From: Fimbriosthenelais zetlandica
Taxonomy: Eukaryota
NCBI GenBank assembly: GCA_977030845.1
Contig: OZ365114.1
Span: forward strand, 25,048,001-25,112,000
Length of the DNA stretch: 64,000 nt
Direction of reading: 5' to 3'
The notes under the pieces: model-generated
Told to the model about the DNA's origin: nothing
What the model saw: only the letters and a program-made list of their open reading frames with translations
Database searches by the model: none
Shown: positions 1 through 64,000 of the stretch, piece after piece
Position numbering within the stretch: the stretch's first letter is position 1
Layout: each line of letters opens with the position of its first letter
Translations under genes and position numbers: made by a program

Positions 1-279
1 ACCTAATGGGAGTTTCAAATTGTAAAAGTCGAGTTCTGACTTGATCCCGGGATTATAAATTGGGGTTTCGCCATTTTTATTGAAATATGCCAAAAAAAAC
101 AGTCCAGTGATAGGCCTAACCATCTCCGCTAAGTCAGGATTTTTTTCTTTGGTTATCGATCCAATTTTCAGCTTTAGCGGAGACTCTACATAATGGTATG
201 ATTTGTATGACATATATAAATGGTAAAACTTAATGTTTTAATTTCATTTTTCTTTCAGTGGAGACGTCAGTGACCTCAC

Positions 280-1000
280 TGTGTTGCCTGTCTCTCAGCG
301 TGTACGCCCCCATTATCGCCCAGTACGCCACCTACAGGAAGCGTTCATCAACCATCCATACGCCTCCCGCCTGGAGGAGGACAGTGGCGGGAACAAAATT
401 TCGCAGTTGACCAAATTTCGCACGACACTAGAAGGCGTCAAAGATACTAATATAAGGCGTTTGTAAATCCCCCTCCGTCCCGTGGCGCCCTCGCCACATT
501 ATCTGGCAAAAATGGGAACTAACGCGATTGGTTTCACATTCTGGGCGTCGATCGGAATTTTCAGCCGATGATTGTAGATCAAAAAAAGCCTATATGGGCT
601 AAAATTGAAATCAGTAGGTAGATTTATATGGAGAGTTAATCCCATCCGATAAAACAAAGCTTAGTTGTCTACAAGCCTGTAAACGGCCTGTAATGCAAGC
701 AGTGAGCGATAATAGGGGATTTCGCCTCACTCCTTTACCGGAAGTCAGCTTTTCTTGAACAGGCCACACGAGCGGGGCGAGCATCATGGGTTTGCCTCTA
801 TTTGGTGCCGCCACCTTGTGTGCCGCGAGTGAACTAAGCTCCGCCACGCCTTTACTTCAGTGGAAAAGCGCCAGGTGGCAGCCCAGTTTCTAATCGCCAC
901 CATCATAGACCGTCAAGCACCCATCACCATCAAACGAGGCAAGACTTCGCCCGTCAAACGCTAGGTGACAGCACAGGTCGCAGAAGGGGAATGGGGTGGG
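280..1000 (+). promoter_or_regulatory. CpG-rich putative promoter region upstream of glycogenin exon 1, with an ETS-type site
   Basis: Visibly higher GC and CpG density than the surrounding introns. ACCGGAAGT at 737-745. TATTTAAA at ~1093-1100, about 140 nt upstream of the ATG at 1235. Confidence 0.45.
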
Positions 1001-1234
1001 ACGGACCGAAATTGACCAATACTCATTATCCTGATATAGGCATACTACGGCAGTAGGCTACCCATATCACCGAGCAGGACCCATTTGAAAACTATTTAAA
1101 AGGTGAAATCTCGCCAGTTAGGCCTACTATCCTACCTGGAAAGGCATCCATGTCAGACTGCCTATTAAAATAACAATTTCGGATCCCTCAATCGTCACTG
1201 TTCTTCCTACTGCAGCCAAGGGCCGAGCACAGAG

Positions 1235-4200
1235 ATGGCATCCTCCGATGGTGAGAATATTTTTTTTTATATTTGGGTTAATGCTTGGGGTAAAAAATCA
1301 TAAAGTTGTGTCATGTTGTTTATTATGATATCGTGAGATATATCTCCTCCAAGCTTGACCGGACATTGTATAAAAGGGCAGGAATGTAGGGGTGAACATG
1401 CAGCCCGTCCTCCAGACATCCCACCGTGACAGTCTACCGTGATGGTAGCCCTTCGTGCCGGGGAGAGAAGCAGCCGAGCTGTCAAACTTTCAAGGTCAAC
1501 TTTTGTACTATACTGGCCAGTGTATGGCTATTCAGATTGGCCATCTTCCTCTGTGTGGGTGTATAAATGAATTGTCATACTCTGACTTGGATTCTGCTTT
1601 GTTATCTGATAATTAACAGTACTGTATCATGTATGGTCAACGTGTCAGAGGACACGCCCCCCTAGCCATGTGTATTGTGTGTATCTGTTGACATTCCATC
1701 AATAGGCTGTAGGCCTACGTGTCCACTGATGAAGCACAGGGTCAGCTGTTTATGGTCAAAGAAAACATCTCCTTAAAGAGCTTACATTATTAATATTATC
1801 TCTCAAATAGATATAGTTATAACAGACTATACTAATTTTCATTGACATTTTTCACGTCATGTCACGATTAAAATTATATTGCATAGTAGGCCTAGGTAGG
1901 CTAACATAATGTGTAGACCTACATGTAATCATGTACATGTAGGCTAGACATAATGATCTGTTTTTACTGCTCAACATTTCAATAGATCTATCTTTTTTTA
2001 ATGCCATTCTCCCTCGGCTACCAGTCTAGCCTCCCAATATTGTCTCAGCTGGGGAGGTTTGGTTATGTCATGCAATGAATGCATTCAAACAAACATGATG
2101 TCTGGAAAATGAGATAAATTGAATGTGATATAGTTTATCTCTACATAATCCAGGCTACCCACTGCTGTGTCCTAAATTCATATGAACTGATCTAGCCTGG
2201 GAGGGGTGGGGTAACGTTACGTGGCCTAAATTCAGTCTATTAAATCTGTGATCCTACATTGTCTTAGGCTACAACTTGAAATAATCACTCACTGTCCATG
2301 CTTGAGTTTAAGAGTTTAAGAGTTTTTATTGCACACTTCGTCTCGGTCTTCCACCTGTACAAAAAATATTCAGTTAATTTAAAGTTTAAAGTGCAACAGA
2401 TTGTAAGTGGCGCTTGTTGCGAGTTGCTCGGAATGAGCAGGTGTATAAAGACGTACGTTATAGGAGAGGGGAATGTAATTAAGGCTAGTACGCCCTCTCC
2501 CAGCCTCTACAGGTACCTATATACCACTGAGTGGCTACCACTAGCTATGCCCTACATCTAACCTACTCTGGGAGTGGCCCACATATACGCCTCTTCTTCT
2601 CTACCTTGCAAGAAATTATCCCACCTCTGCCTTTTCACATGTATACAGCCAGCTGGCTACTTTGAATACCGCTCTTGATCAAACAGTTCTCAAAGGAGGC
2701 AGTTCACAGTTACCTGTGATCAAATCTTCCTGATCGAGGCTAGCGTTGAGTGATGGGTGAGTGATTTTAATTATGAGCCATTAAGGGTACCGTATTGTTC
2801 CAGTTTAAGAGCATGTAGGTTATCCACGTGGGGATATTGTCCATCTTGATATTCTTAATCTTAGCCTTAATCTTGTAATTTTAGCAATTTTAAGTTCAGT
2901 TTTAAGTTTAACTTACATTAACTGGATTGGTGAATATAATTTTTAAAATGCTCTTTTGGAAGAGAGTCAAAATGAGTCATTCTGCCCCACTTGTTGCAGT
3001 GGAGGGTACATCTATCATTGCAGGACATGTGGACTACATTTTACTTTCAGATTTTTATTGAGAACCTGTTCTGTTCCTAATCCGATCACCGGCAGTTAAA
3101 ATGGATCCTTTGCTTGTTATATTACCCCTCTATTGGAATATGTTTGTATTATAATTTATTAACCCAAAGGTTAATATTTTTTATTGTATACATACCGGTA
3201 CAACTCAGTTATATGGCATTCAGACATCAGTGGATCCATCATTTAAGAATGTGCCCCTGTTCTTTTTTTTCCACTGCTCTCCCCAAAGATCGGTAGGTGG
3301 CCCTACAAGGTGGAAGGTCATGGTCAACCACTGTATAATATACAAGTATTTTACATAGAAAAATATGTAAAGATCATGAATGGATTATAGAGGGGCAATG
3401 CATTTTACACGAACAATTTATTCATTTACATTCAAAACAAAGGTTCAATTGATAAAACTTAAAAGTATTACAATGTGACTTCATGAAATTTTAGAATTTC
3501 CCTGGGGATCATATATATTCCTCAAAATATGGCGGTGCATATAAGAAGTCAGAAATGTTATTTTCATTGCGACTAATAGGCATATGACACTAGGTTATGA
3601 GATTGATGACAGAGCAGGCAATTGACTGGTCTCCCTTCAATATAGCAACATTTTACTTAGCAATTGTAAAGTCTATTGCTAGAGGTAAAAGTGCAATCCA
3701 ATCTAATACAATGGTCACTATGTATTATACATGTAGTCTTTTGGTGGATGTTTTGGGAGGAAATGTGCAAGGGACGTTAAACCGCGTTAAACATGTGTGC
3801 ATGGGACGGAGGTGGCATGTGCTTGTGCTATAGGCGCATCTAAGACTTACTTGTGAAGCCTTTTCTCTTGCTAGGACTTTAGGGGTGAATCAAACTCTAT
3901 ACCTTCTCTCCTGCCTCCTTTCCATGTGTACATCGCCATGGAAACGCCAATAAACAATGCATTGGTCACCACCGAAGGCAAAACGAAGCCTGTTTGGTTG
4001 GAGGTGCATTCTTGGTGTCATCGTAGATGGTTTTTTTGACGGCTGATTTTTGCAGTTGTGTGTGTTTAGTGGAGTCTTGTATCAGGCAAACTGGTGGGAG
4101 GTAAGCCTGTCAGCCCACTACTTGGCCAACATTGGCCAACATTGGAGGAGCCTGCAGGAGCTGCAGATATACTGTTCAGGAACTTTTGGCACCTGGCATT

Positions 4201-7200
4201 TCTAATTTTCGATTTCTGAATATTTTCAATGGCGTTGGATTTCAATAAAATCAGTTATGAGCTTGGAATTCAATAAGATCAGTTATGAAATCTATTGTAC
4301 ATCAATCTGCTCAATGAGGAACTCATAATGAACTCCCGATTGCGTACTTAGTTTCTCACTTACTGATGCACTATTCTTCAAAAAGAGTTATTTTACTAAG
4401 AGACTAAGAAATTAAACTACAAAGATAATGAGTGTCATGGGTTCACTAATTATAGAGAGTATAGACCCATTCTGGTAATGATCTATGAATTATTTCTGAC
4501 ATGTAAGCCTCCATGGAATATAAGGCTTAAGACCAGGAGCACTCCTGGGGAGAATGTGGGTCCTGCCAAGACAATAACACTGCCAAGGGTGCAGTAGTCC
4601 ACCCTCCCACCTCTAGACTGCCCTAAGTCACCGATGGCTAGATCCCAGACATATCAGACAAAAACCACATGTAAAAAGATCAGGTAGCCCACTGCTGTGC
4701 AAGATGTTTTTTTCAAAGGTTATCGCTATTCAGAATATTACCACAAATATTATGTAGGCCTACAACTGACCTTCAATCCTTATCATTCATTTAATCGTAG
4801 ACGTACTCGAATGATAATTCTATCCTCTCATGAAAAAACATAATGTATAAAATAAGGTCATTTTAGACTGTTTGTAGCCTAATGGTTGTCTATGGGTGAA
4901 ATAAGACAAATATCCTATATTATGGTGATAGACATTAGAAACATCTGAGATTCATTTATACCACATTGCTCAGCCTGGTCTACAAACTTGTCTAAAATAG
5001 AATCCTGGCTAATCATGTAGGGATCAAGACTTTTCTGTGGATTTCGATTCACTTTGGTTAATTGTGTCCAATATCCCAAGCGTTTCATCAGATTCTGAAT
5101 TGAATCGGTTAGGTATCTACCCATCAAAGCTTAGTAGAAATCAATTTGCTAGATTGAAAAAAATCAGTTCATAGACATAGTCAGAATTGGTTCTGTGTGG
5201 TCCATAGTCAATTGTTTTGACTTGGTGGAGACAATGATGGCGTGGTAGACATGAACATCCTATTATTTGGAGGAGCTCAGGATGTTGTCTCCTCTAAAGT
5301 GTAATGCATCATTGCTTTCACTGCCAAGAGACCACACCCACGTATGACAGTGGTCCTCAAACTCCACTGACTTACATTGTCTACATTCACTCACCTCTCT
5401 CTGGGTATTTAATGAAGGCATGAAGACATTTATTCATCATACATGTATATATTAGCCTGTCAGTGTTGTCTATCTGTTTACATTTATGCATGTATTGAAC
5501 AGGTGAACACCTTTGTACACACCTTTGAAGCTGGGAACTTATGGGACCCTTCTGGAGCAGAGCTGCTCCTCTTCTAGACCGAGCTGAGCTATTTTAAGCT
5601 GCTCTCTGGAACTGATATGCTCATCCTGCAATGCTGGAGGCATGTGGAACTGGGTCGCAGGATCCCCAAATCGACTAGCCATAGTCACTCACCATACTCC
5701 CTCAATACTTCAAAGCATTTTTACATCAACATGCCCCAAACAACATAGATCTGCTCATGGTCTTTGAATAAAGTTAGAGATGGGAAGTTCAGATACAGAG
5801 GCAACTCTAGGCTGGCCGAGTGATCCTGGCATGCCGCCTTATAGTCACAGGATGTGAGTATATAGTGAAGACCACTATATCTTACCACCAGCGTTGCACT
5901 CACAGGTGAATGGGGCTAAAGGGATCTTAAGGTTACTCAGTCATTGAGTTTTATAACCTTTTGACCTCGGGTAATAATAAATGAATGGACATATCTGACC
6001 TCCTTCATATGACCTTTCCTTAGTTTAAATAGTATCTAATATCAATCTTGACTTTTCCCAAATAAAATTTTCCACCGTTTCATACTATTTCGGACATTTT
6101 CTAAACGAGCTGTGTCAGGGAATTTTTGCTTGCTCTGTTTTCGAGGAGATCTGTAACTGTCTGTTCACGGCATGAACTCTTTCCAGGAGCATGGGAAACT
6201 ATTGCTTAGATAATGTCTGGCACACTAACATAATATAATTGCTGGATGTAGAAAGGTCTTTCTACAGGAAAATGTATGTTAATGCTGGAATGTCTTTTCT
6301 CTGCATCAAACATTTTTAAACTGAGTCAACATTTAATTTAATGTATTAAATGTACCGGTACATAATTAGTTTTTATAGGTTATTTTCCTCCAGTGTAACC
6401 CGTTCAGCCTCTCAAAACACCTAAAGATCTGTCCCAATTTTAAGCGGTATTCAGTCCCGAACTTATAAATATTATCATGAGTCAAGTAGCTATATACAAC
6501 TCTGGTGACCTCTGATCTGCGTGGCTATATGTTGGGGTGATGCCGGGTAAGACATACTTTACCCAATGTCTGATCTCAGGTTAAATTTGCAGGCGTGCAC
6601 GAGGGATGATGTGATGTAAAATATGTGGGTGTGAGTAGGTGTGCTCGTGCATGTTAAAACGCTTAGGTCTCAGTTATTTTCCCATGGAAGTGCAGATCCA
6701 TTAGGAGCAAATTGCTTATATTGCAGCGAACACTTTAAATTAAATTAGATTTTTTTAAACTTTATTCCAAATAAACTTCTATAAGAAATTCTCCAAAAGC
6801 AATAGCCAGGGCAAAGTTATTATAAGTTAAAAGTGTGTGGCTCTGTTGAGACAAATGGTTTATCTATCAGCTTGTTGAATTCTACGAATCAGAGCATTAC
6901 AATTTATCTGGGTTTTCCTGAGTCGGCTTGTAGTAGGATAAGCCTTGAGCAGCTTCAGATTGAATGATCCTGTAACTCTCTAGTCTCAACATGGGATTAA
7001 AATAGCCACGATAGGCTGTATACGTGTTTTTCTTACTTTGAAAGGCATCTAACCTGGATAGGCTAGACATTCATTTCTTGGCAACACCGGAATTAGACTC
7101 CTTGCCTGTTTTCGGTTTGAACTTTTTTATTAACCATTTAGAAACAAAAATGATACTTTGCCAATTTTCAAAGGAGTTATTTATTTATCGTGTACATTTG

Positions 7201-10200
7201 TCATAATATTCCTATTGATAATGTCCGATTTCAAAGGTGGCAGTCGCACACAAGCATAATTCATCGAATTATCATTGTGAACTGATGAGATTCCCTTGCC
7301 TTGATGTCTATTTTTTATGACTTGTGTACTGCTTATTATTATTATGTATGCACTGTCGAAGGAAACAAGGGAAATGGGAAAGTCTTTGGAAAGTAAATAC
7401 AACTAGACCTGTGTATTAGCGGACAAAAATATCTGTACCAGTGTAGTGTCGTGAGATGTCAAACAAACGGACACTATTACCTTTTATTTACAGTAGTAAC
7501 TCCTGACTACATCTTGTGGGTCAGACATCTGCTCAGCCATAATATAAAAATATCTAATTGAGATTTTTTTAAGACTATCATTTCGGTGGTATATCAGATG
7601 GGCTGCATTTTCTTTTTATTTAAACAAATTTATCCTGGGTTTGTTCAGAGTCATTATCGTATTATCGTATGATTTGTGATATTGTTGTTGTGTGTTGGCC
7701 CTTCTGGACCAGTATAGGGGTGGGGACGATTAACTTACCCTCGTCACTGTTTCTGGCCACATGGCACGGGCCACAACTCTAAAAACTCTAAGCAAGAGGT
7801 ACTGGATCGGTGGAGGTGTGGAAGGCACTAGTGCAAGCATACCGAAGTAAACAGGCAGAAGACAATCCTCATCCTGCCTTCCACCGACCCTATAGGTTTA
7901 AAAACGCCCCTTTACATCCCCTCCTCCTCCTCCTCCTAGAGGCGCTGCTTGCTCCTGTTGCTGGAGGAGTATAGAATAGTCAGTTGGTTTTACCCACTCA
8001 GCCTGGAGGAAAGGTTGTGTTCTCGAGCACCTTGCCCTGGCTGGCTATATGCTACTATATAGACCATGCCTTCACCACTCTGACCTAGGCCTAAAATTAC
8101 TGCTGGGGAGGAATTTTATCAGTGATTAGGTGCTAATTTAAGTGCTTTTCTCAATAACTGGAGGTATTAGAGATATACGAGGCCCAGTGCCAAGTGCATG
8201 TGGATAATTGGATTTAATACTATTCTTCATATAATTTCTGGAGTTACTTAAGTGTCATCGTAACTGAAGGAGGATTAATCATCAGTGAATCTGCGTGGAA
8301 GGTGAAATGTGTGCAACGCCAATCAGTGACAGCTCGTGAAGAGATAAATCACTGATAGCAGTGGATACTGGATTACAGAAATCAATTAGAAACGCCAGAG
8401 GGAAAGTCTAAAGTTAATCTTGCTCAGTTGAGATATTTGTCTGCAGTGATGAAACAGTATCTCACGGCTTACATAACTGAGAACTAACGTGCTTTATCAT
8501 TGAAAAATTTGATAGAAATTTAGTTTAAAATATTAGTTTCAAAATTGAGTCTTCTACATACTTCCATCTCTTCTTGACATAATTCAAAATGTCGAGGAGA
8601 TTAGCTGAGTTGCAAGCCAAGTTTTCTGGCAATAAAGAATCCAGTCCATCTAAGCCAGCCCCTGGCCCTGGACAGCAGACTGGTCCATCCGCTGTCCAGC
8701 GCAAATGGGGTGCTAAAACAACATCTGGATCATCTGCTGAAGCTGCTTCTGCTGCACCATCCTCGGAGTCCCCTACAACAGCAAGTGCAGGTGCTGGGAA
8801 AGGCCAACCAGAACCTGCAGGTGCCTCCAAATCTACTGTAGACCCTCCAGCATGGAGGAGAGGTGCAGCCAAAGAGCCTGAAACCAAAAAGGCGCCAGAA
8901 GCAGCAGCAAAACCAGGTGCAAAAGATGATAAAAGTAGTACTCAAGAATCAGAAGCTCGCCAGGGATCTGGTGTTGGATTCCGTCGAGGACCACCTGAAC
9001 CAGAACCTAAACCTGATCCTAAACCTGCTCGAAAGTGGGGGAAAAAGCCTGAGCCTGAACCTGATTCTAAACCTGAGCCACCAAAGCCTGAACCTAAGCC
9101 TGCACGAAAATGGGGAAAAAAGCCTGAGCCTGAGCCTGAAGCAAAGCCTGAGCCGCCAAAGCCTGAGCCGCCAAAGCCTGAACCTAAGCCTGCACGAAAA
9201 TGGGGGCAGCCAGCACAGAAAACAGTGGCTGAACCTGAAAGCAAACCTGCTCCCAAGCCTGCAAAGAAATGGGGTGTAAAAGCCGCACCTGAACCTGAGC
9301 CCGAGCCTGAACCCAAACCTGAACCCAAACCTGAACCTAAACCTGAACCCAAGCCTGTTAAAAAATGGGGTGTTAAGAAACCTGAGCCTGAACCCAAACC
9401 CAAACCGGACCCTAAGCCTGTTAGAAAATGGGGGCGCAAACCCGAGCCTGAGCCTGCACCTGAGCCTGAGCCTGAATCCTTGCCTGAACCCAAGCCTGAG
9501 CCTAAGCCTGCAAAGAAATGGGGTGCTAAATCTGTTCCTGCTGTTGCTCCCAAACCTTCAAAGAAAACAGTTACAGTCACTCCCACGGCTGAAGATGTCC
9601 CCCTTCCAGTTGCACCTAAGCCTGCTGAGCCTTCAAAACCTTTGGTTCCTGCTAAGCCTATGCCTGAATTAGAAGAAAAAAAGATCATACCTATGCCACG
9701 GCATATACCCCCACCATTTTCAAAGGTTACTCTTGCTGGAACGGTTTCCCAAGAAACACCACGTGGCCCTGTCCCAGGAGCAAAGTCTTCATGGAAACCC
9801 TACACTGCTGGTCCACTACGAGCACCCGCTCCTCAGCAATTTGGACCACAGTTTGCAGTTCCACCGCAAGAAGTAAGTCAGGTTGAGATGGAAGTTAAAA
9901 CTGAAGATCAATTGTCTACTGATGACCAAACACAGGCTGCTAATGTTGCAGCCATTGAAAGCACGTTAGTTACTCAAGAACCAAAGCCTGCAGAGGAATC
10001 ACAAGTAATATCTGAACCAGTCAGTGAATTACCTAAGGAACCCTCCCAGGTAGAAGCTGAGCCTCCAGCTGCTGAAGGTGTAACAGAGGCTGCTGTGCCT
10101 GCAGAACCCACTCCTGCAGCTGCAGAACCAGTACCAGAACCAGCACTAGAGGCTGTCCCAGTGGCAGAAGCAGTGCCACAACCTTCAGAACCTGTACCTC

Positions 10201-13200
10201 AAGTTACATCTATAGAAGAAGCAGCGCCACAACCAGCAGAACCAACACCTGAGGCTCCACAACCGTCAGAACCAGTGCCTGAAGCTGCAACAGTAGAAGA
10301 ACCAGCGCCACAACCAGCAGAACCAACACCTGAGGCTGCACCAGTGGCAGAACCTGTAGCAGAACTGGCAGAACCAGTGCCTGAGGCTGCAACAGTGGCA
10401 GAACCAATGCCACAACCTTCAGAACCTGCACCTGAGGCTCCACCAGTAGCAGAACAACAACCACAGATTCCAGAGCAAGTGGCATCTCTGGACCAGACAC
10501 AGCCTGCTGTTGTTGAAGGTGGGCCAATTCAAAAAACTGAAGGTGAGGTTGCTACTATTCTTCCAGCTGAACTTGCCACAGAAGCTGCACCTCTGCCTAC
10601 AGAACCTCCACTAACTACTGAACCTCTACCTTTAGCTGAGCCTCCCCCTGCTTCACCAGCAGCATCTGCTCCAGAGCCTGCATCACTAACCGAGCAACCC
10701 CAAGTTTCAGAACCATGTAAAGCAGCAGAAATGATTGTGACCAGTCTTCCTGAGGCACCAGCAGGGGCAGAAACAGTTCCAGAGATTTCTCCCGTTCCTG
10801 TGTCTGAACCAGCAGCTGCTCAAGCTAGTGAGATAACTGCAGAACCAGTCCCAGCTTCTGTACCTGAACCTCAGGAGGCCAAGCTTCCAGAGGCAGAGCC
10901 TGTTCCTGTATCAGCTCCTGAGCCAGAACCGTCTCAAGTTCCTGAGCCATCACCAGAAGCAGTTCCAGATAGTGTTGTAACACCTGTTGAAATTGCAGTA
11001 CCAGAGCCTGTACCAACTCAGGCAGCTGAACTATCTGCTGAGCCAGTACCAGTAAGTGCAGTAGATAATGTAGCAGCTGTGTCTGAGCCGCCTGAAGTGG
11101 CAAAAGTACCTGAGGCTGAGCTTGGGGCTCAAGTTCCTGAAGCATCAGCAGGACCGGTTGCTGAATCTCCACCAGAAGTTACACCTGTGCCTGAACCATC
11201 AGTTTCAGAGCCTATACCAATAGTTACCACAGCAGTTGAAGTCTCTGAAGAATCAAGGGAGCCTCTTCCAGCAGCTCCTACTGCAGTTCCTGAAATTCCT
11301 GCACAAGAGCCAGGACCCAGTCAGGTAGTGATGGAACCGGCTCAAATACCACAACAAGAAGTAGCTCAAGTATCACAGCCTGAAGTGGCCCAAGTCCCTG
11401 AGCCTGCAACTGAGCCTCTTCCCATAGTTCCATCACAAATTCCTGCTACTGAACCTATATCTGAACCTGCCCCAGCTCAGGTTGCAGAAACTAAAATAGA
11501 AATTGCTCCAGTTATGCAACCTGCACCTGAACCTGTATTATCAGAGCCAGTTTCACCAGTGGTCGCCCCTGTTCCTGTATCAGAGCCTGCTCCAGTATCA
11601 GAGCCTGTTCAAGTGTCTGTGTCAGAGCCTGATGTTGCAAAGGCCCCTGAGCCACCAGCTGAGCCTGTTCAAACAGAACTTCCTGTATCAGCTCCTGAGC
11701 CTGTGGCACACGTCCCTGAGGCAGAACCAGGTCATGAGATTAAACAAGCTATTGCTCCACCTGAGCCTGTAGCCCCAGTGTCTGTACCTGAACCTGCCAC
11801 CAATCAAGCACCTGGAGATTCAGTAGGACCACCTGAGCCTGCACCAGTCGCAGCACAACTACCAGAGATACCATCAGCACTCCCACCACCAGATGTGGCT
11901 CCAGTATCTCTACCTGAGCCAGCAGCAGCCCAAGTTCCTCCAGAACCAGTTCCAGAGGCTATGTCAGTGATTTCAACAACTGTACCAGCACCTGCAGTGG
12001 CACAGTGTCCTCCAGGACCTGTAGCTCCAGTTCCAGAAGTCATGAGACAACCTGAACCGGCTCCATTTGTACCCACGGTGCCTGCACCATCTAAGCCAGA
12101 AGAGCCAGCTGCTCCGAAAAAAGCCTTTAATAAAATGGACATCAGAACACCAATGCCTGCACCACATACTGTGAGGATTGTACGTGTACCACGCACAAGG
12201 TTGGTACACCCATCACAGGTCAGGGTACTCCAGCCTAAAATAATACATCCATCAGGCCAAGCTGCTCCACCACAAGTGCCCAATCTGCCCCAGCAACCTG
12301 TTATGCAGCCTGAACTGCAGGTAGCAGCAGCACAGATGGCCGTAGGACCTCCTGTTCAGCAGCATGTACCCACACCTTTGGAGCAACATGTAGAAATGTT
12401 AGGACAACTACCCCAACCTCCTACTCAACAAGAGACCTCAATGAGACTCGAAACTGCTCCAGAAATACAGCAATTGCCATCTGAAAGTCAGCCACAAGTT
12501 TCTATGACTAATATAACATTTGAAAGTAAATCAGCTCCTGAACAATTTATAAAAGAACCTCCTGATGTAGCTCGAATTCCCCCAACAACGTTAGAAAATG
12601 CCCCAGGACCTGAACTTACACCACCAACGCCAGCTGATGCACCACAAGTTATTTCTACCAGCCAAATACAAATGAAGGCTGCCCCAGAGCAACAACTTCC
12701 TCCTCCCGTTGTACCTCCAGTGGTTGCTCAAGAAGTTTGTATTGTTCAAGGACCACCAATGTCTGCCCCTGCAGAACCAGAAGTTGTTCCTGTACAACAA
12801 ATACAAATGCAGGCTGCCCCTGAGCAGCAACTTCCTCCTCCCGTGGAAGTACCTCCAGTGGCTTCTCAAGAAGTTTGTATTGTTCAAGGGCCACCAATGT
12901 CTGATGTTGCAGAACCAGAAGTTGTTCCTGTACAACAAATACAAATGCAGGCTGCCCCTGAGCAGCAACTTCCTCCTCCCGTGGAAGTACCTCCAGTGGC
13001 TTCTCAAGAAGTTTGTATTGTTCAAGGACCACCAATGTCTGCCCCTGCAGAACCAGAAGTTGTTCCTGTACAACAAATACAAATGCAGGCTGCCCCTGTC
13101 CAGCAGCAACAAGTTTCTCTTCCACCAGAAGTGCCTCCAGTCGCTCCTCAAGAGATTGCCTTTGTTCAAGAACCAGCAATGTCTGCACCTGCTGAGCCAG

Positions 13201-16200
13201 TTCCTGAACCAGCCCAACAAATAGAAATGCAGGCGGCACAATTTCCTCCTCCCCTTGAAGTGCCCTCAGTTGCACCTGAAGAGGTTTCGTTTGTAGAAGC
13301 ACCAATGTTGGCACCAGCAGAGACAATCACTGAGCCAACTACTGTTGTAGAATCATTGCCAGAATCACATGTTTCAACAGTCTCTTTACCTGTTGAAACA
13401 TCAGAAAAGGTCATGCCACCAAGTGCAGTGGAGGAATTACCAGCAGCAGTTACTCCCCAGCAACTTACTGGACTAGGTCAAACGAGTAAAGGTGAAGGTC
13501 TAAGTCAGGGTCAAGACCAAGGTCAAGATAAAGTCCCAGACCAGGGCCAAGGTCAGCCACCATCAAAAGGTGAAGGTAAATTACCGCAAGAAGGAAAAGC
13601 ATTGGATGAAGCTGGTCGCTCAAAAGATGGGCCAACTGCTGTACATGATGGACAAAGTTAGTTCATTAATAGTTAATTATTCACTAGTTAATATTTAGTT
13701 AATCTTCTGTTCAGAGTTGATATGCATGGCAGACAGATGACATGTACTGACTCCTCAATTATTGTCATACATGTCGATCTGAGTAGTTAATCAAAGATTG
13801 ATTGCCATTTAAACTCTAAACTAATATATTTCTTATAGCTAAGATGGCTATAGCGATGAGTTTCACTCTCAAATTCAATACCAAGGGGGCATAATATGTC
13901 CATCCAAAATATGAGTTCGCCATACTGGTGTTCAATCTATTATTTAGTGAAGTATCTCCAGCAGGAGCAATGCCAGAAAGCAGCATATTACAAAGGGTTG
14001 GCACATCACAAATCAAGTTGTGCCGGTAGCACAAAGCATCAAATGTCACTTCCATAGACCTATGTATAGGCCTATTCTCTCTTCCAGTAAGACATGGCGT
14101 TTGCCACAACGGCTTACCGGCGTTGTGTGGGAGAAAGATTGTTTGAAATAACATGTTTTTTCTTTATAATTCTAGGTCCACAGAACCAGGCATTTGTGAC
14201 CCTTGCCACCAATGACACATATGCCCTCGGGGCATTGGTCTTGGGACATTCCTTGCGGAATGTGGGCACAACGCGACAACTTGCTGTTATGATCACCCAA
14301 GGCGTCACTCAAGGTGTCCGGTGAGTGCCTTTTTAATATACTATAAGAAGCCGGAAAGAGCTTCAGAAAATCGGTCAAACGAAATCATGTAATCTTAAGT
14401 ATATTTCAGTGTGAAAATGTGTTTTTTCTACTTCAGGTTCTTAGCCAAATATACATCTCTTTTTACTAGTATTTCCATATGTTTTTACTTCTCTGTAGTT
14501 TTAGTCCTTAGACCAATAGAAGTGGATGTCTGATGATTCACAAACATTACCCGGTTCAAGACTCAGTGTTGACTGGTGCTTGAAGAAATATAAATATCTG
14601 ACATTTCTCTTCTTTGACTGTTGGGCCAGCCTCTACTTTCCTACCCCACGCCCCTCTTTATCTGGTAAAGGTGGGCCCCAAACTTAGCCAGCTAACAGAT
14701 AGAATGTGTGCTCAGAGCAAAACACCCATCACCTACTGACATGTGAAATCCAGTGTAAATCCGACAACAGAAGTGTACAATTCCAAAGGGAATTTTGTCA
14801 ACTGAGATATATTTATTTCGTATTGGCTTTCTGATATCAATGTTAAAATATTGGTCAGGTGTAAATTGGTGTTCACGGGCAAAACCCTCTTCTCCCAGGA
14901 GAAACTTTCAGTTGGATGAATTACTTATTAATCTGAAAAAAAAACGTGCACCTTTCAAAAAAATTACCCCTCCCAATAGCGAAGGATCTCGAAAAAATTG
15001 TTAATATAAACCTTTCATGATACGTTTTTTTCAAAATATATTTTGTAAACTATGCCTAATGTTTATTGAAAAAATATTTATCTGTTCTCTGTGCCCCTCA
15101 CTTTGTCTATCTACAATACTCTGCCTCTCCCACAAAATCATCATCCACCGTGCATGTGTTACACACTATACCTCCAACATATAAAAATAGGAAAAGTCAT
15201 GTAAAAATTACCTCCGCAGCTCTAGGTGAGCAAGTCACCCTAGTAACCTAAGCGAGTTACTCAGCTCCCGCCCACACTGTGATAGCGTGTGTTGCATGGT
15301 TGGGGCCGTTAGATTGCGCTACATGAGAACTGCCAGGTTACCTCATTCAAGGTGATTCTCTATGCTATCTAGTGTCACTCTCACAAGGTCAGTTAAGACC
15401 TTGAGCTACTAAGTATAGGTACTAATATATTTACAGGGCACTGGCCTAAATGCTCGGCTGATGGGTAAAATGATGAATAGTTATTCCACTGACCTGTTTA
15501 TGAGTAAAACTCTTTATCCTGTATTCTTATTGGAATCTTGTGAATTACTATTCTAACCCATATCAATTAAATTGAAAGGAATTAAAGGCGGTTAAATATA
15601 CGCAGCAAAAAGTTTCTTGGGGATAATTGGAACAATATCTCATGTGGGCTGGCTTTGAAATCATTTCTTATTATAGGTGATCAGCTCCTAGTATACCGCT
15701 CACCTGGCATCCCTCCAAGTCACCCCGGTTGCCATGGGAACCTAGAGTTGCACCTTTCTATCAGATGTTTTCTTTTCTCCCCATGAAATTAGTTTTTTGG
15801 TTCTTCTTACTTTCTCAAACTCTTAGTCTTGCTGCAGGTGAATACTAAGATTCATTGTGAAGCCATTTTAAAGACTTCATTGCAGCAGCTCTGAGTTTTG
15901 AGTGTAATAACAATTCTTCAATTTTTGATAGATCGTGAGTTTGGCACATACACCTGTTGAGTCAGTCTAACTCTAAGTGAATGGGCTAAGGTCTGAGGTA
16001 ACCAGGCCATGGGGCAACTAAGCCCACAGCATGCATTATTGGTGTATTACTTATATTAACGTACAGAGGGCAAACTCTGGTATAAACTGGTCCAGCACCC
16101 AATAGAAATTATGAGAGTCCATGTTGTGGAATGATAAAATGTTCTTATTATTAATGATAGGCTAATTAATGAGATATCCCCAAAATAGGCTGCGATATCT

Positions 16201-19200
16201 GCTGTTAAATCAAAGAAACTTTGACCTATTGGATCAATCAAATTGAAGACTTTTTAGAGGAAATCTTTACTGATAACAGCTTTTTCTTTGTATTGCAGAC
16301 ATCAGTTGACACAGTTGTTTGACAGTGTGACGGTGGTAGATGTTATGGACAGTGGAGATGCTGCCAACCTCGCTCTCTTAGCTCGACCTGACCTTGGGGT
16401 GACCTTCACCAAACTACACTGCTGGAGACTGACACAGTACACCAAGTGTGTCTTCATGGACGCTGACACCCTGGTACATTGTCTTTAACCCAGTCAAAAT
16501 TCACCTTGTCAGTGTTCAAATGCCATAGGGAGGGGTCCAGAACCAACTAAGACCTGACTATGAAGTTCTAAATGTCCTCAAGAACATTGAGTATTGCCAA
16601 AGATGGATATTGCAAAGCACTATAAACTTCACTGCCTCAGAACCAATGTTAGCAGCACAACTATCATATCTATCCTTCTTGCTCTCCTGATAGATACTCT
16701 AACCATGATTGATTGTCATGTTTCAGGTTGTACAGAACATTGATGAGTTGTTTGATCGGGAGGAGCTATCAGCCGCGCCTGACGCTGGCTGGCCTGACTG
16801 CTTCAACAGTGGCGTCTTTGTCTTCAGACCATCAGAGGAGACTTACCAATCTTTACTACAGTTTGCTCTTACACATGGAAGCTTCGACGGTAGGTATCAA
16901 TGTAACCCATGTAAGCTTCAATGGTAACTTATGTTAGCTTCAATGGTCATTGTCTTTTCAGTCACTGTATCAGATTCATTGCTAACTGTCTAATGTTGCA
17001 GGTGGCGATCAAGGACTCCTCAATTCATACTTTAAGGACTGGGCCACTAAAGACATAGCAAAACACCTGTCTTTCGTCTACAATGTAGTATCTCAAGCCT
17101 TCTATAGTTATTTACCTGCCTTTAAACAGTAAGTTTTATCATTTTGAAGTAAAAAACAACTTTTGAATGGCTTATTTTTCCATATTCCATGGTTACTTCA
17201 AAGAGACAACCATGTCTTCTGCTTGGCTAAAAAAAATGTGAGGTACCAAGCATAACTTGGCGCTTTGAGTTCCCGGGTCTTCTTTATGGAGGGGGTACAT
17301 TTTGTAAATGGTATTTTTCTCTGCAAATTTTGACACCTGCAGATGCAGCAAGACAAGGTAAAAGACCAAGAAAATAAAGTTCTAATTGTTACCTGATGCC
17401 TTGTCAGATTCCAGGATAACGTGAGAGTGGTGCATTTCATTGGAACAGCCAAACCATGGCATCAAAAGTACAATACAGGTACAGGCCAGGTGGAGCAGTC
17501 TGGTGGCGTGGCGCACAACCAACACTTCCTCCAGCTGTGGTGGAAACTCTTCATGGACAAGGTGAAGCCGGGACTGGAGCCAGGCGTGGTGAGTAGGCCC
17601 TTAACTCTCTACCTGTAACCAACCAAAAACAAAAAAGGAAAAAATGAGAAATCAGATAATCCTTATTTGAAATATATTCAGATGATAAAATATGCGTGAT
17701 AGCGACTGCTCAACTCGTAAGGAATCTTCATTTCAAACTTTAATAAACCTCAATAGTATTTCTGGTAAGATTATTGCAGTCTCTTGCAGTCAAGTTTTGA
17801 CTAAATTAAGTAATTATGGCATGAAGTTAAAATGTTTATGACAACTCTAGATTTGTGATTACTAAACTAGTAAAAGAGTGTGACCAAGTTGCTTATAACC
17901 AAACTGATTCCATATAGTTGTAATGTTAAATTCCCTTTCTCTTTTGTTGATTAGATCTATAAGCATGAGATTGCCCCACGTTATTCCCCCAAACAAAATC
18001 CATTTCCATTTCGGCATCATTGTTCTATTAGAAACAAAAGTGTTAAACTAATTCGATGCATGAAGCTCAGTTGAGAAAAGGTGCATGTGAGCCTGCCGAA
18101 AAAAAACTAACACTGACATTGGGTGGGCAGGTGGACAAACTAGTAAGACATGCAAGGTATTTGTTCTACATACACTGTCCTTAAAGTATGAGGCAGATAT
18201 ATACATCAACTGAACATGACTTATTCCATGAGAGAGGTAGAGTTTCTATATACTACATGGTCATTGTAATATCATACCTGTAAGTTGATGAGTCCAACAG
18301 ATGCTGTACTTCATATGAACATCAGGCTTGGATCCACTTTTGGAGATTGTTATCAACAGGCGATTGGATAATTTCTGCTTGATTACATTTAAACTAGAAA
18401 TTTTGAAGCCAAATAGCATCCAAATTGCCTTTTATAAATCGCCAAAGTGGAGCTTTGCCTTATGAGACTGATTGTGTATACATGCGAGTGAACATCGGCG
18501 TTTCATATCATAAACCCATTCTATCTCGCCCATCAATAGGTTTGGAATACATGTGAAGACAACTGCTTGATTTTCTCTTTTACCAATCGCGTTTCATTTG
18601 CTACATCAGGCTATGCTACATCATTTCTCCTTGTGAAAAAAATTGTTGCAAAATGCTTTGGAGTTAGGTTAATTATATTTGTATGATATAGAAACCAATT
18701 ATTCTTATTCCCTGCATGCTAACAGCTCAAACAAACTGGACAGGTAAAGTCAAAAACATTACATTATATAACCACGATTTATCATTAATTGTATTGTTTA
18801 TCTGAATTACAACTTTTATTTGGCTATAAAATTAATATAAGAAACACTCATTTCTCATTAGTTAAGACATATTACACACAAAAGTCGCAGTATCTAATTC
18901 TTTATGCATGATGTATTTTAGACTTGGTTAAGAGGTTTTCTTCAGAACATTGTACACATGATCAACTGATTCAAAATCAGTATAACTGCTAAAGCAACGG
19001 AACTCTGAATCAGGTGTCAATAGCTTTATACTGAAAAGTCGATACTTTATATATTCCTTTTCATCAACCTGTTTCTTTCTCTTTCCATTCCTGGTTTCTT
19101 TTCAAAAAGTTTAAGTTATGCTCTCCTTCGTTAAAGCACAACTGTATTAAAACTATAAAGTAGCTGTCATTTAGTTCTATAACTACCCCACCTGAAATTT

Positions 19201-22200
19201 AGATAGGGATGAGTAGAACATTCCTTTAGATATTTACCCCCAACTTCTCCAATATACAAAAATATCCTTTGTCAGTACATTCTATTTCAACCTTAGTAGC
19301 ATGCATCCCACCTTCCTTTTCGTTCCTTTCTATGTTTTATTACCCAACGAATAAGTCCTGTTGTAAATTGGAGATTATTTTTCTTCCAACACGAAAAAGG
19401 GTAATATGGTCCTTCAACTGTATACATTGCTACCATAGAGGACATGGGCTTTAACTGAGGAGATCTTCTATTTTCTCATTTCTAAAGCTACTTATGAAGA
19501 TTACCCTATCCTCTCTGAAGGCAGATGCCAAACCTCAAAACCTCGGTCCCCTATCTGAATGTCCTGATAAGTTTCACTCTGTGGTAAGAAGTCTTTGACG
19601 GTTTTCACTATCCTACCCTGATCTGCATGAATGTATGTTGCCTTTAAATGTTTCCAAATGGCTATGCTTCAGATCCTCAAAAATGAGCTATACCTAAAAT
19701 GATAATGTCTGAAAGGCCGCTTTTTTGGTATTTCGTGAAGAAAAGAAAAAAGTTGGAATAAGTTTAAATTCTTATTATAATCCTAAAATGCATCTCTTTT
19801 TGCATTGCGTAAGCATAATTGTCCAGTTTTAAACCATGTCCCTCAAAGTGCTGTACTATTGGTTCTTATTTTTGTCTTTGTTTTCTGTCTTTTGTCAATG
19901 TCTGTTCCAGTCCCTCAGATGCCATTCGTCATGTTCTTACTCAAGGGTTTTAAGCCATTGCTTTGTCCCTCAAACCCTTTCTTCTTCTTTTCTATTATCT
20001 GTCTTCTCTGTCCACCACTTCTCCCTCTTCTTCTTTGTCTCTTTATTCTCCTACTCTTCATTTGTGAGTCTTTGTTAGCCTCATCATTGCCTTCATCATT
20101 GTGTTACCGGTATCAAATCGTTTGGGCTGAGATCATAAGGATCCGCTTGTCAAGCTTGCTCCCAATTTACTAGCTTTCTTCACATTTCTTTTGAAAGCAT
20201 TCAGCTGAGGATACAATAACAGATCAGGATGTTGTCAGGAGTCCAGATGAAGCAAGTATCACTTTGGGCTTATTGAGATGCGCCATTATAAAGTATGTTC
20301 CTTGTTTCTAAAGGAAGATCAGCAGTTAACCATTGGGACACATGACCAGTCTATTTCATTCAGAAATAACATGATCAAATTCCATGCCCTTGACCAGAAC
20401 ACCTGTGTTATAATAATAATTAACTAATTTATGCATAAGAAGATCCTATTGTGAACCCAGTTAAACATACTTTCTTTCGCGCAAGGAACATATCTGTATG
20501 GTGGGTCTTATTCATAACTTAGTAACCAAGGAGGAGCTGCATTTCACTGAAATGGTTGAGGGTTCTTTTATTTTATTAGTTCTGTACACACGTATTGCCT
20601 TGCTTTACCATTTCGCTTTCATCCTGTCTCAATGTACACTTCGGCTAGAGGCTCTTTGTTTAATTTAACCCCAAGTAAATGTGCACCGGCTCTTTGTTTA
20701 GTAGCGCATTTTATATCTCTATCATTAAGTCCTTTCCAAGGTAGGCTATACATTGTATCGGTGAGTTCGGAAATGTGTTGTGGACATTTTATCATCTCAT
20801 GGTAACATTATTTACATGTGTAAATTATTACTGCATGGTCATGAACCATGTTCTCAACGAGGTCATGTGACCTTAAACCTTGTTGACCTTATCCTGAAGA
20901 CTCACTGTTGGCTAATGGACACCCAATTATGGCTCCAGAAATTGTCAAAAGGAATTGTCAGAAGCACAGGAGATGGAAGTCAAGTAGGGCATTATAAGGC
21001 AGAGCTGTGGGCGACTGCTTCCTAAATGACTCAACTTCAGTCATATAACAATGGCAGCATTATTAATTAATACCCAATCACAATAGTTTGAAAGTGGTGT
21101 GAAAGAGTTCTTGTTCTAATCTACTTCCATTATATGGACGAGTTCCCCAGTCAGGTTACCCACACCAACTAAAGGTTTCCCCGCTCTGTGGGGAATAGAA
21201 AACAAATGAAACCTAAGAAAAATTGCTTGCACGCACACACACCCATCCATCACCTCACTATGTACAATGCTAAATGAGCTTCTTGCATCAAATGAGCTGT
21301 GATTTCTATGGCTTAGCGTAACTTCCTTTCTATTTCAGTCTATCAATGTAAATCTCTATAATTGACAAGAGATAAGATAAACTATTTTTTCCACCTTTCC
21401 TTTAAATCTATTTTCTTGTCCCTTTTGAGCTTTTGACCTTGTACCCAAGCCAGGTACTCAAGTTGTGTGGCCATCTAACCCTTTCCTTTACAGACTTATC
21501 TTTTTCAATGCCACTTGCTGTCTTCTGTCCCAGCCCTTGGCTGTCATGGTGATGGCCACAAACTGTTTCTACTTGTAGGTGGGCATGCTTTCACTGTTTC
21601 ATGACTCATCCCAAAAATTAGGCACCCACGGATCAACGCAAGATATTAACTATCCCCTGTCGCCTAACACCAGCTACCCTGAGAAGTGCATGAGCTCACC
21701 CTATGTTCCTCCAGCAATGACTGTCTATTATGACCCACCTCCTGTTGCTAACCAGCCACCTGTCTCCGTAGTCATGCCAGAAAGGCCATATACATTCTTC
21801 GAGAGTTTTTATTCTGAGCCACCCATGACCAACTCCGAGAGTTACACTTCCCCTTACCACGTCTACAATGCTAATGAGTTCTGTCATGCATGGAATCATC
21901 ATCATAACCAAGCAGGGGAACAGGCGGAGGATGGGGTAGAGGGTCCATGTTCTATGGACACATGTGAAGGTCATCATTGTGGTGGTCAAGGTGGAGGGTG
22001 TGGTCCTGCCAATGAAGAGGAACAGGATGAGCTGGCCCACTGTTCTGGAGCATCTTGTCACGGACAGGGGCATTGCGACAGTAACCAAATGCATGATCCA
22101 AAGAAAAATGTAGATAACCAACCCATGCAAAATGCAGACACAAGTAATAACAATGTGAGAGTTGAAGCACCAGGAGCGCAGGACAGCAACAAGAACAAGG

Positions 22201-24105
22201 TAGATATTAGTGGGCGTGTGAGTAATAAGTGGTCAGATTCAACACATGTAAAGAAGGACTCATTCTATAAGTGTGAGGTGAGATAGACAACTTCATTGTA
22301 TGAATGAAGGATGAAAATGACCTAGTATCTCAGGGTGATAGTGGTGTTTGCCTCTGGCATCATAATAATATGCTGACATTCAGAGGTTAAACATATGATG
22401 ACATTCTGTTCCATCTCCTGCCTGTAGCTTTCCACTGGCCTTTTAAAGACGATGAGTAACATTTGGGTAAGGTTCTTTAAAATATCCTCTGAGAGAATTA
22501 AACCCCTCTGAAATCATTACACTCTGGTCGGTGGACGCAGGGCAAAATGACGCTCCACAGGTCTTTAGGGATGCAAGATTCAGATAATGTTAATTATCTG
22601 AATTACAATTTACAAACTGCCTTTTACTCATCTCTGACGTAGGGTTTTTGGCAATTGAACTTGCATCTCTATGTCATATACCCGGATGTAAAAGAATGTG
22701 CATGAAAGAATCATGGGGATCACCGGAGAAGCGTTCACTAAACTTAAAGCAAATGCTTTGACATTTGAGGCCCCCCTCTCTTGATCGTTATTATAGTCAC
22801 TGTACACGTTGGATCTTTTATGATTTAGTAGAAGCCTGATAGTCCTATGAGCTAATATCATTTGGGATGACAATTTAATGTCCTTGGTATGTGATAGTGT
22901 CAATTGTCTGTGTAGTATAAAGGTTCATAAGTTCGTAGCTAGATACATATGTATAATATTATCATCTCAATCAATGGAATTCTTAATTGCTTTCTTGTAA
23001 ATAGAGGGCTACTGTGGCTTATATTATTTCTTCCAGTACTGGTATGGTACTTACCAATCGGGTATGCTAAATGTTGTATGCTCATTACACAACGTTAATT
23101 CTTATCTTTGGGGTTGGGTTCTAACATGTTTCAACTAATCAAGCATGCTAGTCTGATATGCTTCCATCATGAAGTATATCAAGATACATTTTCTATCTGG
23201 CAGCGTTTCTAAATTATATCCACTACTGATCTTCTGGAAATGGCACCTGTAACATCACCACTTTATTAATATGCATTTAAATAGGGAATGTTGGATTACA
23301 ATGCCGTACACAGTAAGTAACAGTTGCCTAATCCATTGTTCTAACTTTGTTTTACCCAGCCTTCATGTTGGACCTGCACAGTAAGGGTGGTCCTACTTTA
23401 TCATGTTATTTGAAATTAACTTGATCTTTTATTTAGAACTGTGGCATTTCACTATTGATCATTAATAACGGTATAAATACCATCACCACAACAAGCAGTA
23501 ACTTTGGAAATGTTGTGTGGATTTCGTAAATAACTGTTTCTAAAACTTACAAAAGTAGTTTGCTGATATTCACATGTTGTTTAGCATGTTCAAATGCTCC
23601 TTTAATTATTTTAGCATGTGTCTAACATGTTTCCTTTCTTTTGCTTGTCTTTTTACTTCAGGGTTAGTACTGTCATTTCCCTTCTGAATGGTTGTTATTA
23701 TTTCGTTTATTTGTATAGATGGGTGTAGTTGGTGCTATGGCTACTCTAAAAGTGGAATCCGGCGCAGATTACTCCAGAGTAAGTCATTCTTTATCTTACC
23801 TTAAAATGAAGATTTAAATTTCTGTTCTTAAAGGAATGTAGGTCATTTTCACAACCTAATATAAGTGGCCATTCAATGGATGTACAATGGTAAAGGTTGT
23901 ACTTACTTATTGATTTGTGCTCTTTTCATCTTATTCGTGTCATGTTTTCTTGAACTGATTAACATTTCCTATTTCAAAGGCGGAACTTGATGATCAGCAG
24001 CGGCAGTACCACTGGGAGAAAGGTCAGATTGATTACATGGGCGTAGACGCATTTGCCAACATTCAGGCTCGCCTGGACACGGTGATTAAAGGCGACAAGA
24101 AATAG
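1235..24105 (+). CDS. GYG1: Glycogenin (GT8 self-glucosylating glycogen primer), short isoform, 8 coding exons, 330 aa
   Basis: Exons 1235-1250 (MASSD, G|GTGAGA), 14176-14320, 16299-16473, 16727-16889, 17002-17128, 17408-17588, 23719-23778, 23980-24105. All introns are GT-AG with matching phases; total 993 nt. Translation shows family hallmarks: [52 protein letters not shown] (DxD), [40 protein letters not shown] (acceptor Tyr region), [11 protein letters not shown], and the C-terminal [23 protein letters not shown] (glycogen-synthase-binding tail). Confidence 0.97.
8589..13656 (+). CDS. Giant alternative first coding exon of glycogenin (1,689 codons + 1 nt), Pro/Glu/Ala/Val-rich and PEVK-like; if unspliced it is a stand-alone 1,690-aa ORF ending at 13661
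   Basis: Stop-free 5,073-nt ORF. ATG in caaaATG context with an in-frame TAA at 8580-8582. Repeats are synonymously diversified, so this is not a simple DNA microsatellite. It ends CAA A|GTTAGT, a phase-1 donor matching the phase-1 acceptor of glycogenin exon 2 (tctag|GT CCA CAG AAC CAG GCA). Coding status is well supported; the fusion is inferred. Confidence 0.8.
8995..9530 (+). repeat. Coding repeat block: (K/E)P dipeptide tracts punctuated by [KR]KWG
   Basis: Translation [14 protein letters not shown]..., [37 protein letters not shown]. At DNA level, CCTGAA/CCTGAG/CCCAAA hexamer variants. Confidence 0.9.
12663..13073 (+). repeat. Three tandem 135/138/138-bp coding repeats (45-46 aa), followed by two degenerate copies to ~13320
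   Basis: Units start with caaatacaaatg at 12663, 12798 and 12936, and a fourth begins at 13074. Peptide: [46 protein letters not shown]. Confidence 0.95.
21579..22277 (+). CDS. Candidate in-frame cassette exon of glycogenin (233 aa; Pro/Ser/Tyr-rich, then Cys/His/Gly-rich, then Asn/Asp-rich)
   Basis: The ORF begins exactly after a pyrimidine-rich acceptor (tttctacttgtag|GTG, phase 0) and has a phase-0 donor GAG|GTGAGA at 22277/22278, three codons before its stop. The flanking glycogenin exon ends at 17588 and 23719 are both phase 0. It could instead be an alternative terminal exon (TAG at 22284-22286). Confidence 0.7.
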
Positions 24106-26960
24106 TCCACTCCAGATCCTGGCAGCCATGTCAGCTGGTGACCGGGGGAGGAGGGAAGACTTGCCACTTCCTTGCTGCAGATGGCAGAACTTCAATTGCA
24201 GAACCAAGGGATGAGGAGCCTTGTATCCACCATGATCCTGTAGATAAAGAAATTAGATATTTTTGTGAGAAATGTGTGGGTGTTATGATTTGACGTTGGC
24301 ATGATGAATATAAACATCTGTTGAAAGGTTTTTGGTTTGGGTCCTCAGGGCGTTAGATTCTAGCCCCTTTTTTGGGATCATACTGGGTTTTGAGGGCTCC
24401 TTTGCCCTCATTTGGTGCAATCTGGAACAGAGCCAGCCGTGTCAGAGGTCCTAGTACTTAAAACAAGTAACCAGTGGTGGAGGGGCAGTGGAATTTGTAA
24501 GGAAATCCCCATTAATGAACTTATTCACAAGTAGTAAACTTTGTCGTCCAGGTCACTAATAAGCCCTCCACAGCCGTCACTTCACCTTGGGTTACTACTC
24601 ATCATCATTGGCACTACAGCTTCAGCATTAGTTACATGTTTGTAAATGTGGGCAAGTGTATGTATAATAAACTCCTCTTCAAATGTACTGGAGGGCGAGT
24701 CCTACTTTATATTGCATAATATGAGAAATTCTGAGTTATTAGCAGTTGTTCTGCTGTCATGTCAACATCCTTCTTGTCTTGTGAAAGGCCAAAAATTGAT
24801 GTTCCAGGTACCTTCTACCCTCCTAGCCAAACCCATTACCAATAGATCCCGTATTCATCATGCAAAATTCCTGTCTGCTGCAAGGGTGTATCTGGAGAAA
24901 TTGCCAAAGCAGGGTAACTCCGAAACTGAATACATTGCATTTTTTTTAACCTACTAGTGAACCCAAGTTTCTTTGAAGAATATCCCTTAAATTCTTTCTC
25001 CTGGAAATATGTAAATACATTTGTCTTCCTGATTTTTCGAGTTATAATTGTGATTAGTGTATCATTTCCTTGAGGGTATTTTTTCACTGAAACCAAGTAG
25101 ATATTTTGCTTAAGAAAATTGATTGTATTTGCCCTTGAAAAACTAGTGTAATAGCAGTCACACCAGGTCGATAAAGGCATAGGATAAAAAACTGTATATT
25201 CTATTTGGATAGAGCATGATGCATTTATCGGGCTAGTGTGACAAGCAAAACAATGAAACAAGTTATTAAATATATTCATGAGATTGAATGATGGAACATT
25301 TCTGTTAGGAAAAGATCCATTGGTTATGTGTCAGATTATTAGTCAGGATATGGATACAGACTCATTGTTAATGAATATCAAACAAGGCGCTACAGACTTG
25401 TAGCTGTAGCTGATAGTCGGTTGTTACTGGGTGCCGTTATGTTTCCTTACATCTAATAAGTCACTCACCATTATGTAGAGCTGTACCCACATTGTCCCAT
25501 GCCAACTAAGACAATTGTCTGCTGTTCACAAGCTGAATCCGAGTAGTACTTCGATTTAGTTTTCAAAGAAAGTATTAAGCGATGAATTAATTTCTCTTAA
25601 TTGATTTGCAATTGACCTGTATCGCTATATGATTGGTAAAAAGGAGTCAAGACTTCCACACGGTGCTATGGGTTTAATGTGTAATACAATGTTATGTTAT
25701 ACAAGTCAGCTTTTCTCCCCTATACACTGCAAATTTAAAGCAAATTGTGTTCGATAATAGTCATGTATGTTGCTTCATAGTGTCATTTGGTTGTGTCGCA
25801 CGATTATGTCAAGTTATTGTTGCCTTTCGTTTGGTGTAGGCCGTCTACGCCAGCTATTAATGAATGCCGACTGAAGACTGACTCAATATAGCAGTGAGTG
25901 ATTTCGAGCCAAGGATCTGATGATGATTGTGATCAAAATCGGTCATAATAGGGACCTCCTATATGCAGATCGTTAGACACTTAATGGTCTGCACTTGTTA
26001 CCAAGGTTGCAATGAGGTGGCAAACTCATATGAGAATGAATTTTAACATATTTTGTCACTGAGTTGATTGGAATGTTCTGCAGAAAAATAAAAGTTTAAA
26101 AAAAAATCATATTGAACATTCTTCTTGATAAAGCATGGGTAGGCCTAAGGGACAGCTCTGGAAGGATCCACTAAAAGACCTGAGCCTGTTTCAAAACGAC
26201 GATGGGCAATGTTAAGTCTATAGGAAATCTTTGGGCAGAAACAGGCCCCAGTACACACAAAGGAACAAACAGTAATCCTGTCTCGCATATGTAAACTTTT
26301 GTAGTGTAACTATTGGTACGTACAATGTATACATATTGAGCTCATGACGTTTTATGCACTCACAATGAACCTGAACGCCTCTATATTTGGACCAAGCCTT
26401 CAGATAAACAAAACTTTATCTTTGAGATGATCACAATGACCTTGCTGACGGGCTGGTTTCAATAGTGGATACGAACATCACTTGACCTGCACCCCAGCTT
26501 TCTTTGGGCGCAGAACACAAAGCTTGGGTGCAGTTACATAACTTACCTGACAAGCACAGTTTCTGGGTCAACTTGTGCTAATGGGCTATTGATGAAAAGG
26601 AATCATTGGGCTTAATTAACTTCATCAGCCACAGTGAATTTCAGATCAGAAAGTCAGCATTTTAAGTCATTTTTGTGTTCCATTCTGCCTGTACTGTGTT
26701 TTCACTGTCACTATTGGCATCTTTAATAATAAGCTCATTTAATTGGCGTCACAGAACAGCGAGGTAATTATTTCACCTCACAAAGCTATAATTGGTGAAA
26801 CCCTGACAGGAATAACAAGAGCGAATTATTGTTAATATTTTTAAGTGATTTTTTGACAAATGAAGAGTTGAGTTTCTCACTAAGGATTGTGAACATGGAC
26901 AGGTTAATGACCGACAATACATGAACCGTCTGGAGGAAGCGGGAGCTTGAGAATATGACA

Positions 26961-26981
26961 TGACGTCAGGTTATATAAATA
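26961..26981 (+). promoter_or_regulatory. Perfect CRE (TGACGTCA) adjacent to a TATA-like TATATAAATA
   Basis: TGACGTCA at 26961-26968 and TATATAAATA at 26972-26981, in the glycogenin-SLC18B1 intergenic region. Motif match only. Confidence 0.25.
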
Positions 26982-28930
26982 GAACCCGGGGAATAATCAC
27001 TGTCTCCCCTAGCAATTGCTACAATATCATGCAACTTCATGTCACTTCTTATCAGCAGTTGAAGTATACAGATTCAATCGAGTTTTGGTAATATTTCAAC
27101 TATAGATCAATGCTTTTCCCTTTCATCTGACTAATATGACACTTTTCTACCTTCTTTCTTCACACCTCATTCTGCCGAGCTTCGCTATCTTTCTATGGGT
27201 CACTACTTCCTTAATAAATCCAAGTACCTGCCAGGACCTCATCTTCCTCACCTTCCTATCTACCATCCACCACTCTCTTGCCATATGCTACTCACTCCAT
27301 CATGGTGCCCCTTTCCCTTCCCTTCAATCCCCAATCGCCCTGATCATCTTCATAGTTACCCCAACCCTTCTTCTCATCCCCTCTCCCTCCTCCCATCTCA
27401 CGTGAAGGACTCAGGAAAGGAAGGGCTCCAGATCACCTCCCCACAGCCACCACCACAACCACACACAGCACCACTGGAGTAGCAACAGCAGCCCATTGGC
27501 TCTCCCTCACCCTCCCTCTCTCTTTCTCCCTCTCCTCCCCTGTCACCACGGGTCCCTTGAACCTAGCATCCCCATCATCCCTACTGGGGGAAGTTATATC
27601 ACAGGCCTGGTATGATTCCATCATCACTGCTCAACCAATGCTCATCTCTCTCATCATTCTTCTACCTTTTACCTTCTGGATGCCTCCACAAGGATTATCT
27701 CTGACCACCATCACCCCACTGCAGCATCCAATTCAATGAGGTAGCACGGCTCTCCACGTCCAGATTCAGTGCTTAGTTGCAGAGCTCAGTGGAGGAGTTG
27801 GAGGAGGAGCAGCAGCTGCAGCAAGCACTGAAAGCAGCATCTACTAGGCCTATTCAATCTATTCTCACGTTCTCCAAAGCCACTGTAGTTGAGAGAGAGT
27901 GAGTGAGAGGAGAGCATTTGCCCCTCCTGCCTCTCTGTCTGCCATGGCCAGCATCGGCTGCAGCAGTGGTACTCGCCAGTAATGGAAATCACTGTGGTGA
28001 AGAGGCAAAACGGGCTACAGGAGGCAATGTGCCTGTGGTTGGCGAACTGACCTTTATCGCGGCCTCAATAACCAATTAGATCTCTCCAGCTCTCCAGCTG
28101 TCAAGAATTGCTCATCGCAACACCCGGAATAGTAGGCGAGCACCTCAGAGCTTTGTGAGCAGAACCCTGCCTTGGAAAGTACCGATTGCCAGCGGTGCAA
28201 TGCCAACATCAAAAATACACCAGGACCCAAGCTGCACCTGCCATTGGATGTCTTACACCTACACAGTATATGCCCACTTGTTCAAGGACATGAGCTCCCA
28301 ATACTGTCTCCAGCTGCAGTCAAACAAGGACACTGAAGCGTCACAAGTGCTTAGAATGCATCCTTGTGCAGAGCTTGTGAGACAGCCTTAGTTAATTGAG
28401 TGTGATTGGAAGTCAAATTCCTTTACAAAAGCATTACTTTTGCCATTTTGGTGGAAACAACATATATGCCCACGTCTCACTCATTGGATTTTACAGGAGA
28501 AACCTGGTGATTTGGTGCTAAATCTCACTCTCATGGTTGTGTATCATCATCTTCTGGTATTATGACTCTGGGGGTTTATTGATCAGCTGACCATTGAGGT
28601 ACAATGCAAACTGGAGCAAAGGGAAGTGCACCGACCTCCATCAGATGGATGTTCTCATTTGATTGAAGCTACATTTTGCTTCCTAAACCACAAGATTTTG
28701 ATGAACACATTGTTAACATCAGCTGAACACTTCAGGGATCTGTGTTTCATGTAGGCCTACTCCCATGCATGATTGTCCTTCCATAGGTGTTCACCTCTTG
28801 TCTTATCAGCACTTACCATCATCAGCCCTTCCTCACAGTGTGGTGGGAAGAGGACACGCTGTCATTGTTCTCAAGTCTAAAGAGACAAGCACTACTGGTA
28901 TCGTGGACGACACAGGGTGACAGCTAATGT

Positions 28931-31900
28931 ATGCGTCAGCTACAGAACGACCGAAACCACGACAACGCCTCCACAGCCAACATAGAGGCGGAAGTAGATG
29001 GCGCGGCGGGCATTGCGTCATCAATATGGCGGATGCCGCGGCGCCAGAAGAGGGTGGTGGCCTGTATCCACCTCTATATCTTCCTCTACAATGTCTACAT
29101 AACAGCCATGCTGCCTTTCTTCCCAGAGGAGGTGATCCATAATAAAAAGAATCTATGTAGTTCAAGATAGTCATATATTTTTTTCATGACATCCATTCTA
29201 ATCTTGCCTTCTCAGCCAGCCTAATAGAGAATTCTTTGCCATGCAATAATGCAATTATACCCTTAAGCATGTAATCCACATACAATATGATGGTTGATCT
29301 TTTTTCACTACCAATTTTATCATAAGGCTGTAGAAGTCTGCATAAGGTTTGATAAGTCAGAGATCTGGTACTTGTTTTATATGATTGTGAGAAGGTCTTT
29401 CCAAAACTCCAGAAATTGAATGTTTGTTAAATTCAATAATGTGTAATTACGCTTATGTGCCTCTGCAGGACCTTATTTTGCCATTTTTCAGGCGGAAAAG
29501 AGAGGGATGAACCATATTGTGATGGGTCTTCTCTTCGGAGTTTTTGATTTGGTTCAGTTCATATCTGCTCCAATCTTCAGGAAGGTCAGCAATTTTTTAT
29601 ACGTAGCCTAAAAGTGTGTTATGGGAAGAAGTGAATTTCTAGATATTATGCTCTACAACTCTTTCTGTGCCTTAATGGGATGTCTTTATTTTTCAGATGG
29701 CATGCATGAGTTCACGCACTGTCTTTATTATGGGAACATTTTTCTCGGGACTCTTCACTTTGGGATTTGGGTAGGTATTTTAACATTTTCAGCAGCACTT
29801 CCGGTTAGCTTCCAAAAGCACTTTGACGTGATGATTCACACTCATGCTATACCCCATGCCGATGATAGAGCAACAATGGAGCAAAAATCCACTGCATGCA
29901 ATTGTTGTTTGGGCATTTGGTACCATACACGCCTGAAGAATCTTGATGGTCTCAATAGAAATTTGACTCGTTTTCCCCAGCCACACTCCACAAATCATAA
30001 ACTCGTTTCTTGTGCACTGTCTTGATCCCACTTCATCTTTTGATCATGCTTTTCCAGTCTACTTCTATCGCTGTTTGTATGGCCTTCAAGTAGCTTATTT
30101 CTTGCCTATATAAATTATATCCTCTTGACAATCCGTAGGATGTCCTGAAAAGTTAGGATGCAATTTTGCTAGTTGAAAATTCGGCTATAATCATTAGGAG
30201 AAGTCTGTGCTTGTCTCAGGCCAGTAACGTTAGTTCTGCATCATAGACTTGTGGCATGTTTCATAATATGTAATGCAAAACCACGAGGCGTGCATATATA
30301 ATATACAATAATACATACAACTCTAATTGTTTAAGGTTGCATACCTCATACCATAGGAAAATTCTACATTTGATAGGCCTACAGGCTACTATTGATAAAG
30401 ATGAAAGTTAGTGATGTAAAACTTGTAGTATAGAGTACATGGTCTATTAGAGTTTGCATTGTCCTTCTCTATACCTAGGGTGAAGTCTGAAGATTTATTG
30501 TGGCATGAATGTGTCCGTTGGTTATGCCTGTTCTGGGTTTAGCTCAAGTATCATTCTCCAGATTCAAAGTTGACTATCAGTAAACAATTCTAGTGTTTTT
30601 CATTCACAGTTCAGCTGTGTTTTCCTCGTTATTTGTAGCCTCCAAGGTCTAATCCCTGTCGACCTTGGTCCAATGCCCTTCACGATTGGCTGCTTCCTGT
30701 TTCGCATTCTTACGTCACTGGCTGAAACATCCGGTGACGTCGCTGCACACTCCATAGCAACGCACAGCTTTCCTGACAACCCTGCTACGGCTTATGTACG
30801 TTATTTTCTGTTCTAGATTGGGAGGAATAATCATGATAGTACTGGCATTATCTTCTGTGTCTTCTTATTGTCCTTTACTCATACAACACAACTATTCCCA
30901 GCCAATCTGTATAACTTCATCCTTTTCACCATCTACTGCTGACATCAGCTCTGCCCTTTATTAACCAAAGTGTCTCATTTCCATGGTGATATGTGGTTCA
31001 ATCATACGAATGAATTTTAGTGCCAAATAGGCCTATACATTGTATCTCAAATCAGGACAAATATGATGACAAATGTCTCCACATTATTCTATATGGAGAT
31101 TATCAAGGACTTTACCAAAAAGATGACATTGTCCATGATAAATTTATTGTACAGATAGTTCTGTAAGATGCCTGCAATGGTAGGGTTTGAATATAAAAAG
31201 TTAAATTCTGAAGAACAGAGCTCTTTATGGGAAGGTGTTGAAGGTCTGTAATGGTCTCTTTGCAGGGGTTTACTGAAACGACAGCCGCTGTGGCCAACAT
31301 GATTGGCCCTCCTTTGGGTGGTGCACTTTACGAGGTGAGGACTTGCACTATATGGCATCAGAGCCATGTCTGTCTCTATTATGAATTTGACCAATTTAAC
31401 GATCAAAGTAGGCCTATATTGAGTTCTTTGTTAGCTGACATTCAATTAAGTTAGCTCTCTTTGCAGTTGAGTGGCATGGTGCTTCCATTGGCCGTTTTAG
31501 GTGGTGTCACAATTTCCATGGTTCCATTGTTTTTCTTCCTCCTACCGCCCGTTATAAGTAAGTCCATTACAGTTCACATCCTCTGTAGTTTATTAACATA
31601 GTCTCAAGGATTCTTTGTCACAGTTCATCAATACGAATATTGCTCTCCCTTGGCATTTCAGTTGCCCCAGCACGTGATGGGGGAAATCCTAAGTTCGCCC
31701 TTATCAAACTTCCGACCATTGGTATCCTGCTCACAATTGTCTTTGGTATTGCTGTGGCTTGGGTTGCCACGGAACCTATTCTCGAACCTCATCTCAAACA
31801 GGTCGGCCTACTTATAGCTATATATATATATACTAGTCCATTTTACAAGCAGACTTTAAAGCTACATATTTAGGCTAACATGAACATCGTATATGTGCAG

Positions 31901-33333
31901 GTTTATTCTTTCTATGATCTCTGTTTTTATTTCTTTTAGTTCGGTTTAAGTCCCACAAAAACTGGTCTAGTCTTCATGATGATGGCCGCCCTCTATGCCC
32001 TCCTTTCTCCCCTGGTTGGTCTTATTGCTGAGAAAATGGTGAGTATGACGACTAAAGTTGCATAGCCTAGTTATTTTAGTTCGATCACTTTCTAGGAAAA
32101 CCTTATGGGATAATACCACTAATACTTCTTTAACACTCCAAGAATGTTCTTTTCGTGTTTCAGCGAGACAATGTACCACTTATGCTGGTTGGACTGCTCA
32201 TGGCAATTACTTCTTTGTTGTTTATGGGACCTTCTCCATTAATTGCGCTTCAGTGGTACAAGTAAGTATACAAGTTTATATAGGCCTATAGGCCTATACA
32301 AAACAGCTTTGCAGTCGTCACCATATATAGGCCTAATCATTGAGGCTATAGATATGTACGTGATTCCTGGACCATTGTGAAAATGTACATTCAAGTTGAG
32401 TCCTAAATGACTTACATTTTTCTTCCAGGAAATTATGGCTAAAGTTAGTAACTTTAGCTGGCTTCAGTATTGGATGCAACCTTGCTCTTGTTCCTACCTT
32501 TGAGAAAATCCTGGAAGCAGCTCAGTACGTACAGTTCAATGTTAATTTCATTGCCTTTATACTAGCTTGATCGTTTAGAGCTACGTATGGGATATGAATT
32601 GTCAAATTCTATTCTTGTTAATAGGGATGCAGGGGTAGCAGATGACACCGGAACCCATGGAGCTGTAGCTGGATTGTTTGTGTCTGTTTACACATTCGGG
32701 TATGTTACTGCTTATATATATGCTAACTTGAATTTAAATGAATTTAAACTATAGATATGCACAAAGTACATAAAAATAGGTAACTTGTGAGAATTCGCAA
32801 TTGCTGCACTATTTGAACATGTAACTTTCGTTCAGAGGGCCGGTTTATAAACTACATGAGGACTGGGAAACATTGTTCAGTTAGAGATCTTAATCATGTT
32901 AATCTGTTTTGATTATTTATGTGTAGGGAGTTTGTAGGCCCCGTGGTATCTACAGCCATTGATTCCACCCTTGGTTTTGGCTGGTGTATCACCGTCATGG
33001 CCATGCTTCTGGTTGGTGTGGTGAGTTAGATTATTTATAGATTCAACCATGTTTTACAACCAATGGCTCATGCAAGCCATTGCTCGCTTTCTCTAAAGCG
33101 TTTTGTTTTCATGTTCTCTCATTTCCATTTATCACTCATGACTCTTTCAGACGATACTAACACTTTCACTGTGGGCCTACGAGTGCAAGACAAGACCAGC
33201 TAATGAGGAAACACAAACCCATCACAGCAATGCCTCTGAAGAAGATTATGACCTTGAAGACCATGATGTATTTGTTAATGCTGAAGACAACTTACCCCCA
33301 TTAGAGTTACCAAATGAAGAGGATGCAGTCTGA
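28931..33333 (+). CDS. SLC18B1: MFS-type transporter, SLC18B1-like (vesicular amine/polyamine transporter family), 13 exons, 489 aa
   Basis: Exons 28931-29131, 29492-29584, 29697-29770, 30639-30795, 31266-31334, 31467-31557, 31662(or 31671)-31801, 31940-32038, 32164-32261, 32429-32524, 32625-32699, 32927-33020, 33151-33333. Phases are consistent; total 1,470 nt. Motifs typical of SLC18B1: LPFFPEEAEKRG, FPDNPATAYGFTET, IGPPLGGALYE, EPILEPHLKQFGLSP, MGPSP, LVPTFEKIL, GAVAGLF, GEFVGP. About 12 hydrophobic segments and an acidic C-tail. Orthologue versus paralogue is not resolvable here. Confidence 0.9.
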
Positions 33334-33942
33334 AGCAACGACTGAAGTGAAGATCTGAGAAAACCATATTAAAGACAACAGGGTGTCACCACCCAGCGCT
33401 GGACTCCAATGCCTTCCATATTACATGCATAGAGAGAGGTAAGTTTCTAGACCTTGAACACGCTTGTACGAGTTGAAAGGTCCTAGTTGACTGACGTGTG
33501 GAGGTCGGGTGTGTACAGTACATCCCCCTTGGGTCCTTATATAGGACTGATCCAATCAATGGAGCCCTGGTTTCCTATAAGATTGTTACGTAATGATTGA
33601 GGTGGTAGTCGGACACTCCCCACACACGGGGAGACCTGACTAAATCTGTGTAGGTCTTCAGAGACTGGTGGGCCCAGTGCTTTCCCATTACTTATAGACA
33701 TGTATTTGTCATTAGCCCCGGGATAGAGTAAACTAGTACACTTATCAATGGGCCCTTATCAGCAACATTAATGGGTATGACAAAGTAAGAACATGTTAAC
33801 CCGAAACAGGTACAGGAAGTCTTTTTTCTGATAGAAAGTTTCTGCTGAAAAATATTAACAGGATCGCCCGATCAGTATCAAACACTTGATATTGTTTCAC
33901 ACTTAAGAGAAAACTTGCTAGTTTCCAAAGCCAAATGCGTCT

Positions 33943-33948
33943 AATAAA
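33943..33948 (+). terminator. Candidate polyadenylation signal of the SLC18B1-like gene
   Basis: AATAAA about 610 nt after the stop at 33333. Confidence 0.3.
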
Positions 33949-36900
33949 ACAATAATGGAATGCAGATTTACTTCTTGCAACGAATAAGTTACCTTTTAAG
34001 GAACTACCCGGATGCAAATTTATTAGGTATTTATTAGAAAATTTAGCTCATTGGTCCTGATTTATGATTTTGGAAAAAAAAATTGTGCTGAGGGAAAAAT
34101 GCAGAGTGAATCCAGATATCCATGGCAGAAGCATCATTATCCATTGCATTCAGACCTTATAGTGGAATGGGGAAAGATTTGAATAAGGTGATTAAAAATA
34201 ATCTTTGATGGCGGGACATCTCAATTATATATTTACATATCAAAACTTGGCGACCGTTACAAGACTAGAATGTGACTGTTATTAGTGTTATAATACACTG
34301 AACAGATATTCTTCGCAATAGGATAATATATACCAATAATCTAGAACTGTGATATCTACAATGGTCTGCATAGGTAAGTACTTTAGTTCCACTGTGGGTG
34401 GGAACTAAATGCCCATACTTCAATATTGAGGTCATGCCTGTCCCTCTCCCCATACAGTTAAGCAACAATGCTTAATTAATGAACGATCACATTGAACATC
34501 TAGTGTATACGCTATTATGAAATGAAGCCCACAGATAATCAATAAGGAGCGATGCAGAGAAGCAATTTACAAAGATACACCAAGGAAGATTGTGAATACA
34601 GGACGATGTGTCCTATGATATTGGATTGATGGGGATATCTTTGTCGCGTTTGTTGAATTTTTACCACTGACAATATAAGTATGAAATGAAAGACCTCCGC
34701 ACAATATGATCAAATTAATAGACTATGCTGTTACAACTTTTAACTCAAACCAATACTATCAAAGAGTTGCTCACAAATATACTGCTGGCATCTAAGCCTT
34801 ACTCATTTACTTGGGTCAAAAATCATGCCCGTCAGATCCAAGATCACGACCCGGTATGTCAAAGTCAAATTGCCAAGGCCGCAATGTCAAAAGCCACAAT
34901 TTACTATAAATGTTCTGAAATGTTCTTTTAAACTTTTTGAAGCATACATGCGAGTGTTCATGATTATCAGGTTGATATATCTACCGAGTCCCTTATATTG
35001 TTGCCCAGTTCGTTTTTGGTGGAATTTTAAGATGACTGATTCACACGTTTTTCATGATGTTGGTGAGGGATTTCAGGTTTTGTAATGGCGAGAATTCCAG
35101 GAGTGTGTTCCAGTTATATTTCATTGAAGCCGATTATTACAAACTTTAACAGTGTACCCTCGTTGTGTAATTGTTTTATTAAGCGAGCAGCAAAAACAGT
35201 TGTTGCCAACTTTTGTAGGCGTCCTCTACCATTGTAAAATGTATATCATATGGACAGATCTCTTTTGGATCCTTATCATATATAGAGGCAGGGACACACC
35301 CCTTTGTAAAGGTGTCATATTCTGCCATAAGCAATACTTTACATGTTCATGCAAATTATAATCCTGTATAGAATTCAATAACACGATTTTAAGCATTGTG
35401 ACTGTACAAAGACCATGTTTACTTTAAAGAAGATTTTCACAGACTATTACTCATGTGGACATACACGGGTTAGAAATGCAATCTTCTTATCATCACTTAA
35501 GATTGTTCTTCAGTCAATTTGAATGGTTTTAGGAAACTTGAAATCATGTTTAAACCACCTCATTGGTAGACTGAATGGAATTTCATATATTGTATAGAAT
35601 ATTTCACACCTTGGGTTTCAGTTGTATTACTATTTCGCTGCACGATTTTATTTAAAGTGTTATCGCAGGGTATTAAACTTTCCAATTGTTTTACACTTAA
35701 CGTGTTTGAAATTTATCGTTGTGATTTAAGGCAGCTGTGTAAACATTATCTGTTCCCTAATTTGACGTTAATGTTCCTTAAATATTTTCATATCATTCTT
35801 TAGTACATTCCATCAAGAGAATAGGGTACAGTTACGTTATATATTTTCGGTACTTTTACCAGATAAGAGGTTAGTTTTGGTCACTTTTATGTGTGAGTTC
35901 ATAGATGACATATACCACTGTTCTTGTGTCAATGTACATTGCTTTCACGTTAATTTCTCACCATTTGTCTGTATATTCAGATTCCCCCGAATATACAAAT
36001 ACAAACATGTCTTTCATTGGTTCTTCCACCCAGAAGATTCACATAATTATATACGTGTATGGAATCCGTGAATGTGTAAAATTCATTAAAAAAATATCTA
36101 CCAACATAGAGCGGTGCATGGAATCATGGTGCATGTTAGATCATTTCTAGGTGTAATTCAAAGCAATGCAATGGGTACATGTACTTTGCTATCATTGGAA
36201 TCCATCACCATCACAAATTTCAAGTGCTCTACTTATGCAACCTGTCTATGTAAAAAGAAATCTATTATGAATTATAGCAGAATTATATGATTAGAAAATG
36301 CAAGTAAAGTGCGATGCATGTTACAAATCTCATTTGAGTATCACAAGTTTCAGGGTTGAGAATACAACCCACCAGCGCACATTATAATTAGCGTACCATG
36401 ATATATAACTGTAGTTAATTGACGTATCAGATTTTTGCTATTTTGGATGTAGTTGGAAAACATTCGACAAATTTAATTGACTGTCCACATGTATCTAATA
36501 AATATTGTCAGGGATACAATGAAAATGTATTACCAAAATGTATGATAGTTTTCCATTCAGTGAAATAGTATTAAACACATAACATGTGTCTCAAATATTT
36601 CCATAGGTACGGTATCAGTTCTGATGGTTAAATGGGACTTTCTTCACTCTCTTCAGAGTAAGCATTACAATATCACTGTTCAAGTACATTTCTAGCTGTG
36701 TAGCGGAGAGACTTTTTAGATTCTTTCTTAGAAAGCATGATTTAGAATAATGAATATTCAATATTTAAGGAATCATGTATATAAATAATATAATGGTTAG
36801 TGTCGTTAAAAGATGAGGAGGTAAATAATTGAAGAATACGTTCACTTTCTGAGTATTAGATTCGAAGAAGAATAAATGGTTAATAAGGTCCTACACATGG

Positions 36901-37087
36901 ATGTGATATTTCAGTTGCAATTTGTTGTTTTTAGCAACATTAAGATATCACATCTATATGAATGATATCTAGTGAGGTGTAATAAAGCTTAAATACCAAT
37001 TGTGGTAGTAATTGTTCATGAATTAGTACTTTGAATTGTCTAAATTCTATGTCGCTGTGAGTTTTCTTACCTGGTGGTAAATACCGG

Positions 37088-37093
37088 TTTATT
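37088..37093 (-). terminator. Candidate polyadenylation signal of the polycystin gene
   Basis: AATAAA on the - strand about 260 nt downstream of the stop at 37351. Confidence 0.35.
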
Positions 37094-37350
37094 ACTACAC
37101 ATTTTAATGAACGTTGCATTGATTTTCATGTCCGAGGAAACATTTATGTACCTAAAAGGTCAATTGTTGTTATTTACTGGTGACTTTACATCTAGAATTG
37201 CTCAAGTTTGCATTTCCATATAATAAAGATCATAGATGCTTTAATGGTGTACACCTCTTATTTCAACTATATATAATTGGTGGGAAATTGAAATTTCCGG
37301 ATCATTGCGATCAAGAACGGAATGCAACTTCTGACAACAGCTAAAATCCC

Positions 37351-40300
37351 TCACTGTCCTTGTGCCTCCTTTTCTCCTGCTGCCACCTGGATGTTGCTCT
37401 CGGATTTCATAATATTTTGAAGCTTATCTAATGCTTGCTGATCATACTTGATGAAGTCTGGCAGGTCATCATGCTTTTCTACTGCATTCTTCATGTACTG
37501 ACTAAGGAACTGAAGGTGAACTTCCAAACTTCGCAGTTGTTGGCGCCTCTCTTCTTCCTCATGGACCTCATCCTCTTGTTGTTTTTCGAAGGCTGAAAGA
37601 ATGACCAAATAAATTCGAAACTATATTTCAAATTCAATTGTTATCAAGTCGTAATCCCATGGTCCCTTTCATCGTCTGATGTGAGTTGGTTGGAAAAGAC
37701 CTATACCACCTTTAATTTGTAAACCCCAGCCCAATCAACAATGTATAAATACCATTAACTACAGCCATTATTTTAAATGCAAGGGAATTTACCAGTATCA
37801 TCAGTGGTGTATTCTTTCTCAAGGCAGATTAAAACCTTGATTCGATGGAATATGTATACCCATACATCATCTTCCAGACTACCCGCCACATCCTCCCTGG
37901 CCTGGACAATAAAAAATACATGAACAAACAGGGCTCTTAATCCTGAATAGATCTGCTCTTATGTTCATCTATCTCAACATATCAGAGAATAAAATAATGA
38001 AGTGCAGATGAGATGTTATCAATAACTTAATGTAAAGAACCTTACCTCGTCAAAGGCGAAAGTCAACAGGCTGATGAAAATGTTGACCATAAGGATCAAT
38101 ATCGTTAAATTGTATAGAAAGAGAAACAGCTTCCCCGTCACCCTAAACGTGTGAAGAATAGAATATCAATGCATTTCACATGCCATTACTAACCCTTCAC
38201 AAAAACGAGCTGAAAGGGTGGTTATATTCACCTTACCCAAAAGAATGACAAACATGACCAATTCATCTAAAGGATGTAAATGTTTTGTCCACATGAAACA
38301 AAAACTTACGGACTTCTCATAACTAGTCCAGGGAAGTCATATTTCCCAAGTAGAGTGGCGAATAAAGATTCCATTGAGCGAATGAACGTCGAGTAGTCAT
38401 ACATATCATAACCAAACATCTGATTGCCCAGCCTATGTTGAGATACAAATTGGCATATACCATGTAAGATCAATGAAATGTGAGAAAAAATAACTTTGTA
38501 CAGAAAACATTGGAGTAATAAACATACAGTGCAAAGCCTATGTAGATAGCGAAGAACACAACAGAGAAGCTAAGTAGTTCTTGACGAACTAGCTTGAGTG
38601 AGCGACCCAGTTCTCTGACATTACTGCTGAAGTTGAGGATTCGCAGACATTTTGCTGTAGCAATGAAAGCCACAATTCCTACCATAGCATTATAAGCGAT
38701 TTCATAGGCTGACAGTTGCATGTAGCCTATATTAGCATCTGGAAAAACAGAGAGATCAATGAAAATGTCAAAGTGCAGTATAACATTTTTTTTGATGAGT
38801 TCATAATTTAGGTTGCCCTTTGGGTAGGGTCTTACCTTTGTTCTCTTGTATTTTCTTTGTGATGTACCTGCTATACGCCTCTTTAGATCCATTCATTCCA
38901 ACACATGTGAACGCCAAAGCCAGGAAAAGGACTTCAACTTTGTTCCAGGGATCTTCAAAGTACTCCCTGAATCAAATAGACTTTGATGAGTCTCAAAGTT
39001 AGGCATGTTCATCAACTGGCCAGAATATGTTGTGTCCATATAAAAGCAGTCACATAGGAATCTAGGTAAACTTACTTTGGATTCTCCTTGATTTTTAGAG
39101 CTTCGTGTATTATTAGGTACAGTAGGAATAAGACAAACAGGACCATGATGAACACATTGACCGTGCCCATACTTCCTCCAGTGGCATAGGCATGAAAGGT
39201 GTCCACATGTATCCGTGGTAAAACTCCACCTGAAAAAAACCATAGTCAAGTGCACTGTTGCAAATCCTAATAGCCTGTCATGGTCTGGACCATGAGCTAG
39301 ACGGTGGGATTTGCTAATAGCCTGTCATGGTCTGGACCATGAGCTAGACGGTGGGATTTTCGGGAAGCTAGTGATCACATATTAATTGGCTCATTCGTTC
39401 AAACAGACATGTCATTTAGCCATGCATATACTGCCTCAGTCAGTGATGGCATCATAGTATACCTGTTGGTGGAAATTCAAAAAGACATATGATCGAGGCG
39501 AACACATGGACATTAGCATTGTAAATGGTTGTCTCAAAGAATACGGCTCTCGTTCTCTTGTCAACCCAGTCATGTTCTATCATCAGGTCTATCAGATATT
39601 GAGCAGACGCAGAGTTATTCCCAAGGTCTGCTACATAACCACCACCTCCATATAAACCACTAGCTCCAAAGTAGGGTATGCTCTGAAAAGCGAAAATCAT
39701 TTACATTCACTTCAACAGTCAAATCTCAGTCACTCATTTATGTTATGGTCAAATACACTGAAACTAATCGCTTGAGATTGAGAAAAAAAATGTGTCTATA
39801 TATACCTGAAGATCTAGAAATGATTTGAATCTGAAAGCATCTGCTATACGGGTATTTGAGGGGAGACTAGAGTTGACGATATGTGACCATTTTTCTGTGA
39901 AGTCTCGGTCTTCCTCAGTCAGAAAACCATACTCAGGGCGGCATGTTCTGTGAGGGATACCCGGTAAGCAAAACTTTGGTTTGATTCGCACCTGGCGAAG
40001 GCGAACTGTGCCGAGTTTGACAGAATTAAAGTCATTGATGTATTTTCCAAATAAACGAGAGGTTGGTGCATCATTGTAGTATCTCTGCCAATACATGTTT
40101 GGGATGAGTATCTGCTTCATCCATCTCCACATCTTTCTCCCGTCAGAAATCTGCATAGGAACCAAAAAAAAGAACATATCGGTTCTTGTCAAGCATTGCA
40201 CAGACGGCCAACTTAAAGGAAGAGTTGAGAATATACCGATTACCTGTTTAATTGACATATCACTGCGGATGGTAACAGACGGCTTGAGCATTGCTAAAAC

Positions 40301-43300
40301 GGATCTCTTCATCAAGTAATCTGCGCTACTTCTGGATCCCCATGCGAGGTACATAACCTTGTTAAGAGAACAGAGCAAGCAAATCATCAATTACCATTCA
40401 GAGAGCTTTAATGAACTTGTCAACACAATTCAAGCATACTGAAAGCTTACGATGGCGAGAAAGATGATGTAAAGGCAAACTTCTTTGATGGTTCTTTTGG
40501 CCAGTTTTCTCCTCATTCCAATGTACCTGGCTCTTTCCAATGCTTCATCCTGTAGAGGCGCGAGATCGGAGTCGTTTCTGTCTATAAAGGCAACAGACTA
40601 GAGTTTTAAAAAGTGATTTCATCGCAGCCTTGAGATAAAGTATATCAACAAATTTAGAAGTAATGATATTCAGTTTTCATTACATGGGCATGTATATCAG
40701 ACCTTGATTTTCCAAGCCGTGCTCCATGTCAGTGCTCAGAATGGTTTTCTTGTAATCTATCTCATCACGTTCATCCAGCTTTTTCAAAATACATGCAATT
40801 ATCACTGCTATTACGACCACCTGTAACAGAACAAATACAGTGTAGTATGGGATGGTTTAAACAAAACACATTCATAAGATTCCATAACTCAGAACCCTTA
40901 CCTTTATAGGTTCAATCACGAATGCATTCTGGAAGAAAGAAAGGAAGAATGCTGACAACCATTCTTCGGCGCGTTCCTTGCCCCATTCAAGGCTGTAAAG
41001 TATAACAAAAAATGCAGAAAGCATTATCGCCAGGACAGCTAAAATCCAGGCAATGTAGGTGCACCAGTATGGCAAAGGGTACTGCCGCCAATACTGCTTA
41101 ACTGCCAAGTTTTCCAAATCTGTGCGCTCTGACTTTGGTTTGTAGAAGGCTTTGGGAGGGTCAAAACCTCGAGGCGACTCATTTGCCTTCAGCGGTCTTG
41201 GTCTGCTCTTTTGGAAGAAGAGAATAATGATGGTAGTGAGAGGCAGAGAGCACAACGTAGCCATGACACTGACATAAACTGTTGCTGCTGATATGACGAT
41301 CGGACCAATATAAATGGCCACATCGTTTTCGGCACTTTCACTGCTTTTGAACCACATAGCGTCTGTGATCATTGTAATAAAGAGAAAAGATGCTCCACAT
41401 GCCAGGCGTTCTTTACGAGTGAATTTGCTGCGCTCAGGTCGAGCAAATATAGATATCCAGAGGTGTTCTTCAGAGATTTTCTTCCTCGATGTTAAGGTGA
41501 AGAGGTTCTTGGAGTCAACGAGTTGTTCATGGCCAGCTACAGGGAGAACCCTCTCAATGTTACCGTCAGTTTCATCAACAGCCAGCCACTGGTCACAGAG
41601 GAAGTGATATCTGCAAAGAGATAATGTCATTATGTCCCTATGAATGTCATTAAAGGCAACAGACGTTTTAGAGATGTACATGATTTAATAGACTCAAACT
41701 AACGTGACATCGGTTTGTAGGTCCTCAATGATGACCTTGTCAAGGAACCAGTTCTTGTTGTCCCCTTTCCCACTGTTGTCATGCCAGATGTGAATGTGGG
41801 TCAAAGGCCCCAGTGACTCTTCAGTGGTCATAAGGTAGTGACGGACACTTCCAAGTCCAAATCCCTGAAAACAAAAACTCAAGATGCTCATGGATTGTAG
41901 AAGAATAATTATACTGAGTCAGACCCAATACTGCCAGTGTTGAAGTTCCATACCTTAAAGGGCCCACCTTCCACCATGCGGGTACCTGTGTCACCGTGTT
42001 CTCCTGAGACGATCATCCTGACTTTAGACGTTGTACCACTCCTCTGACGGACACCAGTTATAACAGTGACTGTGTACCTCCAGGATGCCCCACCAACATT
42101 GTCAAACAATGGGTAGATCCCCCACTACAAGGAAACAACCAAACTTATAAATACTAGCCTTGATGTTGAAGTGTAATGATGATATCTTCAGCAAACTTGG
42201 AACCTCGGTCTAAACCACCTAGCGTCAATCTCATATTTTTATCTAACTTACTTTAATGACGTCATATCCGTCAGCTCTTCTTGCCCATATGAGCAGAAGT
42301 ATGAAGACCACAAAGATGGTTACGATTGTTGCAAATACAGCAGGGTTGCCTTGAAGAAGTGCAGCAAAATTACTCAAGACATTTCTTCAAAAAGAGAAAA
42401 GTACAAGCTTTAAGTTGGTGATCTTGAAATGAAAATGTTAATTAGAAACAACTACAATATCCAAATTTCAAGTTTAGTTCTGAAGGACCACAGTATCATA
42501 GAGGTATACCGGAAGTCGATGGTATTGATTGTTGGAGGCTTAAAAGCAGGAGCCATGATATTGGATGCCTCGTTGGACGAGGTGCATTCACATTTTGTTA
42601 TACATGTTGTTGTTAGATTTGAAATCTGAAAGAAATACATACTGTGAATTTGTCTTTTTCATTGTTCAAATATATCAGTATTTTGAAATGAGATATTCCA
42701 TGCAATAGTTGTTTTACTCACAATACACTGAATGTTTTGCCATTCTTCCAGGTGTGAATTCCAGTTACGACAGGCTGTGTAAGAACTGTGAACGTCAAAA
42801 GGAAAGTCGAAATCCTTCAACACTATTTCATCTGCTGGAACCACACTCTTGTTCAGGCCATCCACTGTTACTGCTCATAAAAAAATCCATCAGAACATGA
42901 AAATCTGTCATGAGTGACTTTAAAATATTTTGAAATTGAAAGTTTCGTTACCCTTTCATTTATACATACCGATTTCTCTCATGCTGTCAGTAAAAGTGGG
43001 ATGTACCAGCAATAGGCCAACATAAACTCCTGGCGACATAGACACGTTGTCATGGATGACAATAGACCATGGATTGGGAACCCCAAATTTTGGTAATGAA
43101 TCAAACTGGTCATAATATGTCTGTTTTGGTTTATACCAGATTTTCTCTTCAGCTCTGAAAATGCTGAATACCTAAAAAGAGAAGGAGAATTTGATCTTCT
43201 ATCCATATCAATATAATACAGATATCAAGACATTGGCAATAGCAAGACATCCAAATCAAATTAACTTTCATGACACTCTTGACTTACCAAAAGTTGCTCC

Positions 43301-46300
43301 CCTTCATATAAATCAGGAATTGGATCAAAGTCAATTACAAGAGCCAGGTCACTCTCTCCAACTGGTATGTAGTAGTATATCATACTGGTGTTGACATCTA
43401 GTACAGATTGCGTCATGTTGACTTTAGGATATTTATAATCCGGCACATCCAGTGTCACGATGAACAGTCCATGATAATCAACCGGCGAAGGTCCAGCATC
43501 TATAAGCGACATGAACAAATTTCATTGTATAGTACGTACATCGAAAGATAAATCTGAGAAATATACATTTTAATTATGTGCATGCCAACCTTCCCCAAAG
43601 CATCGTTCAATAAACATCCGCATCTTAGCCATTGGCCCATTTGTTTCCTTCCCTCCTTCTCCATAGTTGATAACATTCTTTTCAGAGTAAGCTGTCTGTA
43701 AAAAAAGAGGAAAAGCATTTTTTCATTTTGTCATATTCAAAATTTAACACCTGATCAGATGAAACTTAATGAAACTTGTCCCCTACTTGAAAGAATGTGC
43801 TCTCCCCTTCGCATGGTAAGGTACCAATCTCCTCCAACTCGGCAGTAAACCTTGATGTCTCAATGGCTGTGAGATTGACCATAGACTTCTTTGTAACAGT
43901 AGATTTAACCTGACAATAACAAGAGTTACGCGGACAAAAGAATAGAGTAATTGTAATTTTGTAACAAAAAAAATCAACACATTTAATTCATGCAATTCAG
44001 TTATTTACTCACCATGAACTTTTCATTGCCAAGAGTGATTCCATGTTTATTCCGTACAGCAATTTCTAATGCAGCATCTGCAAGTTTGTCCCATACATTA
44101 AGAAGTGCCTTCATGCGAGATTTATCCTGCAAAATACCGTGCATGTAATGTATTGTATGAGACAAACAAGTACGGTAGAACTTTTATAGTGTCAGAAATC
44201 ATTGGGGGAAAATGATATTAGACATAATGTGGAGTTTAGCGGTTGTTTTTACCTCCTCAGCCTCATGCTTTTTAATAAGTTCCTGTAATTCTGGGGGGAG
44301 ATTTTCAAATTCAGTTGGAGGGTCCTCTGGTCTGAAGACCTGGGCGGCCTTGATTTCTTAAAAATGGAAGCAACATCAATGATGTGTATGAGTTATTTCA
44401 GATTCTAATTGCGAAGCTGATTAAAAATCTATGACACAGAACTCTAATAGTAAGCACCATAGCCGTCATTTTGTTGATACAACCGGAATTTTCGGAAGTC
44501 AAAAATAAGAAACGAAGACTTACCTTCAACAACTGCTAGATTATCTATGAGAATGACCGCTGTTCCAGCTAGTGCTGCATAACAAAACAAACAAACTTTA
44601 ATAATTGTACAGGATATGTGGCAACACTGCAGTTGCTTTTCATTCTTGTGTATCCACTTTGGCCACAACATAGCGGAAACAGGATGCCATTTGTGCAACA
44701 AGGTACTATTTAGACAGTATTAACTCAACTCACTCACCAGAACTCATTTTAGTCAGCAGTGGCACATCCAATACCCCTTCCAAAAGGTCAGGCACGGCGT
44801 CAGCTAATTTGTCAAGCATCTCAAAAAATAATCCCTGAAATATAATGAGACCCACATGAAGAATAATCATGGACATTTGGGCATGAAACTTGAAAATTGA
44901 GAGACCAAGAAGGAATGTAGTCTGCAACAAGTACCAGTTTACTATCTTCCATATCCGGAGTGATGGTACTGGCCAAGTTCTCTAAACCTTCTGCTAAAAC
45001 TAGATATGTTGATTTGGTAAATGGATCATCTCCTAGAATCAGAGCCGTTAGAAGATCTATCAGTGCATTCTGCGCCTAAAAATAGGAGAAACGTCATCAT
45101 TAGGAGGCAAGACAAACGTCAATTTCTATCAGAAAAAATTGTGATTGTGGTCAATGGACAGTTTTTTATTGATGGGCAAATAACCTCAATGGCTCTGGGG
45201 TCAGAGAGGTCAATAGATGCTGCTGCAGCTGATATAAGTGAGACGGCATTTGATGGAGCTAGTTTGATGCCTTCAAAGTCCAGACTATTGACCGCATCTG
45301 TTATTTGCTCAACAAGAAGCATGAACAAATCATCAGGGCTCATACCATCAACATAGCCTGAAGGCCGCACCTGAAAAAAATAACAACAATTGTTGTATTA
45401 AAGCAACTCCTTTCTAACTGAAAACAGTCTCATGTTTGTACTATATATAGACATCTGAATCTAGTAAAGTAAAAAGAACATACAATGACATTCTTTGTCA
45501 CAGGATATGAACTCCCACATGGTTCTGTTGCCTTAATCGTCAGTACTATGTTGAAGTCATTGGTTGGGTCACCAACAGGAAGGTATGCATTGGAGGAGGG
45601 TACATCTGAGGTAACGCCCGCCACCGTGGCTGTTGTTGCCGTTGTTATATCGATAAATTCGCCACTGTTGTCTGACCATTCAAGACAATGAATCCCTACA
45701 GATTCTTTTACAAATATTGCTGAAAGGAAATTTTAGTATGGAAGACTCTTTTTAAGACAATTAAACCGCGAAGTTTTACCAGAAATGGCTTTCTGAAAAG
45801 GACCTACATTCTTCTGGATCAACATTGCAATATCCAGGCACGGGTGGCGTGGTTGTCATTAACGCTACTTTCCCAAGGCCCTCGTCATAGTCGCCTGATT
45901 CTGGCATGACACGTAACGCAACTGTATAAGTCTGATCATAGTCCAGGGAAGAACTGTGAAGTGTCCAGGCCTCAGAAATACCACCTGCATCAATAAGTTT
46001 AGTCATCAAAGGGATTTGTGAATGGACGAATACAGTTATACAAATAGCTACTGGAAGTTACAAGAAATTATAATGTAAATCCTTCGCACACCTGACTCTG
46101 ATGTTACTGAGGAAATAGCATTTGTTGGGATGGTGACCTCCAAGGCATCGGCCAATTCCCATTCCATATTATCAACACCAGTGTCTGGCCCACACTCTAC
46201 ACAGGAGCCATAAAATACGTGGTCTACTTCAGGACTGTAGCCACTTAAACAGCCTGGTCTCTTGTCCGTTCTAGAAATGAAGCAGCACAAAGAGAAACGG

Positions 46301-49300
46301 AATGAAATAAGATACAATGGACAGAGTATAATAGATTTCGAGTCTGATTATAAATTCTCCCTTACATGATGTCAACAGTAAGAGGGTTGCCATTGATGAC
46401 TGTAAGTTCCTGGGTTGCTATGGTGCTTCTTATTCCTTTCTCAACTCTCAGAGTGATGAGATATGTTCCAGGAGATAGGTGGCCAGGAGGAATAATGAAA
46501 TCACCCGCTGTCATATCCAACCGTCCAATACCTGTGTTGAAGCAGCCACCAGACCCTGGGCCTGGGGTAACCAGATCTCCTGTTCCGAATGGAACATTAT
46601 TAGGAAGACAATTATAAACGAAACAGTGAAAATACATAGAATCAATCAAGCTGTTGCCAAAATTTGAACAGACTAAAAACTTCAATTGCAATACAATGTC
46701 ATCCCTACCTTCTTTGGGTATTGCTATGGTGGTATCCCAAGCGCTGAAGTGTGTTACAAGATCCACTGGAGGTAGAAGAACTTCACCCTCTCTTTGACAG
46801 AACCAAGTGAATATCAGTGGAGCCAGACTAAATTCAGGGTTGTCTGCGTCAAACGATGTTTGACTGGCATTCACATACACGGGCACCTGGTTACCTACAG
46901 TTCTGAAAGCTCCAGGATATATCTCAGCTACAAGCGGTGAGAGCACTACCTCATAAAACAGATCAACACTGGTGTTGAACTCGGTGAAACCCTCTGACAT
47001 GAAAATGCCAAGTTTAACTCGATGTAAACCATAATCAAGTACACCCGGCTGAACAGTCAAAAAGAACTTCTCTTTCCTGATCCCAGGATTTTCCAGTGAG
47101 ACTCCACGTGTGTCTGAAGGACTTTCCAGCTTGAACAGATCCCAAGTAGTGGAGAAGAAGGAGGTTTCTATACAACTAATACTTGCAACGCCGTCCTCAG
47201 TACTAACTTCGAGAACATCTGATTTCTTGACCATTATAGGATCAATGGCGTATTTACCTGGGACATCAGGTACCAAGATGACTGGGTCTTCACAGGCATG
47301 TTTTGTGACATGTAAATCAAACATTTTACTCTGACTAGCATATTCCGTGTACATTGAAAGGGTTTCAACATAATCCCCAAACATTTGGAACATCGTTGAG
47401 ACATGGAATATGTCTCCCCAGGGAAGAAGGTCCACTATGGTCTCTTGTTGATACCCCTGTGCATACTCCACACACATGCCAACACGACTCTCATGCCACA
47501 TTTCAACTGGGATAGGGCCTTGATAAACAAAATGTAGACAGATATTCTTCGCTAAGTCAAATGTCAGCTCAACGTGTAATGTGTGAATGAGGTAGATTTT
47601 ATCAGGTTGATCATAATTAGTCAGACCAACGGGAGAGATGATCCAGACAATCTGTGTTTCATTTACCGATCCCACAAAGTTGTAGGCAGTAAGGGTGACA
47701 CTAAATGGACCATCGTCTATGAAGTTCATATGACTATTTTGTCCCTCCACACTTGGATAACCAGAAACTGAATATGTGTAGTTTATTCGGGACCCAGAAC
47801 TGACATAACCTAAGAAATACACGGGCACAGCGGTTTCAAAAACAATGCCAACATCTTCATCTGTAGTGTTGAGCAATGAAAAGACTGAGAAGTTTGCACC
47901 AGCAATAGGGATATCAGCATGGAAGAGCTCATTAATTATTTGGAAGGAGACATTGTTAGATATATTAACAAGAGCAGGGTAGCTGCCAAATTCAACATAA
48001 GCATGCATGAATGACTGATAGCCTTCAACATGAACATCTGTAAAAGTAGCCACTGAACTGTCTCCATATTGGATATCAAATGAAAACAAGTTAGCCTTGA
48101 CGGGTGGTGCCAGCAGTAATGTCCAGTTCAGTTGATCTGGTAGTTCAATTGGTGCGTTGCTGATAGACGAAAAATTCACTGTTGGCTGCACAGTTACATA
48201 GACGATGACACTCTCATTACTTACATGGTTGAAGAATAAAGCTGATATGTTTTTGACCCCAAGGTTAGTGAAGATCATATTGAGAGAGTGGTTTGGTTCA
48301 ATCAAAAGTAACTGGGTGCTACCAATCTCACTTTCAACAGTGACATTGACATCTGATCCATTGACCACTCCTAATATATAGGGTAATGTTGAGAATTGAA
48401 GGAAGTATTCGTCTCCACTTATGTATGACCCAAATATTTCAGCTTCAAGATAGAATGTCTTGTTGAACTGAACTAAACTGACGTCATTCATTAGAGTAAC
48501 AGAGACTTCAGCATAACCAAGAACAGCATTGGCACCAAAGTCACATTCAATGGTAAAAGGCCAGGACAACACAGCTCGCTCAGTGATGGTATTGGGAAGA
48601 TTAACGACTGATATAACATCATCAGGAAGATGTAGGGAATCGTTAGTGAGCATGAAAGTTAAATAGCCCTTGCTCGGTGGTACTTTTACGTAGGGTATCA
48701 GATCTATGTCAATTTCACTCTCTACAAGTGGCCATAGAGCATGAATTTCATAATCAGGGAATGGAACTTCGCCCAGGGCATTACTTGCATTGCCAGTTAG
48801 GATATAAACTCCATTAATTATGAAGGTGTGATTAGTAGAAAATGTCATCCCATCTTGGAGAGCTATGTCAGGGGTAAATGCCACATTTGTACTATCGGCA
48901 AAATCCAAAAAGTAGGTCACGTGAGATCCATAGGTCAGAGTGACATGGATGGTTGCTTCCTGTCCTGCTGGTACATACATGCTAGGTGGCATGATGAGTG
49001 GATCAACAATGGCCTTCACAATGATTATTTCAACAAATTTGGTTTGATTCGACACCAGATTACTCATGAAAACAGAACAGTTGTAAGTTCCTAAATAATC
49101 AGTGCCAAATGTAATGGTATGAGTAGATGTTGTCAATGTTGAAATGAGCGGGGCATGGGTATTTTCAGTATCTGTTACACCATCATTTTCAAAATCAAAA
49201 AGAAGGAAGACATCCGTTGGTTTTGGGTCAACAGTGACAAAAGAAAAGACGATGTTGGCAGGATATGGCTGAGGGGAATCAGAGGTGACAGTTATATCAA

Positions 49301-51914
49301 TTATTCTCTGTTGTATTATCAGTATTATTGAAGCATTCTCGCTCGAAACCTCATTGTCTGCAAAAACAGCAACTGAATAGTTACCTGCAGCAGGGTAACT
49401 ACAATCTACAGCATATGCCAGGCTTCCTGGGGGAATAATGTACGTATCAACCACTCCAGTCCCACCGTCATCACAGATAACTTCAATTGTCACATTCGAC
49501 CCTGACACAAAGGTGATATCTATGTTATTTGGGGCCGATACTTCTCCGACATTTCTGTCTCTATTAGTGGAAAGACTGAGGCCTTCAATTGGTAAACGAA
49601 TTTCAACTGCTGCCTCAGCTGTTATGTTGCTCACTCGGTTTGTGCAAGTTACAGTTGATGAGACATTTGCAGGTGTGTTGTCATAAATTTTCAGGAAATC
49701 GAACAGTGAAATGTCTCCAATGGTCACCAGGCCAGTTATAGGTGTTACTGATCCAGAAAGTGTGTCAATGAATCGCACCTCCTCTGACCCATCAGCGAAT
49801 GTCATGGTGCAATTTACAGAATCCAGAGGATCAGACGTAACTGTTACATCGACTATCAACTGAAGAGAGTATATAACTGATGGTAGGCTTACATTAGGGG
49901 CTAAGATCTGAAGTTCACTTATAGGAACAAGGACCTCGATTGGAATTAGAATCAAGAGGTTAGAAATAGTGTTATATCCAGTCACGTTAACTGTGTAGTT
50001 TCCTATGGTGCTGTAAGCTTTGGTGAAGTTAACATTCCCCTGAGATACATCGACATAAGGGAAATCTTTCTCCTCAGATATTGAATCATTATAGTCCACA
50101 AGGACAGTACTATTACTACCAGCGGTGGCAGTAACAATAAAGTCCTTCTCTATACCGACTGGCAAACAGTAATCAACAAGCAAATCAAGGATCTCTACAC
50201 TTAAACCGATGAGTGCGGTAACAACGTCAAGTACGAAGGTCAAGGCAGCGTTATTCTGTTTGCTAATATGATTGTAGCAGTGGATGGTGTAAGAATACAA
50301 GCCGATTACGTCAATAGTAAGGTTCAAAACATCTGTCTTGTCGGTGAAATTTGCTGGGGTTGTGACTATCTCTGTGATATTGTCCTTCCAGAGTGAGCAG
50401 TTCACATTGTTTGGTGATTCTACGGAGTCATCCACTGTCAGGGTAATCTCAACAATGCCTGGAATCGACAGAGGAGCGGCATCAGACTTATGGACAAGCA
50501 TAAATGAATGAATACGATAATAACGATATCATATATGTACTGGTAGATCAAAATGAATAGCAAAATTTGTCTGCTCGGATATCTATTAGCGTTTATAAAT
50601 TTGATGGATGGAATAAATGACCAGTCCTACCTGGTGGATAGGCGATACTGCTTGGAGCTTGAATTGTAAGCATTTGCACAAGATGCTCAATATGGGTGAT
50701 CATCATTATATTCCCTTGTGAGACTGAATTAACTGCAAACATTTCAGCTTCAAAGGAGCCTAAATCTGCATATCTGAAAGATTGATATTTATTCTCATGT
50801 TGGTGCTGCAAGTGTAACTATTTTTCATAAGTTCAATGCACTTAAGAGAGGATAGAGCTTAAAGAAGACATAGTTATGTAATACGGGCAGATATGAAGAG
50901 CCCATCTCAAGGATGTAACAAAGTAGTTCAATTTACACATGGCCAAAATGTTGAGCCTCATCGACAGTGTTGTAATAGTAACTGTCCATTAAACTATCGC
51001 CCCAGTCCATGTAGATGGTGAATCTCGTGCCGGAAGTGAGGTTGAATTTGATCCAGGATATAGACTCAAATTCTACACTTGGAAGCTCTGTGGCTGTCAC
51101 GTCTATCAAGGGTTCATCAACCTGCAATTAAAGGTATGTTGTCATCTATACTTGAGAACGAGTAATCATCATGTTATTGTTATCATCTGGGTTTAGTTAT
51201 GCTTACAAATATCGCACCAACGCTGTGTTTAGATGTCTGGTTGTTTGAAGCATACAACACAACATAGTACTCCCCAACTTCAGGGTATGATAAAGATGAT
51301 AGAGAAGCTTCAACTTCGCTAAAGTCATCCACATGGGTTTCCTGTAAATAATATGCGTAGATTATTCGCATTAATAACATTTAATGCAGAGGGTAATCTA
51401 TGATAATATATAGAATCTAAAGCGAGAATAATGTACATCAAATCGGACCTGCACTGTGTTGTTGTAAACGAACATTACAATTATGCAAGTACCGCTGCCT
51501 CCATTGATGACAAGATTAAAGGTTTCATCAGTGGCAACCGTCACATCCTGTATGGAAAAGTTTCCTATTGCAACTGTAAATTCAAAGAATGTCAAGAAAA
51601 CCATTTCTATCAGTTGGAATATAGGTATTATTGATTCAAGGCAAATTCATATGTTTGTTATGTTATACTTGTTTGTCATTAACGTATGTTAAGGATTACC
51701 TGGTGAGTCACTGGGACACTGCGTTGATACCATCCTCATCACTATAATAGAAATTTAAATGAAAATGAGATGTTTCTCCAAAAGATAACACCTGCGGCAT
51801 ATAATGTAAAGATACAAAAAAGTGAGCCAAACCATTTAAGGACCAAGGAACCAATGAAGCATACTAACCAGTCATGGGCCAAATAATGACCAAGATCTTC
51901 AAGAAAAGATACAT
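37351..51914 (-). CDS. Polycystin-1 family protein (PKD1-like / receptor-for-egg-jelly type): signal peptide, PKD repeats, REJ, GAIN/GPS-like, TM1, PLAT, polycystin channel region, C-terminal coiled coil; 39 exons, 3,333 aa
   Basis: Exons (high to low): 51914-51869, 51741-51700, 51573-51449, 51341-51207, 51121-50937, 50773-50631, 50458-46709, 46579-46366, 46270-46092, 45984-45808, 45719-45484, 45370-45185, 45075-44935, 44834-44738, 44574-44524, 44356-44253, 44126-44013, 43909-43787, 43695-43590, 43499-43288, 43171-42970, 42870-42722, 42625-42510, 42384-42252, 42124-41954, 41864-41704, 41610-40902, 40820-40703, 40581-40451, 40357-40244, 40150-39806, 39682-39463, 39229-39076, 38966-38836, 38738-38528, 38432-38310, 38142-38046, 37901-37793, 37592-37351. 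Total 10,002 nt with consistent phases. Motifs: MYLFLKILVIIWPMTV signal peptide; REJ WFCQREG..GGCF and CNVDP..C..WSD; LLIWARRAD (TM1); PLAT YTVTVITG..GTTSKV, IHIWHDNSG, WFLDKVII, FLCDQWLAV; HLWISIF..RSKFTRKERL; TOP domain LGTVRLRQVRIK, WVDKRTRAVF; YFEDPWN; pore LFATLLGKYDF; LMVNIFISLL. The first two exons are the least certain. Confidence 0.93.
39267..39359. repeat. Perfect 46-bp direct duplication (period 47) in a polycystin intron, each copy carrying an 18-bp hairpin
   Basis: ctaatagcctgtcatggtctggaccatgagctagacggtgggattt at 39267-39312 and 39314-39359. Internal inverted repeat tcatggtc-tg-gaccatga. Confidence 0.95.
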
Positions 51915-54305
51915 CTTCTTGTTTAAATGTCTGTCATAGACACATGCACACCCTGAGGAGTCTAAAAACTATAAGATCACCGCCTATCCTTGGTTTGAAC
52001 TAAAGATATTGTATATGTCCAATTCCTCTGAAGACCAATCATCCAATGAAATAATTTACAGACAGAATTGAAGAACTTAAACGGAGTGTGGTGTTAAATA
52101 TTAATTTAGAAGTTAAACTATCTATTGTGTAGCACTCCATGTTCATCCATGCATTTGATGTAATGCTATGTTATGCATTGCCAAGTCAATTAAAGCTCAT
52201 TTATTAATTACCACCTTCTGATAATGACGTTTTTGGCTGGTGCATTTTACTCACCTTGCATTTTCATTCAGTTTTAATTAGTTCCTCATAAAACGAATTG
52301 CACTCTTTTCAGAAGATGCTGGTATGTGCACAAGGAAGTTCCTACTTCCATTATAAACAATTAAGTGAGAAATAAGGAGAATATAAATATAAATATAAGA
52401 TAATAAATATATTATACAGAGAATTCCACCACCCGGAATACTCTAAAAATGTAATGTATGCATTATGCCAATTGACAGAAATAATCTTTCATTAAACATG
52501 AACGAGTTTATAATCAATTTCCTTCAGTAAATAAGTTTATCTAATCAATCCAATGATATACCTAATTCAGTCTGATATTATTGATCACATATCAACAAAA
52601 GAAGTGAAGAGGATCGAGTAGGTACTTTCATTTGTTTATTTACTCTTTCGCCCCAAGGGAGAAATTGATTGACAACTGGGATGATTCCTCGATAATGTCT
52701 GCTCTACATAGTAATGTAATGGTAGATAAGCATCGATGAATAAAATGATGTACAAACGCAAGTATTTATCTCATGTAGTTAATGTCTACTGAATGATCTG
52801 AGCTACACACAGCTCAGTCATGACTGTCATTCATAAAGGTCAGTGACCTGGAATCAACAAAGCGTGACGGGGCACTATCTGGGAGCATTTCTAGGTTTTA
52901 AAGCCATTTCTATGAACCTTATTAAAATATGTATCCTACTTTTTAAATTCATCCCTGCATTAATTTTAAATTGGGGCATATAACATTGACAACGGATTTA
53001 GGAAATGCGTCAAATGTAATGCCATCTATGGTTAAACATGACGGGGCGGGGGGGGGGGGATCTGGTGGGGTCCTATTTGGGCTCCCATTCAAAAGCTCTC
53101 GTATATCTTACAAAAGGTTATGTTTTCCCTTTCTAAATACAAAAGGAGAACGTGGGAACTCACTCCTTGCAATGGCCTATTTTCTTGTAAGGTATCTTTT
53201 CACTTGAAAGAAGCATGAAAAGAAAATTACACATTGACTTCGAGTGCCCCTAACAGGTGCTTTAACGATTCCCGTCCAATGCTTTAGGTGAGGTGAAGGT
53301 CCCATGTGGGAATCTATGTCAGGTAAACACAGGCTGTTTGATTGGGTGCCTGGCTGAATGTGAATGGTGAAATGTGGGTTACCTATAGACTATGTGTTGA
53401 GACGCCTTCACAGTTGGTTATCCTGTGTAGGAGTGCGAACACAGGCACAAAAACGGTTATAGGATTATGGACTTGTTATGTGATTGATTAGGCATATTGA
53501 ATTTTCCTCGGTTATTTAGAGGTTAGTACTGTTACACTAATTTATATTAGGACATTTATTTGGGGGCTCATTTTAATCGATTGCCTCGATCATTTTCTTA
53601 TAACACATATATATGTAAATGATAGATATTCCAATACTTCGAATAAAAAGTATATAAAAGTAAGGAAAGTAAAAGGTGGGCACCGGACTTAGTTTGAACA
53701 TTCCACACTAGTTTCACTTGAATGTACATGTATATATATATGTGTGCATCATGATTTAGGGCAGTCGTTTCGGGTGTGTGCATGCCATTGATAAAGTGAA
53801 TGCCAACCTGGGGTGACCCGAGACTGTTAACTGTTTACCTCTGTGAAAAATCCAAATTTCAGAAAAAAAATTCTTTTGTGTAGAGGCATGCTATTCCGTT
53901 ATACTCGTTGGATCATGAGCAACAAAACAGAATGCATATTAGGAAATGTTTGTTTGTCATATTCCATACACTAAAATCAATGGATGATGCTTTAATTCTG
54001 GAGACAAACATGTACACTCAGTATTAAAGTTTTAAAATGTTGAATAATATACAGTGTCCATTCAGTAACTCTGACAGTAGGTGACAGTCTACAATCTATA
54101 TCATGTGAATGACTTTACCTTCAAGAGCAGGACCAAAGGTGCCAAGTGGGATTACACGTAACTATATAGATTTTGATTGCATAACCTTACATGGGCCTGT
54201 CTGTGTAATGGCAGTGCGCAACCCATTATTTTTAACTCATTATATTCATTTCAGGTATTCCTTTTTCCTATAGAAATTGTTCAACATCATCAGTATTTAA
54301 CCGCC

Positions 54306-55957
54306 ATGGGTTCCCTGGGGAAACCAGATAAGAATGCTAATGTTGAGAATTCTGGAAGTGTGAGACTAGGCAGTTTACGAAGAGCCGCCAGCACGGTAAG
54401 TAACCCGATATCTATATAGTCTATAGTCCCCAGGTGTAGCATAGCCAAGACTCAACACATGCATACATTGATACTAATATACTATACCTTTCTTTGAACA
54501 GAGCACTACTACCTCAATCGGAACTCAGGCCTCAGAAACAACTGACGGGTGTATAGTGCTGGGCCAGGATGGTGGCAGAGGGAATAAGTATATAACACGT
54601 TTCCGTATCCGTCGTGATCTCCAACTGAAGTCTGTCACAGGTCACATCTGTAAAGAAGAATGTTTCCCGTGTATGGAGGCAGAGAACAGGGAGAGTTTTG
54701 GGGTTGGTTATAGTATTACACCACTGTTTACTTGACCAGTATACGCTTCATATCCGAGAATAGAAAATTGATTGTAGCATAGTTGCCTATATATAGCAAG
54801 TACCTAGTGTGCACAGCACGATTTAGGTAACGTTTATTAAGCACTGCATGCAGTGACAGGCCCCAAATATACAATTTTATATTTTGGGCCAGTCACTTTT
54901 GAGTCAGAACTGACCACTGCCAGCGCTGCCTTCATGTGGTCCCCCAAATGGTCACTAGCCAGTGACTACTGACCCTGGTAGAGCTGGCAGCGCCAAATAA
55001 GCGCCTGACGGCATTTATTAAACGTTGCGTGCACACTGGGTAGACCTCGCTCCCGTAGTATAATCTAACAATGTGTTGTTGTCACCTGGTATTTAGACGT
55101 TCCTGTGGACACTCGTAAACAGTGAACCATTGCTGTTGTTCCTTCATCTTTCCGCTGTCATTTTGGGAGCAGTCAAGGAAGGTCTTCAACTTAAAATTGT
55201 GGCTGAGGATTTACATATTACAGCTTCCACCATAGAGACTTATGTGGCTTTACAGGTATGAATGTCTTATAGCTCTAGAGTTATAGCTATAGCTCTGGCC
55301 TTTAGCATTGAGTTAACCTTACCATTTCCATGCATTACAACCATCTACATGTAAGCCTTTGAAGAATTAATAGGTAGTGATGTGACTATTTTATCGCGTT
55401 ATTGACATGGAAAATGCCTTCCTTCCTTTCAGATTTTGGTCACCCGTATAGTTGGTGCTTGGCAGGGACTAAAGTCACTGAATAAAACTAGGAAAACTGT
55501 TGAATACATCGACACTGGTGGGGAGATCAGTCACTCACCTCGTCTAAAGAATGCTGTCAAGGTCTTTACAGTCTTTGGAGTATTTTTATGCCTTGTGGCG
55601 ATGACAGCTTATGGCCTCTTTTTCTACTTTGATCATCTGACATGGACCATCCTCAGCAACAACTTCGTCATCATCATGATAACAGCAAGTTCAGGTCTTC
55701 TCATGGGCCGAATAGGTGCCGAGATGACAAGCATCAGTGAAGATCATCACAAAGCAGTGATATACGAATCCATGCTTCTCTTGACTGAGTGTGTATACTC
55801 CAATAAACGTGACCACATGGTGGCCAAAATTGACAGGTTCTGCAAGGCATTAAATGACACAACCAAGTTTGCAAAACCTGACTACATTGATATACCAAGT
55901 GACCAACGATTCCGTTCAAATCTCATGGCAAATCTCCAACTGCAAAGTTTTGTATGA
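54306..55957 (+). CDS. Uncharacterised multi-pass (~4 TM) membrane protein, 4 exons, 324 aa
   Basis: accgccATGG Kozak at 54306. Exons 54306-54395 (ACG|GTAAGT), 54502-54702 (GGG|GTTGGT), 55097-55255 (CAG|GTATGA), 55433-55957. All junctions are phase 0 with good acceptors and the frame is open throughout (975 nt). Hydrophobic segments: PLLLFLHLSAVILGAV, YVALQILVTRIVGAW, VFTVFGVFLCLVAMTAYGLFFYF, ILSNNFVIIMITASSGLLMG. No family recognised. Confidence 0.72.
54853..54896. repeat. 19-bp-arm hairpin in intron 2 of the orphan TM gene, possibly the core of a decayed MITE (~54808-55035)
   Basis: gtgacaggccccaaatata-caattt-tatattttgggccagtcac, 17/19 arm match. Flanking partial inverted matches tgtgcac...aacgtttattaa and ttattaaacgtt..gtgcaca. 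Confidence 0.6.
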
Positions 55958-56578
55958 AGTACCTCTCTATATTATGAACTATATAATACGGTAGATGCAT
56001 AATTATGACTGCATAGTGTACAGCATTGTAGATAGTCGCAATACATTGGTTATGGCTAAATTAGTATTTAAAAATATGAGGATGCAAAAAATAGAGTATT
56101 TTCTATGCCATTGGCATCGAAGAATTTTATTTTGAACCAACAATGACTACACAGCATATCAGCACTCATATCGAGGTCCTTGGCAACATCATCCAGCACA
56201 AATACTGATGATGTCATCACAAAAAAAACAACACATGGCCTATGTATTATAATAGTGGGCTTCTGTAGTAAATCGAACGGTACTGATGGCGCTAGTTTTG
56301 TATATATGTACCATATATACATAATAAATAACATTCTACATGATTCGATGAAAGAAGCTGTGTATCAAGGTCAGGACCGGTCGTTATAATCGGGCTGTCC
56401 TAAACCCAATCCGAGAAGTATTACCTGTTTTCACTGCACAGTCTTCGAACAACATGTGAAAAACTATTAACTATTTGTATACATGATGACAACAACATTT
56501 AAAAGAATAAAAAAAGATACACCAGATGTTTTAGAGCTTTTTGTATGAAGTTTTGGAAATATGAATATTATTAAGACA

Positions 56579-58412
56579 CAGGCCCGTACGCAGAGGGGGG
56601 TCTGGGGGGTCTGAAGACCCCCCCCTTCAGGCCAAAATTTAGAAAGGTCCACATTTTGCCGAATAGTGTAGGCTCATTTGGAATTTTAGTGTCTTTTTTT
56701 GTTAAAAGGAAATTTCAATTGATTCTGAAAGAAGATAGCATAAGGTTTAAAAAAAATGACGGTGCAATTTTTTCTTCACATTCCAAGTGTCCAAAATCCA
56801 ACATGGCGTCCAAAATGGCCATCGTTTAGCAATAATTCAATATCTTCGCTAATACACATAATATAATTACAAAGTATCTAAATATAGGTTTTCTGACACA
56901 AGGAACCCAATGAAATAATTAAATTTTGGCTACAGTTGTGATTTACATGCGTAATTACAAAATGGCTACCATTTTCACTAAATTGTACTTAATATTTAGA
57001 AACCAGTCCATACAGACAAATTAAGAGATATATATGGCCCTTCCAGCCCAAGAGGTCTGGCCATTTCTGCCCAATATTTACCTTCAAGCTCTAGCGCTTC
57101 CAGCTCAAGATCTGACGCTTTCAGCTCGAGGTCTGGTCAAGAACGAACCCTACCAGCTCGGGATAGGCCTATATACATGACCCTTCCAGCTCGAGATCTG
57201 ACCCTCCCAGCTCGAGTTTAGGCCATATCTTCCCAAGAGCTATCCCTTCCAGCTCAGGATCTGGTGCTTCAGCTGGAAGGGTCAGGTCTTGTAAAAAATG
57301 GCCAGACCTCGAGCTGATAGGGCTAAAACTTGGGCTGGAATGGCTAAATCTGGAGCTGGCAGGCCATTATTTTGAGCTGAAAGGGCTAGGTCTTGGCTAG
57401 CCTGCATAGCTGTCCCCACTCTGGTAGCGGGTGGGACCCGAGGCGAATATATTTTGTCTAGGTCTTGGCCTGAAATATCCAGGTCCTGAGTTCAAATTGT
57501 TGGCCATTAGTCAATAGGCTAGCCTTTATTAGTTTAAGACCTAGGGCCTATATTTGCCTCGGCCTACCCAGATGTCCCTCGACTTTTTCCTCAAATAGGC
57601 CTATAGCCTAGGCCTAAAATGGTCAGATCTGCCAATTCATAACCATTCTTGACAGCTTTACTGACATATTTAAAAAAAATTATAGCACCCCTTCCAGATA
57701 AAACAAACGCAGGCCTAGACCTTATTCAATTGAATAAAATAATGATTTACGAATATTGATGCAGCTATTGTAGGCCCTATGCCTAAAAGGAAGAATTCAC
57801 ATCCTGTATTCATGCCAAAGGATCCAGTGCTTAAAGGCCTAAAGGCCATCTGGATAGAGACTTGACCGGTTCTGTGTGTAGGCCTATTTACATCCAACAA
57901 CAAAAGTCAAGAAGAACAAATTTAAAATTGGCCTACACCAGAAATATCTCAAAGACTTTATGCCACTTTAAGTGCTTATTAAGTCAAGTCCTTAGGCCTA
58001 AGCTATTTTCACTAGGGGCTTCACATTTTCCACTTCGCCTCTTTAAGCCTCTCATTCAGGCCTCTTTGATTACCTAATTATAACAACCAGAAAAGACACA
58101 AAAATTAAATTTTGTTTTTCAATGAACAGTAGGTCAATGGAAATGCCTGGAAAATGCACTATTTCACTCCTAAATTTCAAAAATTTCCTCGGTGGGACAT
58201 TGTGGGATTTCTTGAGTCCACTTGAAAATTAGATGGCTACCGATGGACACATTAGATGGACAATATAGGCCATATATGCATAGGCCTATAGAGTCCCCCC
58301 ACACACACACACGTCAATCTGGACCCGCCCCTGACTGTGCATGTCTATGTTAAAAAGGTCCACATTTCCCCAAATAAGAACCCCCCCTTTGCAAATCCTG
58401 TGTACGGGCCTG
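56579..58412. mobile_element. Non-autonomous DNA transposon (MITE-like, probably composite)
   Basis: Terminal inverted repeats CAGGCCCGTACGCAG (56579) and the reverse complement of CAGGCCCGTACACAG (ending 58412), 14/15 identical, each followed internally by a G/C run. AAAGGTCCACATTT occurs near both ends. No long ORF. An internal CTGGACCCGCCCCTG (~58319-58333) looks like the end of another MITE. Flanks share agacac but give no perfect TSD. Confidence 0.7.
57037..57386. repeat. Foldback array of ~20-bp units (core CCTTCCAGCTC): about 8 direct then about 5 inverted copies
   Basis: Direct copies ccttccagccc, gcttccagctc, ctttcagctc, cctaccagctc, ccttccagctc, cctcccagctc and others switch near 57268 (cttcagctggaag) to gagctgatagg, gggctggaatgg, gagctggcagg, gagctgaaaggg. 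Confidence 0.7.
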
Positions 58413-61400
58413 CAGACACGAGGCAGTTTACTATTTTCTGGCAGTAGTAACATCACAGTCCTAATCTAAGTGCCTTTGTGAATGAATAAAGAATTATGTA
58501 ATCATTTAAAATCAACATGCAGATAGTAAAGCGAACTTAGAGTGACATGAATGCAAGAATTGGCTGCCTGTCTACTGAAGGCTTCCAAGTCAATCTGCAG
58601 GTCAGCCATTTTGACACGTGATTACCTATAATGACCAATATATTGCTTTTCAAAAAGCATTTTAAAAACTGTTATTTTAGGAAATAAATCAGTAAACAAT
58701 TGTACAATTAGTTAATATACCCTTTTAAGTGTCTGAAAAAAATCATTATACTCTCAATTTCCTTGTCAGGGTTTTGGCTTTCAGTCCTTCCCAACATACA
58801 TGTACTTATGAAGATATTTTTGTGAAACAAAATATATTATAGCTATTTACCGTCCTGTGTGTTGTATGCTTCACAAAATTGAATGTCAAAATTTGAGTGC
58901 CCTGAAAGCTTGTACACCAAGTTGACTAACTGCAAGAATCGATTCATAAAAAGACACCCTTATTTTTCCAAAAGGATATGCAGACAATATACTATAGGGT
59001 ATGCAGTATTAGACTAGCTAGAAAGCTTACGTCTCTGAACCATCTACTGAAAGTTAATCCTTTTGCATGATTAGATCAGGGGAAGGGCCATGTACATAGT
59101 TTAATTAGAAGCACCTTGCCCACTGATGTGAAGTTATAGGATTTATCTATGCCACAAGAGAGAGTGAGAGAACCAGATGAAGCCCAACACTTCGCGTGGA
59201 CGGACAAATCTATTATTCCTGGGGACATAGTCTTTTTAAACTCCCGAAAGTATCAGATTCTGCTTCTAGACTTATACATGTGGAAATGTTGATCAATTTC
59301 CCAATTTATCTATACAACGTTTGTTCTATATTTCAAAGTCCCTAATTATTATATCGAAAATGTCTTTCTGTTGTTAATATATAATATTTTGAGTGTTATA
59401 AAGACGAGATTTTGTCCAGTGTAGATTATGTTATTCATTTGTTTAAAAGTAGAAAGAAACCTTCACTTTACAATTCATGCATGCATGCACACCATCATTT
59501 CTCAGGCAGATGTTATCTAGTTCTTATAGAGCATTGGCATAATAAATGGTATGACATTCCAAAAGAATGTTCATCATAAAATAGATACTAAAACATTCAT
59601 CACATACAGTATAGGATCGGCCCTCGACAATGTGCAATGACAATGTACAATTCATCATTAGAAGTCGCGGGCGCCTTTTTCTGCCAAATATAAGGAATAA
59701 GGAGCACCTACTAGGGGGATATCATAGCTATATATACAAGCTAGGTATGATAATATCACATTCTACTCATACGTCATATTTACTGATTCAAATAACATAA
59801 TTTACAGTCACAACTTTTGCTACAAAAACGTCAGCAAAACTGATTGACAGTATCCTCATCAGTGACCTGTCAAAGACCTTGGGAATACATGATATAAGAA
59901 GTGGTATCAAGTTAAAATAGATTCATACGACTATACACCTGCTTCATATTGCAGGTGATCCATGAATACTTTTACAAAGAATAAAGTGCCATCAGACAAC
60001 ATGATGGACAAATCTACTCCAAATAGTTTAGAATCAGATGGAAGGTGCGATGGTTGTTACCAACCGTCGATATCTGAGACTGTAGCATCATCATTAGTGT
60101 TTTTTTCTAATAATGGACATCTGTAACTTGGTGCTAACAACGTACTAGAAGGTAGATCTACACTTATATAACGCCTTTAAATGGGTCTGTTTTCGGGCTG
60201 TTGTCTTAAATGTGCAAGACTTCAGAGGATCTACCAAAGTAAAAATGGAGTAGTAAACAAGTAGGCATTGACACAAAGGGAATAAGTTTAACAACGGGCT
60301 TTGCAGTCCAAAGCAACAACATGATCAAGAATGATGCTTGGCCCAAATTGACGGGTTAACTTAAAAGGGGGGCATATGTCAGTTATCAAGTGGTTGGGGG
60401 ATATTTGGGAGGACAGCTGCTTGTCTCTCAGGAAACCCTAAATGGCTGAGAGCATTCTAACTATTAGACTGGTCTTGATTATGAACTCTGGGTTACAACA
60501 GGAGCCTGTTTGAAAACAAATATTAACCATGGACTTAGTATTGCTAATATTCCTTTTGAAACAGGCCTCAGGATACTGCTGTGAATGCCATGATGATAGC
60601 TGCATATCATATTCAGATTATCGTTCCAGCCACCTTCTTCTCCTAGAACGTAAAACATCAGTACGGGCTATTTCAGAGACAAAATTTCCTAAATCACTGG
60701 TCTTATAAAGGGTAGAATAACTACTATTTGTTTGCCTCTTTCTTTTACAAATACCAACAAATCCCATGTCCCAAACACCCTTTACAAATAAATCCAAATA
60801 TTTTGGAATGTTTTTACAGATGTAAGAAGTTTAAAAGTGTTTAAAGTGTTGATATGCATTTGGAGTCATGGCAAATATACTTTCATCTATCAGATTATGT
60901 TCAGTCACTGTACCCCTAGCATGATTGACTGGGATGCAATCTTCATCAATAGAAAAACATTCTATCATACAATTCTTCATTAAAAAAGAGCATGATGGCA
61001 CAGTCATAACATACATTTGACACATACATGGATGCTAGTTATGTTTGGGGTGTTGACATTAAAAATTGTTTCTAAGATGGAGATTTTCAAGAGTGTTCTT
61101 TTACCAGCATTTCCAAAACACACTTCCATCTTCTCATAGTCAAAACTGTTTACATAATACTCTTGATTCGATGCTGGAGTGCCCATGATTTCTGTCACCC
61201 TGAATCTTTCAGCCGAGTCAATGTGACTTATAGTAACACCAATACAACAACATCCTATAAATCGGGAGAAATAATGTAAATATTTACAGAGTAGAGAAAA
61301 TCACAAAAAGTGTCCCTTGGATTCAAAAAGGAAAATGATTGAGGGATTAAGTGGGAATAGTGCAAACAAAGGCTCAGATATCCAGCAAGCAAAACGTCCT

Positions 61401-63143
61401 GAATATATGTAGTCTTGTTTGCAAAGAACCACAGTATTCAGAGTCAAATTCAAGGTTCATGTCGAAGAACCTCTCGATAAATTGAGTAAGAATCTTTACG
61501 AAACAAACTCTGGTAGTTATAGTAGTACTTCAGATGTAGTTTGGCTTGACTGATGTTACTGCCGAAGCGATTTAGTTCTCCATAGCCTTGTGATAGGGGT
61601 TGGTAAAGGTCAGCCGATTAGAATTAAACTGGGCAGACCCTAACCTAGACTTTGTGATAGAAAAGAGTCAAGTCAAGTACTTAATAATGAAGCTTTAAAG
61701 TATGAATATAAAATTAATTTATCTTTTTAACATAACACCAATCAAGCGACTGAAAACATTGAGTACTGTCTTCGGTGGAAGACTAATCTACGGGCATATG
61801 AGAAGGTGATTCTTCTCATAACATGAAATGAGGAAATGTTGATGAAATTAGGAAGTAAACTAAGACTAGAAGACCAGCATTTTCAAGGACTTTAGGAAAT
61901 GTTCTGCACAGTAGTGAATATCTCAATGAAAAGGCAGTTCCAAGGAGAGCACGAAGACATGCAGTGAAATAGGTGCATCCTATCAGTTTCAGTGTGTGTC
62001 TAAAGGTGACCGTGCCAGAATTAGAGGATGGGACACTTTCAAATATAAAATAGGTATACTTTAACTAGCACCAAGTTCAGGGATTACAGATTAATCATGG
62101 TGTACTTTATAACATTATGAAAGTCTATGGTAATATTTTGATTAATACAAGTGTCAAAGACTGCTGTTTGTTGGATGCTATATTTTCATGTGATGTTGAT
62201 TAAACATATATGTAAGCCCTCTCTTCGTGCTTTCTCCTACCTTGTGGTGCTGGGAAATCTGTCAAAATATAAGACTCAGTCTCAATGACTAACTGAAAAC
62301 CACGTCATGGTACACTTATGTTAAACCTAAATGTTCTTGCAACACAAAAGAAACTTTAAATGACCTTAAATATTCTTTGGTTGCAATTAATTTGAACATG
62401 AATGTATACCATGAACAATAAACAAAATAAATCACTATTAATATACAACAACCGGTATACTATGCCACTGGTTCTGGTTATATGCTTGTCATAATCATGG
62501 CTTACATCAATAAGGTTGATGGTGCCACAATCACGTTGCTGAAGTTGGTAACAATCCTAATCTACACACATGGTAGGTCTATAGACAAGACCATATATGG
62601 AGAGACACTCAGTAAATGTGCATTTTTCACAACATTATAACCAGTATAAGGTATCACTAACCAGAATCGTAGCAAATAGCATCTGCCCGGAAGATACCTA
62701 TGGCAACATAATCATAAACATAATCTGACAATTGCCCTCACTAAATAAACTTAATCACTCTCCTCCCCTGCTCTTTAGGCTATAGTTTTCTATCGCTAAC
62801 CTAATTCTACACCATTTTTCGGGCAATGAACCCATGTTTTCCGATGGTATATCCTGCATCTCTCTATGCTAGAAATCGTATTACTCTCAATTGGTAAAAC
62901 AATTGAGAAAACAATCCACATGTTTTGGTACTTATTAGTGCTTAAAATACTTAAATATTAAAGTTCCTTTTCAATAAACCACATGAGATTATTCAATTTG
63001 ATTGAAAATCTCTTAATCTTTTTGTTGATAACATTTTTTGATTAGATTTCCAGGATGAGGGACGATGCGGGACTGGTGATGGGTCCCCGTTGCTATGGCA
63101 ACAGTTGCTATGTACTACTATAGCTACTAGAGTAATGGTGATG

Positions 63144-63386
63144 TCAGTCGTCGGAGGATGTGCTGTCACGATCACTGCTGCTCGTGTCGAAGATGCCACC
63201 TCCCCAGCCATGAAGGCCCGTCATTCGTTTTCTTGGCTTTGTGCGCCTTGTAGTGGTGATGATCTCTGGTTCTGGTTCCCCAGTGTCAGAGTCAGGATCA
63301 GGCGGTCTAGGTGGAGCTGTATGATTCTGTGGACTCTTACGTTGAGCCCCATTACCTGTCATAACATTCTCGTATGTTGGCAGCTC
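63144..63386 (-). CDS. Probable terminal coding exon of a minus-strand gene whose 5' exons likely lie beyond the window (cytoplasmic-tail-like, LPTY motif)
   Basis: Strong acceptor tttctgttttgtag|GAG, then 80 open codons ELPTYENVMTGNGAQRKSPQNHTAPPRPPDPDSD...DSTSSDD*. The segment is locally GC-richer than its flanks. Confidence 0.55.
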   Translation of the reverse strand, partial: ELPTYENVMTGNGAQRKSPQNHTAPPRPPDPDSDTGEPEPEIITTTRRTKPRKRMTGLHGWGGGIFDTSSSDRDSTSSDD

Positions 63387-64000
63387 CTACAAAACAGAAA
63401 GACTCCATGAGCTCATGAAAGTACCCAGAAATTCAGTGTATGGCTTCGCAAATGCCTGTTGTCTGGAAAGATCGGAGTCCGGCATATATCTAGTTCAATA
63501 TACTAAGCAAAGTGATAGCATATTTTCTGTTGTGTGGAACAAAATTTAGTCAAAATAATTTACCAAATACAAACAAATTTTTCATTTAATGCTCATCATG
63601 TAACTGCCAAAAATGATTAATAATGTTTAACGTTTAACAAATGATAATATCATTCCCATCTACAGTTGTTTAAGGGGCTTAACCTTTCTGGAGCTTATTA
63701 ATTAATATTTCTTTTTCTACAAAGCACTATATTTGAGCAATGTTTTAAATAGAAATAATGTTGCATGATAAAAAGCTACAAGTAGGGTAGTGAAGCTGGC
63801 AGAGGAACTTGGCCTATTCTGTAATACAGAAACTGTTGCCGTTCTGGACACATTATCGGTTCACATAATTTCCCTAACCCAAGGAAAGAATTTCATGAAT
63901 ACAAATTATCATTAAGGCCAAATGAGGGGGAAAGGAAATAAAAACTACATTATGTTTCAAAAGGGAAACTGAATAACTTTGTTTTGTAAACTCTAATGAT

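What the first reader, a model, noticed from the sequence alone, without database searches (positions are those of the whole stretch)
8589..14320. Giant ~2,000-aa 'tethered' glycogenin: a 5-kb PEVK-like exon in intron 1 splices in frame onto the catalytic domain
Seen in sequence: (a) a stop-free 1,690-codon ORF sits in glycogenin intron 1 on the same strand; (b) its last codons CAA A|GT TAG T overlap a GTTAGT donor at phase 1, the same phase as the short first exon (GAT G|GTGAGA, 1250) and the exon-2 acceptor (14176), so joining gives ...[14 protein letters not shown] with no frameshift; (c) GTTAGT is used as a donor elsewhere in this window (polycystin exons ending 51869 and 41704); (d) there is no AATAAA/ATTAAA between the ORF stop (13661) and exon 2, which argues against a stand-alone nested gene. 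Predicted product: 6,045 nt, 2,014 aa (2,247 aa with the cassette exon), versus 330 aa for the short form. Established: glycogenins are normally ~330-500-aa GT8 primers that stay attached to the glycogen particle, and Pro/Glu/Val/Lys-rich tracts form the extensible disordered spring of titin-like proteins. Inference: this isoform could tether glycogen granules at a distance from a cytoskeletal or myofilament anchor. I do not know of a described glycogenin with this architecture, but could not search.
Basis: partly seen in the sequence, partly recalled or inferred. Interest (0 to 1): 0.92.

Follow-up and report, generated by a model that had tools for sequence, protein, structure and literature searches.

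The report
Giant disordered exon upstream of glycogenin
A real 1,690-codon gene segment for a floppy, proline-rich protein lies inside the first intron of the glycogen-primer gene glycogenin and could be spliced in frame onto the enzyme, giving a roughly 2,000-residue form, but no RNA data could be obtained to show that this join happens.

Summary
The + strand ORF at 8589-13661 has 1,690 codons and is clearly coding: it has no internal stop, against 53 and 149 in the other + frames. Its codon periodicity runs through every block up to the last 30 codons, then vanishes on both sides. It lies in intron 1 of a canonical glycogenin gene, 519 nt upstream of exon 2. Joining 13656 to 14176 keeps the frame and gives 1,994 aa, or 2,014 aa with a 60-nt linker exon.

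The key step, the splice, could not be tested. No sequencing run was listed, and no homologue was found. That second negative carries no weight, because a control PKD1-like exon from the same window also found nothing.

Every NGT codon gives a phase-1 GT, and AAA|GTTAGT ranks only 20th of 289 GT sites. However, GTTAGT is a verified donor in the neighbouring gene. There is also no AATAAA or ATTAAA from 12129 to 15566, and the ORF ends very close to exon 2.

I put an alternative first exon fused to glycogenin at about 0.55 and a separate nested gene at about 0.3. "PEVK-like" holds only for composition, and the tether function is speculation. The scan had not found this on other DNA.

The parts
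1235..1250 (+). Putative short first coding exon of glycogenin (MASSD + 1 nt), donor GTGAGA. It lies at the edge of a CpG-rich region.
   Evidence: sequence. CpG o/e is 0.9-1.0 at 1-1000; it is in frame with exon 2. It is too short to confirm by homology.
8589..13656 (+). Giant coding exon: 1,689 codons plus 1 nt. It encodes a disordered protein rich in Pro, Ala, Glu and Val. It is a candidate alternative first coding exon.
   Evidence: frame-specific openness and periodicity; all repeat spacings are multiples of 3; no folded domain is predicted, mean pLDDT 46 and 40.
8700..9530 (+). Basic tip of the exon: eight [KR][KR]WG motifs, plus AWRRG and GFRRG variants just upstream, spaced by Pro-Glu/Pro-Lys linkers.
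   Evidence: motif list at residues 38-312; net charge is positive over residues 1-400..
12687..13250 (+). Four tandem 46-aa Q/P/V-rich units. Three of them are 89-91% identical at the DNA level.
13657..13662 (+). Candidate phase-1 donor GTTAGT. It contains the ORF's TAG stop (13659-13661).
   Evidence: 0.68 bits, rank 20 of 289 GT sites; the same hexamer is a verified donor at 41704 on the minus strand.
13657..14175 (+). Candidate 519-nt intron, or the 3' flank of a nested gene. It has no canonical poly(A) signal.
   Evidence: no coding periodicity, and 10-12 stops in each frame.
14176..14320 (+). Glycogenin exon 2. It starts at residue 3 of the catalytic domain, with a phase-1 acceptor.
   Evidence: it aligns to residues 3-44 of glycogenin-1 and glycogenin-2 chains, E 2e-9.
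16299..17588 (+). Glycogenin exons 3-6 (16299-16473, 16727-16889, 17002-17128, 17408-17588). They contain the DxD motif (MDADT) and the acceptor-tyrosine segment (AFYSYLPAF).
   Evidence: chained CDS. E 2.6e-22 to glycogenin-1. PF01501.
21579..22277 (+). Optional 233-codon cassette exon in the linker.
   Evidence: open frame; tag|GT acceptor and GAG|GTGAGA donor; no Pfam match. Its inclusion was not tested.
23719..23778 (+). Candidate 60-nt linker exon, phase 0 to 0.
23980..24105 (+). Last glycogenin exon, carrying the glycogen-synthase-binding C-terminal motif and the stop codon.
   Evidence: it aligns to residues 301-332 of glycogenin-1 and to the GYG-1 peptide of 4qlb.

Best explanation
The 5.07-kb ORF is an alternative first coding exon of the glycogenin gene. 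It would be transcribed from its own promoter, which is not a CpG island, just upstream of 8589. Its weak GTTAGT donor at 13657 would be spliced to the constitutive exon-2 acceptor at 14176.

The product would be a glycogenin of about 2,000 residues. The complete GT8 catalytic domain, linker and glycogen-synthase-binding tail would be preceded by about 1,690 disordered residues. These comprise:
- a basic tip of about 400 residues with eight [KR][KR]WG motifs;
- an acidic Pro/Glu/Val/Ala spacer of about 750 residues with almost no Lys or Arg;
- a short basic patch;
- Gln/Pro-rich 46-residue repeats.

Shown: the ORF is coding, the join is in frame, the downstream gene is a complete canonical glycogenin, and GTTAGT donors are used in this genome.

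Inferred: glycogenin stays covalently bound at the core of the glycogen particle. A random coil of 1,690 residues has an expected Rg of about 16 nm and an end-to-end distance of about 40 nm (polymer scaling, my own knowledge). That would be long enough to emerge from a particle of about 20 nm radius. The tail could therefore present its basic tip to a partner (a tether), or act as an acidic entropic brush that limits packing or particle size.
For: The ORF is coding.

The chain is in frame, giving 1,994 or 2,014 aa with one stop.

Exon 2 begins at residue 3 of the catalytic domain. N-terminal additions are tolerated: PDB chains carry tags of about 20 residues, and glycogenin-2 has a natural extension of about 33 residues (residues 36-76 align to 3-43).

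The canonical architecture is present downstream: and PMC9188544.

Coding periodicity runs to the last codon, so the exon or ORF boundary is at 13656-13661 and not at the stronger upstream GT sites.

A GTTAGT donor with a non-G at -1 is verified at 41704.

There is no AATAAA or ATTAAA from 12129 to 15566, against a median spacing of 387 nt in the window.

The ORF ends 519 nt before exon 2 in a 12.9-kb intron. That is about 7% likely for a randomly placed nested gene, and it leaves little room for a 3' UTR.

The upstream in-frame stop and the good ATG context fit a first coding exon.

Nothing else in intron 1 looks coding, and no Rfam family matches.
Against: There is no RNA evidence of any kind: none was listed.

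AAA|GTTAGT scores 0.68 bits on a generic donor matrix. Most glycogenin donors score 2.6-7.3, although exon 3's GTACAT scores -0.6.

Phase compatibility is nearly automatic in a Gly-rich tail that uses GGT codons.

A stop embedded in the donor is equally what a stand-alone ORF ending NGT-TAG would look like.

There is no CpG-rich promoter signature at 8000-8600.

No orthologue shows the fused architecture, though these databases also miss the window's PKD1-like exon.

No paper describing such a glycogenin was found.
Confidence: 0.55

Rival explanations
1. The ORF is a separate, single-exon gene nested on the same strand in glycogenin intron 1. It would have its own promoter, use the TAG at 13659, and be polyadenylated at a non-canonical signal before exon 2. 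The result would be a free 1,690-residue disordered protein unrelated to glycogenin function.
For: It is a complete ATG-to-stop ORF with an in-frame stop just upstream. The donor is weak. Variant hexamers AATATA (13823), TTTAAA (13808) and AAAATA (13906) lie downstream of the stop. The sequence turns AT-rich, with stops in all frames, directly after the TAG. First-reader notes elsewhere in this genome describe several other giant single-exon disordered ORFs (unchecked).
Against: There is no AATAAA or ATTAAA for 1.9 kb downstream. Only 519 nt are available for a 3' UTR and termination before a strong acceptor. Read-through would place the stop upstream of exon junctions, which would be expected to trigger nonsense-mediated decay (established knowledge). 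Same-strand nested genes are the rarer kind.
Confidence: 0.3
2. The exon is transcribed and spliced, but not. One possibility is use of an internal phase-1 donor, such as 10543 AAG|GTGAGG or 13576 AAG|GTAAAT, which would give shorter fusions. Another is inclusion behind short exon 1 as a non-productive cassette. A third is a donor after the stop (14087 GTAAGA), which would give an unstable transcript.
For:: 10543 scores 7.7 bits, the best in the region, and 13576, 13570, 13552 and 13492 score 3.4-3.7; all are phase 1. A possible acceptor, tgtctgcag, lies at about 8446 upstream of the ATG.
Against: Coding periodicity and the open frame persist to 13656, beyond all these sites. This argues that the full exon is under protein-level constraint. 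Joining exon 1 at about 8446 runs into a stop after 13 further codons (reading).
Confidence: 0.12
3. The open frame is a chance product of A/C-rich, T-poor repeats and is not a gene.
For: The sequence is low in complexity and repetitive. The other strand also carries ORFs of 150-250 aa. No homologue was found.
Against: P(no stop) is about 7e-33 from composition. The other frames carry 38-149 stops. The non-repetitive stretches (residues 330-480, 1160-1350 and 1600-1690) are open too. There is strong three-base periodicity with sharp edges at the ATG and at the stop. Codon preferences match neighbouring genes.
Confidence: 0.02

Closest known systems
Canonical animal glycogenin (GYG1/GYG2; GT8 self-glucosylating primer)
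   Same: The downstream exons encode the full architecture: the GT-A catalytic domain with its DxD motif and acceptor-tyrosine segment, a variable linker, and the C-terminal region of about 34 residues that binds glycogen synthase (architecture as described in PMC9188544). From memory, intron 1 is phase 1 a few codons after the ATG in human GYG1 as well.
   Different: Known length variation lies in the linker and, for GYG2, in an N-terminal addition of about 33 residues. A disordered N-terminal extension of about 1,690 residues was not found in any paper searched.
Titin PEVK region and similar entropic-spring segments
   Same: It is rich in Pro, Glu and Val, with Lys in the first 400 residues. 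It is predicted to be unstructured and is encoded by repeats whose spacing keeps the frame.
   Different: No Pfam family, titin PPAK included, reached its threshold at E <= 0.1; the sole listed match was a sub-threshold Trypan_PARP hit. Ala (13%) and Gln (8%) are major components. Residues 400-1100 have almost no Lys or Arg and a net charge of about -105. It is one exon rather than many small PEVK exons. The resemblance is compositional only.
Glycogen-anchoring proteins (STBD1/genethonin-1; PPP1R3A/GM)
   Same: The concept is the same: positioning glycogen particles by a protein with a long linker and an anchoring end. This comparison rests on my own knowledge and was not tested here.
   Different: Those proteins bind glycogen non-covalently through carbohydrate-binding modules and anchor by a transmembrane helix. 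Here the anchor would be the covalent primer itself, and no membrane or carbohydrate-binding module is present.
Same-strand nested genes in introns
   Same: It is a complete ATG-to-stop ORF in a single exon inside a host intron.
   Different: It lacks a canonical poly(A) signal and ends 519 nt from the host's next exon, at a site usable as a phase-matched donor.

Membership tests
Glycogenin (GT8 family) | Sequence homology of the catalytic domain to glycogenin-1 and glycogenin-2 | tested here: met
   Exon 4 matches glycogenin-1 at E 2.6e-22 over residues 108-161. Exon 2 matches at E 2e-9 over residues 3-44. PF01501 is found on exon 6.
Glycogenin (GT8 family) | DxD metal/UDP-glucose motif and the self-glucosylated tyrosine segment | tested here: met
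   The chained CDS contains FMDADTL and AFYSYLPAF at the positions of the human motifs. Assignment of the acceptor Tyr is by alignment from memory.
Glycogenin (GT8 family) | C-terminal glycogen-synthase-binding region (GN34) | tested here: met
   The last exon aligns to residues 301-332 of glycogenin-1 and to the GYG-1 peptide in 4qlb. The region is defined in PMC9188544.
   5,985 nt, a multiple of 3, with a single terminal stop; the junction reads ...HDGQ-S-PQNQAF.
   Both run searches listed nothing. No exact product is on record.
   AAA|GTTAGT scores 0.68 bits and ranks 20 of 289. The same hexamer with a non-G at -1 is a verified donor at 41704.
   No homologue was found. The databases also miss a control PKD1-like exon from the window, so these negatives are uninformative.
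Titin-type PEVK segment | PPAK-type repeats of about 28 residues, or poly-E modules recognisable by profile | tested here: not met
   Pfam at E <= 0.1 gives only a weak Trypan_PARP low-complexity hit. P+E+V+K is 51%.
Stand-alone nested gene | A poly(A) signal and 3' end between the stop and the host's next exon | tested here: not met
   No AATAAA or ATTAAA lies in 13661-14176, or anywhere before 15566. Only variant hexamers are present. Use of a variant signal cannot be excluded.

The most novel reading that the evidence does not exclude
An animal makes a glycogenin of about 2,000 residues from an alternative promoter. The covalent primer at the core of the glycogen particle would then carry a disordered N-terminal tail of about 1,690 residues. 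The tail would be long enough to reach out of the particle and present a basic [KR][KR]WG-repeat tip, physically tethering or spacing glycogen granules through their own primer.
Probability: 0.45. Interest if true: 0.7.

Novelty: new variant of a known kind. Interest (0 to 1): 0.5.

Why it matters
Glycogenin is usually seen as a small primer buried in the glycogen particle. Positioning of granules is attributed to non-covalent partners such as PP1 targeting subunits and STBD1. A primer with a built-in disordered arm of about 40 nm would be a different way to place granules, space them or limit their size. It would also be easy to test by RT-PCR, western blot, or deleting the exon. If the ORF is instead a nested gene, it is simply one more large lineage-restricted disordered protein of unknown role.

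Tried and rejected
RNA evidence: two run searches, window 13000-14330 as RNA and 8589-14330 as any kind, listed nothing, so read laying could not be used.

Homology searches:
- A word-based search of the whole ORF gave only IF-2 low-complexity hits.
- The same search restricted to residues 1170-1690 gave nothing.
- An exhaustive HMMER search of residues 1-1200 against 1.84 billion representatives gave 9 low-complexity hits, the best at E 6e-7.
- The ESM Atlas returned generic disordered proteins with scores of 0.66 or less.
- A metagenome scan with the ORF tail gave nothing.
- An exact-product look-up found nothing on record.
- The control, the window's 1,388-aa PKD1-like exon, also found nothing. 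I therefore do not read these negatives as lineage restriction.

Pfam on the ORF gave nothing meaningful. Single-sequence AlphaFold of residues 1-480 and 1160-1690 predicted no domain, only a helix at residues 2-12 and short strands in the 46-aa repeats.

Seven literature searches found no extended glycogenin.

I rejected the chance-ORF reading.

I rejected joining short exon 1 into the giant exon: the only plausible acceptor, at about 8446, leads to a stop, and the phase-1 AGs inside the first codons lack pyrimidine tracts (reading).

I rejected the upstream phase-1 GT sites as the constitutive donor, because coding periodicity continues past them.

The organism was not identified. First-reader notes elsewhere guess an annelid (unchecked).


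Full report
**Observation**

The window holds a + strand ORF from 8589 to 13661, 1,690 codons long. An in-frame TAA sits two codons upstream of its ATG, and the start context is ttcaaaATGt.

The ORF is not a composition artefact. Its frame has no internal stop, while the two other + frames have 53 and 149 and the minus frames have 38-67. From base composition, about 72 stops would be expected, giving P of about 7e-33 for none. All repeat spacings are multiples of three. Synonymous codon choice resembles that of the glycogenin and PKD1-like exons in the window, with A/T-ending codons preferred and NCG avoided. Codon-position bias is present in each of 13 blocks and in the last 30 codons, and disappears immediately before the ATG and after the stop.

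The sequence is therefore protein-coding from 8589 to the stop. The coding boundary lies at 13656-13661 and not at any upstream GT.

**Setting**

The ORF lies in intron 1 of a complete, canonical glycogenin gene on the same strand. I chained these exons:
- 1235-1250 (putative)
- 14176-14320
- 16299-16473
- 16727-16889
- 17002-17128
- 17408-17588
- 23980-24105

Exon 4 matches glycogenin-1 at E 2.6e-22. Exon 2 aligns from residue 3 of the catalytic domain. The last exon carries the glycogen-synthase-binding tail. This is the architecture described in PMC9188544.

Nothing else in intron 1 looks coding, and no Rfam family matches. CpG observed/expected is 0.9-1.0 at 1-1000, next to the short first exon. 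It is only 0.3-0.45 at 8000-8600, so any promoter for the giant exon is not of the CpG-island type.

**The proposed join**

The ORF ends GGA CAA A|GT TAG T. Exon 2 starts GT CCA CAG after ttctag. Joining 13656 to 14176 gives ...HDGQ-S-PQNQAF and a CDS of 5,985 nt with a single terminal stop. That is 1,994 aa, or 2,014 aa with the 60-nt exon.

**How strong is the case for splicing?**

The weaker points:
- Every NGT codon yields a phase-1 GT. The ORF has 49 such codons, 8 of them in its last 52 codons, because the tail is Gly-rich and uses GGT. A phase-1 GT near the end is therefore expected by chance.
- Most of the glycogenin donors score 2.6-7.3, although exon 3's GTACAT scores -0.6, which shows that weak donors are used in this gene.
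- A stop inside the donor is what either hypothesis predicts for this hexamer.

The supporting points:
- I verified that GTTAGT with a non-G at -1 is a functional donor in this genome. The two minus-strand exons flanking 41704 align to consecutive residues of the human polycystin-1 PLAT region with no gap when joined there.
- There is no AATAAA or ATTAAA on the + strand from 12129 to 15566, which is 3.4 kb. The median spacing in the window is 387 nt, and glycogenin's own stop is followed by AATAAA at 24666.
- The ORF ends only 519 nt before exon 2 in a 12.9-kb intron. This is improbable for a randomly placed nested gene and leaves little room for a 3' UTR and termination.
- A transcript reading through into exon 2 without using an upstream donor would leave its stop ahead of exon junctions. 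That would be expected to trigger nonsense-mediated decay (established knowledge).

Taken together I favour the alternative-first-exon reading at about 0.55. A stand-alone nested gene using a variant poly(A) signal (AATATA at 13823 or TTTAAA at 13808) stands at about 0.3. Other splicing outcomes stand at about 0.12.

**What could not be done**

No sequencing run was listed for either query, so the junction could not be tested.

No homologue of the ORF was found by any of these:
- word-based search
- exhaustive HMMER search of residues 1-1200
- the ESM Atlas
- a metagenome scan
- exact-product look-up

A control search with the window's 1,388-aa PKD1-like exon also returned nothing. These negatives therefore say nothing about conservation in related animals. 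The organism was not identified.

**The protein**

Composition is P 22%, A 13%, E 12.5%, V 11%, Q 8% and K 5%. Aromatic residues and Cys are nearly absent. Pfam finds nothing beyond a low-complexity hit. Single-sequence AlphaFold predicts no domain, only a helix at residues 2-12 and short strands in the 46-residue repeats.

The layout is modular:
- Residues 1-400 are net basic, with eight [KR][KR]WG motifs plus two aromatic-RRG variants.
- Residues 400-1100 are strongly acidic, with almost no Lys or Arg.
- A basic patch lies near residues 1178-1215.
- Four Q/P/V-rich units of 46 residues follow, three of them 89-91% identical at the DNA level.
- The tail is Gly/Gln/Asp-rich.

"PEVK-like" is thus a compositional likeness only.

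**Mechanism (inferred)**

If fused, the extension attaches at residue 3 of the catalytic domain. PDB chains carry tags of about 20 residues at this position, and glycogenin-2 carries a natural extension of about 33 residues, so catalysis should be compatible with it.

Glycogenin remains covalently bound at the particle core. A 1,690-residue coil has an expected Rg of about 16 nm and an end-to-end distance of about 40 nm (polymer scaling, my own knowledge). That exceeds the roughly 20 nm radius of a beta-particle. The basic tip could therefore reach outside the particle and bind a partner, while the acidic middle acts as a spacer or brush. None of this is tested.

**Novelty and verdict**

No paper in the library describes a glycogenin with a long N-terminal extension. 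If real, this is a new variant of a known enzyme family.

Noticed in passing
window 14026-14176: An ATG at 14094 (agacATGg) is in frame with glycogenin exon 2, with no stop over 28 codons. It lies beside a CpG-rich patch; CpG o/e is 0.65 at 14001-14500. This could be a third 5' end for glycogenin, or chance.
   Followed up: no
window 10543 (also 10519, 13492, 13552, 13570, 13576): The strongest donor-like site in the giant ORF is AAG|GTGAGG at 10543, at 7.7 bits and phase 1. If used with exon 2, it would give an in-frame fusion with an extension of about 651 residues. Several moderate phase-1 sites lie in the last 60 codons.
   Followed up: partly
window 12129-15566: A 3.4-kb stretch of the + strand has no AATAAA or ATTAAA, although the window median spacing is 387 nt. 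It spans the ORF end, exon 2 and the start of intron 2.
   Followed up: partly
window 8700-9530: Eight [KR][KR]WG motifs, plus AWRRG and GFRRG just upstream, are spaced 20-35 residues apart in Pro-Glu/Pro-Lys linkers. Regularly spaced Trp-Gly motifs in a disordered chain look like a multivalent docking array. The partner is unknown.
   Followed up: partly
window 12687-13250: There are four tandem 138-nt (46-aa) units. Three are 89-91% identical, which suggests recent in-frame tandem duplication. Each unit has a short predicted strand (EVCIVQG).
   Followed up: partly
window about 37000-51900, minus strand: A PKD1/REJ-like gene has a 4.2-kb exon (50528-46365, 1,388 open codons), a PLAT domain and polycystin-1-like membrane segments. 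Its donor at 41704 is CAC|GTTAGT, verified by gapless continuity with human polycystin-1.
   Followed up: partly
window 10001-12000: CpG observed/expected falls to 0.08-0.10 inside the ORF, far below the surrounding intron (0.3-0.6). C at the third codon position is only 7%. This is consistent with long-term CpG decay under protein-level constraint.
   Followed up: no
window 13669-13705: The octamer TAGTTAAT occurs three times within 40 nt directly after the ORF stop. Its meaning is unknown.
   Followed up: no
It is not confirmed by homology.
   Followed up: partly

Follow-up and report, generated by a model that had tools for sequence, protein, structure and literature searches.

The glycogenin linker of Fimbriosthenelais zetlandica contains an orthologue of an optional cassette exon with a conserved and predicted disordered core

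Glycogenin, the self-glucosylating GT8 protein that serves as primer of glycogen, carries between its catalytic domain and its glycogen-synthase-binding tail a linker that the literature regards as a spacer of variable sequence, the length of which governs the size of glycogen particles in vitro (PMC9188544). The yeast proteins Glg1p and Glg2p contain C-terminal acceptor tyrosines outside of the catalytic domain (cited in PMC11126952), a placement similar to that of the tyrosines of the exon described here, although its sequence is not related to either protein and its tyrosines interchange with phenylalanine. In human GYG1 and GYG2 and in C. elegans GYG-1, the linker connecting the catalytic domain to the GN34 tail is disordered, as predicted for this exon, whereas the conserved core of the exon is undetectable in any solved chain, those of the human proteins included. 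In the oyster Crassostrea gigas, cloned splice isoforms of glycogenin (CgGN-alpha, -beta and -gamma) reportedly differ by alternative exon regions. Close counterparts are found in RefSeq pairs of long and short glycogenin-1-like isoforms from Lineus longissimus (X1/X2, P0033/P0103), Haliotis cracherodii (X1/X3, P0058/P0088), Mytilus galloprovincialis (X2/X5, P0059/P0100) and Mya arenaria (X1/X3, P0050/P0049). Their long forms contain an in-frame and optional block of 166-229 residues, similar in size to the 233 residues encoded in F. zetlandica, at the same position, immediately behind catalytic residue ~267-283 and ahead of the glycogen-synthase-binding tail, and with the same bipartite motif P[YF]xPP ... 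Ex[FH]YxExP[ML] ... YxA. They differ in their unrelated sequence outside of the core and in that none contains a Cys/His run.

The exon is located in a window of 64,000 nucleotides of the F. zetlandica genome, counted here from its first base, with all features encoded on the forward strand. Its host gene is a glycogenin, the single one found in searches of the genome. Five catalytic exons, delimited by splice sites, show 43-71% identity to P0013, an annelid glycogenin, in tblastn alignments. These extend from 14184 to 14320 (with an approximate 5' boundary, as acceptor candidates place its start at either 14176 or 14184, and a donor after 14320), from 16299 to 16473, where the DxD motif of the GT8 domain is present as FMDADTL, from 16727 to 16889, which matches glycogenin-1 in the PDB (E = 3e-20), from 17002 to 17128, which encodes the canonical acceptor-tyrosine arm (...[IF]YSYLPAF...), and from 17408 to 17588, where the catalytic region ends in phase 0 (...KPGLEPGV/gtgagt, junction GGCGTG/gtgagt). 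At the 3' end of the gene, a 20-codon linker exon (23719-23778), which is phase 0 at both ends and also found at locus L004, precedes the last coding exon (23980-24105). The latter encodes the glycogen-synthase-binding motif up to 24102, followed by the stop codon TAG at 24103-24105; the motif matches the tails of named glycogenins and of the loci L004-L007 and L009.

A stretch of 699 nucleotides at 21579-22277, flanked by the last catalytic exon on one side and the exons encoding the tail on the other, comprises 233 codons. The original prediction had described this stretch as an exon bracketed exactly by phase-0 splice sites, and this observation is exact, since the TAG of the acceptor (ttgTAG/GTGGGC) doubles as the in-frame stop upstream of the exon, and downstream of the donor (GAG/gtgaga) the frame stays open for two codons before it closes at the TAG 22284-22286, with donor and TAG together occupying 22278-22286. 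In the nearest relative, L001, the acceptor and the GAG/GTGAG donor are both conserved. Two alternative in-frame donors, both phase 0, would end the exon at 22199 (AAG/gtagat) or at 22217 (CGT/gtgagt), the first as predicted and the second in place of the erroneous 22216. The described composition is equally accurate, with 10 tyrosines in residues 25-96 (72 residues) and 8 cysteines together with 9 histidines in residues 102-166 (65 residues) of the exon. Given the 7305 stop-to-stop intervals of the window and a stop frequency of 0.057, only 0.007 intervals of at least 235 codons would be expected, and a phmmer search against 1.8e9 proteins identified 19 homologues with a best E-value of 2e-44, which together exclude an open reading frame that has arisen by chance. 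A chance frame or dead pseudo-exon within an intron is also at odds with synteny and with purifying selection, and the conservation data refute it, leaving it a negligible probability. The stretch is a genuine coding exon of glycogenin that deserves annotation as such in the genome.

Orthologous open exons occupy the same position of the glycogenin gene in five other genomes (L004, L005, L006, L007 and L009). In each case the homologous exon is found just upstream of the tail exon encoding WE.GQIDY. The last catalytic exon is located upstream of it at L004-L007, and the 2.5-kb contig of L009 ends short of the catalytic exons. Phase-0 acceptors and donors are shared by the window, L004-L007, L009 and L010. 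In full-length glycogenins, a profile of the core (A3) matches the sequence that immediately follows the catalytic domain, with E-values of 6e-18 in Lingula and 1e-17 in Lineus, and further matches in Tubulanus, Dimorphilus, Haliotis, Mytilus, Mya, pectinids, Pomacea and others, and the match is weak (E = 5e-4) in P0098 from Saccostrea, the one oyster-family long form of our set. Brachiopod, nemertean and annelid species and many species of mollusc thus have the core in their long glycogenin isoforms, with the module located at residues ~270-450 of the named proteins and profile hits with E-values between 1e-8 and 1e-33. The bipartite pattern P[YF]x[PL]P ... [ED]x[FHY][YF]x[ED]xx[MLF] ... YxA, which reads PYVPP ... 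ESFYSEPPM ... YNA in the window, is contained in 39 of the 142 proteins compared, a list including both members of two near-identical pairs, and all but one of these (38/39) bear the module; P0012 failed the pattern for motif A. By these alignments, the exon is the local orthologue of the optional linker cassette of brachiopod, nemertean, annelid and mollusc glycogenins.

A short leader opens the exon, followed by a core of some 70 residues and, at the end, a fast-evolving polar tail. The core (residues 34-106, 21678-21896) is rich in tyrosine and proline and follows the pattern M-x-x-P-[YF]-x-P-P ... [FY]Y ... R-x-[YF]-x-x-x-E-x-[FH]-Y-x-E-x-P-[ML] ... Y-x-A-x-x-F. Within 37 aligned modules, Pro 41 and Pro 45 are invariant, Glu 80 is conserved in 36, Glu 75 and Pro 82 in 35 and Arg 69 in 33, and the aromatic positions swap between tyrosine and phenylalanine. 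Compared to L001, the core shows a pN of 0.15 and a pS of 0.74, equivalent to a dN/dS of about 0.05, and these substitution rates indicate that it is under strong purifying selection. It is predicted to be intrinsically disordered, as AlphaFold2 assigns the isolated core a pTM of 0.19 with no fold except for one short helix, and the cassette a pLDDT of 35-55 in the context of full-length Lineus X1. The core matches no Pfam family and was not detected in any solved chain of the PDB, including human GYG1 and full-length GYG2 (8z0a_E), even at E <= 10. The Cys/His-rich segment (residues 102-166, 21882-22076) is lineage-specific and evolves fast, and the Asn/Lys/Asp-rich polar end of the exon (residues 167-233, 22077-22277), which contains both alternative donors, is weakly constrained (pN 0.42, pS 0.52).

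In eight species, RefSeq isoform pairs differ by a block or blocks holding the core. In Lineus, Haliotis, Mytilus, Mya, Pomacea and Littorina, a single block of 166-229 residues is the sole difference, the pair of Gigantopelta is nearly identical save for the core block, and that of Mizuhopecten differs by two blocks of 19 and 109 residues. The glycogen-synthase-binding tail is kept in most long forms. Since the orthologous block is annotated as optional in these eight species, homology supports the status of the exon as a cassette, and we infer its alternative inclusion in F. zetlandica from the largely automatic isoform annotation of other species, which is the source of our assignments concerning inclusion, skipping and donor choice. 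The predicted insertion of an in-frame exon into the linker is supported. The 3' splice-site region at 21544-21608, encompassing 35 intronic and 30 exonic bases (-35 to +30 around the acceptor), constitutes a candidate splicing-control element. It is 86-93% identical to L001, above the 73% of the coding core, although synonymous sites between the two are saturated, and 8 of the first 9 third-codon positions of the exon are kept. This nucleotide conservation of the leader and the adjoining intron, seen in a single species pair and not shared by the more distant loci, probably reflects the control of splicing.

Alternative inclusion would switch glycogenin between a short tether of about 40 residues and a long tether of about 270, in line with the predicted lengthening of the linker, and the literature on which that prediction drew, concerning linker length (PMC9188544) and multiple yeast tyrosines (PMC11126952), does exist. 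The long form may in addition expose a conserved linear docking motif for a putative partner in the glycogen machinery, composed of the two fixed core motifs P-[YF]-x-P-P and R-x-Y-x3-E-x-[FH]-Y-x-E-x-P-M ... Y-x-A-x-x-F, with the Cys/His run presumably reflecting compositional drift of a spacer tail that holds no conserved module. As a whole, we consider it likely that the true exon is an optional linker cassette combining a tether switch with a docking motif. More tentatively, and still short of probable in our view, the 'variable' linker might conceal an ancient alternatively spliced motif cluster of about 65 residues, common to at least brachiopods, nemerteans, annelids, molluscs and the lineage of F. 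zetlandica, which would serve as a hitherto undescribed isoform-specific docking site, or less likely as second priming site, and thereby link glycogenin with a further component of glycogen metabolism. The exon reveals that the linker in a broad set of invertebrates holds a strongly conserved and optional motif cluster that is absent from domain databases. If the docking-site reading is true, glycogen particle number or size could be set by splicing, and should the motif have a binding partner, glycogenin would gain a new regulatory handle on the initiation of glycogen synthesis, a process relevant to animals such as bivalves, where glycogen storage matters both physiologically and commercially.

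Other readings of the same data have to be weighed against this combined proposal. The exon might be constitutive in F. zetlandica, always included and not part of any isoform switch, as would be compatible with its good splice sites (a polypyrimidine tract and GAG/gtgaga) and with gene models of other species that comprise a long form only (P0013, P0025). This appears unlikely in light of the skipping annotated in eight species from two phyla, which always concerns the same in-frame block, of the symmetry of the exon at every locus examined (phase 0 at both ends and a length divisible by three) and of the sequence conservation on both the intronic and the exonic side of the acceptor, which is typical of regulated exons. 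Of all full-length proteins in the comparison, those with the catalytic domain most similar to that of the window (75-76% identity) are short transcript-derived glycogenins of 336-374 residues, which lack the module. The cassette could also act as passive spacer, where length alone matters and the conserved core is incidental. Linker length by itself alters glycogen particle size in vitro (PMC9188544), the entire cassette is predicted to be disordered, and two thirds of the exon evolve almost freely while the frame stays open. Such a role, which we regard as distinctly unlikely, is difficult to reconcile with the dN/dS of the core and with invariant residues common to the four named phyla and other relatives.

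The prediction that the cassette adds priming sites is weakened rather than dismissed. Half of its ten tyrosines (Tyr 42, 51, 71, 78 and 96) are located at conserved aromatic positions, with a tyrosine in 36 of 37 modules at position 96 and in 34 at position 78. The yeast Glg proteins require several tyrosines, according to the title of Mu, Cheng and Roach 1996 as cited in PMC11126952, and the sequence SFYSEPP loosely resembles AFYSYLP in the acceptor arm of the same gene, a likeness that may be due to chance. However, each conserved tyrosine is a phenylalanine in some lineage (one module at position 96, three at position 78, eight at position 42, and 20-25% at the conserved positions other than 78 and 96), and phenylalanine cannot serve as an obligatory acceptor. 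The motif also contains conserved Pro, Glu, Arg and Met residues over about 65 positions, which resembles a binding motif and would not be needed in an acceptor site, the serine at +1 is not conserved, and in the AlphaFold2 prediction the segment is not placed against the catalytic domain. Additional self-glucosylation sites are thus unlikely, and the Tyr/Phe interchange fits better to a docking motif. For the Cys/His cluster, the suggestion of a metal-binding or redox-sensing module found no support. Despite its 17 Cys and His residues within 65 positions and the Cys-rich character of L001, where about four or five cysteines can be aligned (for example in GPC, GHC and GGC), the cluster is absent from L004-L007, the other homologues and all named long isoforms. 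Neither the number nor the spacing of potential ligands is conserved among orthologues, as beyond the window the cluster is found in part in L001 only, and a metal module is unsupported because the conservation does not extend past this nearest relative. The segment is of low complexity and rich in Gly, Glu and Gln, with a pN of 0.45 towards L001 compared to 0.15 in the core. Searches of this segment returned no Pfam family except for a non-significant match to the GW182 M_domain (E = 0.4), and no PDB chain other than a weak match that is a His-tag artefact (E = 2.2). Such a module is consequently highly improbable, and its annotation as metal-binding domain should be avoided in the genome. 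As a minor observation, the long forms of scallops read HF at the position of Tyr 78.

The glycogenin gene of Fimbriosthenelais zetlandica was modelled by tblastn searches with P0013, the glycogenin of the annelid Dimorphilus gyrociliatus, combined with an inspection of splice sites. On the forward strand of the window, the catalytic domain is distributed over exons at approximately 14184-14320, at 16299-16473 with the DxD motif FMDADTL, at 16727-16889 (catalytic exon 3, which also matches solved glycogenin-1 chains with E = 3e-20), at 17002-17128 with the canonical acceptor arm and at 17408-17588, the last of which ends in phase 0. These are followed by the 699-nt cassette exon at 21579-22277, a small symmetric exon of 20 codons at 23719-23778 and the last coding exon at 23980-24102, which encodes the glycogen-synthase-binding tail. 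The cassette and catalytic exon 3 were each retrieved once in whole-genome searches, both counts being lower bounds, and the gene appears to be single in this genome. The only genomic matches to the Pfam GT8 family with E <= 0.01 (G000:C11:8739583-8739750 and G000:C25:31553298-31553738) presumably belong to other enzymes of this family; taken individually, the exons of the glycogenin gene are too short for this threshold. Directly upstream of the first catalytic exon, the longest open reading frame of the window (1690 codons, 8589-13661, forward strand) encodes Pro/Glu/Lys-rich repeats with KKWG motifs. Very long glycogenins of 750-860 residues are also found among the named invertebrate matches to P0013, one of them labelled 'mucin-2-like'.

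The cassette translates into 233 residues without a stop. Its acceptor reads tgtttctacttgTAG followed by GTGGGC as the start of the exon, with the TAG of the acceptor constituting the in-frame stop that opens the frame, and its donor reads GAG/gtgaga, with the frame being closed two codons further at the TAG at 22284-22286. The splice sites thus bracket the open frame exactly, as had been claimed in the original prediction, whose residue counts are equally exact, with 10 tyrosines in residues 25-96 and 8 cysteines and 9 histidines in residues 102-166. With a stop frequency of 0.057 and 7305 stop-to-stop intervals in the window, chance alone would be expected to produce 0.007 intervals this long. 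Concerning the two alternative donors proposed near 22199 and 22216, the first was placed correctly and the second is located after 22217; together with the main site after 22277, all are in phase 0.

When 1.8 billion representative proteins were searched exhaustively with phmmer, 19 homologues of the cassette were identified, the best with E = 2e-44 at 50% identity, of which 18 are open frames called on genomic contigs, with the surrounding DNA examined for several. At four of these loci (L004, L005, L006 and L007), the homologous frame resides within a glycogenin gene, with the last catalytic exon on one side and the tail exon on the other, and at L009 it is found just upstream of the tail exon, on a contig of 2.5 kb that ends short of the catalytic exons. 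The window, L004-L007, L009 and L010 all have an acceptor and a donor in phase 0, with a pyrimidine tract at the acceptor, and in L001, the nearest relative, the acceptor and a GAG/GTGAG donor are retained base for base. Nei-Gojobori counts between the window and L001 differ along the exon, with a pN of 0.15 and a pS of 0.74 in the core encompassing residues 34-106 (dN/dS about 0.05), values of 0.45 and 0.79 in the Cys/His segment (residues 107-166) and of 0.42 and 0.52 towards the exon end (residues 167-233). Judged from these comparisons, the cassette is a real exon whose middle third is strongly constrained, while the remainder mainly retains an open frame. The 20-codon exon, which separates the cassette from the tail exon, is shared by L004, where its counterpart is located at 15136-15198. 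In L007, a LINE-type element with Exo_endo_phos and RVT_1 domains occupies positions 1-2301, a few kb upstream of catalytic exon 2 (at 4854), with which the visible part of the glycogenin gene begins at this locus.

The sole full-length protein retrieved by phmmer is P0013, an annotated glycogenin that carries the motif in frame past its catalytic domain. Named relatives were collected in a whole-protein search with P0013 and subsequently analyzed by a local hmmsearch with the core profile and by a motif pattern. In named invertebrate glycogenins, the module is located at residues ~280-400. It was detected in Lingula (E = 6e-18), Lineus (E = 1e-17) and Tubulanus, in Haliotis, Mytilus, Mya and three scallops and in Pomacea, Gigantopelta, Littorina, Aplysia, Biomphalaria, Physella and further animals. 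No module was detected in the long insect forms of the same match set. Most long forms have kept the glycogen-synthase-binding tail. The module is accompanied by the absence of the WE.GQ.DY tail in P0013, P0025 (Lingula), P0032 (Plakobranchus), P0042 (Elysia) and P0070 (Pecten). Either these gene models are truncated or the proteins genuinely lack a tail, as envisaged for one isoform in the original prediction.

In several of these animals, RefSeq contains pairs of glycogenin isoforms that match throughout apart from an in-frame difference containing the module, which follows directly after catalytic residue ~267-283. One block of 166-229 residues accounts for the difference in Lineus, Haliotis, Mytilus, Mya, Pomacea and Littorina, and nearly so in Gigantopelta; the Mizuhopecten pair differs by two blocks, which are shorter (19 and 109 residues). 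Given these two blocks, the 20-codon exon might be optional too. The RefSeq isoforms are automatic annotations, whose agreement spans two phyla. The proposed assignment as a cassette within the linker is thus right by homology, with orthologous blocks being annotated as optional in these pairs, and the exon is genuine and of the same kind as variants already contained in public annotation. Glycogenin isoforms have reportedly been cloned in the Pacific oyster and may be of the same kind. A further indication comes from the surroundings of the acceptor, where the window and L001 share 86-93% identity between positions -35 and +30, compared to 73% in the coding core, and where 8 of the first 9 third-codon positions are unchanged while synonymous sites elsewhere are saturated. 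Conservation of this kind, seen in the window/L001 pair only, is a hallmark of regulated exons.

The alignment of homologues defines a bipartite motif, with a first half of the form M-x-x-P-[YF]-x-P-P-x-[VIM]-x-x-[FY]-Y and, after a variable gap, a second half of the form R-x-[YF]-x-x-x-E-x-[FH]-Y-x-E-x-P-[ML]-[TS] ... Y-x-A-x-x-F. The core did not match any Pfam family, and a feature search of the ESM Atlas gave no usable match. For the core alone, AlphaFold2 predicted one short helix but no fold (pTM 0.19), and in the full-length long isoform of Lineus (X1), the cassette showed pLDDT values of 35-55 and no docked conformation. A complex prediction of the P0013 catalytic domain (residues 1-262) with its own module (residues 278-360), the catalytic domain being taken as a candidate partner, scored 0.00 and returned 'no answer', which counts neither for nor against binding. 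In the AlphaFold2 models, the core has the character of a region that is conserved yet intrinsically disordered, amounting to a cluster of short linear motifs. The data define a conserved coding exon with a fixed place in glycogenin and a constrained, disordered motif core, whose orthologues are annotated as optional. It adds a deeply conserved and previously undescribed motif cluster to a region that was regarded as variable.

We have considered several other readings of this exon. It could correspond to the long linker exon of a GYG2-type gene as in vertebrates, which we reject, since a search of all PDB chain sequences with the core profile, covering human GYG1 and the full-length GYG2 of human (8z0a_E), gave no credible match; moreover, a single glycogenin locus was recovered from the genome and all named relatives containing the module are from invertebrates. 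The tyrosines of the cassette were originally proposed as possible extra priming sites, for which a yeast precedent of several priming tyrosines exists, as stated in the title of a reference cited in PMC11126952. Half of the 10 tyrosines (42, 51, 71, 78 and 96) occupy conserved positions. Among 37 modules, Tyr and Phe are found 29 and 8 times at position 42, 24 and 5 times at 51, 28 and 7 times at 71, 34 and 3 times at 78 and 36 times and once at 96, so that each of the five is a Phe in some lineage. Such a replacement would be incompatible with an acceptor hydroxyl that is obligatory. A role as acceptor is thus weakened, with Y96 and Y78 as its strongest remaining candidates. Strict conservation is instead found for P41 and P45 (both 37/37), E80 (36/37), E75 and P82 (both 35/37) and R69 (33/37). 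The interchange of Tyr and Phe next to fixed Pro, Glu and Arg residues looks like a set of aromatic anchors in a binding motif.

The assignment of the Cys/His segment as a metal- or redox-sensitive module was not borne out and has been dropped from consideration. The run is confined to this lineage, with L001 sharing perhaps four or five cysteines and no other orthologue having the run, its non-synonymous rate in the comparison with L001 is three times that of the core, and searches against domain models and solved structures yielded no match. We read it as compositional drift of a disordered spacer.

From the end of the catalytic domain to the tail motif, the tether spans about 40 residues without and about 270 residues with the cassette, and inclusion would plausibly make it roughly 6.5-fold longer. 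The variability of the glycogenin linker in sequence and length is described in PMC9188544, which also cites in vitro work where linker length governs glycogen particle size; the literature statement underlying the original prediction is thus real. We propose that the cassette would be alternatively included in this species, converting a short-tether glycogenin into a long-tether form that would also display a putative docking motif for a partner in the glycogen machinery. A read-through form ending at the TAG at 22284 would be purely hypothetical, notwithstanding an ATTAAA at 22497 and the lack of a tail in a few of the long forms annotated for other species.

The whole-protein search with P0013 also retrieved two transcript-derived proteins of 621-625 residues (P0053 and P0078), which combine a glycogenin GT8 domain with LIM (PF00412) and PF25076 domains. 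A search of the window against Rfam gave no match. On the reverse strand, the neighbouring gene at 38470-50501 encodes a polycystin-1/REJ-type receptor, with a single exon of 1379 codons containing PKD and REJ domains and further exons carrying Polycystin_dom and PKD_channel.
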